From a virus (Duplodnaviria > Heunggongvirae > Uroviricota > Caudoviricetes): a stretch of DNA of 22,358 nucleotides. The number at the start of each line of letters is the position of its first letter. Positions within the stretch are counted from its first letter, which is position 1. The position numbers and the translations under genes were made by a program. Under the pieces are notes generated by a model. It worked only from the letters and a program-made list of their open reading frames with translations. It searched no databases and was not told where the DNA came from. Shown one piece after another: positions 1 through 22,358 of the stretch. The stretch lies in the IMG/VR virus record IMGVR_UViG_2541047718_000017. The stretch is one strand, 5' to 3'.

Positions 1-219
1 TCAAAGAGAGAGCGCCACCTGTCCTGATTTCATTGGATGCGGCTGAACCGGATTTGACTCTTTTGGCGTTGCAATCGAACGAACAAAAGTTTCATGGGTA
101 ACAAAAGTATGGCTGCAGTTAATGTTCTGGCACTGGTTGTAACGCTCTTTGGTCAATGAAGATACCTGAAAACTGCTGCGAGTATGGGCGGCACTTCCAC
201 ACAGTGGGCAAATCATCAT
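1..219 (-). CDS. ogr: Ogr/Delta-family zinc-finger late transcription activator
   Basis: Translation MICPLCGSAAH...CQNINCSHTF has the C-X2-C...C-X4-C pattern and length of P2 Ogr; sits downstream of D as in P2; GGGAGAG Shine-Dalgarno 8 nt before the ATG at 219; stop at 1-3. Start chosen internal to the 83-aa track ORF. Confidence 0.85.
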   Translation of the reverse strand: MMICPLCGSAAHTRSSFQVSSLTKERYNQCQNINCSHTFVTHETFVRSIATPKESNPVQPHPMKSGQVALSL

Positions 220-309
220 TTTTCGAGCTCTCCCCATTTTTGCTAAATTCACAATAATGATACCGCATTATTCCATTTTGCAAACTTAAAAGTTCTCCAT
301 TGCGAAGAA

Positions 310-1410
310 TCATTCCATTTCGAAATCATCAATCCTCACTTCAAGCTCCAGACTGGTTGTAAAACCGTTATCCGGGCTGACGGTATGTGTCAGAGTCGTA
401 ATGGTCCATTCCGCATCATCTATCGGCTGTTTAAAACCACTGACCTTCACAGGCATTTCCGTGTAGAGATCTGCCCGCCCTTCTGCCAGTTGTAGCGAAA
501 ATGACGCAACGCCGCGTTGCAGGCGTTCCCACTGCATTTTCGCCGCTCGTTCGGCGTTGCTCCGGTTGGCATAAGTGCGATTAAGTACCAGCACGTTTTC
601 ATCCGTACCCACCAGGTAATCGCCCTGCTTCGCTTCTGGCTCTTTCTTCTGCTTCTTAGTTCTGCGCTTACGCTTCACCGTGGTGCTTTCTTTCTTCGCA
701 GGTTCGCGGGTATGCAACCAGCTGGCAATTACGCCCGTGTAGGCTCCGCGATCTGCCAGGGTAAATCGGTGACTGTCGCCGTCCTTGCGTGTGATAGTGA
801 TCACTGGCAGAGGTTTACCAGTGGCGCTTTTGCCCTGCCCCTGCCGGATGAATAACAGATTGCCATTTTTCACCGACGCGATGGCACCGTACTGTCGCGC
901 CAGCCGCATCAGAAAACTGCCGTCACTCTCATTAGTCTGGTCTATATGCTCCACGGGCTTATCCGACAGGTCTTTACCCAGTGCCATCTTCAGCTTGTGC
1001 CGCGCGGCTATTTCCTTCACCACTTCCCCGACGGTGGTCTTATGCCACGATTTTTCACGGCGGGTATTCAGCGTTTCCCGAAAATCAGCACTTCGCGCCC
1101 GGATAGTCAGGCGGTCCGGTGCGCCAGTGTGTTCAATCTCGTCCACTGTGAATGCCCCTTTCGGGAAAAGCGGCTGCCCCTTCCAGCCCAGCGCCAGCGT
1201 AATAACCGCACCACGGCGCGGCAGCACGATTTTTCCGTCAGCGTCATCCAGCTCCAGATCAAGCTGGTCCGCTTCAAAGCCCCGGTTATCCGTCAGCGTC
1301 AAACTCATCAGGCGGTTATCCAGCACAGTGGTGATATCCCTGCCCTCAATACTGATGCTGAATGCGGGAGTTTTGTTGCCTTTGTTAAGCAGTTCAGAGC
1401 TGAAATTCAC
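310..1410 (-). CDS. D: tail protein D (late control gene D product)
   Basis: 366-aa ORF; position after U and before ogr; translation resembles P2 gpD (lysine-rich central linker KRKRRTKKQKKEPE). Exact start uncertain. Confidence 0.88.
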   Translation of the reverse strand: MNFSSELLNKGNKTPAFSISIEGRDITTVLDNRLMSLTLTDNRGFEADQLDLELDDADGKIVLPRRGAVITLALGWKGQPLFPKGAFTVDEIEHTGAPDRLTIRARSADFRETLNTRREKSWHKTTVGEVVKEIAARHKLKMALGKDLSDKPVEHIDQTNESDGSFLMRLARQYGAIASVKNGNLLFIRQGQGKSATGKPLPVITITRKDGDSHRFTLADRGAYTGVIASWLHTREPAKKESTTVKRKRRTKKQKKEPEAKQGDYLVGTDENVLVLNRTYANRSNAERAAKMQWERLQRGVASFSLQLAEGRADLYTEMPVKVSGFKQPIDDAEWTITTLTHTVSPDNGFTTSLELEVRIDDFEME

Positions 1411-1892
1411 GACAGCAGCCCTCCCACCGTTTTACTGATATCGCTTAAGGCAGACGTTGCCGTGTCCTGCAGATTATTCAGTTGCGCACTGAGATCACCG
1501 AACATATCGGACAGGGATTCATCCACTCGTTTGAGCGACAGGGTGAACTCAATCCGGCGCGGCATACCGTCGCGGAAAAACTCCGTTTTAGTCTGATTCA
1601 GTCCCTCAATCACATACATGCCGTAAATCGTGCCGCTGCCTTCAATCAGGGGCCATGCTTTCCCCTGTTCTGCCATCTGCTCCAGTGCCAGCAACGACAG
1701 CCTGCCGCCTGTTATTTCCGGCATAAGAACACCGGAAAGCGTCAGCATGTCGTTTTCCGGTCCCAGAAACTGCGTGGACGGACGTCGGTTTACCCGACTG
1801 TTTGCCGCATGTCGCCAGCTGCGTTGATACTGCAGTTCCTGATACGGAACGGTGCGCAGCATAAACACGTACAATCCCAGCACCATCATCAT
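1407..1892 (-). CDS. U: tail protein U
   Basis: 161-aa ORF directly downstream of T with overlapping stop/start; N-terminus resembles P2 gpU. Confidence 0.88.
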   Translation of the reverse strand: MMMVLGLYVFMLRTVPYQELQYQRSWRHAANSRVNRRPSTQFLGPENDMLTLSGVLMPEITGGRLSLLALEQMAEQGKAWPLIEGSGTIYGMYVIEGLNQTKTEFFRDGMPRRIEFTLSLKRVDESLSDMFGDLSAQLNNLQDTATSALSDISKTVGGLLS

Positions 1893-4800
1893 GCGTCGTA
1901 TCCCCCCTGATCGCTGTAGTTACTCCTGGCTTTTGCCTTCAGCCTGCGTTCACGTTCATCAAGCTGGCGTGCCACCTCCCGCGCAATATCCTGCGCACTT
2001 TGTCCTGGCTGCGTCTGAATGATGATCTGCGTCGGTGCCTCAATCCGTTGAACGAGCGGCACAGTGGCTGCGCGACTCACAATTGCTTCTCCACCTTTCG
2101 CGGGAAGTGCCAAAGGGTGCAACGGTGGAAGCTCTGCTGGCGCGGCAGCAACGCCCATCATTCCGGCAACAACGGCAGCCAGTGCAGCTGTATTTCTCCG
2201 GCTGGTCACATTTGCCGGGCCGTTAACAATTTCCGGCCCGTTTTCACCGACGATGCCAAACTGCCCTCGCGGGATATACCCGCCGCTGTCATACATCCCC
2301 GCAAAGCCATATCCCCATGATGGAAAACCACCCGATGGCATCATCACTTTACCGTCTGCATTCACCGTCGCAGGTTGCTGACGCGTCACGCTTTCCGGCA
2401 GTTTTGCCTTTGCGGCCTCTTTACTGACAATGCCGAGCTTCTCCAGCAACCAGGAAACGCCGGATTTCAGGGAGTCCAGCGGATGCATGACCATATTCAG
2501 CCCTTCCGCCAGTGCCTCCCCGAATCGCCGCCCCATTGCCGCTGCACTCTGCAGTTCGGCAGAGGTCGACTTAACGGGCGTCAGCAGATCAGTAAACCAG
2601 CCCCACAGCGCCTGTACTTTGTCGCCAATCCACTGAAACACAGGCTTAAGTGGTTCGAATGCAGCACTGATGGGACCTGCCGCCGCTTTGAATCCTTCCA
2701 CCACGCCACCGAGAAATGCGGTGATGGGTTGCCAGTATTTCCAGACAACCAGCGCCACGCCCGCCAGTGCAGTAACCACAAGACCTATCGGACTGAGCAG
2801 AGCACCTAACAGACCAGATATGGCATACAGGGCAACGCGCAGCATCGCCAGCGGACCAGATGCAAGCACACGAAGCACCGCGCCTGCGGCAGCCAGTCCA
2901 CCGCGCAGTACCGCCAGAGGATTCATAAACATCACAGCAACAGCACGTAAACCGGATAATCCAGACCGCAAAAGTGCAACCGGCGCACCTGCTACAGTTT
3001 TAAGGACATTTCCCGTCAGTGATGCCGTGCGGCGCAAAGACGACAACGGCGCAGTAAGTAAACCTGCGGCGTTGCCCGATGAAGCAAGCCCGCGTCGCAG
3101 CAGTGCCAGTGGTGCGCCAGCCAGCCAGGACAACGCGCTGCTGGTTCGAGTTACTGCTGCCGTAACGGAAGATAACGTTTTGATACCCAGCACAGAGAAT
3201 CCCAGACGGATCACTGCCAGCGGCCCCAGCACTGCAGCCAGCGCCACCGCTAAGGTGCCGAGGCCGACGGTAACCGCAGCCACAACAGCCGATGCTTTCA
3301 TCAGTGTGCCTGTCAGTTCCGGGTTAGCTTCCACCCAGCGACGCAACGCCCCCGTGACGCTTTTCACCGTGTACAGAATATCCATCAGCGGCTGGCGCAG
3401 CGTTTCGCCCAGGCTGCTGAAGGTGTTCTGCGCTCCGGTTTTGACCAGCAACCACTGCGCAGAAAGTGAATCCTTGTTAATGTCGGATTCTTTCTGCATG
3501 GAGCCGAGCGCATCATTGCCCGCTGTCAGTTTTAACTGACGCTGCAGTTCCGGCAGGTTGTTTGCCAGTTTCGCCGCGTCATCGCCAAACTCTTTACCAA
3601 ACAACATAGTCATGGCAGACAGGCGCTTGTCCTGCGGCAGCGCGTTTACCTTCTCCAGCACGCGCTGGATGGTTCCCATCGCATCCTTCGTCATCTGCTT
3701 TTCAATCACTTCAGGATTGAGTTTCAGCAGATTCATCCCTTCAAAGAAACTTTTGCTTTGCATGGTGGCAATGGACAATTCACACACCATCGCGTTTGCT
3801 GCACTGGCTGCAACCTCTGGCGCAGCGCCCAGTGTCAGGAAGGTGGAACCCAGCGCCGCCGCTTTACGATAATCCAGACGGTCAGCCACACCGCCCAGAC
3901 GTTGCATCACATCAATGATGTCTGCCCCTTTCGACATGGCGTTATCATCCAGATAGTTCAGCGCATCACCGAGCTGTTCAATATTGCGGGTGGGGATTTT
4001 GTAGAGCTGGGCGATTTTCCCCAGACTTTCTGACAGTTCATCCGCTGGCAGCTCAAAGGCTGTTGCCGCCTTTGCTGCCGTACTGGCGAAGGCCAGCAGG
4101 TCACGTTTCTGATCTTCCCAACTGTCGTCAGGGTTTGCGACGTTCATGCGCGCGCCACCTTCAACCAGTGCAGCGAAATCCACAGCACCGTTTTCCATCG
4201 GCAACTGTTCGCTGGCAGCCTTGATGGCATCCTGCATTTCATAAAAACGTGCAGTGCGGTTGCCATTATCGTCACGCAGACCATTGACCTGCTTTGCCAC
4301 ACCTTTCATGGCATCTTCCATGCTGGTATAGCTTTTTACTGCCGCCATCACTGGTGCGCCCATTGCCAGCCCTGCAGCCGTGGTGGTGGCTCCGGCACCT
4401 GCAATACGATCACGCACCTCCAGCGAACGGGCATAACTGGCACGCGCTGCATTCATCCTGCGCTGAGCTTCCCCCAGTCGCTTCAGCCGCGCCTCCTGTT
4501 TCGAAAGTTCCTGGTTATAACGTGATGTTTCACGGGCTAAACGGGCAGTTGCTCCCGCATCGTCTTTCGCAGAAATTCCCGCCCGGTACAGTTCAGCACG
4601 CACAAGCGCCGTCTGCTGCTGCAGCTTTTTCTGGCGTTCTTCCAGGCGCTGAACAGCCAGCCGTTGACGGCCCAGAGCAACAACCTGACGTTGCGAAGGC
4701 GGCCCCATCGCTCCCAGTTCCTGACTGAGCAAATTTGCACGCTGGCGGGCATAGTTCAGCCTGTCGCCTAATTTCTGATTTTCTGCCTGCAGCTTTCGGA

Positions 4801-4966
4801 AGCTGTCCAGACTGCTCCCGGCCTGATCAAGCTGCTTTATTGCATCGCGGGATTTTTTGACAGCAGCAGCCAGTTCTCTTGAACTGGCCTGCGCAGATCG
4901 AAATGGGCGGGTGAGCTTGTCAACCGCATTAAGAATGACCTGCAGACGCAGGTTGTTATCACTCAT
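1889..4966 (-). CDS. T: tail tape measure protein
   Basis: 1025-aa ORF; coiled-coil-rich N-terminal third, Gly/Ala/Leu-rich repeated hydrophobic segments in the middle, position between E/E' and U; typical of P2 gpT. Confidence 0.92.
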   Translation of the reverse strand: MSDNNLRLQVILNAVDKLTRPFRSAQASSRELAAAVKKSRDAIKQLDQAGSSLDSFRKLQAENQKLGDRLNYARQRANLLSQELGAMGPPSQRQVVALGRQRLAVQRLEERQKKLQQQTALVRAELYRAGISAKDDAGATARLARETSRYNQELSKQEARLKRLGEAQRRMNAARASYARSLEVRDRIAGAGATTTAAGLAMGAPVMAAVKSYTSMEDAMKGVAKQVNGLRDDNGNRTARFYEMQDAIKAASEQLPMENGAVDFAALVEGGARMNVANPDDSWEDQKRDLLAFASTAAKAATAFELPADELSESLGKIAQLYKIPTRNIEQLGDALNYLDDNAMSKGADIIDVMQRLGGVADRLDYRKAAALGSTFLTLGAAPEVAASAANAMVCELSIATMQSKSFFEGMNLLKLNPEVIEKQMTKDAMGTIQRVLEKVNALPQDKRLSAMTMLFGKEFGDDAAKLANNLPELQRQLKLTAGNDALGSMQKESDINKDSLSAQWLLVKTGAQNTFSSLGETLRQPLMDILYTVKSVTGALRRWVEANPELTGTLMKASAVVAAVTVGLGTLAVALAAVLGPLAVIRLGFSVLGIKTLSSVTAAVTRTSSALSWLAGAPLALLRRGLASSGNAAGLLTAPLSSLRRTASLTGNVLKTVAGAPVALLRSGLSGLRAVAVMFMNPLAVLRGGLAAAGAVLRVLASGPLAMLRVALYAISGLLGALLSPIGLVVTALAGVALVVWKYWQPITAFLGGVVEGFKAAAGPISAAFEPLKPVFQWIGDKVQALWGWFTDLLTPVKSTSAELQSAAAMGRRFGEALAEGLNMVMHPLDSLKSGVSWLLEKLGIVSKEAAKAKLPESVTRQQPATVNADGKVMMPSGGFPSWGYGFAGMYDSGGYIPRGQFGIVGENGPEIVNGPANVTSRRNTAALAAVVAGMMGVAAAPAELPPLHPLALPAKGGEAIVSRAATVPLVQRIEAPTQIIIQTQPGQSAQDIAREVARQLDERERRLKAKARSNYSDQGGYDA

Positions 4967-5395
4967 CGTTGGCCCCGCTTCTCTGAATCGCTTTATACCG
5001 CCATTCCAGCACTTCGGTCAGCGGCATAACGTCAGTAACGGATGGCGGCCAGTGAAAAATGGTGGCGATATCTGCCACCAGATCGTCAACCGTCAGGCTG
5101 TCGGTAAACCGGCAAGCACCGACTTCTTCAACAAAAAAGTGACAACCTCAACCGACATGGCAGTGAGATCTGCCGGGTCCATCTCTGCAATTTCCTGTGC
5201 AGTCAGTGCCGGACTGGAGATGCGGGGGAGCACGGTCATCATCGCGTTTACATCCATATCCATAATGGCCTGCAGGCGTGTACCGCGCAGCGCACCGGAC
5301 TGCGGTTTACGCAGCACAATTTCGGTGATTTCTGTTTTACCGCGCTTGATGGGGGTATCCAGTTGAATGGTCTTTTCAGTCTGCTTATCGCTCAT
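4959..5395 (-). CDS. E': tail assembly chaperone E+E' (programmed -1 frameshift product, about 145 aa)
   Basis: T_TTT_TTG heptamer on the minus strand at 5138..5132 in the E frame (ACT TTT TTG); the -1 frame stays open for 57 codons to a TGA at 4961..4959, overlapping the T start (4966). Manually translated. Confidence 0.72.
5093..5395 (-). CDS. E: tail assembly chaperone E (zero-frame product)
   Basis: 100-aa ORF between FII and T; the slippery heptamer lies near its 3' end. Confidence 0.88.
   Translation of the reverse strand: MSDKQTEKTIQLDTPIKRGKTEITEIVLRKPQSGALRGTRLQAIMDMDVNAMMTVLPRISSPALTAQEIAEMDPADLTAMSVEVVTFLLKKSVLAGLPTA
5132..5138 (-). other. -1 ribosomal frameshift slippery heptamer TTTTTTG (E to E')
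   Basis: Plus strand reads caaaaaa; X_XXY_YYZ register matches the E reading frame. Confidence 0.7.
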
Positions 5396-5420
5396 TTTGC
5401 TGTCCTGTCAATTGGGTTCT

Positions 5421-5438
5421 GGCGCGGTATCCCGCGCC
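5421..5438 (-). other. GC-rich stem-loop between FII and E (7-bp stem GGCGCGG/CCGCGCC, 4-nt loop)
   Basis: Perfect inverted repeat in the 54-bp FII-E intergenic region; no U-tract follows on the mRNA strand. Confidence 0.35.
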
Positions 5439-5449
5439 GTTCAGATATA

Positions 5450-5965
5450 TCAGAGGCCGAGGGCGTTGCGGTGCGCTTCCATCAGGTCCACACCGTCCAC
5501 AATTTCCACCATGTTGATAAGGTCCACTTCATAGAGCACCTCACCATTGATGGTCAGCTTCGCGTAGCTGTTGGTACTGGTCACTTTGGTGGTGTTGCTT
5601 TCGCCCGTCTTCCACTCGCCGGAATCCACTTCTTTGTGACGTCCACGCACGACAAGCTCCACGGCCTGCACTTCCCCGGTATCGTCACGCTGAATAGAGC
5701 CGGTAAAGCGCAGCTGGATGCCATCCACCGTGGCTTTACCCATCTGTTTAAACAGCAGCAATTCAGTACCACCAATGGAAAATTCTGTATCCAGCGCACT
5801 GTCATCAAGCCCCAGATCCACATCCACCGCACCCGGCATTCCGCCGCCGCGATACTTCTCATATTTGCGGGTAAATTTCGGCAGCGTCAGCGACTCAACG
5901 ATCCCCTGCCAGTTGTTCCCGTCGTTAAACAGGTTCAGGTGTTTTAATTTGCGTGGTAAAGCCAT
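5450..5965 (-). CDS. FII: tail tube protein
   Basis: 171-aa ORF; position and translation consistent with P2 gpFII. Confidence 0.9.
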   Translation of the reverse strand: MALPRKLKHLNLFNDGNNWQGIVESLTLPKFTRKYEKYRGGGMPGAVDVDLGLDDSALDTEFSIGGTELLLFKQMGKATVDGIQLRFTGSIQRDDTGEVQAVELVVRGRHKEVDSGEWKTGESNTTKVTSTNSYAKLTINGEVLYEVDLINMVEIVDGVDLMEAHRNALGL

Positions 5966-5974
5966 GTTGTCCCC

Positions 5975-6195
5975 TTACGCGCTGACCTGGCTGGCGAAAT
6001 TAACCAGGTACTGATCGGTGATGCGCTGACGCAGCATCAGGTTTTCAAGTGGCGGCACTGGCGTGTAGTCGTAGTCGATGGTGAGTTTTCCGGCTTTCAG
6101 CGTGTCTTTGTCGTTCACCGACTCATCCAGCCAGCAATCACCACCAATGAGATAGCCCTGACTGACCAGGCTGCGCATTTTGGCGCGGATACCTT
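5975..6195 (-). pseudogene. FI: tail sheath protein FI, detached C-terminal fragment (about 71 codons)
   Basis: ...[71 protein letters not shown] matches the P2 FI C-terminus; no FI-like sequence upstream of the junction at about 6194; the track ORF extends to 6337 only because no stop intervenes. Confidence 0.85.
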
Positions 6196-6207
6196 GGTTT
6201 GGGAGAA
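6182..6207 (+). other. hybrid invertase crossover site (junction A): FI-derived half GGCGCGGATACC, core TT, tail-fibre half GGTTTGGGAGAA
   Basis: 12-2-12 architecture; right half is the exact inverted repeat of 8045-8056; left half is sheath coding sequence. Confidence 0.7.
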
Positions 6208-6696
6208 GGCTCTGCATTACCGGTTGGGGTGCCTGTTCCGTGGCCTTCAGCCACTCCGCCAACAGGCTGGCTGAAATGCAACGGTGCCGCTTTTTCTGCT
6301 GAAGAATACCCGGAACTGGCAAAGGCTTATCCGACAAATAAATTGCCTGATTTACGTGGTGAGTTTATTCGTGGCTGGGATGACGGGCGTGGTATTGATG
6401 CTGTACGTGCCTTGCTAAGTCTTCAGAATGGAGGAGTGGAATCACACACCCACCAAGGGCAGCTCTTCAGAGTTAGTGATTATCGTACAAAAGAAATACC
6501 AGCATCAGAAGTTATGGGAAGAGGATATATTGCAAGCCTGACGCCGGGTGCTGATAGCCCACTTGATTTTGATGATTATTCTGTATCTTCTAATCCAAAT
6601 GGATATTTTGTCGGGAATCAGAGAACAACAGCATATGGGATAAATGAAACCCGTCCACGGAATATTGCATTTAACTATATCGTGAGGGCTGCCTGA
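6196..6696 (+). CDS. tail fibre variable C-terminal exon (Hv), currently not joined to the H constant region
   Basis: Begins GGT TTG GGA GAA (GLGE) immediately after the crossover core; translation ...[42 protein letters not shown]...NYIVRAA is a typical enterobacterial side-tail-fibre C-terminal receptor-binding domain; upstream in-frame stop at about 6163. Confidence 0.8.
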
Positions 6697-7298
6697 TGAA
6701 TAAAGCCGTATTAAATAACGAACTCATTGCCATAAAAGCGGGAGACATTACCATTTATAATTATGATGGTGAAACGCGGGAATATATTTCCACATCAACT
6801 GAATATCTTGCGGTTGGCGTCGGTATCCCGGCATGTTCTTGTTTAGATGCACCAGTTACACATAAAGCTGGTTATGCAATCTGCCGTTCTGCAGATTTTA
6901 ACTCATGGGAATATGTGCCAGACCATCGCGGTGAAATCATCTATAGCACCGAAACAGGAGAATCGAAAGAAATCACAGCTCCGGGTGATTACCCTGAAAA
7001 TACAACCACTATCGCCCCGTTAACGCCATATGATAAATGGGATGGTGAGAAATGGGTGACGGATACTGAGGCACAGCATAGTGCCGCAGTAGACGCGGCA
7101 GAAGCACAGCGCCAGTCACTGATTGATGCAGCAATGGCTTCCATTAGTCTGATTCAGCTGAAATTACAGGCCGGACGGAAGTTGACGCAGGCAGAAACAA
7201 CCCGACTTAACGCCGTGCTGGATTACATTGACGCGGTGGCGGCAACAGATACCAGCACCGCGCCGGATGTCATCTGGCCTGAACTGCCGGAGGCGTAG
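6696..7298 (+). CDS. tail fibre assembly chaperone (Tfa / Mu U-like) for Hv
   Basis: 200-aa ORF coupled to the Hv stop; C-terminal ...DYIDAVAATDTSTAPDVIWPELPEA motif typical of Tfa proteins. Confidence 0.85.
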   Translation: MNKAVLNNELIAIKAGDITIYNYDGETREYISTSTEYLAVGVGIPACSCLDAPVTHKAGYAICRSADFNSWEYVPDHRGEIIYSTETGESKEITAPGDYPENTTTIAPLTPYDKWDGEKWVTDTEAQHSAAVDAAEAQRQSLIDAAMASISLIQLKLQAGRKLTQAETTRLNAVLDYIDAVAATDTSTAPDVIWPELPEA

Positions 7299-7707
7299 GC
7301 CATTCAATATCTGGCGCACCGGTAGTATCGACTAGCTCCAGTGCGTCCAGATAATCCAGCCACGAATTATATTGCGCCAGTTCCTCGCTTTTCAGACGAC
7401 CAATAGCGGCTTTACCGGGCCATTGTTTACTGTTCATGTATTCGTTGGCCTGATTAAGCAATAATTGCCTTTCTGATTCTGCCTGTTGAATAAGTTCTTC
7501 ATGTGATGGTGGAGGTATTAGTGCCCATGTGGGTAATCCATTTTTTCCTGCAACACGAATTTTGTCATCTGGAGGCGTATTGATTGCAAATTCATTATAA
7601 ACATCATCACTGACAGCCAGAGCATCATCTGGCCATGAATTTGCATTAATGTAATCATCCTTAAGTGCAGGATTCACAAAAATGTTTAAAGATGGACTAT
7701 AAAACAT
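7270..7707 (-). CDS. alternative tail fibre assembly chaperone (Tfa', Mu U'-like)
   Basis: 145-aa ORF convergent with and overlapping tfa by 29 bp; C-terminal ...DYLDALELVDTTGAPDIEWPTPPA motif. Confidence 0.85.
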   Translation of the reverse strand: MFYSPSLNIFVNPALKDDYINANSWPDDALAVSDDVYNEFAINTPPDDKIRVAGKNGLPTWALIPPPSHEELIQQAESERQLLLNQANEYMNSKQWPGKAAIGRLKSEELAQYNSWLDYLDALELVDTTGAPDIEWPTPPAVQAR

Positions 7708-7708
7708 A

Positions 7709-8056
7709 TTACACCCCTATAGCGATATAACGACCTAATACAGCGTTTACAGCAGTCGCTATGCTTGAAAAACCGCGGAACTGATTTGATGTAATTGCAG
7801 AAGCCGACAGGATTCCTGCGCCTGAAGGTGTATGCCCCACATGACTAACTATCATTCCATAACATGCTGACGGAAAGGCAAAAGGAAAATCGTTAAGATA
7901 TCCGGCATCTTCACCACCAGACCCACCAAATCTCGCCTGCCCCCACTGAATAATCAGTGTTCTCCGGGAACCTGAAATAATTAACGGGATCGTTACATAC
8001 CCATTCAGGCCAATGACACCCGATGCAGTGCCAGCCAGAGATAATTCTCCCAAACC
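7709..8056 (-). CDS. alternative tail fibre variable C-terminal exon (Hv')
   Basis: Coding starts at the crossover core with the same GGT TTG GGA GAA (GLGE) as Hv; followed by tfa'. Codons upstream of 8056 in the track ORF (MMPVSCYLCIFLNV) lie in the outer half-site and are probably not coding. Confidence 0.78.
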   Translation of the reverse strand, partial: GLGELSLAGTASGVIGLNGYVTIPLIISGSRRTLIIQWGQARFGGSGGEDAGYLNDFPFAFPSACYGMIVSHVGHTPSGAGILSASAITSNQFRGFSSIATAVNAVLGRYIAIGV

Positions 8057-8070
8057 AACGTTTAAGAAAA
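8045..8070 (+). other. invertase crossover site (gix/hix/pix-like): TTCTCCCAAACC AA CGTTTAAGAAAA
   Basis: 12-2-12 near-dyad resembling the remembered hix/gix consensus (TTCTnnAAAACC-NN-GGTTT...); inner half is a perfect inverted repeat of 6196-6207; lies 56 bp upstream of the invertase start. Confidence 0.75.
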
Positions 8071-8125
8071 TGCAGAGGTAACAGCTAACTGGCATCATCT
8101 CCGGTTTTTATTCAGGGGGATGATC

Positions 8126-8692
8126 ATGCTTATTGGCTATGTACGCGTGTCAACAAATGACCAGAACACCGATTTGCAACGTAATGCACTGAACTGCGCG
8201 GGATGTGAGCAGATTTTTGAGGACAAAATCAGTGGCACTAAGTCCGACAGACCGGGGCTGAAAAAACTACTCAGGACACTATCGGCAGGAGACACGCTGG
8301 TTGTCTGGAAGCTGGACAGGTTGGGGCGCAGTATGCGGCATCTTGTTACGCTGATAGAAGAGTTGCGCCAGCGTGGTGTGAATTTCAGAAGCCTGACTGA
8401 CAGTATTGATACCAGTACCCCAATGGGCCGTTTCTTTTTTCATGTCATGGGTGCCCTGGCTGAAATGGAACGCGAACTGATAGTTGAACGTACCAGGGCA
8501 GGGCTGGCTGCAGCTCGTGCCAAAGGCAGAGTAGGTGGACGCCGTCCTAAGTTGACCACCGAACAGTGGGCACAGATTGGGCGTTTACTCGAGGCCGGAG
8601 AATCAAGACAGCGTATTGCACTGATTTTTGATGTAGGCGTTTCTACCATTTATAGAAAATTTCCGGCAAATAAGATCAATGAATCCCCCTGA
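8126..8692 (+). CDS. serine-recombinase DNA invertase (Gin/Pin/Cin/Hin family)
   Basis: MLIGYVRVSTNDQNTDLQRNAL...VVWKLDRLGRSMRHL...MGRFFFHVMGALAEMERELIVERT... matches Gin/Pin-type invertases from memory, including the catalytic Ser in YVRVST and a C-terminal HTH. Start taken at the internal ATG (track start 8120). Confidence 0.92.
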   Translation: MLIGYVRVSTNDQNTDLQRNALNCAGCEQIFEDKISGTKSDRPGLKKLLRTLSAGDTLVVWKLDRLGRSMRHLVTLIEELRQRGVNFRSLTDSIDTSTPMGRFFFHVMGALAEMERELIVERTRAGLAAARAKGRVGGRRPKLTTEQWAQIGRLLEAGESRQRIALIFDVGVSTIYRKFPANKINESP

Positions 8693-8740
8693 ATCAGCAT
8701 TATGTTGATTATCCCTGCAAGCAGACAAATACCGTTATTT

Positions 8741-8758
8741 TGTGTGAATAACGACACA
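8741..8758 (+). promoter_or_regulatory. Ogr-box (TGT-N12-ACA) of late promoter P_F upstream of FI
   Basis: TGTgtgaataacgacACA with 5-bp dyad arms, in the 143-bp gap between invertase and FI start, about 85 bp upstream of the FI ATG (8835). Confidence 0.6.
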
Positions 8759-8834
8759 ACTGCGCTTAGCTGTTTGTCAGGCACAATCACTTCAACATAG
8801 GGCGAAGCCTAATCCAATCAGGAGGTTCGCCACT

Positions 8835-9797
8835 ATGGCTCAGGATTACCACCACGGGGTGCGCGTTGTTGAAGTCAACGAAGGTACCCGATCTATTACC
8901 ACGGTGAGCACCGCCATCGTGGGTATGGTCTGCACGGGCGATGATGCCGATGCAAAAATGTTTCCTCTTAATAAACCCGTGCTGATCACTGATGTGCTGA
9001 CTGCCAGCGGTAAAGCGGGTGAGTCAGGTACTCTGGCCCGTTCGCTGGATGCCATCGCTGACCAGGCAAAACCCGTGACCATTGTTGTGCGTGTGCCGCA
9101 GGGTGAAACGGAAGACGAAACCACGACCAATATCATCGGCGCAGTGACTGCTGAAGGTAAAAAAACAGGTATGAAAGCCCTGTTATCTGCCCAGTCACAG
9201 CTCGGCGTTAAACCGCGCATTCTCGGCGTGCCAGGCCACGACACCAAGGCGGTAGCTACTGAGTTGCTGAGCGTGGCGCAAAGCCTGCGTGGATTTGCTT
9301 ACCTGTCAGCGTATGGCTGCAAGACAGTGCAGGAGGCGATCACTTACCGCGAAAACTTCAGCCAGCGCGAAGGGATGCTGATCTGGCCTGACTTTACTGG
9401 CTGGGACACGGTGCTGAATGCCGAAGCAACGGCATATGCCACCGCCCGTGCGCTTGGTCTGCGCGCCAAAATTGACGAGCAGACCGGATGGCACAAAAGC
9501 CTGTCCAACGTGGGCGTGAACGGTGTCACCGGAATTTCTGCAGATGTGTTCTGGGATCTGCAGGACCCGGCAACCGATGCAGGTCTGCTGAACCAGAACG
9601 ACGTCACCACGCTTGTGCGTAAAGACGGTTTCCGCTTCTGGGGTTCCCGCTGCCTGAGTGATGACCCGCTCTTTGCCTTCGAAAACTACACCCGCACGGC
9701 GCAGGTGCTGATGGACACGATGGCAGAAGCACACATGTGGGCGGTGGATAAACCGCTTAACCCGTCGCTGGCCCGCGACATTATCGAAGGTATGTGA
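8835..9797 (+). pseudogene. FI: tail sheath protein FI, N-terminal 319 codons, truncated at the inversion junction
   Basis: MAQDYHHGVRVVEVNEGTRSITTVSTAIVGMVCTGDDADAKMFPLNKPVLITDV... is near-collinear with the P2 FI N-terminus; reading frame ends ...RDIIEG-M-stop two codons after the crossover core. Confidence 0.88.
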
Positions 9798-9800
9798 GAA
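9775..9800 (+). other. hybrid invertase crossover site (junction B): FI-derived half GCGACATTATCG, core AA, H-derived half GGTATGTGAGAA
   Basis: H-side half (TTCTCACATACC on the minus strand) matches the Hv/Hv' half-site TTCTCCCAAACC at 10 of 12 positions; the other half is sheath coding sequence. Confidence 0.7.
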
Positions 9801-10836
9801 GACCAGCTACATCCTTTCCACTCAAATTGGTAAGCGTATTGTCCAGCGGTTGTTTACCTGCCAGCGCATTAAGCATTGTCGTGGCAAAGTTCGGATCATT
9901 CCCCAGTGCCGCCGCCAGTTCGTTCAGTGTATCCAGTGCAGCAGGTGCAGAACCCACCATTCCTGCAATCGCCGATTTCACAAAAGCCGTAGTGGCAATC
10001 TGTGTATTGTTGACCGACTGCGCCGCCGTGGGGGCTGTTGGCGTTCCGGTGAGTGCCGGACTCGACAACGGTGCTTTTAGTGCCAGCGCATTGTTAATGG
10101 TGGTACTGAAATTCGGATCATTGTTAATGGCTGCGGCTATTTCTTTCAGCGTGTCCAGCGTGGCTGGCGCACCATTAATAAGGGCCGTCAGTGCCGCCTG
10201 TACAAACGCAGTGGTCGCAACCTGCGTGGTATTATTCCCCGCCGCTGGCGTTGGCGCTTTGGGGGTTCCGGTAAATGTCGGGCTGGCTTTTGGCGCGTAC
10301 TGTGAATGCGGGTCCGGTGCGGCAAGATGTTTTGCCATCTGATCATCCGCGTACACCTTCAGCTCCAGTGCCTTGTCATCCACATACTTGCGGGTTGCCA
10401 GCACTACAGCAGGGTCGATTTTCAGGGTGATATTGTCCGTGCTGCTGGTAATCAGCACCATGCGCACGGTCTGAGTGCGCCCGCTACCTTCAGCCAGTTG
10501 CGGCTTATAGCTTTCCGGGCAGTTGCCCACGGCAATCAATGCACCTGACTCATCAAACAGGCCCACTTCACGTATCCACCAACCGCCCTCGTTTTCAGGG
10601 ATCACCTGTTCGGCAATAATCTGGCTGCTGTTCTGCGGGTCGATATAAAGCATATTCAGCGCAGCCCGGCGTTTCTCATTTACCAGTGCCGTCTGCTTTG
10701 CGTCCGGCGTTGGCAATACTCCACCGCCATCGCCCACCGCCATATGGGTAATTTTTAGCGGCACACCGAGCGCGGCGGCGCTGGCAAGTTTCGCCGCGCC
10801 AATATCCGTCAGCAGGGTATAAAATTTTGTGCTCAT
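9781..10836 (-). CDS. H: tail fibre protein H, N-terminal constant region (Mu Sc-equivalent), ending 2 codons after the crossover core
   Basis: MSTKFYTLLTDIGAAKLA...MAVGDGGG...ESYKPQLAEGSGRTQT... and the repeated ...TQIATTAFV... motifs match the P2 gpH N-terminal part; the ORF ends ...LTYL-R-stop at the junction with antisense FI. Confidence 0.88.
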   Translation of the reverse strand: MSTKFYTLLTDIGAAKLASAAALGVPLKITHMAVGDGGGVLPTPDAKQTALVNEKRRAALNMLYIDPQNSSQIIAEQVIPENEGGWWIREVGLFDESGALIAVGNCPESYKPQLAEGSGRTQTVRMVLITSSTDNITLKIDPAVVLATRKYVDDKALELKVYADDQMAKHLAAPDPHSQYAPKASPTFTGTPKAPTPAAGNNTTQVATTAFVQAALTALINGAPATLDTLKEIAAAINNDPNFSTTINNALALKAPLSSPALTGTPTAPTAAQSVNNTQIATTAFVKSAIAGMVGSAPAALDTLNELAAALGNDPNFATTMLNALAGKQPLDNTLTNLSGKDVAGLLTYLR

Positions 10837-11438
10837 GGATTCACTCTCATTGTGTCAATAACATGGACCGCCCCGCCTTCATGCGCGGTGCCACCGGAAA
10901 TAATCGTTTCGTTGATATACGGATAGATCGTGATTTCTTCGCCAAGATAGCTGGCGGCTCCCACCCAATGCGGGCCGCTGGTCTGCAGATTGATGGACAT
11001 GCCGATCATGTGGCGGCTACATGGTTTGGCATCGCTTATCAGTCGCTCAAGTTCCAGATAGGTATCTTCAGTGATGCCCTGGTCCTGCACGCCGATATCC
11101 AGGCGAAACGTGCCCGGTGTTTCTCCGGTCTGCCACCACTCAATAATGCGGATCAGGAATCCGAACGGCTCCACCACCCGCCGCACGGCACTGGTGGTCC
11201 CTTTATGCTGATGAATATAAAAAGCATCCTTCACCACCTGGCGCTTGACGCTTTCTGTCCAGCCCTCGTCCCAGCGATCCACAGAGAACGCCCAGGCGAG
11301 ATAAGGCAGGAAACTGACCGGACAGGTTGCCGGATTCCACAAATCACGAAGCGGCACCTGCAGATCAGAAATCCCGCTGCAGGTTTGCGCCAGTCGGCAC
11401 TCCAGTGGTGTTGAACCCGGTGGCAGCAGACTATTCAT
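10833..11438 (-). CDS. I: baseplate assembly protein I
   Basis: 201-aa ORF between J and H with overlapping stops/starts; N-terminus MNSLLPPGSTPLE resembles P2 gpI. Confidence 0.86.
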   Translation of the reverse strand: MNSLLPPGSTPLECRLAQTCSGISDLQVPLRDLWNPATCPVSFLPYLAWAFSVDRWDEGWTESVKRQVVKDAFYIHQHKGTTSAVRRVVEPFGFLIRIIEWWQTGETPGTFRLDIGVQDQGITEDTYLELERLISDAKPCSRHMIGMSINLQTSGPHWVGAASYLGEEITIYPYINETIISGGTAHEGGAVHVIDTMRVNP

Positions 11439-12339
11439 CCGTTCCTCCGTTGGTTACGCTCCACTGCGTACATGATGCCGCCTGTGTTTTGTTCAGGACC
11501 ACATCCGCCAGAGGAGAAGCCAGCTCCACACGCTGCACCCCCTCAACATGCAGGGCGGCAAAGATGGCGCTACGGCGAATATCCCGACCAAGACGCGTCT
11601 GACTGGCGATGTACTTCTGCAGGCTGGCTTTTGCCGCTGCCATTACCGGCTCTGCTTCCGGTCCAGGATAGAGAAAAATGGTGGCTTCCACGCGATACGG
11701 GATGATTTCTGCGCTGCGAACCGTAAGACGGTCAGCCACCGGGCGGACGTTCTCACTGTTCAGAGCTTTTTCCACCACGTCCAGCAGGTCTTTTTCTGCA
11801 GTTCCATCGCCTTCGCGGCTAAGGACAGTCAGCACCACCTCTGCAGGTGCCGGGCTGGTTGCACTGGCATCCGCCACCCGACCGTCGGCGCTTCGGGCAT
11901 GAAATTCATAAGCTGCAGTTGGCCCCGCAACAGAAAGCCCTTCAAAGGCTGCAGGCACACGCAGGCGCAACGCTTCATCGCTTTCCATCACAGCTGCAAC
12001 GGGCGGCACAGCATCATTATCAGCAGGCGTCACCGTCAGGCGTGTCACGTTGTAGTTGGCAGCGAGCTGGTCAAGATCGCCGCCCATCGCGTAAGCCACC
12101 ATCACCGCCTGCGCGGCTTCGTTAATGCGCTGGCGCAGAAGCAACTCACGGTAAGCGTTCTCCTGCAACAATTTAGTGGCGGGTTCAGATTCCAGTTCCA
12201 GCGTGCGGATCACTGCTTCCTGCTCATCTTTCGGATGAAGCGCCACAAATTCTGCCTTGCGTTCGGCAAGCAGCGTCTCAAAGTCCGGCACATCCACAAT
12301 CTGCGGTGCAGGCAACTGCGAAAGGTCAATCACTGCCAT
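11431..12339 (-). CDS. J: baseplate assembly protein J
   Basis: Translation from MAVIDLSQLPAPQIVDVPDFETLLAERKAEF... is collinear with P2 gpJ; start taken at the internal ATG (track ORF begins at 12378). Confidence 0.9.
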   Translation of the reverse strand: MAVIDLSQLPAPQIVDVPDFETLLAERKAEFVALHPKDEQEAVIRTLELESEPATKLLQENAYRELLLRQRINEAAQAVMVAYAMGGDLDQLAANYNVTRLTVTPADNDAVPPVAAVMESDEALRLRVPAAFEGLSVAGPTAAYEFHARSADGRVADASATSPAPAEVVLTVLSREGDGTAEKDLLDVVEKALNSENVRPVADRLTVRSAEIIPYRVEATIFLYPGPEAEPVMAAAKASLQKYIASQTRLGRDIRRSAIFAALHVEGVQRVELASPLADVVLNKTQAASCTQWSVTNGGTDE

Positions 12340-12685
12340 TCTCTGCTCCTGTTGATACGGAAAGGGACACAGGCACACCGTTATTCCGCCGCCCGGTCAG
12401 CTCCACCACCATTGAACCGTCAAAATTGCTGTTGATGGTGATGGAATCCAGCGTCAACCGTGGCTCCCAGCGACTCAGCGCCACATACACTGCCGACATG
12501 ACCTGCAGGCGTAATGCCGGATTTTGTGGCTGATCTATCAGTGCCGACAGCAGGGAACCATATTCCCGGCGGGCAATACGGCTACCCTGCGGTGTCAGCA
12601 GAATGTCCCGCACCGACTGGCGCAGATGATCAATATCAGTAATGACTTTGCCGCTGGTATTGTTCATCCCGCTATAAAGCGTCAT
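12326..12685 (-). CDS. W: baseplate wedge protein W (T4 gp25-like)
   Basis: 119-aa ORF; ...DILLTPQGSRIARREYGSLL...DQPQNPALRLQ... matches P2 gpW. Confidence 0.9.
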   Translation of the reverse strand: MTLYSGMNNTSGKVITDIDHLRQSVRDILLTPQGSRIARREYGSLLSALIDQPQNPALRLQVMSAVYVALSRWEPRLTLDSITINSNFDGSMVVELTGRRNNGVPVSLSVSTGAENGSD

Positions 12686-13260
12686 ACCGGGCCTCCGGTT
12701 GTATCGCCGCCTTTCAGGACGCCAGTATGCTGATGCGCATCAACCACGATCCCGTTAGAACTCATCGCTCCGCCGCCCTGGGTAACGCCACCATTGATCA
12801 CCACTTCGCTGTTAATGCGCGTGCGGTCAGCCTCCAGTACAAACTCACTGGTTTTCATGGTGATGTTGTCAGCAGCCTCAATGACCATTGATTTGATGCC
12901 CCTGACATACCAGCGCCCGGTGGCGGGTTCGTATTCAAACCAGCCACCGTCAGGATGTTCTGTCACGCAGGCGTCCGCCGACGTCGACGGTGGTGCGAAC
13001 TGATTCGAATAGACAGCGGGCAGCGCAAAGGCGGTTTCCAGATTGCCGCCCAGACTCAGCAGCACCACCTGCTCACCTTCCGATGGTCGCCACCATGTAC
13101 GGGCATTCCCGGCACGCAGCGTCAGCCAGCTGATCCAGTTGGTTTCAAGCTCGCCCGTTTTCACCCGGCAAAGCCAGTTTTCCCTGTCCACTTCGGTGAC
13201 TACCCCTGTGCGGATCAGGTTGGTGATAAGGCGCATGATTTCGGTTAATTGTGCGTTCAT
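12682..13260 (-). CDS. V: baseplate spike/hub protein V
   Basis: 192-aa ORF; MNAQLTEIMRLITNLIRTGVV...CRVKTG... collinear with P2 gpV. Confidence 0.9.
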   Translation of the reverse strand: MNAQLTEIMRLITNLIRTGVVTEVDRENWLCRVKTGELETNWISWLTLRAGNARTWWRPSEGEQVVLLSLGGNLETAFALPAVYSNQFAPPSTSADACVTEHPDGGWFEYEPATGRWYVRGIKSMVIEAADNITMKTSEFVLEADRTRINSEVVINGGVTQGGGAMSSNGIVVDAHQHTGVLKGGDTTGGPV

Positions 13261-13306
13261 AGGGAAAGGTTGCCATCAGGGGAAGAAAGGCGGCAGTGCT
13301 GCAACT

Positions 13307-13324
13307 TGTATCAGTGCTGATACA
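13307..13324 (+). promoter_or_regulatory. Ogr-box (TGT-N12-ACA) of late promoter P_V
   Basis: TTGTATCAGtgCTGATACAA, a 20-bp dyad with 9-bp arms, in the 68-bp gap between S stop and V start. Confidence 0.6.
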
Positions 13325-13328
13325 AAGA

Positions 13329-13775
13329 TCACCCCGCCAGCCATTGCAGAATCATGTCGCGGGTCATTGCCTCAACATCATCATTTACACCCAGAAGGCG
13401 ACGCTCTGCGTAACGCACCTCCGGTCCCTTACGACTGACGCGATCTCGCAGGCCGTAATGGTGAACGCGGGCAATGCGCTGCACCTTGCCTTCAAACTGC
13501 ACGCTGGCAGAGTCGGCGCTGGCGGAAGTTTTCAGGTATTTTGTGGTGCGCAGCTTTGCAAACATCTGACGTTTGATACGGCCTTTTTTACTGCGTGCTG
13601 TTACCCGTCGCGGTTCATAACTGCTGCCATCTGGATTGCGCTGCATTCTGATATTTTGCTGCTGTGTCCGGCGTAGTTCCTGCGCCAGCTGGCGCATCAT
13701 GCGGCTTCTTGCGGCTGGCTCCAGATTCGCCAGCAAGGCACTCAGCCAGTCGTCCACTTTCTGCAGTTCAGCCAC
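13329..13775 (-). CDS. S: tail completion protein S
   Basis: 148-aa ORF; ...RRTQQQNIRMQRNPDGS...RVTARSKKGRIKRQMFAKLRT...VQRIARVHHYGL... matches P2 gpS. Confidence 0.9.
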   Translation of the reverse strand: MAELQKVDDWLSALLANLEPAARSRMMRQLAQELRRTQQQNIRMQRNPDGSSYEPRRVTARSKKGRIKRQMFAKLRTTKYLKTSASADSASVQFEGKVQRIARVHHYGLRDRVSRKGPEVRYAERRLLGVNDDVEAMTRDMILQWLAG

Positions 13776-14220
13776 GTTTCACCGTCCACATTTCTTCAGG
13801 TTCATCAGGTTCCGCTATAGCTTCAACGCTCGACACACTGCCGTCAGTGCTGACCAGCACACGCTCCGTCAGTTGCAGGTTGAGGCTGATATCACAGACA
13901 TCGTTGCGCAGAATATCCACCTCAAAGGTGAATAGCTTTTCCCGTAACGCCGGGTTATTGATGGCATCGGGCTGGTTATCACGCAGCCACAGCAAAACCG
14001 GGGCCATCAGCAGATTCTGGTCGCCGCTGAAATCCTCAATCACCACGTTCAGGGTGTAGCGGTACTCCCATGACATGGAGCTGGCCCCCGTGGCAACCAG
14101 CGAACCGTTATCCACAAACAGATGCAGTTTGTCCGGGTTATTGCGGACATAAGGCACCGCTTTATTGAGGGCGTGGCGCAGGGATTGTGGTTTGTTCACT
14201 GTTTCGCTCCTGACACGCAA
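13768..14220 (-). CDS. R: tail completion protein R
   Basis: 150-aa ORF; ...FVDNGS...RYTLNVVIEDFSGD...WLRDNQPD... matches P2 gpR; exact start uncertain. Confidence 0.85.
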   Translation of the reverse strand: MRVRSETVNKPQSLRHALNKAVPYVRNNPDKLHLFVDNGSLVATGASSMSWEYRYTLNVVIEDFSGDQNLLMAPVLLWLRDNQPDAINNPALREKLFTFEVDILRNDVCDISLNLQLTERVLVSTDGSVSSVEAIAEPDEPEEMWTVKRG

Positions 14221-14452
14221 TAATCATGTCCACTTTGTCTGCACAGACCGCCCAGGCGGCCTCCGTTTCATCCAGCAACGCATTCAGATCACCGTTAGTG
14301 CGCGGTGCTGCCTGCTCCAGCCGACACGGCGTCACTCGCGGACAACCACTGACGGTAAGCTGCACCTCCGGTGAGTGCCGGACGTTCCCGCAGCCGGATA
14401 ATGTCAGCAGGCAAAGGAGTATCAGCCCAGTGGCGTAAATCCTCGTTCTCAC
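14162..14452 (-). CDS. lysC: outer-membrane spanin lipoprotein (Rz1-like)
   Basis: 96-aa ORF in an alternative frame overlapping the lysB 3' end and the R 5' end; N-terminal lipobox LLTLSGC. Confidence 0.72.
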   Translation of the reverse strand: MRTRIYATGLILLCLLTLSGCGNVRHSPEVQLTVSGCPRVTPCRLEQAAPRTNGDLNALLDETEAAWAVCADKVDMIIACQERNSEQTTIPAPRPQ

Positions 14453-14723
14453 GTTTCAGTTCCTCGATCCGGCGTTGTCGTTGTCTCAGCTGTGCGCTGG
14501 TCTGTTCTGCTTCGGCATAGAGCCGCGCCTGCTCCCGGTTATTGGTTTCAGTCAGAATGGACAGGCTGATAAGCTGGCTGTTGCTCTTTGCCAGTGCCTG
14601 GCTTTTGCTCTGCAGCTCGTTTGCCTGCGTGCTGATGGTCTGGCTGGCATCAGCCAGCCGCCACGTCTGCCAGCCCAGCGCCGCTAGTAATAACGCCAGC
14701 ACAACCAGCAGCAACCGGTTCAT
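14295..14723 (-). CDS. lysB: inner-membrane spanin (Rz-like)
   Basis: 142-aa ORF; N-terminal TM segment then a coiled-coil-prone region; ATGA coupling with lysA. Confidence 0.8.
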   Translation of the reverse strand: MNRLLLVVLALLLAALGWQTWRLADASQTISTQANELQSKSQALAKSNSQLISLSILTETNNREQARLYAEAEQTSAQLRQRQRRIEELKRENEDLRHWADTPLPADIIRLRERPALTGGAAYRQWLSASDAVSAGAGSTAH

Positions 14724-15097
14724 GCTGCTACCTGTTGCGCCATCTGATTACGGGTGATCCAGAAGGCAATAACGGTCAGTAGATAAAAGACCAGGGTAAT
14801 AGCCCACCCCGTCCATGCGAGACTTACAACAATCAGCAATCGCATCACCCAACTGATAAATACGTTTTCTTTTCGGGTAATTGTCTTCAGCAAAGATGCC
14901 CTTAACTCCTGCCAGAGCGGGCCATTCTGAATTAACGCAGCCAGTGCTACCGGAATTACCGCCCATGTCAGCAAACAGGCTACCCAAACGCCGGACGCTG
15001 CCAGTACCGGAAAGATCCCCTGCGGATACACCATTGCTGCGATTAACAGCGCCATCCATAACATCAGAAACAGTCCGCTGATTAATTTCTTTTTCAT
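14720..15097 (-). CDS. lysA: lysis-timing membrane protein LysA
   Basis: Multi-TM hydrophobic ORF between K and lysB; start taken at internal MKKKLISGLF (the track ORF starts at a GTG at 15169 inside K). My manual indexing here disagrees with the track by 1 nt. Confidence 0.7.
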   Translation of the reverse strand: MKKKLISGLFLMLWMALLIAAMVYPQGIFPVLAASGVWVACLLTWAVIPVALAALIQNGPLWQELRASLLKTITRKENVFISWVMRLLIVVSLAWTGWAITLVFYLLTVIAFWITRNQMAQQVAA

Positions 15098-15098
15098 T

Positions 15099-15611
15099 TC
15101 AGTTTGCTCCCTGTAAACACCAGGCCATCTCCCGCGCACGGCGGTTATCCAGCCCCTGATTAAACACACCTTTTACATAAACCCAGCGCGGCAACTGTCG
15201 GCACGCATCCGCCCAGCGCCGCTGATTGAGCAATTTCACCAGCGTGGAGCTGCAGGCATTGCCTGTCCCCACGTTGAAGGCAAACGACACCACCGAGTCA
15301 TACACCTTTTGTGGCGGCTGTTGCTTCACACATCTTTCCAGCGCCCGCTCCACACGCAGCACGTTGGAGATAAGCCCTTCTGCTGCCTGTCGTTCCGTAA
15401 TGGTTTTGCCGGGAATGACGCCCGACGTATTACCAATGCCGTCAGTCCATACACCCGCGCTGCACTGATAGGGCTGCAGACGACAGCCTTCGTAATCGGC
15501 AATCAGTTTCAGTCCCTCCACGGAGGTGTGAAGCTGCTGAAAACCCGGCAGCGTGGCAGCAATAGCCAGCACGGTCCCGACAAGGCAGCGTTTAACGATT
15601 GATGGATTCAT
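15099..15611 (-). CDS. K: endolysin (lysozyme), probable SAR-type
   Basis: 170-aa ORF at the P2 K position; Gly/Ala-rich weakly hydrophobic N-terminus (CLVGTVLAIAATLPG), then a lysozyme-like E...D...T motif region (EGLKLIADYEG...WTDGIGNT). Confidence 0.85.
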   Translation of the reverse strand: MNPSIVKRCLVGTVLAIAATLPGFQQLHTSVEGLKLIADYEGCRLQPYQCSAGVWTDGIGNTSGVIPGKTITERQAAEGLISNVLRVERALERCVKQQPPQKVYDSVVSFAFNVGTGNACSSTLVKLLNQRRWADACRQLPRWVYVKGVFNQGLDNRRAREMAWCLQGAN

Positions 15612-15807
15612 AGTCCTCCCGCGAGATCTGCCCGTCGCGCAGAAGCTGGTAGGCTTTGTGTTTGTAGTACCAGTTGATAGCCAGCATCAGCACACCAATC
15701 ATCAGGCCGCCCAGCGTTGAGGCATCCTTGATGGACAAATCGCCCAGCCAGACCAGCACAACGGCGATGCAGTACGTGATAAAGGCGCTGATTCGCTCAA
15801 GCGTCAT
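15592..15807 (-). CDS. Y: holin (small, two predicted TM segments; pinholin-like)
   Basis: 71-aa ORF between X and K with two hydrophobic stretches and a charged C-terminus; position corresponds to P2 Y. Confidence 0.65.
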   Translation of the reverse strand: MTLERISAFITYCIAVVLVWLGDLSIKDASTLGGLMIGVLMLAINWYYKHKAYQLLRDGQISREDYESINR

Positions 15808-15810
15808 AAT

Positions 15811-16014
15811 TCAGTCCCATAGCTGGACGGTCTGCACGGTGGTGGTTGTCGGAATGTCCGGCAGCTCCACCTGCAGCCCGTGAGGTAAAAAGGGGCCATA
15901 TTCGGCAAGCCCCGGATTTGCCTTCAGTACCTGCTCCGTGACACCCTGCGTGCGCCCGTAATGACGCCAGCAAAGCGCGTCCACCGTGTCATACTGATGC
16001 GCACGCACTTTCAT
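15811..16014 (-). CDS. X: tail protein X
   Basis: 67-aa ORF; MKVRAHQYDTVDALCWRHYGRTQGVTEQVLKANPGLAEYGPFLPHGLQVELPD matches P2 gpX. Confidence 0.9.
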   Translation of the reverse strand: MKVRAHQYDTVDALCWRHYGRTQGVTEQVLKANPGLAEYGPFLPHGLQVELPDIPTTTTVQTVQLWD

Positions 16015-16478
16015 CAGATAAGCTCCACTGTGCAGTGCGGCGCGTCCTGTACCCGGCTGATGGCCCAGCGGGCGTCACGCCATAAATCACCGCTGGCTTC
16101 CGCCAGTTCCTCGCCCCGCTTCACACCGGATGCCGTGGCGTCATAGTCCTGGTAACGTTCGTTGAGCATGGCGCGTGCCCAGCAGTAAACCGCGTTGAAA
16201 TAGTGCTGAATGCGCTCACTTTTGCCGTCCAGCTGTTCCGCCGGAACCTCTGCCAGCGAGGCATACCCCAGCATCTGCTGGCATCTGCGAAACTCATACA
16301 GCTCTGCGTTGACCTCCGAAATTGCCGACAGCGCAACCTGCTTTAAACGCGGCTGCGTCACCGTACCGTCAGTGCGCATCACACTGCGGAACTCCGACAG
16401 ATCCACATCAGGCCAGAACGGCGTATTCCTGATGATTTCCGCCTGTTCCGGTGCCTGTTCTGGCGCAACAAACTTCAT
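16014..16478 (-). CDS. L: head completion/stabilisation protein L
   Basis: Start taken at internal MKFVAPEQ with an AGGAGA Shine-Dalgarno upstream; ATGA overlap with the X start. Confidence 0.86.
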   Translation of the reverse strand: MKFVAPEQAPEQAEIIRNTPFWPDVDLSEFRSVMRTDGTVTQPRLKQVALSAISEVNAELYEFRRCQQMLGYASLAEVPAEQLDGKSERIQHYFNAVYCWARAMLNERYQDYDATASGVKRGEELAEASGDLWRDARWAISRVQDAPHCTVELI

Positions 16479-16573
16479 GCTGCTTTCTCCTGAGATAGAG
16501 GGCGGTGGACGGGGTTTTGATGTGGCAGTGCCTTTCGCCACCCCGTGCCGCCCGTGCGCGGGGGCACGTTCTG

Positions 16574-17224
16574 TCAGCGGCTGTCATTGCGCAGTCTGCG
16601 CTCCAGCTGCTGTTTGTCTTTTTTCACGCCACAGCGGGGATCGAGCTGTAACGCATGGTTGAGATGATTAAGGGCGGAAGCCGGATTACTTTCACTCAGG
16701 ACAGCGCCAATCGCTTTATGCAGACGCGCCCGTGACTGGTCCGGCATGTCCAGACCGTCTGTCAGCTCCAGCGTCTGCAGCAACAGATCGACATCAAAGC
16801 CGGTAGTGGCAAGCATTGCGCTCTGTGCCGCGTCTGCCATTTCCTCTGCCAGCACGGTTTGCACATTGCGGTTACCCAGCGGCATCACCCAGCCATGACG
16901 CAGGGCATGACGCCCGATCTCCAGCGCCCCGGCATAATCTCCGGCATCAATGCGCCACAGCATCACGTACATCAGCACGTCATCCTGTTGAGCGCCTCCG
17001 GCAGCCAGAACACCCTCTGCCCAGGCGGCGTATTTCGGCAGCAGCTCCACCTTGATTTCCGCTTTTTTGACCGTGGACTGAACGCCCTTGAGACGGCGGC
17101 GATCTTCCGCCAGTTGCAGCAGCATCAGGTCATAGCCCGACGCGTGGCGAACGCTGCCGCCCTCACGGGCGGCCTGTTCAGCCTGAACGCGCAGGCGATG
17201 CTGCCGTGCGGGACTCAGGCTCAT
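16574..17224 (-). CDS. M: terminase small (endonuclease) subunit
   Basis: 216-aa ORF between N and L; resembles P2 gpM. Confidence 0.86.
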   Translation of the reverse strand: MSLSPARQHRLRVQAEQAAREGGSVRHASGYDLMLLQLAEDRRRLKGVQSTVKKAEIKVELLPKYAAWAEGVLAAGGAQQDDVLMYVMLWRIDAGDYAGALEIGRHALRHGWVMPLGNRNVQTVLAEEMADAAQSAMLATTGFDVDLLLQTLELTDGLDMPDQSRARLHKAIGAVLSESNPASALNHLNHALQLDPRCGVKKDKQQLERRLRNDSR

Positions 17225-17227
17225 GAA

Positions 17228-18286
17228 TTACGCTCCGGTTTCTGCTGCGGCGGCGCTAAAATCGCCAATCTGGATGTTTTCCACCAGTGCAGCGCAGCGG
17301 TAGTCCTCAACCACATAGGCTTCGTTAACGGATTCAAAGTTTTCAATCCGGTCACGTTTCGGGTTGTCGATAACTGAACGGCGGCGGGTGTCTTCCTGCC
17401 AGTAAATGGACAGGTTATCCAGACGGGTGATCAGCAGTGCATTCGGCGGGAAGAACGGCGCACGCACGGCCTGCAGGCCACCCATGCGTTTCTGACTGAT
17501 GATCATATCGGCAGCCAGTTTTTCACTGTTTTCCTGCTCTTTGTTGACCAGCGGGAAATACTTGTCAGACAGCAGTTCACGACCGCAAATCACCACCAGA
17601 TCGTCATCGTCCTGGTAGACCACGTCGATAAGCTCATTGACGGCATCCATCACCACAGCGTCCAGGTTGGCATATTCGCCACCTTTACCGACTTTCACCG
17701 CGCCCGGTGTGGTTTCACCGCCCGTGGTGGTGCTGCCCATAACGTGATCCGGTGCATCCTCACGGATTTTCTGCAGCCAGCCTTTGTTCACATCCTGCAG
17801 CAGCGGGTTTTCACTACGGTTGGAGGTTTTCGCACGCTTCACGCCGTTAAAGCCGATCATGATGCGGTCCAGTGCCTGACGTTTCACGATGGCGTCACGG
17901 ATACGCACCTGGAAATCCTGAAACTTCGCCCACAGGTCCAGCTTCGCGTAGGTCAGTACCGTGTCAAAGTTGGTCTGCTCGCATTTATATTCCACATCGA
18001 CCATCAGCGTCGGATCGACAGGTTCACGCTCTTTCGCGGTGGTATCAGTGGTTCCGGCAATGGTGCTGCCAACTCCCAACCCCAGCAGCTGACCGGACTG
18101 CTCAGTCACTGGCGTGACGTTAATCAGCGTCAGGAAAGCGGCGGACTGCTGGATCTGGTCTTCCAATGTCTGCTGCACGGACGGCTCTACGGTGAACTTG
18201 CTGGACAGTTCTTCAACTGCCACACCGTTCAGACGCGCCAGTTGCTGCAGATAAGCGTTAAAAGCAAAGCGGGTATTCTTCTTCAT
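17228..18286 (-). CDS. N: major capsid protein
   Basis: 352-aa ORF; MKKNTRFAFNAYLQQLARLNGV...FTVEPSVQQTL... collinear with P2 gpN. Confidence 0.93.
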   Translation of the reverse strand: MKKNTRFAFNAYLQQLARLNGVAVEELSSKFTVEPSVQQTLEDQIQQSAAFLTLINVTPVTEQSGQLLGLGVGSTIAGTTDTTAKEREPVDPTLMVDVEYKCEQTNFDTVLTYAKLDLWAKFQDFQVRIRDAIVKRQALDRIMIGFNGVKRAKTSNRSENPLLQDVNKGWLQKIREDAPDHVMGSTTTGGETTPGAVKVGKGGEYANLDAVVMDAVNELIDVVYQDDDDLVVICGRELLSDKYFPLVNKEQENSEKLAADMIISQKRMGGLQAVRAPFFPPNALLITRLDNLSIYWQEDTRRRSVIDNPKRDRIENFESVNEAYVVEDYRCAALVENIQIGDFSAAAAETGA

Positions 18287-18302
18287 CAGGTTTTGTGCTC
18301 CA

Positions 18303-19136
18303 TCAGCAATTGGTCAGAGTGTCAGCGGGGGCGTTACCGCCTGTTGCACGCTGGCGGTAGTCCTGGCGGCTGTCTTCATGGCTCAGCTTGTCCACCAGTT
18401 CGTTAAAGGCGGTCTGCTGTGCCTGCAGGGCAGTCTCCAGCTCAGACAGGCGTTCTTCCTGCTCAGACAGGGATTTTTCGGTGCGCGCACTCAGGTTCTG
18501 CTGCTCAGTGGCGACCAGTTCCACGGCCTTATGCACATCAGAGAACCGGGCGTCATCGGACTGCTCTTTTTTGGTGAACAGCGCCGTGACACGGGCAAAC
18601 AGGGACGGTTTGTCATCCTGGATTTCTTCCAGTTCGATCACCGTTTCCTCTGCAGCGGTAAAAAGATTGGCGGGATTCTGCTTGCGGTTTGCCAGCGGGT
18701 TATGGGCTGCACTGGCGCTGAATGTCAGCATTTCAGTGCCCAGACTGGCAGGGTCATCAGTGGCAGCCAGGCCGACCAGGTAGGCTTTGCCCGTATCAGC
18801 GAACTTCGGGCTAACTTCCATAGATGTGAATAATTTCTGGCCTTTTTTCACCAGTTCCACCAGGGACTCCGTTGGCTCAACGTCGGCATACAGCGCCATC
18901 TTGCCTGCCAGCGGACCTTCCTTGATTTCTTCAGCAAACAGCGCCGTCACCTTGCCGTAGCGGTTAAAGGTGCTGTCCGGCAGATAAGACTTGATGTGCT
19001 CAAGGTTAATCAGCGCGGTATACACCGCCGGGTTGTAGCTGGCTGCCATCTGTTCCAGCCATTCACGCTGGATTTCGCGTCCGTCGGTGGTGGCACCTTC
19101 CACCCCGATGCGAAAACGCTTTGCTTTCACTGTCAT
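18303..19136 (-). CDS. O: capsid scaffolding protein
   Basis: 277-aa ORF; MTVKAKRFRIGVEGATTDGREI... and an acidic/coiled-coil C-terminal half as in P2 gpO; GGAG Shine-Dalgarno upstream. Confidence 0.9.
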   Translation of the reverse strand: MTVKAKRFRIGVEGATTDGREIQREWLEQMAASYNPAVYTALINLEHIKSYLPDSTFNRYGKVTALFAEEIKEGPLAGKMALYADVEPTESLVELVKKGQKLFTSMEVSPKFADTGKAYLVGLAATDDPASLGTEMLTFSASAAHNPLANRKQNPANLFTAAEETVIELEEIQDDKPSLFARVTALFTKKEQSDDARFSDVHKAVELVATEQQNLSARTEKSLSEQEERLSELETALQAQQTAFNELVDKLSHEDSRQDYRQRATGGNAPADTLTNC

Positions 19137-19214
19137 GAGCCGTGCTCCGTTAGAAAAAACTTACTGGAGCCTTATGGTTGCGGTGATGGGGGCAGTGAAA
19201 CAATGCGCGGTATT

Positions 19215-19232
19215 TGTACCGACAACCACACA
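19215..19232 (+). promoter_or_regulatory. Ogr-box (TGT-N12-ACA) in the divergent O / P-Q promoter region
   Basis: tTTGTaccgacaaccacACAAa with 5-bp dyad arms, in the 142-bp gap between the O and P start codons; which promoter it serves is unresolved. Confidence 0.5.
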
Positions 19233-19278
19233 AACCGCAGGCGGGGAAAGCCTTCATTCAAGGTTGTAGGTTTGTGCC

Positions 19279-21045
19279 ATGAACACCACACTGACACCCG
19301 CAGATCTCGATCCCCGTCGGCAGGCCATGCTGCTGTACTTTCAGGGATACCGCGTAGCCCGCATTGCTGAAATGCTGGGCGAGAAAGTTGCAACCGTTCA
19401 CAGCTGGAAAAAACGCGACAAGTGGGGTGACTATGGGCCGCTGGATCAGATGCAGCTCACCACCGCCGCACGCTACTGCCAGCTCATCATGAAGGAGCAC
19501 AAAGAAGGGAAAGATTTCAAAGAGATTGACCTGCTGGCGCGCCAGTCGGAGCGCCACGCGCGGATCGGCAAGTTTAACAATGGCGGCAACGAAGCCGACT
19601 TAAACCCTAACGTCGCCAACCGCAATAAAGGCCCACGCCGTCAGCCGGAAAAGAATGTTTTCACCGATGAGCAGATTGAGAAGCTGGAAGAAATCTTCCA
19701 TTCCTCCATGTTCAACTACCAGCGCCACTGGTGGGAAGCCGGAAAAACCAACCGCATCCGCAACCTGCTGAAGTCACGCCAGATCGGCGCGACCTTTTAC
19801 TTTGCCCGTGAAGCCCTGATTGACGCCCTGCTTACCGGACGTAACCAGATTTTCCTTTCCGCCAGCAAGGCACAGGCCCACGTCTTTAAGCAGTACATCA
19901 TCGACTTCGCCAAAGAAGTGGGGGTGGAGTTGAAAGGCGATCCGATGGTGCTTCCTAACGGGGCCACGCTTTACTTCCTCGGCACCAATGCCCGCACGGC
20001 CCAGAGTTATCACGGCAACCTGTATCTGGATGAATATTTCTGGATACCGAAATTCCAGGAGCTGCGCAAAGTGGCTTCCGGTATGGCTATTCACAAAAAA
20101 TGGCGACAAACCTATTTTTCCACGCCATCCAGCCTGACACACAGTGCTTATCCGTTCTGGTCCGGTGCGCTGTTCAACCGTGGGCGCAACAAGGCCGACA
20201 AGGTGGACATCGACCTGTCCCACAGCAATCTGGCCCCCGGCCTGCTGTGCGCAGACGGGCAATACCGCCAGATAGTCACCGTGGAAGATGCGGTGCGCGG
20301 CGGCTGTAACCTGTTCGACCTTGACCAGTTGCGCATGGAGTACAGCCCGGACGAATACCAGAACCTGCTGATGTGCGAGTTTGTGGACGATCTCGCGTCC
20401 GTATTTCCGCTCAGCGAGCTGCAGGCGTGCATGGTGGACAGCTGGGAAGTCTGGACCGACTTTCATGCACTGGCTCTGCGCCCGTTTGGCTGGCGCGAAG
20501 TGTGGATCGGTTATGACCCGGCAAAAGGTACGCAAAACGGCGACAGCGCCGGATGCGTGGTGGTGGCACCGCCAGCCGTGCCTGGTGGTAAGTTCCGCAT
20601 TCTTGAGCGTCACCAGTGGCGCGGGATGGACTTCCGCGCCCAGGCTGACGCCATCAAAAAACTGACCGAACAGTACAACGTGACCTATATCGGTATCGAC
20701 TCAACCGGCGTTGGTCACGGGGTTTATGAGAACGTGAAAGCGTTCTTTCCTGCCGTCCGGGAGTTTGTCTACAACCCCAATGTTAAAAACGCCCTGGTAC
20801 TCAAGGCCTACGACATTATCAGCCACCGCCGTCTGGAGTTTGACGCCGGGCACACCGACATTGCGCAGTCATTTATGGCAATCCGTCGCGCTACCACTGC
20901 CAGTGGCAACCGCCCGACCTATGAAGCCAGCCGCAGCGAAGAAGCCAGCCATGCCGATCTGGCCTGGGCAACAATGCACGCACTGTTTAACGAACCGCTG
21001 CAGGGCGAGTCCGCCAATACCAGCAATATTGTGGAGATTTTTTGA
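19279..21045 (+). CDS. P: terminase large (ATPase) subunit
   Basis: 588-aa ORF divergent from O and followed by Q, as in P2. Confidence 0.92.
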   Translation: MNTTLTPADLDPRRQAMLLYFQGYRVARIAEMLGEKVATVHSWKKRDKWGDYGPLDQMQLTTAARYCQLIMKEHKEGKDFKEIDLLARQSERHARIGKFNNGGNEADLNPNVANRNKGPRRQPEKNVFTDEQIEKLEEIFHSSMFNYQRHWWEAGKTNRIRNLLKSRQIGATFYFAREALIDALLTGRNQIFLSASKAQAHVFKQYIIDFAKEVGVELKGDPMVLPNGATLYFLGTNARTAQSYHGNLYLDEYFWIPKFQELRKVASGMAIHKKWRQTYFSTPSSLTHSAYPFWSGALFNRGRNKADKVDIDLSHSNLAPGLLCADGQYRQIVTVEDAVRGGCNLFDLDQLRMEYSPDEYQNLLMCEFVDDLASVFPLSELQACMVDSWEVWTDFHALALRPFGWREVWIGYDPAKGTQNGDSAGCVVVAPPAVPGGKFRILERHQWRGMDFRAQADAIKKLTEQYNVTYIGIDSTGVGHGVYENVKAFFPAVREFVYNPNVKNALVLKAYDIISHRRLEFDAGHTDIAQSFMAIRRATTASGNRPTYEASRSEEASHADLAWATMHALFNEPLQGESANTSNIVEIF

Positions 21046-22079
21046 TGGGAAAGAGTAAGAAGAACCGCGCTGCGTCGACGAAACAGATCCAGCATAAAAG
21101 CCAGACTTCAGCCGAAGCATTCAGCTTCGGTGATCCCGTTCCTGTTCTGGACCGCCGCGAACTGCTGGACTATGTGGAATGCGTACAGATGGAGTGTTGG
21201 TACGAGCCACCCGTAAGTTTTGACGGACTGGCGCGCACCTTCCGGGCTGCCGTGCATCACAGTTCCCCGATTGCAGTAAAGTGCAACATTCTGACCAGTA
21301 CCTATATCCCTCATCCGCTGCTCAGCCAACAGGCTTTTTCGCGTTTTGTACAGGACTATCTGGTATTTGGTAACGCCTACCTGGAGAAACGCACGAACCG
21401 ATTCGGTGAAGTTATCGCCCTTGAGCCTGCGCTGGCAAAATACACCCGACGCGGGTTAGACCTGGATACCTACTGGTTTGTGCAATACGGTATGACAACC
21501 CAGCCGTATCAGTTCACGAAAGGCAGCATTTTTCAGCTGATGGAACCGGACATCAACCAGGAGATCTACGGCCTGCCCGGCTATCTTTCTGCCATCCCAT
21601 CCGCTTTGCTCAACGAGTCCGCCACGCTGTTCCGCCGCAAGTATTACATTAACGGCAGTCATGCCGGCTTCATCATGTACATGACCGATGCCGCGCAGAA
21701 CCAGGAGGATGTGAACAACCTCCGCAACGCAATGAAAAGCGCCAAAGGTCCGGGTAACTTCCGCAATCTGTTTATGTACTCGCCTAATGGTAAAAAAGAC
21801 GGACTTCAGATTATCCCGTTGTCAGAAGTCGCAGCGAAGGATGAATTTCTGAATATCAAAAATGTTAGTCGCGATGACATGATGGCAGCACACCGCGTGC
21901 CGCCACAGATGATGGGGATAATGCCAAATAATGTTGGGGGGTTTGGGGATGTGGAGAAGGCAAGTAATGTATTTGTACGCAATGAACTAATACCATTGCA
22001 AAAAAGATTTGAAGAGTTAAATGTTTGGTTAAAAGAAAAAGTGATACAGTTCGAAGAATATAAACTTCATTCAAATTAG
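21045..22079 (+). CDS. Q: portal protein
   Basis: Overlaps the P stop (TGATG); about 344 aa as in P2 gpQ; the last 50 codons are markedly AT-rich. Start taken at the ATG (track used a TTG at 21042). Confidence 0.9.
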   Translation: MGKSKKNRAASTKQIQHKSQTSAEAFSFGDPVPVLDRRELLDYVECVQMECWYEPPVSFDGLARTFRAAVHHSSPIAVKCNILTSTYIPHPLLSQQAFSRFVQDYLVFGNAYLEKRTNRFGEVIALEPALAKYTRRGLDLDTYWFVQYGMTTQPYQFTKGSIFQLMEPDINQEIYGLPGYLSAIPSALLNESATLFRRKYYINGSHAGFIMYMTDAAQNQEDVNNLRNAMKSAKGPGNFRNLFMYSPNGKKDGLQIIPLSEVAAKDEFLNIKNVSRDDMMAAHRVPPQMMGIMPNNVGGFGDVEKASNVFVRNELIPLQKRFEELNVWLKEKVIQFEEYKLHSN

Positions 22080-22085
22080 CTTTAA

Positions 22086-22104
22086 GGCTGCCAGTTTGGC
22101 AGCC
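22086..22104 (+). terminator. hairpin GGCTGCCA-gtt-TGGCAGCC downstream of Q (candidate terminator)
   Basis: 8-bp perfect stem, 3-nt loop, 7 nt after the Q stop; followed by an AT-rich tract but no clean U-run. Confidence 0.35.
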
Positions 22105-22154
22105 AGAACCTTTATCGCCATTTTAGATAAAAAGCAAAAAATGGATCAGTAATA

Positions 22155-22358
22155 TGAACCGCCCCGGGAATCCTGGAGACTAAACTTCCTGAGAAAGAGG
22201 TAAACAGGATGACTAAAAATACTCGTTTTTCCCCCGAAGTCCGTCAACGGGCAGTCCGTATGGTTCTGGAAAGTCAGAGCGAATATGACTCACAATGGGC
22301 GACAATTTGTTCCATTGCTCCAAAGATTGGCTGTACGCCGGAGACTCTGCGTGTCTGG
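22155..22358 (+). mobile_element. IS3-family insertion sequence, left end (IS629/IS1203/IS3411-like), truncated by the window edge
   Basis: Terminal TGAACCGCCCCGGGAATCCTGGAGACTAAACTTCC matches the IS629-group left inverted repeat as I remember it, followed by the orfA start. Confidence 0.8.
22209..22358 (+). CDS. IS3-family transposase OrfA (N-terminal HTH part, partial)
   Basis: Translation [50 protein letters not shown] is characteristic of IS629-group OrfA. Confidence 0.8.

Follow-up and report, generated by a model that had tools for sequence, protein, structure and literature searches.

[quoted passage not shown] The transmembrane segment of the T4 tape measure forms a conduit in lipid (bioRxiv 10.64898/2026.03.06.709160), and lambda gpH* forms a trans-envelope channel (PMC12617516). 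Deleting parts of the TP901-1 tape measure, in its repeats and in one hydrophobic region, shortens tails proportionally (PMC5099701). Mutants that escape the membrane nuclease SNIPE map to a tape measure and include a 7-aa deletion and a 7-aa duplication (PMC13190303). A 2026 survey characterised the tape measures of the P2-relative contractile-tailed group by the absence of tandem repeats (PMC13585406).

We examined a window of 22,358 nucleotides, by which we mean the whole stretch of DNA that was analysed. Judging from its sequence, the ORF at 1889-4966 is a P2-type tail tape measure protein in a P2-like E. coli prophage, in agreement with an earlier note on this DNA that had named the gene T. 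The protein matches PF10145 at aa 246-457 (65.9 bits, cut-off 33.2), TIGR01760 at aa 200-567 (309 bits, cut-off 28.8) and phrog_28 (E = 3.6e-197), and at the nucleotide level the gene is 99.1% identical to its counterpart in Escherichia phage 500465-1 (Peduoviridae). Pfam searches of the neighbouring ORFs place T downstream of the tube gene, flanked by the chaperone pair gpE/E' on one side and gpU/gpD on the other, and the same tail gene order is found with called genes in L001-L006. The gene and its immediate neighbours are as follows.

5093..5395, minus strand: tail assembly chaperone gpE (PF10109), immediately upstream of T, from Pfam
1889..4966, minus strand: tail tape measure protein gene, gpT type, 1025 aa, from the ORF, PF10145, TIGR01760 and phrog_28
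1407..1892, minus strand: gpU (PF06995), immediately downstream of T, from Pfam

Both the family (PF10145, TIGR01760, PHROG 28) and the operon position (tube, gpE, E', T, gpU, gpD) are shared with P2 gpT and the TP901 family. The plan of the protein is also that of the P2 gpT family, consisting of an N-terminal coiled coil, the TIGR01760 helical core, a hydrophobic section, a '...KYW[QE]P...' module and, at the C-terminal end, a part that bears a GENGPE motif. The AlphaFold model is mostly α-helical, with helices over most of aa 5-550 and 726-843 and a pLDDT of 70-94 for aa 30-550. The sheath and fibre genes of the prophage in the window are split, and thus its copy of T may now be free of selection. 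As a side observation, strain AR_0013 has a sheath/fibre inversion at positions 6195 and 9787 of the window.

Within the hydrophobic section of T, about eight units that each start with proline and have the core P-L-A-x-L-R-x-G-L form a tandem array that is old and degenerate. The earlier note had described 8-10 repeats of about 14 residues at 2750-3320, an interval that corresponds to aa 549-739 of the 1025-aa ORF, and all four peptides that it quoted (GAPLALLRRGLASS, GAPVALLRSGLSGL, NPLAVLRGGLAAAG and GPLAMLRVALYAISG) are found in T. The motif P-[LVI]-[AGS]-x-[LIV]-[RV] occurs seven times, at aa 582, 619, 640, 662, 683, 705 and 726, with spacings of 37, 21, 22, 21, 22 and 21 residues. A degenerate unit (aa 601-618) fills part of the 37-aa gap between the motifs at 582 and 619, and two to three further degenerate Pro-started units follow the array (aa 747, 765 and 775), such that the proposed copy number was about right. 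The BLOSUM62 autocorrelation of the array is highest at lag 43 (z = 7.4-7.8), followed by lags 64, 86 and 21/22, with lag 32 also significant (shuffles have a family-wise 99th percentile of about 3.8), whereas lag 14 is not significant (z = 1.8-2.9). T is therefore periodic, although not at 14: the unit is 21/22 residues with a super-period of 43, and the 14 or so residues first noticed are the conserved core of this longer unit. Lag 11 is absent among the top lags, an 11-aa half-unit being visible only inside unit 6 and in the duplication of one relative. The array and its flanks are laid out below, in the direction of translation.

3224..3322, minus strand: strongly hydrophobic, transmembrane-like segment, aa 549-581, just upstream of the array (Kyte-Doolittle)
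2729..3223, minus strand: repeat array, aa 582-746, eight units of 19, 18, 21, 22, 21, 22, 21 and 21 residues (motif positions and spacing; lag-43 z = 7.8)
3167..3223, minus strand: unit 1, aa 582-600, PLAVIRLGFSVLGIKTLSS (motif)
3113..3166, minus strand: unit 2, degenerate, aa 601-618, VTAAVTRTSSALSWLAGA (repeat analysis)
3050..3112, minus strand: unit 3, aa 619-639, PLALLRRGLASSGNAAGLLTA (motif)
2984..3049, minus strand: unit 4, aa 640-661, PLSSLRRTASLTGNVLKTVAGA (motif)
2921..2983, minus strand: unit 5, aa 662-682, PVALLRSGLSGLRAVAVMFMN (motif)
2852..2917, minus strand: polymorphic 66 nt, CDS nt 2050-2115, aa 684-705, essentially unit 6 (junctions of L001 and L002)
2792..2854, minus strand: unit 7, aa 705-725, PLAMLRVALYAISGLLGALLS (motif; Kyte-Doolittle 1.65)
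2729..2791, minus strand: unit 8, aa 726-746, PIGLVVTALAGVALVVWKYWQ, transmembrane-like helix (motif, conservation and Kyte-Doolittle)
2567..2728, minus strand: conserved module, aa 747-800, PITAFLGGVVEGFKAAAG / PISAAFE / PLK / PVFQWIGDKVQALWGWFTDLLT, degenerate Pro-started units (conservation)

Within the units, Pro1, Leu5 and Arg6 are kept (conservation of 0.86-1.0), the Arg at position 6 being present in most units, while the remaining positions drift. Amino acid identity from unit to unit is 24-52%; we attempted to derive the order of duplications from these identities and rejected the result, as the units are too diverged. Unit 8 is conserved family-wide, P2 gpT-type proteins included, with P726 and W745 nearly invariant among 85 sequences. 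The module that follows, which is also found in P2-type representatives, has A750, F751, G754, G758, P765, L794 and P797 nearly invariant. The array is thus bordered on one side by a strongly hydrophobic segment and on the other by the module that is best conserved in the family. A Pfam search with the array alone returned no family at E values up to 10.

The composition of the array is strongly biased (L 21%, A 18%, V 11% and G 11%, with 3 Trp and 2 Phe in 165 residues), and the motif could in principle be a by-product of low-complexity Leu/Ala/Gly/Val sequence, with length differences among relatives due to assembly errors or the decay of dead prophages. We consider this very improbable and largely refuted. 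In 20,000 composition-preserving shuffles of aa 549-800, the motif appears 0.08 times on average and twice at most, compared with the 7 occurrences observed, and the lag-43 score was never reached by composition-preserving shuffles. The conservation of the motif positions amid variation at the others likewise argues against such an origin.

When T was compared to its relatives, the array proved to be a site of length variation, as had been predicted. Of 27 distinct indel events of at least 5 aa among 116 close homologues, 17 overlap the array, which makes up 16% of the protein (binomial p = 5e-8), and the other 10 lie elsewhere in the tape measure; that these indels are in frame is a selection artefact of a search that retrieved only full-length proteins. 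Many of the array indels are whole units (+/-22, -37, -64, -85 and about -169 aa), and several others, of 28, 50, 75, 101, 103 and 134 aa, do not correspond to whole units. The unit is the basic step by which length changes: alleles of 1003, 1025 and 1047 aa that are otherwise near-identical lie one 22-residue unit apart, the 1003-aa alleles lacking the 66-nt tract that codes for aa 684-705 and the 1047-aa alleles carrying a perfect duplication of it, and junctions are in register at the motif-coding core, three of them exactly at the core coding for Pro | Leu-Ala. A 22-aa deletion at about aa 642 (unit 4) occurs in P0117 and P0119, a 192-nt (3-unit) deletion is in register, and units 1 and 2 (aa 583-619, 111 nt) are absent from a 988-aa variant, with junctions CCN|CTGGC[AG]. 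The half-unit duplication of 11 aa is that of P0054.

The reliability of these alleles bears directly on the low-complexity explanation. Some of the single-cluster variants, of which there are many, come from short-read assemblies or possibly decaying prophages, the prophage in the window is itself disrupted, and the duplication allele is documented only on 24 NCBI contigs, a 40-nt probe for its junction having no match in complete RefSeq E. coli genomes. All of this would be in line with assembly error or decay. However, the one-unit deletion junction is present in 18 complete E. coli genomes, the deletion is also found in a protein cluster of 1764 members, and the junctions are in register with the motif. 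The tail-gene neighbours are intact in the one genome with the -22 aa allele that was inspected, and the CDS in CP106924 is 3012 nt.

At the DNA level, the units are 44-65% identical with only 20-34-nt stretches of about 75% identity at a 66-nt spacing, and no exact repeat in the array is longer than 8 nt. Tandem Repeats Finder returned 0 rows at a score of 30, and with exact matches of at most 8 nt, we rejected a reading of the array as a DNA tandem repeat. The description of the array as slippage-prone in the usual sense thus does not hold for the allele in the window; the length changes look like rare recombination or slippage at 6-13-nt microhomologies. As there is no tandem repeat at the DNA level, the array would be missed by repeat finders that operate on DNA or that look for high-identity protein repeats. 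Repeat-mediated length change is thus possible in a myophage tape measure without a detectable DNA-level tandem repeat.

No Asp or Glu occurs between aa 551 and 756 (206 aa), a stretch that contains 14 Arg/Lys. The Kyte-Doolittle average over a 19-residue window peaks at 2.38 over aa 555-596, and both this region and aa 684-745 have values of at least 1.6, which is transmembrane-like on this simple hydropathy scale. The central units (aa 601-683) have values of 0.26-1.1, and every one of them bears one or two Arg, accompanied in a single unit by a Lys. This gives only partial support to the proposal that the repeats are hydrophobic and may interact with membranes, as the flanking units have transmembrane-like hydrophobicity and the Arg-bearing center does not. 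Fourier analysis of hydrophobicity gives a peak at 3.58 residues with a power of 8.8 (the 95th percentile of shuffles is 6.5, and 1 of 500 shuffles reached 8.95), and the N-terminal half peaks at a heptad-like 3.48 residues. In the full-length AlphaFold2 model (85-sequence alignment), aa 556-739 are coil with a pLDDT of about 30, too low to be informative. In a model of the fragment aa 540-830 (30 sequences), which is also of low confidence (pLDDT 45-60), helices break exactly at P683, P705, P726 and P747 and run through P619 and P662.

From these features, we infer that the units are most likely helix modules, delimited by Pro, within the part of the tape measure that acts on the membrane, a reading to which we assign a probability of roughly 55%. 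Each unit would be one amphipathic-to-hydrophobic α-helix of about 19 residues that is opened by a Gly/Asn/Ser-Pro break, and because a 21.5-residue unit corresponds to six helical turns, every unit would present the same narrow face of Arg and small residues. In the virion, the tube lumen would enclose these helices along with the remainder of the hydrophobic section, which gpE/gpE+E' would have kept soluble during assembly. Upon sheath contraction, the tape measure would be expelled, and the array section would, jointly with the conserved module, enter or line a channel through the inner membrane. Rare events of recombination or slippage, acting between the P-L-A-x-L-R coding cores that are short and conserved, would add or remove units in steps of 21-22 residues, or about 3 nm by analogy with other tape measures, which is roughly one tube ring. 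Such gain or loss would alter the length of the protein and, if TP901-1, lambda and T4 are a guide, probably that of the tail.

The hydrophobicity periodicity, which is coherent over 165 residues, would also suit a pure ruler or spacer, in which the array forms one long, nearly straight α-helix (43 residues being 12 turns) and adds only length, or docks gpE/gpE+E' or the electronegative tube lumen via its Arg stripe, with no role at the membrane. This alternative is possible but unlikely. It can accommodate the basic, acid-free nature of the array and the central units, which are too polar for transmembrane helices, while the 11-aa half-unit indel recalls the 11-residue ruler repeats of siphophages (PMC3271669; PMC5099701), and hydrophobic stretches have been tied to chaperone binding by the TP901-1 authors (PMC5099701). 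However, a Pro after Gly/Asn/Ser every 21-22 residues fits a continuous helix poorly, the array sits between two transmembrane-like segments and beside the conserved hydrophobic module of the family, and P2 gpT-type proteins manage without it.

Among close homologues, the array (79% identity) and the N-terminal 200 aa (78%) are the most variable parts of the protein, compared with 95% for the array flanks, and P0059, P0142 and P0144 carry unrelated sequence in place of the middle of the array. Such variability could mark a diversification hot spot, where the array meets host inner-membrane factors, superinfection-exclusion proteins or membrane-bound defences, and where unit gain and loss, cassette replacement and fast substitution are selected as escape. 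We regard this as quite doubtful, since relaxed constraint on a spacer could explain the variability equally well and we know of no defence or host factor for P2-type tape measures. Precedents exist in that SNIPE escape mutants map to a tape measure (PMC13190303) and T4 Imm binds the T4 tape measure (bioRxiv 10.64898/2026.03.06.709160). A more speculative and improbable extension of the helix-module reading is that the Pro/Arg units of 21.5 residues are pore-lining or membrane-docking elements of the inner-membrane channel, whose copy number and sequence, with units gained and lost via the motif-coding cores, would serve as an evolvable 'dial' for retuning channel length or geometry, or for escaping membrane-located exclusion or defence proteins, with the conserved core left undisturbed.

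Like the 11- and 18-residue aromatic repeats of siphophages (Belcaid et al. 2011, PMC3271669; TP901-1, Mahony et al. 2016, PMC5099701), the array consists of tandem units that vary in number among related phages and have a period near whole helical turns (11 residues or about 3 turns there, 21.5 residues or 6 turns here). Unlike those repeats, its units are 21/22 residues long and marked by Pro and Arg rather than Trp or Phe, they are located in a section that is hydrophobic and devoid of acidic residues, as opposed to the soluble ruler part, and the phage is a contractile-tailed P2 relative. With T4 gp29 TMP_TM, hydrophobic regions 1 and 2 of TP901-1 and lambda gpH, T shares a middle-to-C-terminal hydrophobic stretch of the kind presumed to insert into the inner membrane, or to line the conduit for DNA, once the tape measure has been expelled, but here the stretch is reiterated, with regularly spaced Arg, amphipathic middle units and a polymorphic copy number. 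The natural, near-isogenic alleles of 1003, 1025 and 1047 aa constitute a ready set with which to examine, in a phage with a contractile tail, the contribution of the hydrophobic section to the ruler and to DNA entry. In other respects the biology is that of ordinary phage structural genes, and the length change of the array is unremarkable, if neatly documented.

Beyond close relatives, the alignments show the array to be a lineage-specific expansion between the N-terminal transmembrane-like segment and the 'P..LVV.A......KYW[QE]P' module. In a stacked comparison, the P2 gpT-type representative P0171 (815 aa) has no units and instead has three plain hydrophobic segments where T has eight units, and P0149, a relative of intermediate type, has two units. 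Of the 210 residues by which T exceeds P0171, about 113 fall in the hydrophobic section. A search of the PDB by sequence gave marginal matches only, to the tape measures 9J1K_J (Listeria monocin FtbJ, E = 0.0027) and 8KEA_G (cyanophage A-1(L), E = 0.028), mainly over the downstream conserved module rather than the array. A search of 1.84 billion representatives yielded 480 matches, those listed being tape-measure-sized proteins or fragments, and in distant relatives, the Pro-Pro spacing peaks at 18, 21 and 22.

The tail tape measure protein gene and its neighbours occupy these positions in the window:

310-1410, gpD, beside gpU
1407-1892, gpU, flanking the tape measure gene
1889-4966, minus strand, P2-type tail tape measure protein gene of 1025 codons (open reading frame and family matches)
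2729-3223, minus strand, array of eight repeat units (aa 582-746 of the tape measure protein)
5093-5395, chaperone gpE, flanking the tape measure gene

The earlier note had named this gene as the tape measure, T, and the identity is correct: the protein matches PF10145 (aa 246-457, 65.9 bits), TIGR01760 (aa 200-567, 309 bits) and phrog_28 (E = 3.6e-197), and the gene order agrees, with the tube gene lying upstream. The tape measure gene of Escherichia phage 500465-1 (Peduoviridae, genus Wadgaonvirus) is 99.1% identical to it.

Within window positions 2750-3320 (aa 549-739), the first reading of the sequence had seen a period of roughly 14 residues. All four of the peptides it quoted are present, but lag 14 is not significant, and the repeating unit instead has 21/22 residues (super-period 43), of which the 14 form the conserved core. 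The motif P[LVI][AGS]x[LIV][RV] occurs seven times (aa 582, 619, 640, 662, 683, 705 and 726), whereas 20,000 composition-preserving shuffles average 0.08 copies and never exceed 2. The successive spacings are 37, 21, 22, 21, 22 and 21 residues, and a degenerate unit (aa 601-618) occupies the 37-residue gap, giving eight units in total, beyond which lie two or three more degenerate units that start with proline (aa 747, 765 and 775). Autocorrelation of aa 575-800 with BLOSUM62 peaks at lag 43 (z = 7.8), followed by lags 64 (5.3), 86 (4.6) and 32 (4.2), while lags 21/22 reach 3.8 and 3.3 (family-wise 99th percentile of shuffles, 3.8); no comparable peak is found in the remainder of the protein. 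The 21/22-residue array is thus real and degenerate; neither chance nor artefact accounts for the repeat itself, and for its polymorphism both are largely excluded.

At the DNA level, TRF returned no tandem repeat. Similarity between the units is limited to the core that encodes the motif (~75% identity, 66-nt spacing); pairwise identities are 44-65% in DNA and 24-52% in protein, and the longest exact DNA repeat within the array is 8 nt. Given this divergence, the description of the array as slippage-prone was overstated for the DNA of the window allele. The accompanying idea of length variation was right. Lengths of 1003, 1025 and 1047 aa are conspicuous in the 120 closest homologues, and global alignment of 116 of them to the window protein (four with divergent or truncated N-termini were omitted) yields 27 distinct internal indel events of at least 5 aa, 17 of which overlap the array (binomial p = 5e-8, the array being 16% of the protein). 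Whole-unit events include +22, -22 at two sites, -37 (19 + 18), -64 (21 + 22 + 21), -85 (four units) and about -169 (eight units); there is also a half-unit event of +11, and others (28, 50, 75, 101, 103 and 134) are not multiples of the unit.

In the 1047-aa allele (L001, 24 contigs), the 66 nt at CDS positions 2050-2115 (window 2852-2917) are perfectly duplicated in tandem, and exactly the same 66 nt are absent from the 1003-aa allele (L002, a protein cluster of 1764 members), whose junction is CCN-CTGGCG (hyphens mark breakpoints), with 13/16 nt common across the motif core. Larger losses also occur: the 988-aa allele lacks 111 nt between CCG-CTGGCA and CCA-CTGGCA, and in the 961-aa allele three units (192 nt) are gone in register, with the break between G and L of the R-x-G-L part. 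Natural changes in length have the unit as their quantum and break at the conserved core that encodes the motif. Of the complete RefSeq E. coli genomes, 616 have the normal junction of units 5 and 6 and 18 the one-unit-deletion junction; none has the duplication junction. In CP106924, the tape measure CDS measures 3012 nt and its neighbours (sheath, tube, E, E', U, D and ogr) are intact. Close homologues are 79% identical in the array and ~95% identical in the core and conserved module that flank it, while Pro1, Leu5 and Arg6 of the units are conserved at 0.86-1.0; some relatives have unrelated sequence in place of the array middle. A second rival explanation, compatible with the other readings, is that this section is a diversification hot spot, in line with the mapping of escape from SNIPE, a membrane nuclease, to a tape measure, including a deletion and a duplication of 7 aa each (PMC13190303).

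Length and sequence also vary elsewhere in the protein. Towards the C-terminus is a second hot spot of indels (window ~2177-2284, aa ~895-930); its insertions in close relatives measure 114 aa (12 clusters), 78 aa and 31 aa, and the AlphaFold model has low confidence there. In the homologue P0039 (1070 aa), the 45 aa STSAELQSAAAMGRRFGEALAEGLNMVMHPLDSLKSGVSWLLEKL just past the conserved module (window ~2435-2569, aa 800-844) are perfectly duplicated in tandem, so the tape measure tolerates duplications outside the array too. The N-terminal coiled-coil (aa 1-200, window 4367-4966) is as variable as the array (78% identity versus ~95% in the core), and its alternative versions, at least two among close homologues (e.g., P0041 versus P0002), suggest mosaic exchange.

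Tape measure repeats of variable number are already known, with units of 11 residues (Belcaid et al. 2011, PMC3271669) or 11/18 residues in TP901-1 (PMC5099701); these are aromatic-marked and belong to the soluble ruler part of siphophage proteins. The array shares their variable copy number, but has neither their period nor their aromatic marker; it acts like the siphophage repeats with a different unit and in a different part of the protein. A 2026 survey describes the absence of tandem repeats as characteristic of myovirus tape measures (PMC13585406).

An exhaustive profile-free search with aa 575-800 returned 480 proteins (E <=0.001) among 1.84 billion representatives, and the matches listed are tape-measure-sized proteins or fragments matched at the equivalent position. 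In a stacked alignment, the last unit and the next segment form a family-wide module (P..LVV.A......KYW[QE] / P..AF.GGV..G..AA / P.. / PLK / P.F.W......W.WF.), with P726, W745, A750, F751, G754, G758, P765, L794 and P797 nearly invariant in 85 sequences at identities down to ~20%. The P-L-A-x-L-R units are absent from the P2 gpT-type representative (815 aa), and one relative of 942 aa has two; in another lineage, a 108-112-residue block of the conserved module is triplicated. Because the P2 gpT type is unit-free and consecutive prolines in distant relatives are spaced with peaks at 18, 21 and 22, the array represents a lineage-specific expansion of a family-wide, proline-punctuated section, and it is confined to a sub-lineage of P2-type tape measures. 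No Pfam family covers the array. The module itself ('...WKYW[QE]P I.AF..G...GF.A..PI', aa 726-800, window 2567-2791) is the best-conserved part of the tape measure family and has no Pfam model. By sequence, the tape measures from cyanophage A-1(L) (PDB 8KEA chain G) and Listeria monocin (FtbJ, PDB 9J1K chain J) match it marginally.

The array is rich in Leu (21%), Ala (18%), Val (11%), Gly (11%) and Ser (10%), and aa 551-756 contain 14 Arg/Lys and no Asp/Glu. Hydropathy reaches transmembrane level (KD19 >=1.6) at aa 555-596 and 684-745, while the central units (aa 601-683) are amphipathic (KD 0.26-1.1), with one or two Arg apiece and a Lys in the aa 640 unit. Arg typically occupies position 6, and Gly, Ala, Asn or Ser precedes each starting proline. 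The hydrophobicity spectrum has a single sharp peak at 3.58 residues (power 8.8; 95th percentile of 500 shuffles 6.5, maximum 8.95), and the N-terminal half of the protein peaks at a heptad-like 3.48. As 3.58 equals 21.5/6, every unit would cover six helical turns and show the same face as the others; in helical projection, Arg and small residues gather in one ~80-degree sector. AlphaFold2 predicts a confident helical core for the full protein (aa 205-550, pLDDT ~90) and assigns the array pLDDT ~30 without secondary structure. A fragment model of aa 540-830 yields low-confidence helices (pLDDT 45-60) that break exactly at P683, P705, P726 and P747 and run through P619 and P662, hinting that one unit may be one helix.

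We infer that the units are probably proline-delimited helices with one narrow Arg/small-residue face common to all, and that they may form part of a membrane-active hydrophobic section, drawing on published work on other tape measures. In T4, a transmembrane segment of the tape measure remains at the end of the tube, forming a conduit in lipid, and the exclusion protein Imm binds the T4 tape measure (bioRxiv 10.64898/2026.03.06.709160); a hexamer of lambda gpH* forms a trans-envelope channel (PMC12617516). The main rival, that the array is purely a ruler or a chaperone-docking spacer, is favoured by the coherence of the 3.58 periodicity and by the polarity of the central units. In TP901-1, whose wild-type tail measures 118 nm with ~810 length-determining residues, deletions in the repeats and in a hydrophobic region shorten the tail proportionally (PMC5099701), and by this analogy each change of one unit would probably shift tail length by ~3 nm. 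The first reading of the sequence is thus partly supported, and the roles that it raised, at the membrane and in tail length, are plausible.

Relative to phage 500465-1, 3.6 kb of the window (~6195-9787) lie inverted, and the sheath and tail-fibre genes are both split as a result:

5975-10836, inversion region, with junctions at ~6189-6195 and 9787-9793
5975-6337, minus strand, sheath C-terminal part
8120-8692, DNA invertase, inside the inverted segment
8835-9797, plus strand, sheath N-terminal part
9781-10836, minus strand, fibre N-terminal part

The inverted segment holds tail-fibre C-terminal cassettes, two fibre-assembly genes, the invertase and sheath codons 1-320. The two junctions have the 7-bp core ATACCTT in common; in the fibre gene, the normal 26-bp crossover site (TTCTCACATACC-TT-GGTTTGGGAGAA) has recombined with a look-alike quasi-site within the sheath gene. 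This looks like the work of the invertase at a secondary site, a possibly reversible inversion by which the tail is inactivated, and with both genes split, this prophage copy probably makes no tails as it stands. Only 2/5426 complete E. coli genomes have the junction (AR_0013, CP032204; OZ546943). Related prophages adjoin ssrA (tmRNA) and smpB (6982-7040 in locus L006, CP106924; 12154-12636 in locus L005), so the tmRNA gene is the probable location of the attachment site used by this phage group.

Follow-up and report, generated by a model that had tools for sequence, protein, structure and literature searches.

Sequence evidence for programmed −1 ribosomal frameshifting of the P2 type at a tail-assembly chaperone gene in a P2-like Escherichia coli prophage

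We analysed a 22,358-nucleotide stretch of viral DNA (hereafter, the window) and find that a slippery site within it is very probably the site of a programmed −1 ribosomal frameshift of the P2 type; it lies in a tail-assembly chaperone gene carried by a P2-like E. coli prophage. An initial annotation had read the site, which precedes the tape-measure gene, as the conserved tail-chaperone frameshift (E / E+E′), and the comparative data support that reading. It rests on matches of the two halves to PF10109 and PF06528, on gene order, on a gapless alignment with the P2 fusion protein, on the frameshift site annotated in P2, on slippery heptamers at 92 of 93 loci and on purifying selection that switches frame. 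The frameshift is already known, being the homologue of an experimentally established and widely conserved recoding event: the tail-chaperone frameshift is among the most conserved recoding events of tailed phages, and its P2 version has been shown by experiment.

Anatomy of the locus

Judged by sequence, the source of the window is a P2-like (Peduoviridae, Wadgaonvirus-like) prophage of E. coli. The window is 100% identical to two complete E. coli chromosomes, and the blocks it shares with Escherichia phage 500465-1 (Wadgaonvirus, Peduoviridae) are 98–99% identical. The closest relatives of the locus itself lie in the Wadgaonvirus, Elveevirus and Felsduovirus groups, not in Peduovirus. At a coverage of at least 80%, the E/E′ locus is carried by 977 of 5426 complete E. 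coli genomes (about 18%).

All genes near the slip site are on the minus strand. Pfam and RefSeq place them in the order FII (tube), E/E′, T (tape measure), U and D, which is the FETUD order of P2; the neighbours U and D match PF06995 (gpU) and PF05954 (gpD), respectively. The features of the region are as follows.

5450..5965, minus strand: gene FII, tail tube protein, directly upstream of E (Pfam PF04985, E = 8.8e-60)
5093..5395, minus strand: gene E, 0-frame tail assembly chaperone, 100 aa (ORF and translation; Pfam PF10109; PHROG 103)
5132..5138, minus strand: slippery heptamer T_TTT_TTG in X_XXY_YYZ register (direct reading; the aligned P2 heptamer is identical)
5093..5131, minus strand: dual-coding overlap of the E tail (frame 0) and the beginning of E′ (frame −1) (comparison with Fels-2)
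4959..5132, minus strand: E′, −1 frame extension of 57 codons plus TGA (4961..4959), without a start of its own (translation; PF06528; PHROG 1756 and 6416)
4959..5395, minus strand: predicted E+E′ fusion, join(5395..5132, 5132..4959), 145 aa, with G5132 read twice (gapless alignment with P2 gpE+E′; tblastn)
1889..4966, minus strand: gene T, tail tape measure protein, 1025 aa, whose start overlaps the E′ stop (Pfam PF10145; RefSeq)

The arrangement of these elements is established directly from the letters, and all figures given in the initial annotation proved right. Gene E has AGGA ahead of its ATG and ends in TGA at 5095..5093. As had been stated, T_TTT_TTG (5138..5132 on the minus strand) stands in the correct register 12 codons before this stop. 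Codon 86 (ACT) contributes the first T as its third base, so that TTT occupies the P site and TTG the A site, and exactly 12 sense codons (LKKSVLAGLPTA) separate the heptamer from the stop of E. Read from G5132, the −1 frame encodes VEEVGACRF...SGANDE (VEEVGACRFTDSLTVDDLVADIATIFHWPPSVTDVMPLTEVLEWRYKAIQRSGANDE in full). It is open for 57 codons, with no stop interrupting E′ near the heptamer, and closes just within T as claimed, its TGA (4961..4959) falling within codons 2–3 of that gene (ATG 4966..4964). Going upstream from the heptamer, one finds the −1 frame closed after only 3 codons, which leaves a zone of ~17 codons in which a slip would be productive, and the +1 frame is closed after 13 codons. 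Between the opening of the −1 frame and the stop of E, that frame contains no ATG.

For the occurrence and efficiency of the slip at this locus, and for the chaperone roles of its products, we draw on work on P2 and lambda. Most ribosomes would read E to its stop and produce the 100-aa chaperone, while a minority would pause on U_UUU_UUG, where UUU is bound by tRNA-Phe in the P site and UUG by tRNA-Leu in the A site. Both tRNAs would then move one base in the 5′ direction and re-pair with UUU_UUU, so that the next codon would be GUU in the −1 frame. The product would be a 145-aa E+E′ protein with the junction ...VVTFL-VEEVG..., ending just within the tape-measure gene; the junction ...VVTFL-VEEVGACRF... 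is the outcome expected of simultaneous tandem slippage. After a slip on U_UUU_UUG, tRNA-Leu needs a wobble mismatch, a point that we counted against the model. The analogy with lambda gpG/gpGT suggests that the E part common to both products may coat or bind the tape-measure protein gpT, and the rarer E′ domain may recruit the tube protein FII. On the same analogy, tail assembly would need a fixed ratio of E to E+E′, and both proteins would be absent from the virion.

Homology of both halves and conservation of the slip site

Both halves of the predicted fusion have established homologues. Residues 9–88 of E match Pfam PF10109 (Phage_TAC_7, described as 'Phage tail assembly chaperone proteins, E, or 41 or 14') with 65.8 bits against a gathering score of 25, and E also matches PHROG 103 ('tail protein') with E = 1.8e-44. 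The −1 extension matches PF06528 (Phage_P2_GpE) across the full 37-position profile, with a score of 65.6 bits, well above the cut-off of 23, and E = 2.8e-18; it matches PHROG 1756 and 6416 in addition. Because the extension matches PF06528 independently of E, the −1 frame codes for protein. Aligned with gpE+E′ of P2, the window fusion runs without a gap over the junction (FLVEEVGA vs FLVAELGA), with 69/139 identities (50%) and E = 2e-51. A tblastn search with the predicted 145-aa fusion found 419 phage records, with full-length matches in 386, and the full-length matches listed always consist of two pieces in two frames. The phages in which this search showed the E′ frame to be conserved number in the hundreds and range from Enterobacterales to Burkholderia, Ralstonia, Pseudomonas and Vibrio. 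No relative of the fusion was found in the PDB at E ≤ 1, and no NCBIfam model matches the window fusion or the P2 fusion.

These matches bear on the reading that heptamer and open −1 frame coincide by chance alone, with E′ left untranslated. XXXYYYZ heptamers occur in the window at 2.95 per kb per strand, so that any such heptamer would fall in register within the 17-codon zone with a chance of ~5%, and TTTTTTG specifically with a chance of ~0.3%. The window sequence alone is thus only suggestive of a frameshift, and it is the comparative evidence that is decisive. The match of the −1 frame to a curated Pfam family (E = 2.8e-18), the conservation of E′ across hundreds of phages and the purifying selection in frame −1 described below effectively refute coincidence, to which we assign a vanishingly small probability.

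We surveyed the slip site at 93 loci, comprising 13 divergent relatives and 80 IMG/VR loci. E′ lies in frame −1 with an in-register slippery heptamer at 92 of them, including all 13 divergent relatives, where an X_XXY_YYZ heptamer stands in register within the overlap. The heptamer is TTTTTTG at 79 of the 93 loci (among them L008 and L015, in register), with TTTTTTA/C/T, G_GGA_AAG, C_CCT_TTC and A_AAT_TTT as variants. T_TTT_TTG is present in P2, Fels-2, SW9, phiE12-2 and phiCTX, T_TTT_TTC in a Yersinia phage and VP58.5, T_TTT_TTT in Vibrio 1F53 and G_GGA_AAG in a Mannheimia phage; C_CCT_TTC and A_AAT_TTT represent two further lineages. The sole exception, L095, has two frame changes, and L094 has an assembly gap; both irregularities look like errors or decay.

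The same survey weighs on transcriptional slippage, in which RNA polymerase would add one U in the T6 run, and ordinary translation of the altered mRNA would produce the junction ...VVTFF-VEEVG.... The site is indeed a homopolymeric run of six T, and bacterial transcriptional slippage on runs of A or T is known (review PMC5009743). That review, however, describes bacterial slippage on runs of nine A or T (PMC5009743), whereas the run here is six. Moreover, the non-homopolymeric heptamers of relatives (G_GGA_AAG, C_CCT_TTC and A_AAT_TTT) fit only tandem tRNA slippage, and the X_XXY_YYZ codon register is kept at 92/93 loci, although polymerase slippage needs no register. On this sequence evidence, transcriptional slippage appears unlikely, and we give it a very low probability.

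Selective constraint is frame-specific, as established by comparison with Fels-2. Upstream of the heptamer, synonymous/non-synonymous differences number 21/8 if frame 0 is read, compared with 2/27 for frame −1; past the stop of E, the frames change places, with 9/4 for frame −1 and 2/11 for frame 0. The substitution pattern indicates that the slip site is where purifying selection switches from frame 0 to frame −1. In the dual-coding overlap there are 0/36 differences, against 29/149 just upstream and ~7 expected (simple binomial ~4e-4, assuming independent sites). Among distant relatives, the 0-frame tail of E varies in length (4–17 codons) and in sequence, while the −1 reading remains alignable, and 10 of the first 18 residues of E′ are identical to those of P2.

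The separate-gene annotation

RefSeq has two separate genes and no frameshift at this locus, a point that we also counted against the model. E is named 'phage tail assembly protein', and the second gene is as follows.

4959..5078, minus strand: GTG-started CDS of 39 aa, 'GpE family phage tail protein', corresponding to the C-terminal part of E′ (RefSeq and several phage records)

The annotation implies that E′ is a small gene of its own, started at GTG 5078, and that no frameshift is required. It is found at the identical E. coli locus (RefSeq/PGAP) and in Cartapus, ST11-OXA245phi3.1, SW9, phiE12-2 and phiCTX, and many enterobacterial relatives have GTG or ATG at the position aligned with GTG 5078. 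However, GTG 5078, the only candidate start of E′, has no upstream Shine–Dalgarno sequence (cagcctgacggttgacgatctg GTG), unlike the genes E, FII, U and D, where the sequence is clear. At the aligned codon, the Mannheimia, VP58.5 and 1F53 phages encode Ile, Trp or Tyr and nonetheless retain the −1 arrangement and a heptamer. Constraint in frame −1 and conservation of residues also reach from GTG 5078 upstream to the heptamer; between the stop of E and GTG 5078, synonymous/non-synonymous counts in the −1 frame are 2/1, 3/0, 4/1 and 3/0. Finally, the P2 record describes a product that shares its amino terminus with gpE. We rejected independent initiation of E′ at GTG 5078, as the Shine–Dalgarno sequence is absent and the start codon is not conserved, and consider a separate gene most improbable.

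From these sequence comparisons, the 39-aa CDS is most likely an annotation shortcut rather than a separate gene, and it looks as if the PF06528 match drives it. RefSeq lists the CDS in the two inspected records, of E. coli and plasmid origin, that are identical or near-identical to the window locus, and 'GpE family phage tail protein' also stands under 6/6 sampled matches among the 977 E. coli genomes. With E′ annotated as a separate 39-aa gene, the predicted 145-aa E+E′ protein is therefore missing from those proteomes, and the practical value of the finding lies in annotation.

Stimulatory elements and state of the cassette

The initial annotation had suggested a stimulatory structure in 5080–5130. 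We found none there: a single-sequence fold of 5080–5131 has a minimum free energy of −13.5 kcal/mol, with z = −0.62. A single-sequence fold of 5040–5131 (92 nt) gave z = −1.96 and was judged negative for a stimulator. A comparative fold of 19 relatives yielded only a 5-bp hairpin, starting 53 nt downstream of the heptamer; we rejected it as a stimulator, as it is too distant for a classical one and is confounded by the conserved VADIAT peptide. The absence of a 3′ stimulatory structure was likewise counted against the model, though P2 is also without one, and PMC3091744 reports no hairpin for P2 or the Burkholderia P2-like phages.

Upstream of the heptamer, the comparison of relatives brought out one short element.

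5146..5149, minus strand: GAGG, Shine–Dalgarno-like motif and candidate stimulator, 7 nt 5′ of the heptamer (synonymous constraint)

GAGG or GGAGG stands exactly 7 nt before the heptamer in 52/63 distinct sequences. Within the motif, the Glu codon is GAG in 77 and GAA in 1 of 78 distinct relatives, while the other Glu codons of E favour GAA by ~3:1 (292 GAA, 96 GAG) and the Val codons flanking the motif use all four third bases; these codon counts are uncorrected for the relatedness of the sequences. The pattern suggests selection at the nucleotide level for a Shine–Dalgarno-like element upstream of the heptamer. As P2-like phages lack a 3′ structure yet are reported to shift more efficiently than lambda, a 5′ element may be proposed as the stimulator. 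That GAGG or GGAGG(UGGUC), 7 nt upstream of U_UUU_UUG, plays this part in P2-like phages is a tentative proposal that we regard as possible but rather doubtful. Its spacing of 7 nt compares with the 9–14 nt reported for −1 stimulation by a Shine–Dalgarno sequence (PMC5009743). If the proposal is true, this would be a Shine–Dalgarno stimulator working at a spacing below the range known for −1 shifts. The upstream GAGG constraint is a small lead, cheap to test, on stimulation without a 3′ structure.

In this prophage, a 3.6-kb segment (6189..9793) is inverted relative to phage 500465-1. One end of the inversion falls in the fibre gene, at the crossover site that the invertase normally uses (TTCTCACATACC TT GGTTTGGGAGAA), whose usual partner lies at 8045–8061. 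The other end is a quasi-site in the sheath gene FI, which shares only ATACC|TT with the crossover site. The inversion splits FI and the fibre gene, both of which RefSeq marks as pseudogenes, and detaches FII-E-T-U-D from its late promoter: the Ogr-type motif TGT-N12-ACA, the expected driver of FI-FII-E-T-U-D, now lies at 8741 and faces away. The frameshift cassette is intact but may be poorly expressed in the inverted arrangement. With FII-E-T-U-D deprived of its late promoter, and with broken genes for sheath and fibre, the slip site may therefore be silent or useless, and the prophage is unable to build tails unless the segment flips back.

Comparison with known systems

E. coli dnaX, which has a Shine–Dalgarno-like stimulator on the 5′ side, resembles the locus in that an X_XXY_YYZ heptamer serves for a tandem slip by −1 in bacteria; here a GAGG held by synonymous-site constraint lies upstream as a candidate stimulator. 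The heptamer is A_AAA_AAG in dnaX and U_UUU_UUG here; dnaX has a 3′ stem-loop, whereas none stands at a stimulatory distance here, and the GAGG spacing of 7 nt is outside the reported 9–14 nt.

Lambda slips on G_GGA_AAG. To our knowledge, no sequence similarity is to be expected between its gpG/gpGT and the E/E′ of the window, and its tail is that of a siphovirus, whereas the window prophage has a contractile tail (myovirus type). The likeness lies in the arrangement: two overlapping ORFs are flanked by the gene for the major tail or tube protein and by that for the tape measure, and a −1 slip near the end of the first yields an abundant short and a rare long product with a shared N-terminus. 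The window fits this lambda-type arrangement, with E and E′ overlapping upstream of T and the −1 shift near the end of E, and a chaperone role in tail length assembly would by analogy be shared. According to PMC5009743, which summarises the lambda work (Levin et al. 1993; Xu, Hendrix, Duda 2004, 2013, 2014), the tape-measure protein is the partner of the short lambda product and the tube protein that of the extension, and virions contain neither product. In long-tailed dsDNA phages more widely, an ORF pair upstream of the tape measure is linked by a −1, rarely a +1, shift; this G-T type frameshift is conserved, and that of P2-like phages is 2- to 3-fold more efficient than that of lambda (PMC5009743).

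P2 and the window share the order FII - E/E′ - T - U - D, TTTTTTG at the aligned codon, the −1 direction, a 57-codon extension that ends within the start of T, and the absence of a 3′ hairpin. They differ in overall identity, which is about 50% only, in the 0-frame tail of E after the slip (6 codons in P2 and 12 here, with unrelated sequences) and in the −4 codon, which is AAG(G) in P2 (AAGG) and GAG(G) here. Christie and colleagues reportedly put the efficiency of the P2 frameshift at about 10%, and are said to have found that the fusion is made and is essential for tail assembly. The P2 record AF063097 lists gpE together with a joined CDS for gpE+E′ ('shares amino terminus with gpE; -1 frameshift; essential tail protein') and marks the 'site of -1 translational frameshift' at a heptamer identical to that of the window, at the aligned codon. 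According to PMC3091744, which gives Christie et al. 2002 (J Bacteriol 184:6522) for gpE / gpE+E′ and the FETUD tail operon, a −1 shift at TTTTTTG in P2 yields a 91-aa E and a 142-aa E+E′; our reconstruction of P2 reproduces the published 91 aa and 142 aa.

In Fels-2 of Salmonella (STM2699 / STM2697.1; NC_010463), the fusion is 87% identical to that of the window, and the heptamer, the 36-nt overlap and the 12-codon tail of E are identical. The two differ by point substitutions only, mostly synonymous in the frame used, and the Fels-2 record states that a functional gpE+E′ is formed through translational slippage.

Inversion between the sheath and fibre genes

A 3.6-kb segment of the window is inverted relative to Escherichia phage 500465-1 (Wadgaonvirus). 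Within it lie the cassettes for the fibre C terminus, the genes for fibre assembly and for the DNA invertase, and four-fifths of the sheath gene FI, from its N-terminal end.

6189..9793, inverted segment
6189-6195 and 9787-9793, inversion junctions

Both FI and the fibre gene are split at the inversion, and RefSeq records them as pseudogenes. The fibre-gene end is a canonical invertase site, while the FI end is an internal quasi-site, the two having only ATACC|TT in common. Two complete E. coli chromosomes, NZ_CP032204 and NZ_OZ546943, carry the same inverted arrangement.

TGT-N12-ACA motifs, the type of site that Ogr binds in the late promoters of P2, are found 5' of V, between the divergent O and P genes, and 5' of the detached N-terminal fragment of FI.

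8741..8758 (+), TGT-N12-ACA motif
13307 and 19215/19273, further TGT-N12-ACA motifs

Owing to the inversion, the predicted FI promoter now points away from the tail genes FII-E-T-U-D.

Annotation of E' and departures among relatives

In RefSeq/PGAP, the stretch 4959..5078 (-) of E', the -1 frame extension of the tail chaperone gene E, is entered as a separate, GTG-started 'GpE family phage tail protein' of 39 residues. The record does not mark a programmed frameshift for E', yet it marks one for the neighbouring IS3 transposase.

22209..22358 (+), IS3-family transposase gene annotated with a programmed frameshift, starting 130 nt past the portal gene at the window edge

The locus is carried by 977 complete E. 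coli genomes, and all six matches sampled bear the same product name, 'GpE family phage tail protein'.

Among the 93 related loci surveyed, only one lacks the standard E/E' arrangement (IMGVR_UViG_2823426463_000001, about 850-1100). There, a single frame without a T-run carries through E into the beginning of E'; further along, the frame changes a second time. This departure could reflect sequencing errors, decay or a lineage in which E and E' are fused. In Mannheimia phage 1127AP1 (1119..1505), E/E' is followed by an extra hypothetical gene of 128 codons and gpU, with no tape-measure gene annotated in the annotated stretch; the overlap between E' and the tape-measure gene T is therefore not universal.

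Candidate signals around the slippery heptamer

Two elements lie on either side of the slippery heptamer T_TTT_TTG (5138..5132 (-)).

5060..5080 (-), terminator-like hairpin TGGTGGC-AGATATC-GCCACCA followed by TTTTTCA, within the E' coding region
5146..5149 (-), GAGG, 7 nt 5' of the heptamer

The 5-bp core of the hairpin is retained in all 19 relatives compared, with a few two-sided changes, but the hairpin overlaps the conserved VADIATIF peptide of E'. It might act as an attenuator of transcription into T-U-D, or it might be without meaning.

At the GAGG, 77 of 78 distinct relatives encode the glutamate with GAG. Elsewhere in E, GAA is favoured 3:1 over GAG, and the valine codons beside the GAGG vary freely. 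Judged from this codon usage, the GAGG is a candidate Shine-Dalgarno-like stimulator of frameshifting, although its 7-nt spacing falls below the published range of 9-14 nt.

Follow-up and report, generated by a model that had tools for sequence, protein, structure and literature searches.

A perfect, GC-rich RNA hairpin (5421-5438, minus strand) lies between the tail tube gene FII and the chaperone gene E of the P2-like prophage contained in the window, that is, the whole 22,358-nt stretch of DNA analysed here. The hairpin is real, conserved and functional-looking, and it belongs, as an ordinary example, to a known class: the intercistronic hairpins between tube and chaperone genes, represented by tI in phage 186. 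It appears to be the version of the post-tube stem-loop of P2-like phages that belongs to the Fels-2/Elveevirus-type lineage. As for its role, we see about an even chance that it forms an intercistronic boundary that keeps FI-FII mRNA more abundant than E-T-U-D mRNA, in this phage mainly as a barrier to 3'→5' decay.

FII and E are both encoded on the minus strand, along which the late tail genes of the prophage run. The 171-aa product of FII (5450-5965, minus; CDS without stop codon 5453-5965) matched Pfam Phage_tube (E = 9e-60) and was 100% identical to the tube protein of phage Cartapus, and the 100-aa product of E (5093-5395, minus) matched Phage_TAC_7, which agrees with the assignment of the two genes to tail tube and chaperone in a preliminary description of this DNA. 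A slippery TTTTTTG at 5138-5132 serves the -1 shift from E into E' (Pfam Phage_P2_GpE). The tape measure gene T (1889-4966, minus; Cartapus annotation) is the first of the low-abundance downstream genes T, U and D. The tail gene order is the same as in Fels-2, Cartapus, 186 and P2. The phage was placed in the Fels-2/Elveevirus-type branch of the Peduoviridae, and its tube-E region shared 98-99.7% identity with the Escherichia phages Cartapus and 500465-1 and 86% with Fels-2.

A 54-nt spacer (5396-5449, minus) separates the stop codon of FII (5452-5450, minus) from the start codon of E (5395-5393, minus). It is made up of 11 nt from stop codon to stem, 18 nt of hairpin and 25 nt from stem to AUG. 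Together with the two codons, the mRNA reads UGA-UAUAUCUGAAC-GGCGCGG-GAUA-CCGCGCC-AGAACCCAAUUGAC-AGGA-CAGCAAA-AUG. The + strand at 5421-5438 is GGCGCGG-TATC-CCGCGCC; in the mRNA sense, read from 5438 to 5421, the arms GGCGCGG (5438-5432) and CCGCGCC (5427-5421) form a perfect stem of seven G-C pairs around the 4-nt loop GAUA (5431-5428), and the stem is followed by AGAACCCAAUUGACAGGACAGCAAA and then the AUG of E. The hairpin was calculated at -15.1 kcal/mol, folding of the 54-nt spacer gave a z score of -3.25 (1 of 200 shuffles folded as well), and the hairpin was kept in both the MFE and the centroid structures in 54-, 91- and 201-nt contexts. The preliminary description had reported a GC-rich hairpin between the FII stop and the E start and had proposed a folding-energy calculation; the hairpin is present, and the energies support it. 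Perfect 7-bp all-G/C stems occurred twice in the 22-kb window, compared with 0.16 expected from dinucleotide shuffles, and from the shuffle counts we calculated that the chance of such a stem inside the 54-nt spacer is of the order of 4e-4.

The second of these two stems belongs to a hairpin at 17156-17173 (minus; GCCGCCC-GUGA-GGGCGGC), which is found about 50 nt past the stop codon of ORF 17228-18286, within the start of ORF 16574-17224, and is also without a U-tract. By P2 gene order, these two ORFs would be the major-capsid gene N and gene M, respectively. By analogy, this hairpin may mark a similar boundary after another abundant structural gene.

Searches for known elements around the FII-E spacer gave negative results. 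No family was matched by Rfam covariance models (E <= 10) in window positions 4800-6100, and a sigma-70-like promoter scan of 4500-6500 found no site. A TTGACA in the spacer is unconserved, being TTTACA or TTAACA among relatives. No Ogr-type TGT-N12-ACA motif was present in the spacer, and the nearest match (5914-5931) is inside FII. Additionally, three candidate functions were rejected: an RNase III site, because a 7-bp stem is too short; a REP-like repeat, because the palindrome occurs once in the window; and a frameshift stimulator, because the slippery site is about 280 nt downstream.

Conservation was analysed in a close and a wide set of relatives. The close set consisted of 80 near-identical IMG/VR contigs (99-100% identical relatives) and was of little use for covariation. 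In these contigs, 0 of 14 stem positions varied compared with 9 of 36 non-stem positions (hypergeometric p ~ 0.04, our own calculation), and the loop was GAUA, AAUG, GAUU or AAUA. The wide set, from a profile scan of one genome per GTDB species, comprised 80 loci with tube identities from 100% to 61%; hairpins were counted in the 48 distinct FII-E spacers at tube identities of at least 79%. A hairpin of -12 kcal/mol or lower, starting 5-12 nt after the tube stop codon, was found in 42 of these 48 spacers, whereas the same criterion picked out only 2.6% of 2,485 control windows of equal length taken from these loci, a 16-fold enrichment. Conservation across P2-like phages, which the preliminary description had proposed to check, was thus evident.

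The stem sequence itself differs widely among relatives. At least eight distinct stems were found at the FII-E position, namely GGCGCGG, CUGGCGCG(G), CGGCAGG(C/G), CGGUGCGG, GGCACC, CCGGUCAGC (P2), ACCGGUCAGC (186) and GCCCCAC, and GGCGCGG carries 16 different loop sequences. Further G/C-rich stem types follow the tube gene in Aeromonas, Pseudomonas (phiCTX-like), Burkholderia, Ralstonia, Mannheimia, Xanthomonas, Enterobacter and another Escherichia phage. When the spacers were aligned with MAFFT on sequence alone, the hairpin arms were in register, and RNAalifold predicted the helix. Compensatory pairs were GC<->AU at columns 18-30, CG<->GC at columns 19-29 and CG<->UA at columns 17-31. Paired cells made up 80.8%, compared with 25-45% when the partner was slid by 1-3 columns, and the observed covariation score was reached by 0 of 500 shuffles; because the compensatory changes trace to a few clade-level events, these counts overstate the independent events, which number a handful, not dozens. 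Three Yersinia species (Y. proxima, Y. aleksiciae and Y. thracica; loci L147, L148 and L149) have a FII-E spacer of about 160 nt instead of the usual ~54 nt, with a G/C-rich structured insert (..GUCGUAGCGGCUUAGGCCGCCGGAGCGCCCGUAGG..) that is possibly a repetitive intergenic element; an Rfam scan of these three relatives with long spacers found no match.

A perfect inverted repeat could also act as DNA, as a protein site or a cruciform, or could terminate antisense (+ strand) transcripts, and the + strand stem even extends to 8 pairs. However, what is conserved is the ability of the arms to pair and not their sequence, which speaks against a sequence-specific protein site, and 186 and some relatives have G·U pairs in the sense-strand RNA; for these reasons, such a reading is hardly credible. 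Moreover, the + strand tail GUUCAGAUAU contains no U-tract, nothing is known to be transcribed into it, and the promoter scan found no promoter-like site nearby.

The position of the stem relative to the two genes bears on a possible translational role for E, whether by coupling to FII termination, as a standby site for ribosomes or by occluding the ribosome-binding site. Coupling was suggested in the preliminary description, and the fairly constant distance from stem to E start among relatives (23-34 nt) would suit an element of this kind. However, the Shine-Dalgarno sequence AGGA (5406-5403, minus), which is located 7 nt before the AUG and belongs to an ACAGGA conserved in the alignment of relatives, was unpaired in every predicted fold and thus formed no pairs with the hairpin. 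The stem ends 14 nt upstream of AGGA and 25 nt upstream of the AUG, the stop-to-start gap amounts to 54 nt, and it is the spacing from the FII stop codon (5-12 nt) that is conserved, as is typical of 3'-end elements. A translational element is therefore very unlikely, and the suggestion of coupling is not supported.

Counterparts of the hairpin have been annotated in two phages. The GenBank record of phage 186 (U32222.1) contains a hairpin at 15906-15932 annotated as 'terminator tI; partial terminator of pJ transcript', and for Xanthomonas phage FoX2 a rho-independent terminator is annotated at the tube/chaperone position. Because both annotations fall at the same position, the FII-E hairpin represents a known kind of P2-like feature; most other records, those of Fels-2 and Cartapus included, do not annotate it. 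Full-text searches for 186 tI, or for a terminator between FII and E in P2, returned no usable published description, so tI is cited here from the GenBank feature.

The hairpin resembles those of 186 and P2 in several respects. It occupies the same place in the same operon, between the tube (I/FII) and E-type chaperone (H/E) genes, its G/C-rich stem is comparable to theirs (7-12 bp) and combined with a poor U-tract, and, like tI, it is a stable, covarying hairpin 5-12 nt past the tube stop codon, starting after 11 nt here and after 5-7 nt in 186 and P2. A similar ACCC..AUU..CAG(G)A run precedes the Shine-Dalgarno sequence. On the other hand, the stem is unrelated, GGCGCGG versus (A)CCGGUCAGC, the loop has 4 nt instead of 3 nt, the tail lacks any U where 186 and P2 have UAUUA or UUAA, and the approximate d-score is about -35 versus about -12. 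No homology of stem sequence to 186 tI or the P2 hairpin was detected, and only the downstream ACCC..AUU..CAGGA run is similar. From hairpin to E start, this run is (A/U)ACCC(C)-(A/G)AUU-(N)A-CAG(G/A)A in this phage, P2 and 186 despite their wholly different stems (window 5403-5420; L084 2056-2083; L085, P2, 2305-2335).

The region directly 3' of the stem is where the hairpin departs from an intrinsic terminator. The stem corresponds to that of a terminator (G/C-rich, 5-20 bp, short loop). However, the tail AGAACCCAAUU (5410-5420, minus) contains 0 U in the first 8 nt past the mRNA-sense stem; AGAACCCAAU thus lacks a U-tract, which would have at least about five U among 8 nt and start 0-2 nt past the stem, and a consensus terminator scan did not call the 5421-5438 hairpin, in agreement with the lack of a U-tract noted in the preliminary description. 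Efficient intrinsic termination by E. coli RNA polymerase requires a U-tract. Because the U-tract is missing, we infer that the hairpin acts mainly after transcription, and termination at the hairpin itself would be weak at most.

Among relatives, the 3' tails form a continuum. Canonical U-runs are present in FoX2 (UUUUUACU), phiCTX-like phages (UUUCUUUC), Mannheimia and Shewanella; U/C-rich tails follow the identical GGCGCGG stem in loci L133/L134 (UUCUCUCUUC) and in a Pantoea group (CUUAUCUCUCUUUUU); poor tails are found in 186 (UAUUACCC), P2 (UUAACCCC) and Fels-2 (AGUAUUUC); and U-less tails occur in this window (AGAACCCA), Klebsiella (CCAACCCA), Aeromonas, Burkholderia FLC10 and others. 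Thus, FoX2 (where the element is annotated), the phiCTX-like BR319a, Mannheimia phiMhaA1 and Shewanella prophages share a G/C-rich hairpin at the tube/chaperone position with this phage, but theirs are followed directly by five or more U, whereas none follows here. According to a d'Aubenton-Carafa-type d-score, whose formula is approximate, this hairpin scored about -35, 186 tI and P2 about -12, and the U-rich versions +11 to +29.

These tails are central to the question of whether the hairpin is a leaky intrinsic terminator like 186 tI, at which a fraction of the polymerases would stop and E-T-U-D transcription would be lowered directly. The 186 element, whose tail UAUUACCCCC is likewise poor, is nonetheless recorded as a partial terminator, U-rich tails follow the same stem in some relatives (L133/L134, with an approximate d-score of about +11, and the Pantoea group), canonical terminators stand at the same position in FoX2, where annotated, and in phiCTX-like and Mannheimia phages, and a 2.4-fold drop in mRNA was found at this junction in the related prophage BTP5, as described below. 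Against this stand the absence of U in the 8 nt past the stem, the silence of the consensus scanner, the U-tract dependence of E. coli RNA polymerase, and a d-score far below those of 186 and P2 and of the canonical examples (above 0), as far as the approximate formula goes. We consider leaky termination a possible but rather unlikely explanation here. The preliminary description, which held that the element was more likely not a terminator, was borne out as to the missing U-tract but was too dismissive, given the tI annotation in 186 and the U-rich tails of same-stem relatives.

The stem is kept without a U-tract in this window, in loci L083, L116 and L126, and in Aeromonas LPM4, Burkholderia FLC10, Enterobacter phiT5282H and Escherichia 500465-2. 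Because it is retained in many lineages that lack a U-tract, the stem itself, and not a complete terminator, appears to be the target of common selection. Conservation of a U-less stem would fit an exonuclease barrier at least as well as termination.

The same comparison can be read differently, with the hairpin as a non-functional relic, either a former terminator minus its U-tract or a neutral G/C palindrome that has travelled with the tail module. The U-less tail in this clade is compatible with such a relic, and the stem has been damaged or lost, with no obvious consequence, in L109 (Tatumella), L119 (Raoultella) and L087; hairpins were also absent from a Halomonas phage, from Tatumella and from several Xenorhabdus/Photorhabdus prophages with 31-46-nt spacers. 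Nevertheless, the stem is invariant while loop and flanks vary, its pairing is maintained through compensatory changes and by entirely different stem sequences, and hairpins are 16-fold enriched over control windows, all of which makes a relic improbable.

The reading we favour, an intercistronic boundary acting mainly as a decay barrier, has models in bacterial operons. The malE-malF REP and the hairpins of the Rhodobacter puf operon are intercistronic mRNA-stabilising hairpins; as with the FII-E hairpin, a stable stem-loop without a U-tract lies downstream of the better-expressed cistrons, and an excess of upstream mRNA is expected. In structure and position, the hairpin corresponds to a 3'-end stabiliser of this type, a stable stem-loop 3' of better-expressed cistrons that does not depend on a U-tract. 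Unlike the malE-malF REP, it is single-copy in the window and belongs to no repeated family, and the puf structures have much longer stems. A further point against the stabiliser reading is that the depositors of the 186 sequence named the equivalent element a terminator, not a stabiliser.

Sheath FI and tube FII are proteins required in hundreds of copies. The hairpin would mark a boundary in the late tail mRNA FI-FII-E-E'-T-U-D, with the sheath and tube segment kept at a higher level than the segment for chaperone, tape measure and baseplate hub. Phages are documented to balance the dosage of their genes by leaky terminators and boundary elements (PMC9163698). Transcripts would be cleaved or terminated further downstream and then trimmed 3'→5' by exonucleases, trimming would be halted at the stable 7-bp G/C stem, and a protected, still translatable FI-FII mRNA would result. 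Such a barrier would require a source of downstream 3' ends. We infer this mechanism, and its effect in this particular phage, from the structure, the position and the comparison with relatives.

Expression data from BTP5, a P2/186-type prophage of S. Typhimurium D23580 whose tail transcript was noted by Owen et al. 2020 (PMC7067206), show that a related prophage does have a fall in mRNA level between the tube and chaperone genes. We computed ratios between neighbouring genes from the TPM table for 17 conditions (PMC7067206, supplementary file 1). The median FI→FII ratio was 1.01, whereas the FII→E ratio was 0.42 (a 2.4-fold drop), with E lower in 17 of 17 conditions (Wilcoxon p = 1.5e-5). The E'→T ratio was 0.37, and T, U and D were flat. 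The BTP5 tail operon therefore has two steps, FII→E and E'→T, and is flat within FI-FII and within T-U-D. The authors of that study reported a 'three-gene tail operon' of unclear relevance (PMC7067206); in their table, it consists of the fibre-assembly gene, FI and FII, and thus ends at the tube gene.

The gene and spacer lengths of BTP5 match those of Salmonella phages FSL SP-004 and SW9, both of which have a 186-type tI hairpin, so that BTP5 would be expected to have one as well. The 2.4-fold drop comes from uninduced lysogens with low TPM and presumably from an element whose stem differs from GGCGCGG and whose tail is UAUUA, and the ratios cannot discriminate between termination and differential decay. 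Within this scope, the coverage step that the preliminary description had proposed to look for was found in a 186-type prophage, and its idea that the hairpin tunes tube versus chaperone expression fits both this drop and the conserved, covarying position. Lack of conservation together with unchanged coverage, which it had named as evidence against a role, was not observed.

In the genome studied here, the region upstream of FII has been rearranged. Window positions ~6195-9787 are inverted relative to phage Cartapus, with breakpoints at 6189-6195 and 9787-9793 and a 7-bp overlap in the comparison with Cartapus. The inversion splits both the tail-fibre gene H and the sheath gene FI: H (11500→9787) adjoins the inverted 5' 955 nt of FI, and the 3' end of FI (6195→5975) adjoins a fibre cassette. 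Gin/Cin-type crossover half-sites are located at 6194-6207 and 8045-8061, and an invertase of the Resolvase family (Pfam) is encoded at 8120-8692. Judging from these sites, the inversion looks like an aberrant, invertase-mediated event in which the fibre crossover site recombined with a quasi-site, ATCGAAGGTATCC, within the sheath gene. Among 5,426 complete E. coli genomes, only two, AR_0013 and OZ546943.1, have the same junction.

TGT-N12-ACA sites of the Ogr/B late-activator type were located at 8741-8758, upstream of the inverted sheath 5' fragment, at 13307-13324, and at 19215-19232 and 19273-19290, in the gap 19137-19278 between the divergent ORFs 18303-19136 (minus) and 19279-21045 (plus). 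These four positions are where the four P2-type late promoters would be expected, although the total of six such motifs in the window is no higher than chance. The inversion separates FII-E-T-U-D from its PF-type late promoter, the site at 8741-8758 now having the opposite orientation. Because the operon is cut off from this promoter, the hairpin is probably not in use in the arrangement of this genome.

A second, terminator-like hairpin is present downstream, in the E' extension (5055-5080, minus): UGGUGGC-AGAUAUC-GCCACCA, followed by UUUUU (UUUUUCAC). It starts 12 nt past the E stop codon, within the E' frame, was called terminator-like by the scanner, and scored about +5 with the approximate d-score formula. 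It was conserved in almost all relatives, down to 62% tube identity. The hairpin encodes the GpE motif LVADIATIFHW, and the synonymous third positions of its stem codons had entropies of 0.29 (Leu), 0.43 (Val), 0.84 (Ala) and 0.79 bits (Thr), whereas comparison codons elsewhere in E' (Ala, Val, Thr and Pro) were more variable, at 1.66-1.85 bits. Synonymous changes that preserve the helix were found as GUG/GCC→GUA/GCU in three sequences and as CUG/ACC→UUA/ACU in one sequence. The E' hairpin may be the actual attenuator ahead of T.

Since most ribosomes stop upstream of the E' hairpin and only frameshifted ones traverse it, the hairpin could link T-U-D transcription to frameshifting: it could form as ribosomes halt at the E stop codon and be melted by ribosomes that frameshift into E'. 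In a combined scheme, the tube hairpin would provide a U-tract-independent processed or protected 3' end and the E' hairpin would attenuate T-U-D through frameshift-dependent antitermination; we regard this scheme as a long shot. If true, it would tie the transcription of T, the tape-measure gene, to the synthesis of the E+E' chaperone. Literature searches found no published description of the E' hairpin as a frameshift-linked attenuator. In P2 (L085), the slippery UUUUUUG is immediately preceded by a hairpin, GCUGGCCGGUAAGGUGGUCGGU, some 50 nt ahead of the E stop codon, and this hairpin-plus-U-run arrangement resembles a terminator or a transcriptional-slippage site.

The FII-E hairpin does not change the understanding of mechanisms. 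It is useful for annotation, as almost no record marks the element, and for the engineering of P2/P4-based delivery particles or tailocins, in which the dosage of tail genes is important. According to the survey of relatives, a hairpin at the post-tube position is near-universal among P2-like phages, whether or not a U-tract follows it. Contractile tails need sheath and tube subunits in numbers about two orders of magnitude higher than chaperone, tape-measure and hub proteins, all from one late operon. An intercistronic hairpin after the tube gene would be a simple way of setting the ratio of sheath and tube to chaperone, tape measure and hub.

Follow-up and report, generated by a model that had tools for sequence, protein, structure and literature searches.

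The Cin invertase of phage P1 is said, from work of Iida and Hiestand-Nauer in 1986 and 1987, to recombine its genuine 26-bp site with a sequence that matches it poorly, the central dinucleotide governing the choice of partner and its orientation. The resulting hybrid sites reportedly recombine again, and these events are said to have been selected on laboratory plasmids. Tail fibre switches of host range, driven by the Din family, were described for the Mu G segment, the P1 C segment and the EC958 prophages Phi1, Phi2 and Phi4 (PMC4134206, Table 3), and inversion by this enzyme family requires an identical central dinucleotide in inverted orientation (cited in PMC4134206). It was shown that PinQ inverts the e14 P segment, which creates a chimeric StfE2, and trans action between prophages is documented (PMC12529663). 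In intragenic invertons the inverted repeats are paired, and both orientations coexist within populations (PMC10028968).

We analyzed a prophage sequence of 22,358 nucleotides, called here the window, in which 3.6 kb has been inverted. Judging from sequence comparisons, this inversion is very probably what one quasi-site recombination left behind, carried out by the Gin-type serine invertase of the prophage itself.

The divided sheath and fibre genes

The late gene module reads as P2-like (Peduoviridae), with the gene order Q P, O N M L X Y K lys R S V W J I H ... FI FII E T U D ogr, which was taken from the PGAP annotation of AF57, AR_0013 and CE10 and, for the neighbouring genes, from Pfam families. 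The features of the rearranged region are:

5975-6190, minus strand: C-terminal fragment of sheath gene FI, 71 codons and a stop (...QVSA), kept at its original position upstream of the tube gene FII
6196-9786, no strand: aberrantly inverted segment, 3,591 bp between the central dinucleotides
6199-6696, plus strand: Hv, variable fibre C-terminus (Collar domain, Pfam Collar), detached from the constant part
6696-7298, plus strand: tail-fibre assembly chaperone cognate to Hv (Pfam Caudo_TAP, E 3e-32)
7270-7707, minus strand: alternative tail-fibre assembly chaperone (Pfam Caudo_TAP, E 1e-32)
7709-8065, minus strand: Hv', alternative variable fibre C-terminus (Pfam Gp53-like_C)
8120-8692, plus strand: intact Gin-type serine DNA invertase (Pfam Resolvase E 2e-53, HTH_7 E 1.5e-15)
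8741-8758, plus strand: TGT-N12-ACA dyad, candidate Ogr-dependent late promoter of the sheath operon, within the inverted segment
8835-9797, plus strand: inverted N-terminal fragment of FI, 319 sheath codons, a Met and a stop (...RDIIEGM)
9781-10836, minus strand: truncated constant N-terminal part of fibre gene H, 351 aa and a stop (...GLLTYLR; Pfam Phage_tail_fib; PGAP pseudogene)

As claimed in the initial annotation, FI lies in two fragments on opposite strands. The Pfam domain Phage_sheath_1C is cut between them, the N part ending at position 47 of the 104-position profile and the C part covering 48-104, and PGAP flags the C-terminal fragment as a pseudogene 'missing N-terminus'. Inverting 6196-9786 in silico results in a single sheath ORF and a single fibre ORF, in which Hv joins the constant part of H in frame, and both restored proteins have verbatim matches in public genomes. 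The sheath is continuous, with the 390 aa that had been expected, while the fibre has 516 aa instead of the proposed length of about 511 aa. The constant part of H is truncated, as was described, yet it does not end immediately after LTYL, since an extra Arg precedes the stop.

The E. coli CE10 prophage, at the same chromosomal locus, is 99.98% identical and uninverted. As an independent control, the restored window aligns to it unbroken across both junctions, and the 18.7-kb alignment has 3 mismatches and a single indel, of 81 bp. At 6189 and 9793 the BLAST matches between the window and canonical genomes are interrupted. The two partners exchanged DNA reciprocally and conservatively at the 2-bp centre; no bases were lost or added, there is no indel relative to CE10 at the junctions, and one breakpoint is the exact centre of a natural crossover site. 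The 7-bp inverted match alone is unremarkable, but the exact restoration of two genes together with a collinear sister genome is far beyond chance. Three crossover sites can be read in the present arrangement:

6182-6207, no strand: junction A, hybrid 26-bp site, GGCGCGGATACC TT GGTTTGGGAGAA, centre 6194-6195
8045-8070, no strand: natural crossover site adjoining the invertase gene, TTCTCCCAAACC AA CGTTTAAGAAAA, centre 8057-8058, in inverted orientation to junction A and in direct orientation to junction B
9775-9800, no strand: junction B, hybrid 26-bp site, on the minus strand TTCTCACATACC TT CGATAATGTCGC, centre 9787-9788 (AA on the plus strand)

Each junction had been described as a 12-2-12 site with one good and one poor half-site. 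The scores agree with this, for junction A (sheath DNA on the left, -1.0 bits; natural variable-fibre half-site on the right, +16.1 bits) and for junction B (fibre constant half-site, +14.5 bits; sheath DNA, -6.5 bits), although they are partly circular, as the half-site matrix draws on EC958 Table 3 and on this element, whose own four half-sites are included. By the same matrix the restored H site (+30.6 bits) and the site at 8045-8070 (+28.2 bits, second best among 22,333 positions) are the top two 26-mers of the window, the next best reaching +8.5 bits. The FI pseudo-site scores -7.6 bits and ranks 250 among the 22,333 positions and 21 among the 2,696 that are TT/AA-centred, so that sequence preference alone does not predict its choice. 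What it has in common with the genuine H site is the central TT and five inner bases (ATACC), with the TT on opposite strands in the two sites. The 7-bp inverted match noticed at the outset is present as ATACCTT (6189-6195) and AAGGTAT (9787-9793), each occurring once on the plus strand of the window.

A probable mechanism that fits these data is that in an ancestor of the E. coli lineage the invertase paired, one time, the genuine site where the constant and variable fibre parts meet (TTCTCACATACC TT GGTTTGGGAGAA) with a look-alike within FI (GGCGCGGATACC TT CGATAATGTCGC). Exchange at the 2-bp core would have inverted 3,591 bp, taking along, besides 319 FI codons and the variable fibre cassettes, both the invertase gene and the late promoter of the sheath operon. 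As a result sheath and fibre are both truncated, and FII-E-T-U-D would be cut off from their promoter. Such an exchange between H and a cryptic site in FI had been proposed before, and the reciprocal exchange at the centre and the opposite TT orientation fit it; the invertase gene and the promoter called P_F, said to have been carried along, correspond to the gene at 8120-8692 and the dyad at 8741-8758, both within the segment. From knowledge of P2 we take this dyad to be the late promoter of the sheath operon. Three of the five other TGT-N12-ACA matches sit in two further intergenic regions where late promoters are expected (13307; 19215 and 19273).

Inner-segment flipping, inheritance and the state of the prophage

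The normal role of the invertase is to invert a 1.86-kb segment between two 26-bp sites and so to exchange the C-terminus of fibre H. Two fibre ends (Collar and Gp53-like_C) are found, each followed by a Caudo_TAP gene, and both orientations occur. Fusion of Hv' to the constant part gives the 465-aa fibre of the canonical relatives L008 and L010; by contig counts, the 516-aa H-Hv protein is on 85 and the 465-aa H-Hv' protein on 33. The invertase itself, for which PGAP sets the start at 8126 (188 aa), is identical to Mu Gin (3UJ3) at 138 of 184 residues (75%, E 3e-93). It is built like a small serine recombinase: the resolvase-type catalytic domain with its catalytic Ser is N-terminal, an HTH is C-terminal, and the catalytic motif YVRVSTNDQ is present. 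Systems of the Din family have a Fis-dependent recombinational enhancer in the 5' part of the invertase gene; here, two matches to a degenerate Fis consensus lie in the gene (8196 and 8303, 107 bp apart), a pattern that is not enriched in the window.

Within the inverted lineage the inner 1.86-kb segment is found in both orientations; the ORFs specific to the two states are on 88 and 55 contigs, and each of two tape-measure sublineages has both. The flip between junction A and the natural site is seen in L005, L007 and L009. Hybrid site A has only one good half-site and continues to recombine with the natural site, so that flipping of the inner segment goes on; the initial annotation was silent on this activity. 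Because both orientations occur in this lineage, the resident invertase apparently still works, and the persisting activity in the cell presumably comes from this intact gene. The 3.6-kb inversion itself would be compatible with a trans-acting invertase of another prophage as well as with the resident one.

The window matches isolate AF57. The same junctions are found in the complete assembly of AF57, in that of AR_0013, which is independent and from a different country, and on about 190 contigs or isolates from NCBI, ENA, JGI and Logan, among them the 2013-era Illumina assemblies HVH 53 and HVH 187 and Logan re-assemblies. The exact 320-aa FI N-terminal product is on 190 contigs and the exact truncated H product on 189. 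Among 5426 complete E. coli genomes, just 2 carry either junction, while the halves taken separately occur in roughly 1,300-2,300 genomes. Window position 5230 is G in all nine inverted assemblies sampled and T in all near-identical canonical copies; a revertant, in the canonical state with 5230G, was looked for among the near-identical copies sampled and none was seen. The inversion thus appears to be inherited clonally in an E. coli lineage and looks like a single and fixed event. The rarity of the junctions, the many inheriting contigs, the private SNP and the lack of a revertant in this sample support the one-off inactivating event that the initial annotation had preferred over a switch.

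Another element is found at the end of the window:

22155-22358, plus strand: beginning of an IS3-family element, directly next to the portal gene, marking an early-region deletion

The early and replication genes are gone, with IS3 beside the portal gene, and the same holds for the uninverted CE10; the prophage of the inverted lineage is without an intact integrase. By parsimony from CE10, the IS3 deletion would have preceded the inversion, and the prophage would already have been a remnant. This defective state, visible at the end of the window as IS3 and the early-region deletion, had been missed at first. Because the early and replication genes were already lost to the IS3-associated deletion, the lesion is probably neutral. 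It had been argued that tail production should be off; the truncation of sheath and fibre stands, but the consequence is weakened, as the remnant had little left to switch off.

One possible option is a three-site switch in which the 3.6-kb inversion is reversed at low frequency, making tail, helper or tailocin production phase-variable. The intact invertase gene and the recombination-proficient hybrid site A, through which the inner segment flips, would suit such a switch, and reversal is chemically possible since junctions A and B are inverted with matching TT centres. Yet it would require the pairing of two hybrid sites that each have a poor half. In the limited sample, 5230G is seen in the nine inverted assemblies and never in the near-identical canonical copies, and in this sample the lineage does not show the 3.6-kb segment in both orientations; hundreds of assemblies have short-read contigs that span junction B uninterrupted. 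Dedicated conserved repeats are not found at the two ends, which have 7 bp in common, and the FI pseudo-site is ordinary conserved sheath coding sequence, unchanged in many canonical prophages that were never inverted. With the early and replication genes and an intact integrase absent, there is also no phage left for regulation. Based on these points we consider a switch unlikely, and the single fixed event is the reading that we follow.

The catalyst of the inversion

The invertase as the catalyst gains indirect support from a second event at the same natural site. In another prophage lineage, an independent 21-kb inversion has joined the fibre site with an apl-like gene and is found on more than 700 contigs. 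Its quasi-site partner is different, but is also TT-centred and likewise reads CGAT following the centre, and its junctions are perfectly reciprocal.

Another hypothesis is that illegitimate recombination or template switching at the 7-bp microhomology ATACCTT/AAGGTAT caused the 3.6-kb inversion independently of an invertase. Short inverted repeats can drive rare rearrangements, the seven bases are identical at both breakpoints, and the sheath sequence is poor as an invertase site. However, this microhomology coincides exactly with the centre and the inner half-site of one of the two natural sites in the window, and the 21-kb inversion used the same natural site and TT centre with another partner that also has CGAT past the centre. 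Neither is expected of random microhomology events, which makes this explanation very improbable. That the junctions are assembly or scaffolding artefacts of an invertible repeat region can be rejected for practical purposes. Invertible fibre regions do often break or confuse assemblies (PMC4134206), and many database partial fibre proteins of 345-354 aa are contig-end artefacts, but the FI pseudo-site is no repeat and identical junctions stand in the independently sequenced AF57 and AR_0013 and on the contigs of all four sources.

Comparison with known recombination systems

Quasi-site recombination by the invertase can be set beside each of the described systems. As in intragenic invertons (PMC10028968), the breakpoint of the inversion lies inside a coding sequence; unlike in these, the 'repeat' on the sheath side measures 7 bp and the inverted state seems to be fixed. 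The PinQ/e14 case (PMC12529663) also concerns a cryptic E. coli prophage with a serine invertase, the fibre DNA of a defective prophage and effects beyond host range. There the regular sites of the P segment are used, the inversion is reversible and a functional new protein is created, whereas here no plausible new protein arises, only the stubs ...EGM and ...LTYLR.

The inner segment resembles the Gin, Cin, Pin and Hin switches in its 12-2-12 sites, its two fibre C-termini with their own chaperones and its two orientations, and EC958 Phi2 has a site, TCCTCAATTACC TT GGTTTAGGAGAA, that is much like the one where the constant and variable fibre parts meet (PMC4134206). Unlike these Din-family switches, the 3.6-kb inversion is unprogrammed, one of its partners is unconserved, the invertase gene is itself part of the inverted DNA, and genes are destroyed instead of being expressed alternatively.

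The closest likeness is to the quasi-sites of P1 Cin, in the joining of a genuine 26-bp site with a weak one, in the identical central dinucleotide and in hybrid products that recombine again. It differs from the plasmid events in being natural, chromosomal and fixed in a bacterial lineage, and in having split two structural genes of the very prophage that encodes the enzyme. We can suggest that this case is a known kind of enzyme mistake, a natural quasi-site recombination by an ordinary mechanism, rather than a new system.

The divided sheath and fibre genes and their crossover sites

The window holds the late genes of a P2-like prophage, from ogr to the portal gene, on the minus strand. It shows 0 mismatches over the 19.1 kb compared with E. 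coli AF57 (NZ_OZ546943.1, a UK blood culture) and a single-base difference from strain AR_0013 (NZ_CP032204.1). In both chromosomes the prophage is located with sad/glsB on one side and yneK on the other, and a LysR-family gene is split. The features that are relevant to the inversion between the tail sheath gene (FI) and the tail-fibre gene (H) are as follows:

5975-6190, minus strand: FI C-terminal fragment, 71 codons
6182-6207, plus-strand reading: junction A, GGCGCGGATACC TT GGTTTGGGAGAA
8045-8070: third, natural crossover site, TTCTCCCAAACC AA CGTTTAAGAAAA
8120-8692: DNA invertase gene, with Resolvase and HTH_7 domains and the catalytic serine motif
8835-9797, plus strand: FI N-terminal fragment, 319 sheath codons followed by Met and a stop
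9775-9800, minus-strand reading: junction B, TTCTCACATACC TT CGATAATGTCGC
9781-10836, minus strand: constant part of fibre H, with the C-terminal end ...GLLTYLR*
22155-22358 (the last ~200 bases, continuing into the retrieved contig L014 at 15528-16741): start of an IS3-family element that adjoins the portal gene

As the initial annotation had described, FI exists as two fragments on opposite strands, and the Pfam domain Phage_sheath_1C is cut between them, with the N-terminal part reaching profile position 47 of 104 and the C-terminal part starting at 48. H is indeed truncated at the junction, only that its end is the one listed here and not ...LTYL. Re-inverting 6196-9786 in silico results in single ORFs for both genes: an FI of 390 amino acids, as expected, with GGCGCGGATACCTTCGATAATGTCGC at the restored junction, and an H of 516 amino acids instead of the ~511 foreseen. 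Both restored proteins are present verbatim in public genomes. One inversion accounts for the three pseudogenes that PGAP annotates as 'partial in the middle of a contig' at these disrupted genes. The creation of a new chimeric protein by the inversion was considered and rejected, as each junction ORF ends within 1-2 codons. For the detached variable fibre (6199-6696) PGAP calls a 'tail fiber protein' of its own (WP_003568837.1), whose TTG start falls within the crossover site; the invertible region has misled the annotation here.

An uninverted copy of the prophage is found at the identical locus in E. coli CE10 (NC_017646.1), where FI and H are annotated intact, in agreement with what had been anticipated for related prophages. 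The restored window aligns with CE10 without a break through both junctions; over 18.7 kb the differences are 3 mismatches and an indel of 81 bp. BLAST matches of canonical (uninverted) genomes to the window end at 6189 and 9793, the limits of the 7 bp that the two junctions share. At window 13878-13958 an 81-bp stretch is duplicated in tandem in CE10, whose gpR-like tail gene is 513 bp, compared with 432 bp in the window.

An assembly artefact is practically excluded by about 190 contigs from four sources (NCBI, ENA, JGI and Logan, with the isolates HVH 53 and HVH 187 among them) and by two complete genomes, all with the junctions. Exact matches to the 320-aa sheath stub were found in 190 contigs and to the 351-aa fibre stub in 189; the sheath stub is indexed in 294 blocks, chiefly 10-50-kb short-read contigs that cross junction B. 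With 600-bp junction-spanning queries, only 2 of 5426 complete E. coli genomes gave full-length matches, while the separate halves were found in their normal arrangement in about 1,300 and 2,300 of these genomes, respectively. The junctions can be used as a specific clonal marker of this lineage. Fibre stubs of 354 aa were suspected as extra aberrant junctions; they end in ...LTYLGLGE, their source records are 'partial', and ordinary truncation at the repeat is the most likely cause.

The crossover sites were scored with a matrix made of the four natural half-sites of this element and twelve half-sites from EC958 prophages (published in PMC4134206, Table 3). Of 22,333 positions, the best two are the H site after restoration, at +30.6 bits, and the site next to the invertase gene, at +28.2, with the third at +8.5. 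The FI pseudo-site is weak, because it scores -7.6 (halves -1.0 and -6.5) and ranks 250 overall, and 21 among the 2,696 TT/AA-centred positions. What it has in common with the fibre constant half-site (TTCTCACATACC, adjoining TT) is ATACC, the five inner bases next to the centre, and the TT of the centre itself, oriented so that exchange leads to inversion. These scores bear out one good and one poor half-site per junction. The initial proposal that the invertase exchanged the genuine H site with a cryptic site in FI is supported by the reciprocal restoration of both genes and by the collinearity with CE10.

Origin of the inversion and decay of the prophage

For comparison with related loci the window was divided into four rearrangement-free blocks. 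Position 5230 is G in all inverted copies (AF57, AR_0013 and the retrieved loci L004, L005, L007/L032, L009/L037, L021, L036 and L038) and T in all near-identical canonical copies (CE10, L006, L008, L011, L012 and the partly diverged L010), as well as in nine more distant canonical prophages. No reversion was seen; the near-identical 5230G carriers among the contigs read are all inverted. In this small sample the nucleotide pattern fits a single event followed by clonal inheritance. Based on the 5230G linkage and the lack of reversion among sampled copies, a one-off inactivating event is favoured over a reversible switch, as was first suspected, and the FI × H inversion is not a programmed inverton. 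The gpE' protein allele that derives from the 5230 SNP was rejected as a marker: it is also found in P2-like prophages that are ~95% DNA-identical and have different fibres, which leaves the nucleotide context at 5230, among near-identical copies, as the informative marker. The tube protein allele was dropped as well, window 5929A being the common allele (54,526 blocks). One sublineage of the inverted clade (L005 and L038) has a 96-bp in-frame duplication at window 4095-4190 in the tape-measure gene, which encodes 1057 aa there vs 1025 aa.

Another question regards the state of the prophage in which the inversion took place. In AF57 and AR_0013 the IS3 element is directly followed by a 3' fragment of the integrase gene, the 5' part of which is gone, and the entire immunity, early and replication region is missing. 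In CE10 the IS3 element lies at an equal distance from the portal gene and the replication genes are likewise gone; a truncated cII gene, an apl-like gene, CI and an intact integrase gene are retained. Parsimony places the loss of replication before the FI × H inversion, or makes the two independent, and therefore this lesion was plausibly neutral. CE10 also carries insertions of ISEc53 and of a ClbS/DfsB gene. In the near-identical prophage of E. coli UMN026 (L012; CU928164.2) an insertion sequence takes the place of window 6295-8673 and FI is intact; this loss of the invertase gene and most of the variable fibre cassettes is another decay route at the same spot.

The FI start is preceded, at a distance of 77 nt, by a TGT-N12-ACA dyad (8741-8758). 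Of the remaining 5 matches, three (13307-13324, upstream of V; 19215-19232 and 19273-19290, in the divergent O/P intergenic region) fall in the two further intergenic regions where P2 late promoters are expected, with 6 matches found in the window vs 6.4 expected, that is, without enrichment. These positions fit the layout of the P2 Ogr-dependent late promoters. A generic promoter and terminator scan of 5400-10900 gave counts at or near shuffle expectation and was set aside. From its dyad, the FI promoter would thus lie inside the inversion; it would now serve the FI stub and send antisense transcripts into H-I-J, and FI-C, FII, E, T, U and D would be left without a promoter of their own. Neither a full sheath nor a full fibre should be made. 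The natural site and junction B stand in direct orientation, and fibre repair by inversion between them should be impossible.

Inner-segment flipping and a second off-target inversion

The invertase is 75% identical to Mu Gin over 184 residues. A degenerate Fis consensus, used to look for the recombinational enhancer, gives 44 matches vs 52 expected; two of the 44 are within the invertase gene, 107 bp apart. In three retrieved contigs (L005, L007 and L009) window segment 6194-8061 is inverted and junction B is as in the window, to which they are otherwise identical save private SNPs in L005 and L007; this flip has hybrid junction A and the natural site as its recombination partners. Junction-A ORFs that are diagnostic of the two inner states were found in 88 vs 55 contigs, and the two fibre fusions of canonical relatives in 85 and 33. 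Both inner states are present with the tape-measure duplication (L005 vs L038) and without it, therefore at least two flips followed the aberrant event. Judging from these arrangements, the invertase appears still to act through hybrid site A, a flipping that may be catalysed by an invertase acting in trans. A site with only one good half-site keeps serving as a substrate in vivo over evolutionary time, which bears on the specificity limits of Gin-derived genome-editing recombinases.

A second event was found in JNEC-KY202, JNEC-KY174, FHI_NMBU_11 and CFIAFB20190167, in a different P2/186-like prophage at the ybjL/rcdA locus. Here, the same H site recombined with a site in an apl/cox-like early gene. 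The sites, in three further retrieved loci, are:

L029, about 3290-3315: native early-gene site, TTCGCTATAACG TT CGATTGTGACAT
L027 20289-20314 and L030 1761-1786: apl × H junctions (NZ_AP045178.1, centres about 3517605 and 3538772)

The reciprocal junctions read TTCGCTATAACG TT GGTTTGGGAGAA and TTCTCACATACC TT CGATTGTGACAT, and the inverted DNA is 21,167 bp. A 352-aa fibre stub is found in 709 contigs, and the hybrid apl ORFs, one per inner state, in 593 and 537. As a result of the inversion, the CI side and the early operon are no longer joined, and H is cut short. Apart from this, the prophage is intact by annotation throughout the retrieved regions, and it has a retron Ec67. Both quasi-sites, in FI and in apl, read TT-CGAT. 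At the level of sequence, this independent case strongly supports catalysis of off-target inversion by the invertase, and the two independent events, FI × H and apl × H, show that off-target inversion recurs.

Comparison with known recombinase systems

Taken with the 21-kb apl × H case, our data suggest that invertase off-target activity contributes measurably to the decay or domestication of E. coli prophages. A wider claim, that off-target inversions by tail-fibre invertases are a recurrent, undescribed route by which E. coli P2/186-like prophages are locked or killed and possibly reopened, seems to us very improbable. The hybrid sites are still recombination-proficient, so a lock of this kind might, in principle, be undone on rare occasions; if the claim is true, off-target inversions would be rare-reversal switches of prophage competence.

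By its enzyme, its crossover sites and its alternative fibre C-termini, the element belongs to the Gin/Cin/Pin/Hin family. No paper describing a sheath/fibre inversion of this kind was found in the literature searched. Quasi-site recombination was reportedly described for P1 Cin in the 1980s, and the FI × H inversion follows the same mechanism. It adds a natural instance to a known kind of recombinase error, in a prophage that was probably defective by then, and is a clean natural example of a site-specific recombinase that harms its own element via a quasi-site, with the 'before' state kept in CE10.

Follow-up and report, generated by a model that had tools for sequence, protein, structure and literature searches.

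Probable off-target inversion between a tail-fibre crossover site and a sheath-gene quasi-site in a P2/186-like prophage remnant

Introduction

The stretch of DNA analysed here (22,358 nucleotides; IMG/VR record IMGVR_UViG_2541047718_000017), which we refer to as the window, is a P2/186-like prophage remnant from an extraintestinal E. coli lineage. Within its tail module lies what looks like an invertible host-range cassette, complete with alternative fibre exons, chaperone genes, a bracketing repeat and an invertase gene, and the question it raises is whether these parts can still switch the tail fibre in this prophage. An original prediction made from the sequence of the window took the cassette to be a working switch. 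It described the parts of the cassette correctly, but it overlooked their context, as the parts sit inside a larger inversion that leaves the constant region of the fibre 3.6 kb away.

Results

The cassette and its invertase

The cassette consists of two opposed exons for fibre C-termini, Hv on the plus strand and Hv' on the minus strand, with one chaperone gene apiece, and the two chaperone genes are convergent and overlap to the extent foreseen (Table 1). Pfam profiles recover a Collar domain, a Gp53-like_C domain and two Caudo_TAP domains at the positions proposed for Hv, Hv' and the chaperones. As predicted, the translations of both exons start with G-L-G-E, and the GC content of the cassette (0.39–0.45) is below that of its flanks (0.53–0.58). 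The assignment to the Gin/Cin/Pin type of invertible fibre cassette, embedded in a P2-type tail module, is thus supported, the exons carrying the tail-fibre C-terminal domains that it calls for.

The invertase gene lies just outside the cassette, where it was expected, and is intact. Its product is 87% identical to PinE, 78% to Cin and 75% to Gin, matches the Gin structure 3uj3 with E=3e-93 and conserves the YVRVSTNDQ motif. The stretch equivalent to the recombinational enhancer of P1 cin shows 78% identity with the P1 enhancer feature and 88% with pin, against gene-wide values of 70% and 77%, a degree of conservation which suggests that it may function as an enhancer here as well. In AR_0013, a complete genome that carries the same prophage, there are four invertase-like loci, three of them beyond the prophage's own.

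The perfect 14-bp inverted repeat said to bracket the cassette is present: TTGGTTTGGGAGAA occupies 6194-6207, and 8045-8058 carries its exact complement. We rejected the idea that this repeat is significant by itself because chance pairs are common: the window holds six distinct pairs of perfect 14-bp inverted repeats, and 66% of Markov resamples hold at least one pair (17% hold one within 2.5 kb). What lends it credibility is its identity to the repeat of the e14 P segment, which is inverted by PinE, PinQ and PinR (PMC12529663), together with the fact that natural inversions break exactly there.

These inversions are seen in related prophages, as the prediction required. In CE10 the sheath is intact at 390 aa and the 516-aa fibre is made of Hc and Hv, while N32, whose prophage is only 2-3 SNPs away, has the cassette in the opposite orientation and a 465-aa fibre made of Hc and Hv'. 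The Hc-Hv junction occurs in 426 genomes and the Hc-Hv' junction in 21, giving 447 in a canonical state. Both CE10 and N32 contain two inverted 26-bp sites (12-2-12) with a matching core, which score 31.6 and 29.8 bits with a half-site matrix built from 16 known half-sites. The lower-scoring of the two, proximal to the invertase gene, has the same sequence in CE10 and in the window, and it is one of the sites used in the CE10/N32 flip.

Table 1 Features of the cassette, the inverted block and their surroundings in the window.
Feature	Coordinates	Strand	Evidence or remark
3' fragment of tail-sheath gene (FI), last ~73 codons	5975..6195	-	Phage_sheath_1C profile 47-104; ends QVSA*
Left hybrid crossover site, GGCGCGGATACC-TT-GGTTTGGGAGAA	6182..6207	+	Sheath-derived half, core TT (6194-6195), Hv half-site
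Block inverted relative to canonical prophage order	6194..9788		3,595 bp from the cassette to the sheath 5' part, with the invertase gene and sheath promoter dyad between them
Hv, fibre C-terminal exon (collar domain, StfE-like)	6196..6696	+	Pfam Collar, E=5e-16; orphaned here
tfa, fibre assembly chaperone for Hv (TfaE-like)	6696..7298	+	Pfam Caudo_TAP
tfa', fibre assembly chaperone for Hv' (TfaP-like)	7270..7707	-	Pfam Caudo_TAP; 29-bp overlap with tfa
Hv', alternative fibre C-terminal exon (gp53-like C domain)	7709..8056	-	Pfam Gp53-like_C; orphaned here
Intact invertase-proximal crossover site, TTCTCCCAAACC-AA-CGTTTAAGAAAA	8045..8070	+	29.8 bits
Serine DNA invertase gene (Pin/Cin/Gin family), intact, 188 aa	8126..8692	+	Pfam Resolvase and HTH_7
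Counterpart of annotated P1 cin recombinational enhancer (nt 19-90 of invertase gene)	8144..8215	+	Sequence conservation
TGT-N12-ACA dyad upstream of sheath start	8741..8758	+	Inside inverted block
5' part of tail-sheath gene, ~318 sheath codons	8835..9797	+	Gp18_domIII_N, Phage_sheath_1, Phage_sheath_1C profile 1-47
Right hybrid crossover site, GCGACATTATCG-AA-GGTATGTGAGAA	9775..9800	+	Sheath-derived half, core AA (9787-9788), Hc half-site
Hc, constant N-terminal part of tail fibre H	9787..10836	-	Pfam Phage_tail_fib

A reciprocal inversion between a genuine and a poor site

Positions 6189-9793 of the window match CE10 at 100% as a single block, on the strand opposite to that of the flanks. 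When 6194-9788 is re-inverted in silico, 3 SNPs in 8,501 bp separate the result from CE10, and the sheath and fibre ORFs are restored with no indel; re-inversion followed by a cassette flip leaves 2 SNPs against N32. The sites at the two ends of the block, defined by comparison with the parental sites in CE10, are the swapped halves of those parents with no base gained or lost. The left hybrid has one good half only, with half-sites of -2.6 and 16.9 bits, and the half-sites of the right hybrid score -6.5 and 14.8 bits.

One parent is the Hc-proximal site of the cassette (the H site), TTCTCACATACC-TT-GGTTTGGGAGAA, at 31.6 bits. The other, GCGACATTATCG-AA-GGTATCCGCGCC, lies in the sheath gene and scores -9.1 bits, which ranks it 473rd among 22,333 positions and 40th among the 2,696 positions whose core is AA or TT. 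The two have AAGGTAT in common, comprising the 2-bp core and five adjacent bases, and with cores of TT and AA on the same strand they lie in inverted orientation 3.6 kb apart, with the enhancer-equivalent stretch between them. The event thus joined one genuine and one weak site with an identical central dinucleotide, inverted on the same molecule, by reciprocal exchange, as in recombination at a quasi-site. On the choice of this sheath position, 39 positions with an AA or TT core score at least as high, and the shared 7-mer is the sole explanation that we can offer for its use.

We conclude that a misfired invertase inversion between the fibre crossover site and the sheath quasi-site is very probably the best explanation of the window. 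The score of the sheath site, poor for an invertase substrate, and the 7-bp match at the breakpoints would also suit illegitimate or microhomology-mediated recombination at the inverted repeat ATACCTT/AAGGTAT, with no invertase involved. We consider this very improbable, however, as one breakpoint falls, to the base, on the core of a true 26-bp site that demonstrably recombines in sister genomes, and the exchange was conservative as well as reciprocal. Moreover, the window has six such 7-mer matches to the H site, and chance inverted repeats of greater length (14-16 bp), of which there are many, went unused.

The inversion breaks the sheath and fibre genes

Besides the cassette and the invertase gene, the inverted block includes 80% of the tail-sheath gene. 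The left neighbour of position 6194 is therefore the 3' fragment of the sheath gene on the minus strand, and Hc lies 3.6 kb away. The 5' part of the sheath gene runs across the right junction into a stop, its Phage_sheath_1C match ending at about 9790, and Hc reaches a premature stop (...LLTYLR*) with no receptor-binding exon. In both AR_0013 and AF57, PGAP lists all three as pseudogenes, the sheath 3' fragment as 'missing N-terminus' and the sheath 5' part and Hc as 'missing C-terminus'. In the window, then, neither exon can be fused to the H constant region, and three pseudogenes are left (sheath 5', sheath 3' and truncated fibre).

P2 late promoters follow a TGT-N12-ACA dyad rule. Six such dyads are present in the window, four of which fall in the four intergenic regions where late promoters are expected. 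The dyad upstream of the sheath start, which we take to be the activator site of the putative late promoter pF, was carried along with the inverted block.

The original prediction, that either exon joins the H constant region in frame through the 14-bp repeats as in a Mu G-like host-range switch, holds for the canonical relatives CE10 and N32, where a constant fibre part adjoins the cassette and which switch in just this way, and the cassette, chaperones, invertase and repeat that it names are all present. As a description of the window it is very improbable, since a sheath fragment on the opposite strand adjoins the cassette, Hc is distant and truncated, the left site retains a single consensus half, and the homology of the cassette is to the e14 P segment instead of Mu G.

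Rarity and order of events

Among 5,426 complete E. coli genomes, both aberrant junctions are found in just 2, AF57 (GCF_988242825.1) and AR_0013 (GCF_003571685.1); they also occur in three metagenome contigs, all of this prophage and all reflecting one event. When variant half-sites were allowed in the patterns, species-representative genomes and viral contigs gave no independent aberrant junction, and the large inversion is confined to a single lineage. Recurrence would be a hallmark of a preferred quasi-site; here there is one lineage only. One of the three metagenome contigs has a chimeric, Firmicutes-like tail.

Replication genes, CI repressor and integrase are all missing from the prophage, and these losses predate the 3.6-kb inversion. 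The order of the decay events follows from IAI39, which has the CI/integrase deletion and SNP 5929 in common with the window prophage while its sheath gene, H site and quasi-site are all intact. An IS3/truncated-integrase junction is found in AF57, AR_0013 and IAI39 only. The cassette itself is absent from IAI39 because of IS26, which leaves this sublineage with no observable revertant.

Multi-site systems are known in P2-like prophages, with three inverted repeats giving four variants in those of EPEC (PMC4272514), and the sheath site could on that model be the third functional site of a programmed shufflon whose large inversion is a reversible off-state of the tail. Reversal would be chemically possible, given an intact invertase and two hybrid sites that are still inverted and agree in their cores. 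A scan with the half-site matrix nevertheless led us to reject a third site of the shufflon kind (p15B Min or the EPEC three-repeat type): the restored sequence contains only two sites of about 30 bits, and the next best, at 10.7 bits, is located elsewhere. With two genomes in the aberrant state against 447 canonical ones, and with the inversion fixed in one sublineage of an element already without replication genes, CI and integrase, a programmed shufflon is very improbable. The related proposal that the inversion is a third, low-frequency reversible switch state for the sheath, the fibre and the downstream tail operon is likewise very unlikely.

Invertible regions do yield alternative contigs in long-read assemblies (PMC4134206), but a 3.6-kb block mis-oriented by the assembler is the least probable account of all and is excluded by the presence of the same junctions in AF57 and AR_0013, complete genomes that are independent and differ in source, and in three metagenome contigs, the 7-bp breakpoint repeat being too short to mislead an assembler.

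Discussion

The proposed misfire can be set out as a series of steps. In the canonical state H ends in an e14-type cassette, in which two 26-bp sites bracket Hv-tfa and tfa'-Hv', and an invertase of the Pin/Cin/Gin family flips the cassette so that either Hv or Hv' joins Hc in frame. The ancestor of the window had the cassette in the Hv-on state when an invertase, bypassing the proper partner, presumably synapsed the Hc-proximal site with the weak sheath quasi-site. Conservative exchange at the core then inverted the 3,595 bp between 6194 and 9788, leaving the sheath gene in two pieces and Hc separated from both exons. The acting enzyme may have been the resident invertase or a relative working in trans, and because AR_0013 has three further invertase-like loci, the event cannot be ascribed to one particular invertase. 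Catalysis probably also involved Fis and the enhancer.

The position of the dyad suggests transcriptional consequences as well, as the sheath-operon promoter would no longer point towards the tube, tape-measure, U and D genes. Since the replication genes, CI and integrase were already gone, there would have been no selection against the inversion, and it was inherited. It is also possible, though very unlikely, that the inversion was selected for silencing the tail operons in a remnant without the CI repressor.

What the locus offers is a known system together with a natural example of off-target recombination by an invertase. It is a clean natural case of a site-specific recombinase, whether the catalyst was resident or supplied in trans, damaging a prophage that encodes one, and sister genomes preserve the order of the decay steps, both parental sites and both hybrid sites. 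The understanding of invertase systems is unchanged by this finding. For annotation it advises caution: a textbook-looking cassette with a repeat and an invertase can be functionally disconnected, and its orphan exons are then annotated as separate "tail fiber protein" genes.

Comparison with known systems

Judged by sequence, the closest system is the P segment of e14 in E. coli K-12 and not Mu G. BLASTP comparisons with Mu, P1 and e14 proteins led us to reject homology to Mu G and to place the cassette with e14 P: neither Hv nor Hv' matches Mu S/S' at E<=1e-3, and the match of tfa' to Mu U' is weak (29% over 73 aa). The label "Mu G-segment-like" in the original prediction is thus not specifically right, although the homology search it proposed does point to e14 StfE and StfP as relatives of the exons and to TfaE and TfaP as relatives of the chaperones. 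In addition to its identical inner repeat TTGGTTTGGGAGAA, the P segment has the same four-gene order, convergent overlapping chaperone genes and an invertase gene just outside, and identities are 92.5% for TfaE (tfa), 87% for PinE, 58% for StfE (Hv), 48% for TfaP (tfa') and 36% for the StfP C-terminus (Hv'). Unlike e14, which is a lambdoid remnant, the window encodes a fibre of the P2/186 contractile-tail type with a Phage_tail_fib N-terminus, and its cassette has been cut from the constant region by the second, larger inversion.

Invertible fibre cassettes with coexisting orientations have been described in EC958 Phi1, Phi2 and Phi4, the Phi2 site being TCCTCAATTACC-TT-GGTTTAGGAGAA (PMC4134206), and likewise in EPEC P2-like prophages (PMC4272514). 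The cassettes of both groups share the architecture seen here and have very similar sites, but the inversions reported are normal site-to-site events, with none into a sheath gene described (PMC4134206, PMC4272514).

Mu G with Gin and P1 C with Cin resemble the window in having a serine invertase (75% and 78% identical to the one here), 26-bp crossover sites centred on a 2-bp core, an enhancer near the start of the invertase gene and within it, to which the equivalent stretch here probably corresponds, and alternative fibre C-termini with chaperones; at 1.9 kb the cassette here is shorter than those of Mu (3.0 kb) and P1 (4.2 kb). Cin reportedly also recombines at quasi (secondary) sites, cixQ, in work by Iida and Hiestand-Nauer from 1986 and 1987 in which events were selected on P1 or plasmid testers. 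To our knowledge, such misfires of an invertase had until now come to light only in selection experiments. In cixQ events, as in the window, a genuine site pairs with a poor match that has the same central dinucleotide, two hybrid sites result, and the event is rare. In contrast to those experimentally selected events, the inversion described here is spontaneous and fixed in natural isolates, and it destroyed two structural genes belonging to the same element as the invertase gene.

Gene order around the fibre cassette

All the cassette features expected from the original prediction were found in the window: the 14-bp repeat, the alternative fibre C-terminal exons Hv and Hv' (both starting G-L-G-E), their chaperone genes tfa and tfa', an invertase gene and a GC dip (0.39-0.45 within the cassette vs 0.53-0.58 outside). 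The best solved relative of the invertase is Gin (3uj3, E=3e-93), and its YVRVSTNDQ active-site motif is present. The fibre constant region (Hc), proposed to adjoin the cassette, is not what lies left of 6194; that place is taken by the 3' end of the tail-sheath gene, its final ~73 codons, on the minus strand (Phage_sheath_1C profile positions 47-104). From the positions of Hc and the sheath fragments, the window therefore reads D, U, T, E, tube and sheath-3' (all minus); Hv and tfa (plus), tfa' and Hv' (minus); the invertase gene and sheath-5' (plus); and Hc, I, J, W, V and onward (minus). This aberrant inversion splits the sheath gene, leaves Hc without a receptor-binding exon and orphans both exons.

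Features of the window and crossover sites of the canonical prophage in CE10
Feature	Position	Strand	Description
Left 14-bp repeat	6194-6207		TTGGTTTGGGAGAA; complement at 8045-8058
Hv	6196-6696	+	Pfam Collar
tfa	6696-7298	+	Caudo_TAP
tfa'	7270-7707	-	Caudo_TAP; 29-bp overlap with tfa
Hv'	7709-8056	-	Gp53-like_C
Serine invertase gene	8126-8692	+	intact, 188 aa; Resolvase and HTH_7 domains
Sheath-5'	8835-9797	+	first ~318 codons, ending at Phage_sheath_1C profile position 47
Hc	9787-10836	-	premature stop, ...AGLLTYLR*
Chimeric ORF	5975-6337	-	120 codons
H site (Hc-proximal), CE10			TTCTCACATACC-TT-GGTTTGGGAGAA
Invertase-proximal site, CE10 and window	8045-8070		TTCTCCCAAACC-AA-CGTTTAAGAAAA
Sheath-gene site, CE10			GCGACATTATCG-AA-GGTATCCGCGCC
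Left hybrid	6182-6207		GGCGCGGATACC-TT-GGTTTGGGAGAA
Right hybrid	9775-9800		GCGACATTATCG-AA-GGTATGTGAGAA
TGT-N12-ACA dyad	8741-8758		upstream of sheath start
TGT-N12-ACA dyads	13307-13324, 19215-19232, 19273-19290		V/S and O/P intergenic regions
Other perfect 14-16-bp inverted repeats	2739-2754 / 8295-8310; 3958-3972 / 6015-6029; 2175 / 3798; 3110 / 10161; 4419 / 9036
IS3-family left end	22155-22358		begins TGAACCGCCCCGGG..., about 75 bp past portal gene

The chimeric ORF, made by the inversion, runs for 47 codons antisense through Hv and then 73 sheath C-terminal codons; its expression is hypothetical. RefSeq lists the orphan exons as stand-alone genes (6199-6696, 'tail fiber protein' with a TTG start; 7709-8095, 'gp53-like domain-containing protein'), an annotation problem of which the EC958 authors have already warned (PMC4134206). 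Together with three others, the dyad upstream of the sheath start falls precisely in the gaps where late promoters are expected. This fits the four late promoters that Ogr/B activates in P2-family phages, which such dyads mark. Now within the inverted block, the putative promoter at the sheath start would face Hc, with the tube, E, T, U and D genes behind it.

The rearrangement in related genomes

In a set of 5,426 complete E. coli genomes, collinearity with the window is confined to AR_0013 and AF57 (a UK blood isolate), at 100% identity in each, and PGAP flags three pseudogenes in them. CE10 (O7:K1) and N32 carry this prophage with its genes in the canonical P2 order. In CE10 the sheath is intact (390 aa) and the fibre is Hc+Hv (516 aa), while the cassette of N32 is flipped to give Hc+Hv' (465 aa), so both predicted orientations occur; the proposed in-frame fusion of exon to Hc holds in these two genomes and fails in the window, where both exons are orphaned. 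Window positions 6189-9793 form one 100% block in CE10, inverted relative to its flanks. Using 301-bp junction-specific queries, we found both aberrant junctions in AF57 and AR_0013 only; 426 genomes have the Hc-Hv junction and 21 have the Hc-Hv' one. The left aberrant junction also occurs in three metagenome contigs of the same prophage (identity at least 99.9%). These occurrences rule out assembly error: the rearranged order exists and is in circulation. One metagenome contig (QWBY01036999.1, 1365-1810) is chimeric, passing through a common 24-mer encoding DTLKAGKL from window-identical sequence into low-GC, Firmicutes-like DNA (amidohydrolase-like C-terminus).

An inversion between the H site and the sheath gene, probably by off-target recombination

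Exchange of halves between the H site and the sheath site yields, reciprocally and exactly, the two hybrid sites of the window. When 6194-9788 is re-inverted in silico, both reading frames are restored and the window differs from CE10 at 3 positions in 8,501 bp; with the cassette also flipped, it differs from N32 at 2. One breakpoint matches, to the base, the 2-bp core of a true crossover site at which normal recombination takes place in sister genomes, and the second lies 3.6 kb off on the same molecule, in inverted orientation, with the core and five adjacent bases in common (AAGGTAT). The exchange is shown to be conservative.

The sheath site scores -9.1 bits, whereas the two genuine sites reach 31.6 and 29.8. 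Among all 22,333 positions it ranks 473rd, and among the 2,696 with an AA or TT core it ranks 40th; the 7-mer is common to only six positions. This poor match fits a rare misfire. A site-score scan of the 22,333 positions found no third consensus crossover site, and the sheath site is accordingly rejected as a third programmed site. That the large inversion is a reversible off-state is unlikely; it is most probably a natural case of quasi-site recombination. Cin reportedly uses quasi sites chosen by their central dinucleotide (Iida & Hiestand-Nauer, 1986, 1987, cited in PMC4134206). Here, a Pin/Cin/Gin-family invertase would have paired the H site with the sheath quasi-site, with Fis and an enhancer within the 5' part of the invertase gene probably assisting synapsis; over nucleotides 19-90, this gene shares 78% identity with the annotated P1 enhancer and 88% with pin. 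As AR_0013 has four invertase-like loci and Pin enzymes work in trans (PMC12529663), the catalyst is not assignable to one locus.

Perfection over 14 bp does not in itself make an inverted repeat noteworthy: the window holds six distinct pairs, and 66% of Markov resamples contain at least one. The cassette's repeat is meaningful because an identical one bounds the e14 P segment (PMC12529663) and natural rearrangements break exactly there. The other 14-16-bp repeats join unrelated genes (e.g., tape-measure and invertase) and look like chance matches, which means that a recombination site is not identifiable from repeat length alone.

History of the element

In all five related genomes compared (CE10, N32, IAI39, AR_0013 and AF57), the element lies between sad and yneK, inside a split LysR gene that is the same in each, and an IS3-family element directly follows the portal gene, replacing the early region. 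Replication genes had therefore already been lost, leaving a late-gene-only remnant (ogr to Q). CE10 and N32, in canonical order, retain CI and integrase (SNP 5929 C, SNP 5230 T). IAI39 has a larger deletion with only a truncated integrase (5929 A, 5230 T); its sheath, H site (joined to Hv) and quasi-site are intact, and IS26 replaces the remaining cassette and invertase gene. AR_0013 and AF57, matching the window, have this larger deletion and the aberrant inversion (5929 A, 5230 G). The replication genes were lost first and CI and integrase second; the aberrant inversion came last, on the AF57/AR_0013 branch. Most parsimoniously, it happened once, in an element that selection had ceased to maintain as a phage, and was then inherited.

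The further IS3-adjacent deletion common to AF57 (L011, 35709-37291), AR_0013 (L013) and IAI39 (L015) takes a CII fragment, the CI repressor, ISEc53, a ClbS-family gene and the integrase N-terminus, all kept by CE10 (L012, 27164-32898) and N32, and leaves the late-gene cluster and ogr-like activator without their repressor. IAI39 (L015) carries IS26 at 13604-14365 and 25133-25837; one copy has displaced the invertase gene and the greater part of the cassette, with Hc and 106 bp of Hv remaining, and the second interrupts the terminase gene. Here the remnant has decayed along another path.

Comparison with known systems

The distal half of Hc (residues 181-340) is 80% identical to residues 253-412 of P1 tail fibre S, and an additional alignment, offset and at 52%, points to an internal repeat; Hc appears to have a mosaic fibre ancestry in common with P1. 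The original prediction of an invertible fibre cassette is partly confirmed as an observation and partly supported in its interpretation. Hv and Hv' have no match to Mu S/S', which places the cassette outside the Mu G group to which it had been likened. By homology, it groups with the e14 P segment, with an identical repeat, TfaE at 92.5%, PinE at 87%, StfE at 58%, TfaP at 48% and the StfP C-terminus at 36%. Invertible fibre cassettes with coexisting orientations are already documented in P2-like and other E. coli prophages (PMC4134206, PMC4272514). The cassette system is thus already known, and what is new is a documented natural off-target inversion, probably invertase-made, that breaks the tail genes of a cryptic prophage.

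Follow-up and report, generated by a model that had tools for sequence, protein, structure and literature searches.

The window, that is the whole stretch of 22,358 nucleotides that was analyzed, is the late-gene remnant of a P2/186-like prophage (from ogr to the portal gene, then IS3). It carries a tail-fiber cassette that is detached from the constant part of the fiber gene, and we show that this orphan cassette is present in both orientations within one Escherichia coli clone. Very probably, an ancestral fiber switch underwent a single invertase misfire between its crossover site L and a sequence Q of the sheath gene, after the loss of the replication genes, and the orphan cassette has since been flipping by recombination of the hybrid site A with the intact site R. 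The mechanism is the ordinary chemistry of a Gin/Cin-type serine invertase with use of a secondary site, as known from laboratory work, and the locus reveals no new mechanism. A natural, clonally inherited secondary-site inversion with a still-active orphan cassette appears to be new.

Gene content of the locus

The cassette contains two alternative C-terminal fiber exons and their chaperones. The orphaned exon Hv (6199-6696, +; Pfam Collar) is followed by tfa, the fiber assembly chaperone gene paired with it (6696-7298, +; Caudo_TAP, E 3e-32), and on the opposite strand lie the second exon Hv' (7709-8098, −; Gp53-like_C), whose ORF crosses site R, and its paired chaperone gene tfa' (7270-7707, −; Caudo_TAP, E 1e-32). 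Hv corresponds to the C-terminus of the 516-aa fiber of CE10 once the segment is re-inverted in silico, and Hv' to that of the 465-aa fiber of N32 in a state that we call S0'.

Beside the cassette, we observed an intact gene for a serine DNA invertase of the Gin/Cin family (8126-8692, +; Pfam Resolvase, E 2e-53, and HTH_7). Its product has the N-terminal catalytic domain and the C-terminal helix-turn-helix of a small serine recombinase (~190 aa), matches the Gin structure 3uj3 of the PDB (E 3e-93), is 76% identical to Mu Gin and 78% to P1 Cin, and keeps YVRVSTNDQ, the motif holding the catalytic serine of Gin and Cin; this protein, WP_000905010.1, is common to CE10, N32, AR_0013 and AF57. Known invertase systems use 26-bp crossover sites, require a complementary 2-bp overhang and have an enhancer within the invertase gene (PMC1904230, PMC3798978). 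Here, nucleotides 19-90 of the gene (8144-8215, +) are codon-aligned with the annotated enhancer of P1 cin and identical to it at 56 of 72 positions, in a conserved coding region where Cin and Gin themselves agree at 55 of 72, and this 78% DNA identity within conserved coding sequence suggests a presumptive Fis-dependent recombinational enhancer. A scan for promoters and terminators around the invertase gave nothing over the shuffled expectation, and an NCBIfam search brought no additions to the Pfam results.

The sheath gene (FI) is split into an N-terminal fragment (8835-9797, +; Gp18_domIII_N, Phage_sheath_1 and positions 1-47 of Phage_sheath_1C), made of 319 native codons followed by Met and a stop, and a C-terminal fragment (5975-6195, −, within the ORF 5975-6337; positions 47-104 of Phage_sheath_1C), which is a PGAP pseudogene with the N-terminus missing. 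The fiber gene H is reduced to its constant N-terminal part, Hc (9781-10836, −; Phage_tail_fib, E 7e-65), in which 350 native residues precede an Arg and the stop (351 aa). Both truncated products, Hc and the sheath fragment, stop one codon beyond their junctions. Inside the inverted segment, a TGT-N12-ACA dyad (8741-8758, +) stands 77-94 nt ahead of the sheath ATG and is presumably the late promoter of this gene (P2 P_F type); we take such dyads to be Ogr-type promoters by their likeness to those of P2 and 186, and further ones were found upstream of V (13307-13324) and between O and P (19215-19232).

Crossover sites

A preliminary description of this DNA had proposed one intact site and two hybrid junctions, and reading the sequence showed that the three positions were exact and that the geometry and site orientations were correct. 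Site R (8045-8070; TTCTCCCAAACC-AA-CGTTTAAGAAAA) is an intact 26-bp crossover site. Junction A (6182-6207; GGCGCGGATACC-TT-GGTTTGGGAGAA) consists of a sheath-derived outer half, the core and the native cassette-side half, and junction B (9775-9800; GCGACATTATCG-AA-GGTATGTGAGAA) of a sheath-derived half, the core and the native half of the fiber-constant side. The half-sites scored 17.5 and 14.0 bits for R, -7.4 and +17.5 bits for A, and -20.2 and +14.4 bits for B, with a weight matrix built from gix, cix and the local half-sites, L and R themselves being among its inputs. On the same matrix, to which both sites contributed, the half-sites of ancestral L scored 14.4 and 17.5 bits; R and ancestral L are the two best-scoring 26-mers in the 22 kb, for a matrix partly built from them.

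On the + strand, the cores read TT in A, AA in R and AA in B; A is inverted relative to both R and B, and the latter two are in direct orientation. The 14-mer TTCTCCCAAACCAA (inner half-site and core) has only two exact copies in the window, in inverted orientation (6194-6207, −, and 8045-8058, +; 0 mismatches), and the A/R pair was also recovered in a repeat search, with 17-nt arms that are 94% complementary. A and R form the matched inverted pair that had been announced, the inner half and core of A being an exact copy of R inverted. Site R has the same sequence as the CE10 site, where a normal switch operates. Likewise, B does keep the H-derived half-site, its right half and core being those of the fiber-constant side of CE10 L, and the window is colinear with CE10 from 9787 to 12793 with 1 mismatch. 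The idea of shared half-sites holds for one half of each hybrid; the sheath-derived halves (-7.4 and -20.2 bits) are not half-site-like. R and ancestral L constitute two inverted 26-bp sites, each having an asymmetric 2-bp core flanked by 12-bp half-sites, and today A and B are half-native hybrids.

A conservative inversion between the fiber and sheath genes

A and B are the hybrid junctions of an inversion that joined L, the site in the fiber gene, to an unrelated sequence, Q, within the sheath gene. The inverted segment covers 3,595 bp from core to core (6194-9788). After its re-inversion in silico, we observed 9,605 bp colinear with CE10 (3 mismatches, 0 gaps), in which a full-length fiber gene and an intact 390-aa sheath gene are rejoined, both products being identical to the CE10 proteins; the block 6189-9793 is 100% identical to CE10. 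The inversion was conservative and reciprocal, with no bases gained or lost.

L and Q have the central ATACCTT alone in common. This 7-bp identity (ATACCTT/AAGGTAT, at 6189-6195 and 9787-9793) spans the central dinucleotide of L (TT/AA core). The same central identity to L occurs at 5 positions in 22 kb against 6.5 expected, i.e. it is not rarer than chance, and Q, with half-sites of -20.2 and -7.4 bits, ranks 124th among the 1,536 26-mers with the right core. On both counts, Q was rejected as a recognizable pseudo-site. The event has the hallmarks of secondary-site use, with a breakpoint at the central dinucleotide of a true site, an identical core in the partner, a conservative exchange and a low similarity of the partner.

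A 7-bp microhomology at the junctions, with a Q otherwise unlike a crossover site, would also be expected if an illegitimate recombination or a template switch between the inverted repeats ATACCTT and AAGGTAT had turned the segment around without any invertase. We consider this origin very unlikely, because the observed pair touches a core, as only 9 of the 25,051 inverted 7-mer pairs of these 22 kb do for L or R (a coincidence of about 4e-4), because the exchange is perfectly conservative, and because hybrid A is a substrate for a later site-specific inversion with R, seen in public contigs. The L x Q event offers a natural, datable example of a host-range invertase misfiring at a sequence that barely resembles a site. 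At one stroke, two essential tail genes were broken and the tail operon was separated from its promoter, which represents one route of prophage decay.

The prophage remnant and its distribution

The remnant lies between sad and yneK, and AF57 and AR_0013 are among the members of the E. coli clone that carries it. In these two genomes, IS3 and a truncated integrase gene come after the portal gene, in that order, and cI, cII and the replication genes are absent. In CE10 and N32, cI is kept (N32 also has an annotated integrase) and all that lies between cII' and the portal gene is missing. With its early region incomplete, the element is not a functional P2/186-like prophage. The early and replication region was lost to an IS3-associated deletion before the inversion, and cI and most of int were lost later. 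IAI39 shares the IS3/int' deletion but its sheath gene is unbroken, which dates the inversion after this deletion. The same remnant is found in CE10 and in N32, with the switch turned opposite ways, and, therefore, the switch worked after the prophage had become defective.

Both junctions were found in only 2 of 5,426 complete E. coli genomes (AR_0013 and AF57, which differ by 2 SNPs in 34 kb), compared to more than 2,000 genomes for the component sequences. Junction A is also present in 3 metagenome contigs, and the proteins ending at junction B were recovered as exact matches in 190 contigs for the sheath N-terminal fragment and in 189 contigs (298 index blocks) for the 351-aa Hc. The junction-A 26-mer had no match in genome_contigs (species representatives) or viral_contigs. 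Junctions A and B provide a clean clonal marker.

Assemblers are known to have difficulty with invertible regions (PMC4134206), and of the three metagenome contigs with junction A two have chimeric far ends, two facts that would fit an arrangement arising as an assembly artefact. Such an artefact is scarcely credible here: identical junctions recur in AR_0013 and AF57, which are independent complete genomes, and in the three metagenome contigs, the junctions are present on about 190 contigs from NCBI, ENA, Logan and JGI, and the junction repeats, at 7-17 bp, are below assembler k-mer size.

The orphan cassette in both orientations

We refer to the arrangement of the window as S1 and to the form flipped by A x R, built in silico, as S2. 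Over 16,229 nt, contig L016 has 100.000% identity to the in-silico S2, as has contig L017 over 6,959 nt, and contigs L013 and L015 are identical to S1 at 100%. The proposal that the cassette can still flip is borne out by this A x R product in public contigs (100% over 16,229 bp). A 115-aa ORF specific to S1 was detected in 88 contigs (142 index blocks) and an 84-aa ORF specific to S2 in 55 contigs (96 index blocks), these counts hinging on gene calling and not being those of a proper isolate sample. We infer that A x R flipping still occurs, the S1 and S2 counts fitting both one early flip inherited by a subclade and repeated flipping. The S1/S2 polymorphism also makes annotations differ spuriously.

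A 77-aa member of the S1 ORF cluster (P0004) was set aside, as it belongs to another P2-like remnant, roughly 79% identical, with a different junction; in that remnant, the sheath fragment begins about 16 nt from the Q core. Contig ends in metagenomes were also discarded as a sign of mixed orientations: contig L009 ends 41 nt beyond A and not at the boundary, contigs L010 and L011 have chimeric far ends, and all three are uninformative.

Since the parental remnant exists in both canonical orientations (CE10, N32), and L' x Q would give S2 directly, S1 and S2 might have arisen from two independent aberrant inversions (L x Q with Hv on Hc, and L' x Q with Hv') instead of A x R. This double origin is highly improbable. 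A very rare event must have hit the non-site-like Q twice, and it is absent from every other lineage in more than 2,000 genomes with these sequences; moreover, the S1 and S2 contigs that were read have 0 mismatches to the window over 16-20 kb and enter the same ogr-side flank as AF57 (truncated LysR gene, sad). In the A x R reading, the outer 7 bp of one half-site were changed from TTCTCAC to GGCGCGG and inversion in vivo was not abolished. This half-site replacement informs the site requirements of Gin- or Hin-type enzymes and the prediction of off-targets when they are used as tools.

The A x R flip has no coding consequence and no protein is changed. As anticipated in the preliminary description, neither orientation puts a fiber ending after Hc, the in-silico S1 and S2 both being without an exon there. 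The swap of exons onto the constant part is present in the ancestral arrangement (CE10, N32) and absent in the window, where Hc ends at 9781.

Reversal and other reactions

Inversion connects four states in a cycle, in two of which both genes are whole again in silico: S0 gives the 516-aa CE10 fiber and S0' the 465-aa N32 fiber, each also with an intact 390-aa sheath. Contrary to what had been suggested, not one but two of the four arrangements (S0 and S0') restore fiber and sheath, and being tail-proficient is in any case moot for a remnant whose early and replication region was lost before the inversion. Reversal by A x B is allowed by the complementary cores, but no sign of it was found, and a revertant would resemble the ancestor in these data. 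It is probably much rarer than A x R, each partner of A x B having one recognizable half-site only. R and B are direct repeats, and sites so arranged are seldom recombined by invertases; in silico, an R x B deletion of 1,730 bp regenerates the exact L site and an in-frame full-length fiber gene. A search for revertants via the lineage-specific IS3/int' junction matched only AR_0013, AF57 and IAI39. IAI39 was not taken as proof of reversal: its sheath gene is intact, but IS26 takes the place of the cassette and invertase, and the genome is readable as pre-inversion.

Should all three site pairs recombine appreciably, the locus would be a fully reversible four-state switch, through which the clone keeps regenerating an intact fiber and sheath as a phase-variable ON/OFF control of the tail. 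The A and B cores are complementary when inverted and re-inversion restores both ORFs exactly; in addition, A x R evidently works despite the one non-cognate half of A, and the original L x Q event shows that a partner without a good half-site is usable. However, we judge this switch unlikely, given that there is no identifiable revertant (one would resemble the ancestor), that only 2 of 4 half-sites are recognizable in A x B, and that junction B is retained on about 190 contigs as well as in both of the clone's complete genomes. Furthermore, in a remnant without replication genes, cI and most of int, restored tail genes yield no phage, and IAI39, whose sheath is intact, is more simply explained as a relative from before the inversion.

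A further reading is that a hybrid site with a single cognate half supports inversion efficiently enough for polymorphism in the clone, that A x B reversion or R x B deletion takes place at low frequency, and that this natural multi-state system, by its flipping or by free Hv/Tfa products, is kept for a benefit to the host, e.g. receptor masking like PinQ/StfE2. We hold this to be distinctly improbable. If it were true, the orphan cassette would be more than debris.

Proposed sequence of events

In the preferred reading, a single L x Q misfire followed by A x R flipping, the ancestor would have been an ordinary Gin/Cin-type fiber switch with all parts on one strand, in the order Hc, L, cassette (Hv, tfa, tfa', Hv'), R and invertase, followed by the late promoter from which sheath and tube are expressed. 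The replication genes would already have been gone when a serine invertase, either the resident one or a paralogue in trans, recombined L with Q in the sheath gene. A staggered cut at the core followed by a 180-degree exchange would invert the 3,595 bp without gain or loss of a base. This event would split the fiber and sheath genes, leave the hybrids A and B, and point the sheath promoter away from the tube-to-D genes. Since A retains the native cassette-side half-site and core, and since R, the invertase and the presumed enhancer are unchanged, inversion by A x R would still occur.

Comparison with known invertase systems

The G segment of Mu (Gin/gix) and the C segment of P1 (Cin/cix), as well as e14 (Pin) and p15B (Min), are serine-invertase switches of tail-fiber host range. 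Like Mu and P1, the present locus has 26-bp sites with 12-bp half-sites and a 2-bp core, and its half-sites closely resemble gix and cix (the outer half of P1 cixR likewise ends in ATACC). It also has a cassette with two fiber C-termini, each with its own chaperone, an enhancer region (presumptive here) in the 5' part of the invertase gene, and both orientations across related strains. In contrast to Mu and P1, the constant exon no longer adjoins the cassette, which flips without coding output, the cassette is bounded on one side by a hybrid site with 7 outer bp of sheath-gene origin, and the host element is a P2/186-type remnant.

Inversion by Cin at a quasi-site (cixQ), the subject of work by Rozsa et al. 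in 1995 (J Bacteriol), reportedly gave stable products. As in such inversions, a true site recombined here with a partner sharing little beyond the central dinucleotide, the exchange was conservative and hybrid sites remain. By contrast, those events were laboratory-selected, on plasmids or with Cin in trans, whereas the present locus is natural and clonally inherited (about 190 contigs), breaks the phage's own tail genes, and has a hybrid site that recombined again, as seen in the S2 contigs. Quasi-site use by Cin goes back to Iida and Hiestand-Nauer (1987), as cited in PMC4134206, and this citation of such work was the sole return of a full-text search for the cixQ/quasi-site literature.

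In EC958 (ST131), prophage fiber switches were seen as alternative PacBio contigs, and the authors raise a possible trans action of paralogous invertases (PMC4134206). There too, the prophages are P2-like with 26-bp sites, the TT-core pair of Phi2 being much like L and R, and switching shows in sequence data. The EC958 switches differ in being canonical, with the constant exon attached, and no secondary-site inversion or orphan cassette is described for them (PMC4134206).

PinQ inverts the P segment of e14, which results in StfE2, a protein that blocks phage T2 (PMC12529663). Whereas e14 thereby acquires a new chimeric protein and a phenotype, no new fusion is formed here in either orientation. 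As with e14 and PinQ, a cryptic-prophage invertase is active and fiber-gene segments are rearranged within a defective element (PMC12529663).

Inversion between the fibre and sheath genes

E. coli isolate AF57 (NZ_OZ546943.1; UK blood culture) matches the 22,358-bp window at 100%, and strain AR_0013 differs from the window by a single base. The window holds late genes of a P2/186-like prophage (ogr, D, U, tape measure, tube, baseplate, lysis, capsid genes, terminase and portal), and an IS3-family element forms its final ~150 bp (22209-22358), directly after the portal gene. Using Pfam, we located the tail tube (5450-5965, minus strand), a sheath C-terminal fragment (5975-6337, minus; Phage_sheath_1C positions 47-104), the fibre C-terminal exon Hv (6199-6696, plus; Collar) with its chaperone tfa (6696-7298, plus), the chaperone tfa' (7270-7707, minus) and its second fibre exon Hv' (7709-8098, minus; Gp53-like_C), a serine invertase (8120-8692, plus), the sheath N-terminal part (8835-9797, plus; Phage_sheath_1C positions 1-47), the constant N-terminal part of fibre gene H, termed Hc (9781-10836, minus), and gpI (10833-11438, minus). 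Both sheath pieces and Hc are called as pseudogenes in the NCBI annotation of AR_0013 and AF57. The gpR-like tail protein has 143 aa in AR_0013, AF57, N32 and IAI39 and 170 aa in CE10, where the locus is 81 bp longer (L005 18717-19148 vs L006 29642-30154).

In strain CE10 (NC_017646.1), the same remnant occupies the same place in the chromosome and has the canonical order. Window 6189-9793 matched CE10 at 100% on the strand opposite to that of both flanks, and each flank alignment shared 7 bp with the inverted block (ATACCTT at 6189-6195 and AAGGTAT at 9787-9793). After in-silico re-inversion of 6194-9788, we observed a single colinear CE10 alignment of 9,605 bp with 3 mismatches and 0 gaps, and the re-inverted sequence encoded a 516-aa fibre and a 390-aa sheath, each identical to the CE10 protein. 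The ancestral sites are L, inside gene H (TTCTCACATACC-TT-GGTTTGGGAGAA), and Q, inside the sheath gene (GCGACATTATCG-AA-GGTATCCGCGCC). The L x Q exchange was conservative and reciprocal, within a 7-bp identity holding the central dinucleotide of L. A late-promoter dyad, TGT-N12-ACA, lies upstream of the sheath gene at 8741-8758, inside the inverted segment; further dyads occur at 13307-13324 (upstream of V) and 19215-19232 (between O and P), and we take all of these to sit at the expected places of P2-type late promoters. Since the sheath dyad was inverted with the segment, the tube-to-D genes are left without their putative promoter, a third defect beside the two split genes.

The preliminary description had recognized an intact 26-bp crossover site R and two hybrid junctions, A and B, with A and R as a matched inverted pair. 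Read directly from the sequence, these are R at 8045-8070 (TTCTCCCAAACC-AA-CGTTTAAGAAAA), A at 6182-6207 (GGCGCGGATACC-TT-GGTTTGGGAGAA) and B at 9775-9800 (GCGACATTATCG-AA-GGTATGTGAGAA), with the positions and make-up described, and the 14-mer of inner half-site plus core has exactly 2 copies in the window, inverted, at A and R. We scored half-sites with a weight matrix that combined the local sites with those of Mu gix and P1 cix; the two halves reached 17.5 and 14.0 bits for R, -7.4 and 17.5 bits for A, and -20.2 and 14.4 bits for B. Because both of its halves score as native, R is a complete site, and by the same scores A and B each consist of one native and one non-site-like half. On the plus strand the cores are TT in A and AA in R and B; therefore, A has the opposite orientation to R and B, which form a direct repeat.

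Recombination of the orphaned cassette

The cassette had been described as orphaned but still able to flip. We built the A x R product of the window state (S1) in silico, as state S2, and used state-specific ORFs as markers. S2 predicts an 84-aa ORF, possible only with the sheath C-terminal fragment joined via A to the end of Hv', and S1 predicts a 115-aa ORF in its place. The 115-aa ORF, specific to S1, was found in 88 contigs (142 index blocks) and the 84-aa ORF, specific to S2, in 55 contigs (96 index blocks). The products of junction B, expected in either state, were found in 189 contigs (298 index blocks) for the 351-aa truncated Hc and in 190 contigs for the 320-aa sheath N-terminal fragment. 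As for single records, contig L016 of the Logan assembly of SRR25710687 is identical to S2, free of mismatches and gaps, over 16,229 nt, across B, R and A, L017 is S2 over 6,959 nt, and L013 and L015 are S1 at 100%. Two orientations are therefore present in otherwise identical sequence, and the predicted flip product exists in public contigs (L016, L017 and those with the 84-aa ORF). The earlier inference of an orphaned switch that can still flip is thereby confirmed. An assembly artefact was rejected as the source of both orientations, the site repeats of 14-17 bp being too short. The S2-specific ORF lies on a 5,412,642-bp contig, the longest contig for protein records P0005, P0020 and P0035; its length is near that of RefSeq AR_0013 (5,410,835 bp), which is in state S1, and flipping within a single strain would be shown if both were assemblies of AR_0013. 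The S1:S2 split of ~60:40 may reflect either many flips or a single early flip. An origin of S1 and S2 from two independent L x Q events is unlikely, as the same non-site-like Q would have to be struck twice in one clone, and no other lineage among >2,000 genomes with these sequences shows L x Q even once.

The inversions form a four-state cycle, in which S0 is linked to S0' by L x R, S0' to S2 by L' x Q, S2 to S1 by A x R, and S1 back to S0 by A x B; in silico, the S0' sequence is identical by either of its two routes. S0 gives the 516-aa CE10 fibre and S0' the 465-aa N32 fibre. Both genes are restored in these two of the four states, and the earlier proposal of only one tail-proficient arrangement has to be abandoned. 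No sign of A x B reversal was found, although a revertant is not distinguishable from the ancestor in the available data. In silico, an R x B deletion (8057-9788, core to core) would take out 1,730 bp, with the invertase gene and the N-terminal sheath part among them; it would restore the L site exactly and bring the fibre gene back to full length and in frame (465 aa from S1, 516 aa from S2). As a rule, exchange between directly repeated sites is strongly disfavoured by invertases.

Enzyme probably responsible for the inversion

Similarity to the site leaves the choice of Q unexplained: Q ranked 124th of the 1,536 26-mers having the correct core with the half-site weight matrix, and its 7-bp central identity to L occurs at 5 positions in 22 kb vs 6.5 expected by chance. 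Despite this non-site-like Q, the invertase is implicated in the L x Q inversion, because the pair used is one of only 9 among the 25,051 inverted 7-mer pairs of the region that touch the L or R core, because the exchange is perfectly conservative, and because its product A serves as a substrate in further site-specific inversion. Enzymes of this family cut their 26-bp sites with a stagger at the central 2 bp and require overhang complementarity (PMC1904230). Cin is known to use quasi sites as well, and the central dinucleotide is the main determinant of which ones (Iida and Hiestand-Nauer, 1987, as cited in PMC4134206). The window invertase is intact, shares 76% identity with Mu Gin and 78% with P1 Cin, and matches the Gin structure 3uj3 (E 3e-93). 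Nucleotides 19-90 of its gene are identical at 56/72 positions to the enhancer annotated in P1 cin, a homology from which we infer a putative enhancer function. A paralogous invertase working in trans, and not this resident enzyme, may instead have made the inversion; such trans action is discussed in PMC4134206.

The window enzyme, sites and cassette are standard for Gin/Cin/Pin-type fibre switches, the orphaned cassette involves no new mechanism, and secondary-site use is already known from laboratory work with Cin. The hybrid site that recombines here has one cognate half. We know of no description of a natural secondary-site inversion that is clonally inherited, disables the tail genes of its own element and leaves such a one-cognate-half site still recombining. 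As an experiment of nature, the case bears on what a site requires and on how invertases can drive prophage decay.

Clonality and prophage decay

Among 5,426 complete E. coli genomes, junctions A and B were both confined to 2; the canonical Hc-Hv junction was found in 461 genomes and the N32-type Hc-Hv' junction in 31. The junction-A 26-mer was present in three metagenome contigs, every one in the S1 state, and absent from the one-genome-per-species and viral collections searched. Across 34 kb, 2 SNPs separate AR_0013 from AF57. The inversion carriers are a single clone, sampled many times. The three metagenome contigs include two with a chimeric end: L010 (1-205) turns to unrelated sequence at window 9715, and L011 (1365-1810) joins unrelated low-GC DNA at window 6084. 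A different P2-like remnant, ~79% identical (L022 2423-3234; L023 114-925), has a 77-aa sheath C-terminal fragment right after a tfa gene and terminator, with sheath homology beginning ~16 nt from the Q-equivalent position; this appears to be an independent truncation that lies close to the same sheath region.

In CE10, N32, IAI39, AR_0013 and AF57, the prophage lies in the same split LysR-family gene, in the sad/yneK interval, and the same IS3 adjoins the portal gene (window 22209-22358; L005 27158-28740; L006 38164-39574). In CE10 and N32, this IS3 stands directly against a truncated cII and all between cII and portal is absent, the interval where the replication genes of P2/186-type phages are located. 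A further deletion in IAI39, AR_0013 and AF57 has removed cI and most of int. The prophage was already dead by the time of the inversion, and at the level of the phage "tail-proficient" is thus without meaning here. The normal switch stands in one orientation in CE10 and in the other in N32, which shows that the invertase worked in the remnant. Since IAI39 combines the later cI/int deletion with an intact sheath gene, the aberrant inversion is younger than that deletion. In IAI39 (L021, NC_011750.1; 13604-15520 and 25133-25837), an IS26 stands in place of the whole cassette and invertase, with the intact sheath gene on one side and a truncated H on the other, and a second IS26 breaks the terminase gene; these insertions are a different decay route of the same remnant.

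Follow-up and report, generated by a model that had tools for sequence, protein, structure and literature searches.

This locus raises two connected questions: towards which genes does the late promoter of a decayed prophage now point, and how did it come to point there? The window, which is the whole 22 358 nt stretch of DNA that was analysed, is a P2-family (Wadgaonvirus-like) prophage remnant in which the tail-sheath gene FI lies in two pieces on opposite strands. We consider it highly probable that an orthologue of the P2 late promoter P_F was re-aimed when an invertase recombined a quasi-site inside FI with the H crossover site.

Gene map of the rearranged block

The orphaned remainder of the F operon occupies positions 1–5965 on the minus strand and comprises FII (5450–5965), E (5093–5395), E', T (1889–4966), U (1407–1892), D (310–1410) and ogr (1–219). 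The ogr product (72 aa) contains a CX2CX22CX4C motif and matches Pfam Ogr_Delta (5e-22); its 51% identity to P2 Ogr is indicative only, as the P2 query sequence was approximate, and its family membership therefore rests on Pfam. The last ∼72 codons of FI follow at 5975–6193 on the minus strand. They cover positions 47–104 of the sheath_1C profile, are the same as the end of FI in strain CE10 and have neither a start codon nor a promoter.

The tail-fibre cassette (6196–8098; Pfam Collar, two Caudo_TAP and Gp53-like_C) consists of Hv (6199–6696) and G (6696–7298) on the plus strand and G' (7270–7707) and Hv' (7709–8098) on the minus strand, and is colinear with that of phage 500465-1. A serine DNA invertase of 190 aa is encoded at 8120–8692 on the plus strand (Pfam Resolvase, 2.3e-53; HTH_7, 1.5e-15), and the same protein, WP_000905010.1, is found in CE10, N32, AR_0013 and AF57. 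The N-terminal sheath fragment FI' (8835–9797, plus strand) contains 319 native residues, a common prefix with CE10 FI, followed by one foreign Met and a stop codon, compared with 390 residues in the intact protein; it matches Pfam Phage_sheath_1 and only positions 1–47 of sheath_1C. FI is thus split exactly at position 47 of the C-terminal domain profile. The truncated tail fibre H' (9781–10836, minus strand) has 350 native residues followed by an Arg and a stop codon, and its CE10 counterpart has 516 residues. An Rfam scan of the whole window at the gathering threshold returned no family.

Anatomy and conservation of the P_F region

The interval 8692–8835 is the 143 bp gap between the stop codon of the invertase gene (8690–8692) and the ATG of FI (8835). 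On direct inspection, the letters at 8741–8758 read TGTGTGAATAACGACACA, a perfect TGT-N12-ACA, which is the pattern described for the Ogr-dependent late promoters of P2 (PMC3931495). Together with its flanks the box forms a dyad (centre 8749.5) with perfect 6 bp arms, TTGTGT/ACACAA. The box starts 94 nt upstream of the FI ATG and its centre lies 85.5 nt upstream. A −10-like element, AACATA (8794–8799, plus strand), is a poor σ70 match and is located 35 nt past the box, while a Shine–Dalgarno sequence AGGAGG, read directly at 8820–8825 on the plus strand, is kept in close relatives. With the P2 spacing of box, −10 element and start as a guide, transcription is predicted to start at 8805–8808 on the plus strand. 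This would place the centre of the activator site near −56 and would give a leader of ∼28 nt that carries the Shine–Dalgarno sequence ahead of the FI ATG.

Conservation was assessed in 80 FI loci from IMG/VR, which represent 66 distinct upstream sequences, several of them mutually unalignable. An exact TGT-N12-ACA starts 87–94 nt upstream of the FI ATG in all 80, although the 12 nt interior of the box and its flanks vary freely. A re-count found the box in each of the 79 loci that were parsed, against a background elsewhere in those loci of 3.1e-4 boxes per position, and A[AC]CAT[AG] follows the box at a distance of 35 nt in 60 of 63 distinct upstream sequences. From this fixed position and conservation, the box at 8741–8758 is the P_F orthologue in its native invertase–FI intergenic region. 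The first-pass annotation, which had placed an Ogr box in front of the FI N-terminal fragment, is borne out by the direct reading and by the related loci. Homology suggests that P_F would be active and Ogr dependent. P_F is identical in intact relatives, and its context alone is altered: a P_F box of the Ogr family precedes a late morphogenetic operon with FI as its first gene, whereas only FI codons 1–319 lie downstream here.

P2 itself was compared through the annotation of NC_001895 (P_F activator site, start and FI ATG), as the interval and the P2 P_F region have diverged too far for a MAFFT alignment to be informative. Both promoters are located upstream of FI, with the dyad ∼83–86 nt before the ATG (83 in P2 and 85.5 in the window), a −10-like element 35–36 nt past the box and a poor −35, and in both a cognate Ogr-family zinc-finger activator is encoded downstream of D. 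The P2 element is AAAATA, 36 nt past the box and 6–8 nt ahead of the annotated start at 17626–17628. The P2 box differs in reading TGT-N12-CCA, and the upstream neighbour there is fun(Z) with a terminator instead of an invertase gene. The P2 F-operon transcript terminates after ogr; in the window, P_F is uncoupled from FII–D–ogr. The other late promoters also follow P2. The P_V activator site TGTATCAGTGCTGATACA (13307–13324) is centred 55.5 nt from the ATG of V (13260, minus strand), a geometry also seen in P2 (site centre 10252.5; start at the V ATG, 10308), and the P_O/P_P box (19215–19232) has the shared-site layout of P2.

Inversion of the segment carrying P_F

The parental gene order is preserved in strain CE10, which carries the same remnant. 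Window positions 6189–9793 correspond to CE10 9712–6108 in inverted orientation with 100% identity over 3605 bp, and both flanks are colinear with CE10, in agreement with the earlier proposal that P_F travelled with an inverted segment. The window is identical to Escherichia coli AF57, and AR_0013 has the same arrangement; these separately deposited complete assemblies differ by 1 SNP in 22 kb, and in both genomes FI' is called a pseudogene by PGAP. Among 1284 E. coli genomes that contain matching DNA, only two span the junction.

The window has the same intergenic sequence as Escherichia phage 500465-1 (Wadgaonvirus) and related P2-like phages that bear an invertase, and its H-G/G'-Hv'-invertase-FI block is colinear with theirs at ∼96.5% identity. 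In those phages, however, the block is co-oriented with its flanks and encodes an uninterrupted FI. All 80 IMG/VR FI loci are free of truncation; FI is 390 aa long in 79 of them and the remaining locus reads 790. A degenerate pattern for the recombinant FI-to-H junction found no match in GTDB species representatives. The single IMG/VR match to this pattern has no BLAST similarity to the window and was treated as chance.

Crossover sites and catalyst

Both junctions are hybrid crossover sites in which a half of the FI quasi-site is joined through a dinucleotide core to a half of the H site. J1 (6182–6207, core 6194–6195) reads GGCGCGGATACC TT GGTTTGGGAGAA and J2 (9775–9800, core 9787–9788) reads GCGACATTATCG AA GGTATGTGAGAA. 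The overlap at each junction is just 7 bp, ATACCTT/AAGGTAT with the core included, and this identity caps the resolution of the breakpoints at those 7 bp.

The H site, TTCTCCCAAACC AA GGTATGTGAGAA, spans 26 bp with a 2 bp core. The regular right-hand site of the tail-fibre cassette, TTCTCCCAAACC AA CGTTTAAGAAAA (8045–8070), is also 26 bp long and forms an inverted repeat with 6191–6207. The H and right-hand sites are imperfectly symmetric, stand in inverted orientation and resemble published prophage sites. Regular inversion is active in the lineage, as CE10 and N32 carry opposite regular cassette orientations, separated by a flip with the right-hand site as its boundary. This regular flip and the aberrant one have only the AA core of the H site in common. 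The FI quasi-site (codons 315–323) has a TT core and the required inverted orientation to the H site. It is a weak site: by hand count, its halves agree with the half-site consensus at about 6/10 and 3/10 positions. The quasi-site is unchanged in 49 of 80 related FI genes, where no inversion has taken place.

In the mechanism that we propose, the prophage serine invertase, whose usual action is to invert the tail-fibre cassette at its two 26 bp sites, would have paired the H site with the FI quasi-site, their inverted orientation and shared central dinucleotide (TT on one strand, AA on the other) allowing inversion of ∼3.6 kb (6196–9786) with the cassette, the invertase gene, P_F and FI codons 1–319. 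Since the invertase gene is itself inside the block, any Fis-bound enhancer within it would be in cis. Because the quasi-site is weak and remains unrecombined in those 49 genes, it is from the anatomy of the junctions that we infer an off-target quasi-site inversion by the prophage tail-fibre invertase; an invertase from another genomic locus could also have acted as the catalyst. The invertase ORF is bordered by a perfect 12 nt inverted repeat (8110–8121 and 8683–8694), which was set aside after a covariation test in relatives gave one compensated pair versus several uncompensated ones.

Quasi-sites of this kind are known from the Cin system of phage P1, where cixQ sites are described as being chosen by their central dinucleotide (Iida & Hiestand-Nauer, 1986, 1987, cited in PMC4134206). 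As in the FI/H event, an invertase of the Hin/Gin/Cin/Pin family joins a proper 26 bp site to a poor match with the same central dinucleotide. The Cin work reportedly used laboratory plasmid and phage substrates, whereas the FI/H event is natural, inherited and located in a chromosomal prophage, where it has split a structural gene and moved a late promoter. Nearly identical crossover sites serve tail-fibre switching in prophage Phi2 of E. coli strain EC958, which reads TCCTCAATTACC TT GGTTTAGGAGAA where the window has TTCTCACATACC TT GGTTTGGGAGAA, and which has the same Collar-domain variable part; the account given of it, unlike the window, describes only the regular 2–3 kb flip between two proper sites (PMC4134206). 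A limited literature search found no report of natural aberrant invertase inversions in prophages.

Predicted transcription from the relocated promoter

P_F reads along the plus strand, while the minus strand encodes H', I, J, W and V, and the expectation that P_F is aimed at antisense H-I-J is upheld. Only weak terminator-like hairpins are found on the plus strand between P_F and H'-I-J-W-V. From this geometry, P_F supplied with activator should produce a truncated-sheath mRNA and should continue antisense into H'-I-J-W-V, where it would converge with P_V ∼4.45 kb away. The extent of these transcripts is predicted in the same way, and Rho would probably terminate synthesis of the untranslated antisense RNA early. 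On the other side, P_F no longer serves as the dedicated promoter of the FI 3' remnant, FII, E/E', T, U and D, nor of the read-through into ogr. It had likewise been claimed that FII-E/E'-T-U-D is left with no recognisable late promoter, and indeed no exact TGT-N12-ACA occurs between FII and the P_F box; among one-mismatch boxes upstream of FII, none has a correctly spaced −10 element, the P_F box itself excepted.

State of the prophage and supply of activator

Whether the re-aimed promoter is ever used depends on the activator. There is about an even chance that P_F is intact yet irrelevant, with the activator never expressed, the promoter silent and the rearrangement a piece of neutral decay. 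An IS3-linked deletion has removed the whole early region of the prophage, and int is cut short; both defects are shared by the five sister prophages. In IAI39 the entire cassette has been lost to IS26 and a second IS26 lies in gene P. The host moreover survives while carrying intact genes for holin, lysozyme and spanin that answer to this activator. The Q–IS3 junction is common to all five genomes and the inversion is present in just two, which indicates that the IS3-linked deletion preceded the inversion. With the early region missing, induction of the prophage is impossible and the activator would need to be provided.

Against silence stands the intact ogr gene, which has a plausible σ70-like promoter upstream. 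The activator could also arrive in trans from a P2-family phage or a P4-type satellite. The activators of such phages and satellites have the TGT-N12-ACA consensus in common. A silent P_F complements the preferred explanation, a P_F orthologue re-aimed by inversion, and does not contradict it.

Possible residual transcription of the FII–ogr genes

It is improbable, although deserving of some weight, that FII-E-T-U-D-ogr is still transcribed late, either by P_V read-through across the block or by leftward firing of the P_F dyad, the leftward face of which would point at FII since the inversion. P2 offers a precedent in the single activator site annotated for the divergent P_O and P_P; at the P_F box, a leftward promoter is a suggestion at the level of the motif. 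On the minus-strand side of the box, TTGTCT-18-CATAAT marks a speculative leftward core promoter (8699–8728, minus strand), in which CAACATAATG lies 33 nt from the box compared with CAACATAGG at 34 nt on the plus side. CAAC is likewise found at 34 nt in P_O and P_V of the window, at the same offset from the box as for the −10-like element of P_F. From 8700 to 5966 no strong minus-strand terminator is predicted. However, the leftward element is kept only in near-identical relatives and is missing from more distant invertase-bearing phages, and promoter-like hits in the region are at chance level (six found versus 7.9 expected). Either transcript would also include a mostly untranslated stretch, ∼2.7 kb when started at the box and 3.8 kb when entering from H', that would lie open to Rho.

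Integrity of the inverted order and of the box

It is very unlikely that the inverted order is an assembly artefact or stems from homologous or IS-mediated recombination instead of an invertase. Long-read assemblies are described as being confused by invertible phage segments (PMC4134206), and the lineage of this prophage contains active IS3 and IS26. Yet both junctions are present at 100% identity in AF57 and AR_0013, the 7 bp of shared sequence are too short for assembler confusion or RecA-mediated recombination, and neither an IS nor a target duplication is found at J1 or J2. Both breakpoints instead fall on the central dinucleotide of a 26 bp invertase site in an inversion-competent orientation.

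Least credible of all is that the match at 8741–8758 is fortuitous and the interval just a spacer or the invertase 3'-UTR: the six bare TGT-N12-ACA matches in the window are no more than the 6.44 expected from shuffles, so that the motif count by itself proves nothing, and two or three of them (3919, 5914 and 19273) plainly lie within coding sequence, but the fixed distance to the FI ATG despite free variation inside the box and the agreement with the annotated P2 P_F argue against chance, and the remaining intergenic boxes occupy the P2 positions of P_V and P_O/P_P.

Implications

The promoter type and quasi-site inversion are both of known kinds, and the understanding of P2 late control and of serine invertases is not overturned. 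What the locus offers is a natural quasi-site inversion attributed to a phage tail-fibre invertase, with both breakpoints placed to within 7 bp and with the parental (CE10) and regularly flipped (N32) states preserved in sister strains. The inversion also accounts for the four 'partial' sheath and tail pseudogenes reported by PGAP at this locus.

We give very little credence to the idea that the inverted state is a usable switch set by the invertase, in which P_F, once triggered by an activator, would produce antisense RNA to H-I-J-W-V. J1 and J2 should recombine with each other at least as well as the original pair, and the other face of the dyad might keep FII–D transcribed. Were this so, Ogr, B or δ from a superinfecting P2-family phage or P4-type satellite would trigger self-interference, and the antisense RNA would hit the baseplate and tail-fibre messages of a close relative.

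As a natural construct, the remnant has two activator-dependent promoters, P_F and P_V, that would converge over 4.45 kb, with the F operon and the ogr read-through uncoupled from P_F. It suggests that invertase activity can persist in a prophage that is already dead and disrupt its genes, here by splitting the sheath and the fibre and re-aiming a late promoter.

Gene layout of the prophage remnant

The window holds a P2-family prophage remnant whose insertion site is a LysR-family gene. The window matches the reverse complement of the E. coli AF57 sequence (NZ_OZ546943.1) without a mismatch and differs by one base from that of AR_0013 (NZ_CP032204.1). Among complete phages, the closest is Escherichia phage 500465-1 (Wadgaonvirus, Peduoviridae). 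On the minus strand, ogr (1–219) is followed in order by D, U, T, E′, E and FII (5450–5965) and, beyond a rearranged middle section that lies between FII and the truncated tail-fibre gene H′, by H′, I, J, W, V, S, R, the lysis genes, X, L, M, N and O. P and Q follow O on the plus strand, and after Q come an IS3 element and, in the genome, a truncated integrase. The early region is entirely absent. Although the remnant has lost the gene for the CI repressor, its holin, lysozyme and spanin genes (14295–15807) are intact under late promoters. The ogr gene is also intact (72 amino acids, Pfam Ogr_Delta 5e-22, motif CX2CX22CX4C), and a plausible sigma-70-like promoter, TTTGCA-16-TATCAT, can be read by eye upstream of it (220–309, minus strand).

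The middle section contains a serine invertase gene (8120–8692; Pfam domains Resolvase and HTH_7). A perfect 12-nt inverted repeat, ATTCAGGGGGAT / ATCCCCCTGAAT (8110–8121 and 8683–8694), encloses this ORF from just 5′ of the ATG through the stop codon. Among relatives, 10 loci have a perfect copy and about 10 an imperfect one, with a single compensated change, and judging from these sequences the repeat probably reflects chance.

Inversion between the H and FI sites

The plus-strand ORF 8835–9797 ends with positions 1–47 of the sheath C-terminal domain, while positions 47–104 are found in the minus-strand fragment 5975–6193 (Pfam), so that a single gene has been cut and its pieces lie on opposite strands. 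The parental arrangement is retained in strain CE10, where both FI (1173 nt) and H (1551 nt) are intact, and N32 is like CE10 except that its tail-fibre cassette has the opposite regular orientation. In a BLAST comparison with CE10 the flanks are colinear and window 6189–9793 corresponds to CE10 9712–6108 inverted, with 100% identity over 3605 bp and 7-bp overlaps (ATACCTT) at both ends. P_F, the late promoter of the tail-sheath gene FI, lies within this block, which bears out the proposal in the first-pass annotation that it moved with the inverted segment.

The parental crossover site in H of CE10 is TTCTCCCAAACC AA GGTATGTGAGAA and the site inside FI is GGCGCGGATACC TT CGATAATGTCGC. The two junctions, J1 (6182–6207) and J2 (9775–9800), are reciprocal hybrids of these sites. 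At the H site, the core AA is all that the regular flip between CE10 and N32 has in common with the aberrant one. The FI site shares this core, oriented as inversion requires, and its half-sites are poor matches. Quasi-sites of Cin, as Iida & Hiestand-Nauer (1987) are cited in PMC4134206, are reported to be chosen by their central dinucleotide, and the FI site behaves alike in sharing this dinucleotide despite its poor half-sites. An EC958 prophage has 26-bp sites nearly identical to those described here (PMC4134206). The rearrangement thus looks from its junctions to behave like a Hin/Gin/Cin/Pin quasi-site inversion. As no IS, target duplication or long repeat is present at the junctions and two separately deposited assemblies agree, IS-mediated rearrangement, homologous recombination and an assembly artefact are rejected.

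The event is rare: of 80 related FI genes, 49 have the quasi-site in unaltered form and none of those loci is inverted, only two of the 1284 E. coli genomes in which matching DNA occurs span the junction, and a pattern scan for further instances of the recombinant junction found none. The Q–IS3 junction is 100% identical in five complete E. coli genomes (AF57, AR_0013, CE10, IAI39 and N32), though the inversion is present only in AF57 and AR_0013, which also share an E allele absent from the other three. The inversion therefore appears to have happened once, after the loss of the early genes.

The sister remnants have decayed by different routes. IAI39 has an IS26 in place of the cassette and invertase, and a second IS26 with a foreign fragment in gene P (8092–8796 and 19621–20325 of its locus, L006). 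N32 keeps CI and part of CII beside IS3 (8–1152 of L008), where the other sisters are deleted through to int. In CE10 the tail-completion gene R contains an 81-bp tandem duplication (13797–13958 of L005, corresponding to window 13878–13958) and measures 513 nt versus 432 nt; neither the window nor AR_0013, IAI39 or N32 has this duplication.

Identification of P_F

The late promoters of P2 have TGT-N12-ACA in common and require Ogr (PMC3931495). Such a box, TGTGTGAATAACGACACA, was read by the first-pass annotation at 8741–8758, in front of the FI fragment. It lies in the 143-bp gap between the invertase stop codon and the ATG at 8835, which starts a 320-codon ORF with tail-sheath domains (Pfam). 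The bare pattern is not enriched in the window (six seen, 6.44 expected), so counting the motif proves nothing by itself. We compared 80 IMG/VR loci that encode relatives of the FI fragment, with 66 distinct upstream sequences and differing upstream neighbours. All 80 have an exact match starting 87–94 nt 5′ of the FI ATG, against a background elsewhere in the same loci of 3.1e-4 per position. TGT and ACA are constant around a freely variable 12-nt interior (for example GTGAATAACGAC, GCCATTTTTCAT and ATCAGCGACTAT), and in 60 of 63 distinct upstream sequences a −10-like A[AC]CAT[AG] follows 35 nt past the box. At the sequence level, this comparison settles the reality of the box.

The P2 record places the pF activator-binding site at 17555–17583, the start site at 17626–17628 and the FI ATG at 17652, with AAAATA 36 nt past the box and 6–8 nt 5′ of the start. 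The window has AACATA (8794–8799) 35 nt past the box, with 85.5 nt between box centre and FI ATG compared with 83 nt in P2. By analogy, transcription would start near 8805–8808, ahead of the Shine–Dalgarno sequence AGGAGG (8820–8825). By homology, this is an ordinary P2-family late promoter.

The other intergenic boxes of the window, two in number, fit the P2 map as well. The box at 13307–13324 is centred 55.5 nt from the V ATG (13260), a geometry identical to that of P2 P_V, where the annotated start is the first base of V itself. Between the divergent genes O and P (P ATG 19279), the box at 19215–19232 is centred 55.5 nt from the P ATG; in P2 one annotated activator site is common to pO and pP. 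V and P mRNAs may therefore be leaderless in this prophage; P2 gene P has a 23-nt leader. CAAC occurs exactly 34 nt past the box in P_F, P_V and P_O (8759–8800, 13265–13306 and 19170–19214) and not in P_P.

Relatives without an invertase gene (L019, L035, L048–L056 and other loci) have a strong GC hairpin and T-run, such as CCCCGCAGGCGCGGGG-TTTTTTT, directly 5′ of the P_F box (20–45 nt upstream). This hairpin is absent in the invertase-bearing phages, the window included, and upstream transcripts may therefore read into their F operon.

Consequences for late transcription

P_F has the same sequence as in intact relatives and, with activator present, would be expected to fire. Downstream lie FI codons 1–319 plus one Met and a stop, and then H′ (350 native codons), I, J, W and V in antisense orientation. 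The sequence geometry thus agrees with the earlier proposal that P_F faces truncated FI and then antisense H–I–J. P_F and P_V are convergent, about 4.45 kb apart. Beyond 9797 the plus strand has weak hairpins only, so the antisense RNA would extend until stopped by Rho.

No exact late-promoter box lies between the P_F box and the FI 3′ remnant, FII, E/E′, T, U and D, and the one-mismatch boxes upstream of FII all lack a suitable −10. This agrees with the claim that FII–E/E′–T–U–D has no recognisable late promoter upstream, with the leftward face of the P_F dyad as a caveat. In P2, transcription of the F operon stops at the terminator that follows ogr, which means that here late read-through into this gene is uncoupled too. 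The strongest terminator-like hairpin of the region, TGGTGGCAGATATCGCCACCA followed by TTTTT (5060–5080, minus strand), is directly 3′ of the E stop codon, within the E/E′ frameshift extension.

Transcription of the FII side by this leftward face, or by P_V read-through, is improbable. The activator site is a dyad, a single such site in P2 serves two divergent promoters, and since the inversion the leftward face points to FII. On the minus-strand side, CAACATAATG lies 33 nt from the box; its counterparts at 34 nt are CAACATAGG on the plus side and CAAC in P_O and P_V. A match to TTGTCT-18-CATAAT is present on the minus-strand side as well. However, the leftward element is kept in near-identical relatives only, and promoter-like matches in the region occur at chance frequency. 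CAACATA is almost symmetric around the dyad (34 nt on the plus strand, 8793–8799; 33 nt on the minus strand, 8699–8728), and with TTGTCT-18-CATAAT it could form a divergent promoter, antisense to the invertase in intact phages and directed towards FII here.

As far as sequence can tell, the proposed displacement of P_F is supported. Prophage induction is impossible because the remnant lacks the early genes, and the activator has to be provided instead. The arrangement is a fresh case of known kinds and will not surprise a specialist; its value lies in documenting a natural quasi-site inversion and in explaining the annotation.

Follow-up and report, generated by a model that had tools for sequence, protein, structure and literature searches.

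What an insertion sequence has done to the prophage in which it lies is the question raised by the right end of the window analyzed here, i.e., the whole stretch of 22,358 nucleotides, which breaks off inside such an element shortly after a phage portal gene. The initial annotation placed an IS3-family, IS629-like left end at 22155, in the accessory-gene hotspot that neighbors cos, and suggested that the insertion had disrupted cos or replaced accessory cargo in a decaying prophage. The whole window is 100% identical to the chromosome of Escherichia coli AF57 (NZ_OZ546943.1), a blood isolate from the United Kingdom, and nearly identical to AR_0013. The annotation of the source locus shows the P2-type late gene set, from ogr through the portal gene, to be present. 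Coordinates beyond the window are given for the extended AF57 locus (L005), in which each position equals the window position plus 10000, and for the corresponding loci of Ecol_224 (L009), CE10 (L010), N32 (L008), and IAI39 (L001 and L015).

The features at the right end of the window are as follows.

21045..22079, plus strand: intact portal gene (homologue of P2 Q and 186 W), supported by its open reading frame, by the RefSeq label "phage portal protein," and by alignment with P2 gpQ

22086..22104, no strand: perfect 8-bp hairpin, GGCTGCCA-GTT-TGGCAGCC, recognized by folding and by its location at the position of P2 tQ and 186 tW

22112..22154, minus strand: cargo-gene remnant comprising the last 13 codons and the stop codon, with the translation ...ITDPFFAFYLKWR*, which equals the C terminus of the Ecol_224 protein

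22155..22358, plus strand: first 204 bp of a complete 1310-bp IS629, identical to bases 1 to 204 of the element

22155..22179, plus strand: left terminal inverted repeat (IRL) of IS629, of whose 25 bases 23 agree with the right end when that is read as its reverse complement

22209..22358, plus strand: 5' part of IS629 orfA (N-terminal part of the helix-turn-helix transposase), cut by the window end; the whole orfA lies at 32209..32535 of the AF57 locus

The portal gene is the last intact phage gene ahead of IS629. Its open reading frame closes with a TAG stop codon at 22077-22079, as do the RefSeq gene coordinates in the source genome (21045..22079), and its product is 60% identical to P2 gpQ over its full length of 344 amino acids and can be aligned with it up to the last residues, so the gene was left untouched by the insertion. 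The IS3-family left end (TGAACCGCC...) follows the portal stop codon at a distance of exactly 75 bp, with its first base at 22155, and the left-end strings TGAACCGCCCCGGG and TGAACCGCCCCGGGAATCC both begin at this same position.

Beyond the window, the element can be followed to its right end in AF57, where it occupies 1310 bp (L005 32155..33464) and ends at what would be position 23464 of the window. Of 25 positions in its inverted repeats, IRL and IRR, 23 match, and the termini are 5'-TG...CA-3'. The 108-amino-acid product of orfA contains the Pfam domain HTH_Tnp_1 (E value of 7e-13), and the 296-amino-acid product of orfB contains the Pfam domains rve, HTH_21, and rve_3; the NCBIfam model transpos_IS3 matches the element with 314.6 bits, and the ALIL frameshift pseudoknot (RF01497) is detected with 120.2 bits against a gathering score of 50. 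In the source genome, RefSeq labels the element as an IS3 family transposase with programmed frameshift. Over its 1310 bp it is 99.5% identical to the annotated "insertion sequence: IS3 family IS629" of the Stx-phage records LC567824.1 and LC567828.1, and it is 100% identical to the copy in AF017626. The element, whose identity and completeness are direct observations, is IS629, a chance match being ruled out by the sequence identity, the inverted repeats, the domains, and the ALIL pseudoknot. Its size and TG...CA repeats, the orfA/orfB arrangement with a -1 frameshift, and its near-identity to IS629 agree with this assignment at the level of both the IS3 family and IS629. In length, termini, open reading frames, and ALIL pseudoknot it resembles IS629 (IS3 family, IS150/IS51-type, with the isoforms IS1203 and IS3411) from Shigella sonnei and E. 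coli O157:H7, and we found no structural differences from the known element. The host we take to be of a phylogroup-F-type extraintestinal lineage (IAI39/CE10), unlike O157. About 27 places in the AF57 chromosome match the IS-containing query and, given the intact open reading frames and ends together with this number of host copies, the IS629 copy is probably still active.

A target-site duplication of 3 to 4 bp is absent from this copy: the left flank reads ATA, versus CTT in AF57, GGT in IAI39, and GTT in CE10 at the right. The duplication is missing because, in our interpretation, the original right flank has been deleted. Since only 21 of 47 IS629 copies in O157 have a target-site duplication (PMC3271280), the duplication is not needed for membership in IS629.

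The 75 bp between the portal gene and IS629 (22080-22154) are not specific to the interrupted prophages. The target is uninterrupted in seven complete genomes, where the portal 3' end and the spacer are the same but no IS is present. In Ecol_224, the closest uninterrupted relative, the first 75 bp past the portal gene are 100% identical to the spacer; the sequence in common with the window extends to ...CAGTAATA(TG) and then continues into a minus-strand gene of 416 amino acids (L009 1068..2318), whose stop codon lies 32 bp past the portal stop codon. As the minus strand of 22112-22154 encodes exactly the C terminus of the Ecol_224 protein, IS629 cut this cargo gene 13 codons before its end. 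The cargo protein matches the PADLOC candidate family PDC-S59 with an E value of 2.4e-31; the AAA_22 domain scores 26.2 bits, just under the 27-bit cut-off, and the NCBIfam search of this protein returned no match. The gene, which has a GC content of 37%, is listed here as encoding a candidate defense ATPase (PADLOC PDC-S59). A low-GC cargo gene as the target of the IS is in line with the cos-proximal gpA-gpQ defense hotspot of P2-like phages (Rousset et al. 2022, PMC9122126; PMC13586616), defined as one or more variable genes between the portal gene Q and the replication gene A, adjacent to cos (PMC9122126). In Ecol_224 the cargo lies between portal and cos, on the cosL side, whereas the P2 genes tin and old lie to the opposite side of it; in the window, the hotspot cargo is reduced to 13 codons. 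The Ecol_224 prophage is integrated elsewhere, near rcdA/ybjJ.

The base composition changes already within the portal gene, the final 180 bp of which have a GC content of 35.6% versus 52% in the remainder of the gene; despite this low GC, the portal C terminus can still be aligned with P2 gpQ. The low GC of window positions 21900-22079 resembles that of the spacer (37%) and that of the cargo gene of the relatives (37%). Exchange of the hotspot cargo module may have had its boundary within the portal 3' end.

The spacer also contains the hairpin at 22086..22104, with a folding energy of -15.3 kcal/mol (z = -2.6). As in phages 186 and P2, it follows the portal gene, and the annotated terminators of P2 (tQ) and 186 (tW) occupy the same position after the portal stop codon. 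A scan of 21900-22358 for consensus terminators gave no match, because the hairpin is not followed by a T-run. From its position, the hairpin is probably the former shared terminator of the convergent portal and cargo genes.

With regard to cos, only 7- to 8-mers of the spacer align with the cos regions of P2 and 186 (E values of at least 2), and the 75 bp contain no cos-like motif, in agreement with the initial annotation, which had recognized none. The empty spacer is not in itself a sign of cos loss. The 19-nucleotide cos ends lie 167 bp (P2) and 176 bp (186) past the portal stop codon; in Ecol_224, cos is found at L009 2427-2445, past the cargo gene and 1.39 kb from the portal stop codon. 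These distances make the absence of cos within a 75-bp spacer uninformative by itself. The cos core (CCCCGCCACGCC) and the right-arm flank of the relatives align with those of 186 and P2, convincingly so for Ecol_224. In Ecol_224, the cos core is overlapped by a 195-bp gene annotated as "hypothetical protein" (L009 2359..2553), probably a spurious call.

What lies past the right end of IS629 is more informative. In AF57 this end (...CCCGGGGCGGTTCA) is joined to CTTTACGAAGAGATC..., which is the beginning of the final 327 bp of the 1053-bp integrase gene int, and the order further on is int 3' end, attR, yneJ' (C-terminal fragment), yneK, ydeA, and marC. The int remnant covers only profile positions 129-170 of the 172 positions of the Pfam Phage_integrase model. 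The prophage sits within the LysR-type gene yneJ, beside the mar locus, and splits it into an N-terminal and a C-terminal part; the N-terminal fragment ends just ahead of window position 1 (ogr), and the prophage boundaries were set by the split yneJ. The yneJ integration-site regions are located at 9369-9914 and 33862-34200 of the AF57 locus. An exact att core repeat of at least 12 bp between the two prophage ends was not found. An 11-mer considered as the att core was rejected, as it lies outside the att regions, with one copy inside the ogr end and the other inside the int remnant. Between IS629 and attR, AF57 has no replication gene A, no immunity repressor, and no intact integrase. The cos core, searched with the 12-mer GGCGWGGCGGGG and with the Ecol_224-type 20-mer at up to three mismatches, is present in P2, 186, and Ecol_224 and absent from the 42-kb AF57 locus and from the IAI39 locus (L001). 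This absence is observed directly, and the remnant thereby differs from phages 186 and P2 in having no cos anywhere.

These observations bear on the simplest account of the locus, according to which IS629 merely inserted into a prophage that is complete in all other respects, so that cos and the early genes would follow its right end. The complete and undamaged state of the element is what this account would predict. The right end is joined, however, to a 327-bp piece from the 3' end of int, beyond which come attR and yneJ', no target-site duplication is found, and the cos motif is missing from the 42 kb around the AF57 locus. A simple insertion with the early region beyond it is refuted by the int 3' end at the right junction and by the missing duplication, and we assign it practically no weight.

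The history of the locus can be read from its sister genomes. Five complete genomes, IAI39, CE10, N32, AR_0013, and AF57, have the exact portal/IS junction; all of them agree completely in the 1310-bp IS and in 30 bp of left flank, while three different right flanks occur:

CE10 and N32: right junction in cII (Ecol_224 L009 9652), with a cII fragment, an apl-like gene, cI, the insert of ISEc53 and a ClbS-like gene, and a complete int past the IS

IAI39: right junction at CE10 L010 6500, in int, with the last 400 bp of int past the IS

AF57 and AR_0013: right junction at CE10 L010 6573, 73 bp deeper in int, with the last 327 bp of int past the IS

When the CE10 state is compared with Ecol_224, 8,539 bp comprising the cargo gene, cos, tum/DinI, A, dam, fil, and most of cII are missing, a figure of 8.5 kb that is an estimate, Ecol_224 being a relative with another integration site and not the ancestor. 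Compared with CE10, a further 4,152 bp are missing from AF57 and 4,079 bp from IAI39; of the 4.15 kb by which AF57 falls short of CE10, part consists of ISEc53 and the ClbS-like gene, which were maybe never in the AF57 ancestor. The total loss amounts to about 12.7 kb and includes the cargo gene, cos, tum/DinI, A, dam, fil, cII, the apl-like gene, cI, and two thirds of int. The insert between cI and int of CE10 (L010 3574-5704; the same in N32) consists of the ISL3-family element ISEc53 and a gene for a ClbS/DfsB-family four-helix-bundle protein.

Both the fixed left junction and the three right junctions are seen directly in the assembled genomes. A fixed left junction combined with variable endpoints that coincide to the base with the right terminus of the IS is the signature of an IS-anchored deletion and, judged by this sequence signature, the five genomes represent a nested deletion series anchored on the right end of IS629. 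The same junctions speak against the idea that the prophage was truncated beforehand by an unrelated deletion and that IS629 later landed by chance on the scar. Nothing specific points to such a sequence of events, although a single genome taken alone would be compatible with it; in the three sister-genome states, the endpoints meet the IS right terminus to the base and the left junction is invariant, a pattern to be anticipated only when the IS end took part in each deletion. We therefore hold a chance insertion at a preexisting scar to be highly improbable. With a probability of about 0.9, the DNA next to IS629 was the site of an IS-mediated deletion in which the prophage lost cos and its early region.

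Several suggestions of the initial annotation can be judged in this light. The position of the element in the cos-proximal accessory hotspot was correctly recognized, as the cargo gene of Ecol_224 lies there and 13 of its codons are left in the window, and the IS3-family left end at 22155 proved to belong to a full element with 99.5% identity to IS629. Extension past the window end, which had been proposed as a check, located the IS right end and, beyond it, no target-site duplication and the int 3' end followed by attR and yneJ'; a complete IS followed by normal phage sequence had been named as the outcome that would speak against the proposal, and what AF57 has is a complete IS followed by the 3' end of int, so the idea was not refuted. 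The proposal that the IS disrupted cos or replaced cargo was right in that both cos and cargo are gone, but not as to the route: the IS hit the 3' end of the cargo gene, and it was the adjacent deletion that took cos. The picture of a decaying prophage is borne out by the loss of about 12.7 kb including cos, the replication and control genes, and most of int, a scale well beyond the local disruption that had been envisaged.

We propose the following scenario. A single IS629 insertion most probably occurred in an ancestor shared by the members of a small E. coli lineage (IAI39, CE10, N32, AR_0013, and AF57), its target being the 3' end of the cargo gene between portal and cos in a P2/186-like prophage residing in yneJ. 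While the left IS junction stayed in place, the DNA flanking the IS on the right was probably lost stepwise by IS-mediated adjacent deletion, possibly aided by IEE. A first step would have removed about 8.5 kb (cargo gene, cos, tum/DinI, A, dam, fil, and most of cII) and led to the state of CE10 and N32; a second would have removed about 4.1 kb more, reaching into int, to give the IAI39 state, with the AF57/AR_0013 state ending 73 bp further in. The outcome in AF57 is a late-gene-only remnant of about 24 kb devoid of cos, replication and immunity genes, and a functional integrase. We infer the order of these steps from the nested endpoints. The simple-insertion ancestor, in which the IS right end would be followed by the rest of the cargo gene (ATATGCAACTTTCGG), was found in 0 of 5,426 complete E. 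coli genomes, an uninformative result that leaves the first step reconstructed, not observed.

As for the mechanism, the series found here resembles the adjacent genomic deletions reported for IS629 and IS3 (Ooka et al. 2009; Kusumoto et al. 2011, for IEE; Kanai et al. 2022) in its variable length from one IS terminus, in the retention of the IS, and in the lack of long homology at the endpoints; unlike those deletions, it is reconstructed from natural isolates and is not experimental. In O157, many genomic deletions and inactivated genes are attributed to IS629, and in IEE-dependent events deletions of a few nucleotides to more than 40 kb adjacent to the IS have been recorded (PMC9943667). 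For IS3, deletions of variable length start from the inverted repeats, sometimes with the IS left intact, and have endpoint homology of at most 6 bp (PMC8860574). On this basis, adjacent deletion mediated by the transposase seems to us to have somewhat better than even odds of being the route taken.

A different route to the same structures would be homologous recombination, dependent on RecA, of the portal-proximal IS629 with additional copies in the same orientation, located in cII and later in int, with each exchange removing the intervening DNA and one IS. This host, with its many identical IS629 copies (the roughly 27 matching places), would offer the substrates, and IS629 favors prophages, which hold 62% of its copies in O157 (PMC3271280). 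The product would moreover be the same as that of adjacent deletion, i.e., one intact IS, no target-site duplication, and an endpoint at the IS terminus. Such a history requires, however, three separate same-orientation insertions within 12 kb and recombination after each of them. The intermediate that it predicts, int (6573) joined to the IS629 left end, occurs in 0 of the 5,426 genomes, which is mildly against it, and the two endpoints in int, only 73 bp apart, are better matched by short stepwise erosion from the IS end. Recombination between IS copies is in our view a serious but distinctly less likely route, and we infer that the deletions would have been made by transposase rather than by IS-IS exchange.

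The deletions are not the only damage to these prophages. In AF57, the sheath gene and the tail-fiber gene H are split by an inversion, and the features concerned are the following.

5975..6196, minus strand: C-terminal fragment of the sheath gene, split off by the inversion

8835..9794, plus strand: N-terminal part of the sheath gene, split by the inversion

9787..10836, minus strand: tail-fiber gene H, split by the inversion

8126..8692: intact phage serine invertase gene

The rearrangement is a single inversion of about 3.6 kb within window positions 5975-10836, with junctions near 6191-6207 and 9787-9794. A cix/gix-like half-site, ACCTTGGTTTGGGAGAA, is found at the 6191-6207 junction and has an inverted partner at 8045-8061; by its sequence features, the event resembles recombination by the invertase with a quasi-site in the sheath gene. 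The sheath gene is intact in N32, CE10, and IAI39, which dates the inversion to after the insertion of IS629. The sublineages differ in what else has happened to them: in CE10 and N32 the late region is fully intact, with the tail-fiber invertible segments in opposite orientations; IAI39 has two IS26 copies, one of which lies, alongside a fragment of an oxidoreductase, in the terminase gene P while the other replaces the invertase/tail-fiber variable region; and AF57 and AR_0013 share the sheath/H inversion. The IS26 loci of IAI39 (L001 9873-11346 and L015 15604-16308) are independent of the IS629 event.

Judged by its gene content, the AF57 prophage is predicted to be unable to replicate, to excise, or to be packaged, and to be fixed in the chromosome. 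The additional independent damage in each sublineage argues for neutral erosion rather than for selection on the late genes. The remnant of CE10 and N32, on the other hand, has neither cos nor replication genes yet possesses ogr and the complete late operon, the integrase being lost as well in the AF57 state. One might imagine that such a remnant is kept as a domesticated, noncompeting source of P2 capsids and tails, either as a captive helper of a P4-like satellite, with trans-activation by the delta protein, or as a tailocin-like particle. If so, the IS629-anchored deletion would be a "grounding" step rather than neutral decay. This reading has little support in view of the inactivations that arose independently in three of the five genomes, and we regard it as very unlikely.

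Each component of the locus, namely, IS629, a P2/186-like phage, the gpA-gpQ hotspot, and IS-anchored prophage deletion, is already known; the locus represents a common and well-understood kind of prophage decay and implies no new biology. For annotation, the 22-kb block looks like a nearly complete P2-type prophage, and it would be overcalled by prophage predictors that score late genes. The fixed left junction and the variable right junctions serve as a lineage marker and, with five genomes and three endpoints, the locus provides a clear natural case of stepwise IS629-anchored prophage erosion.
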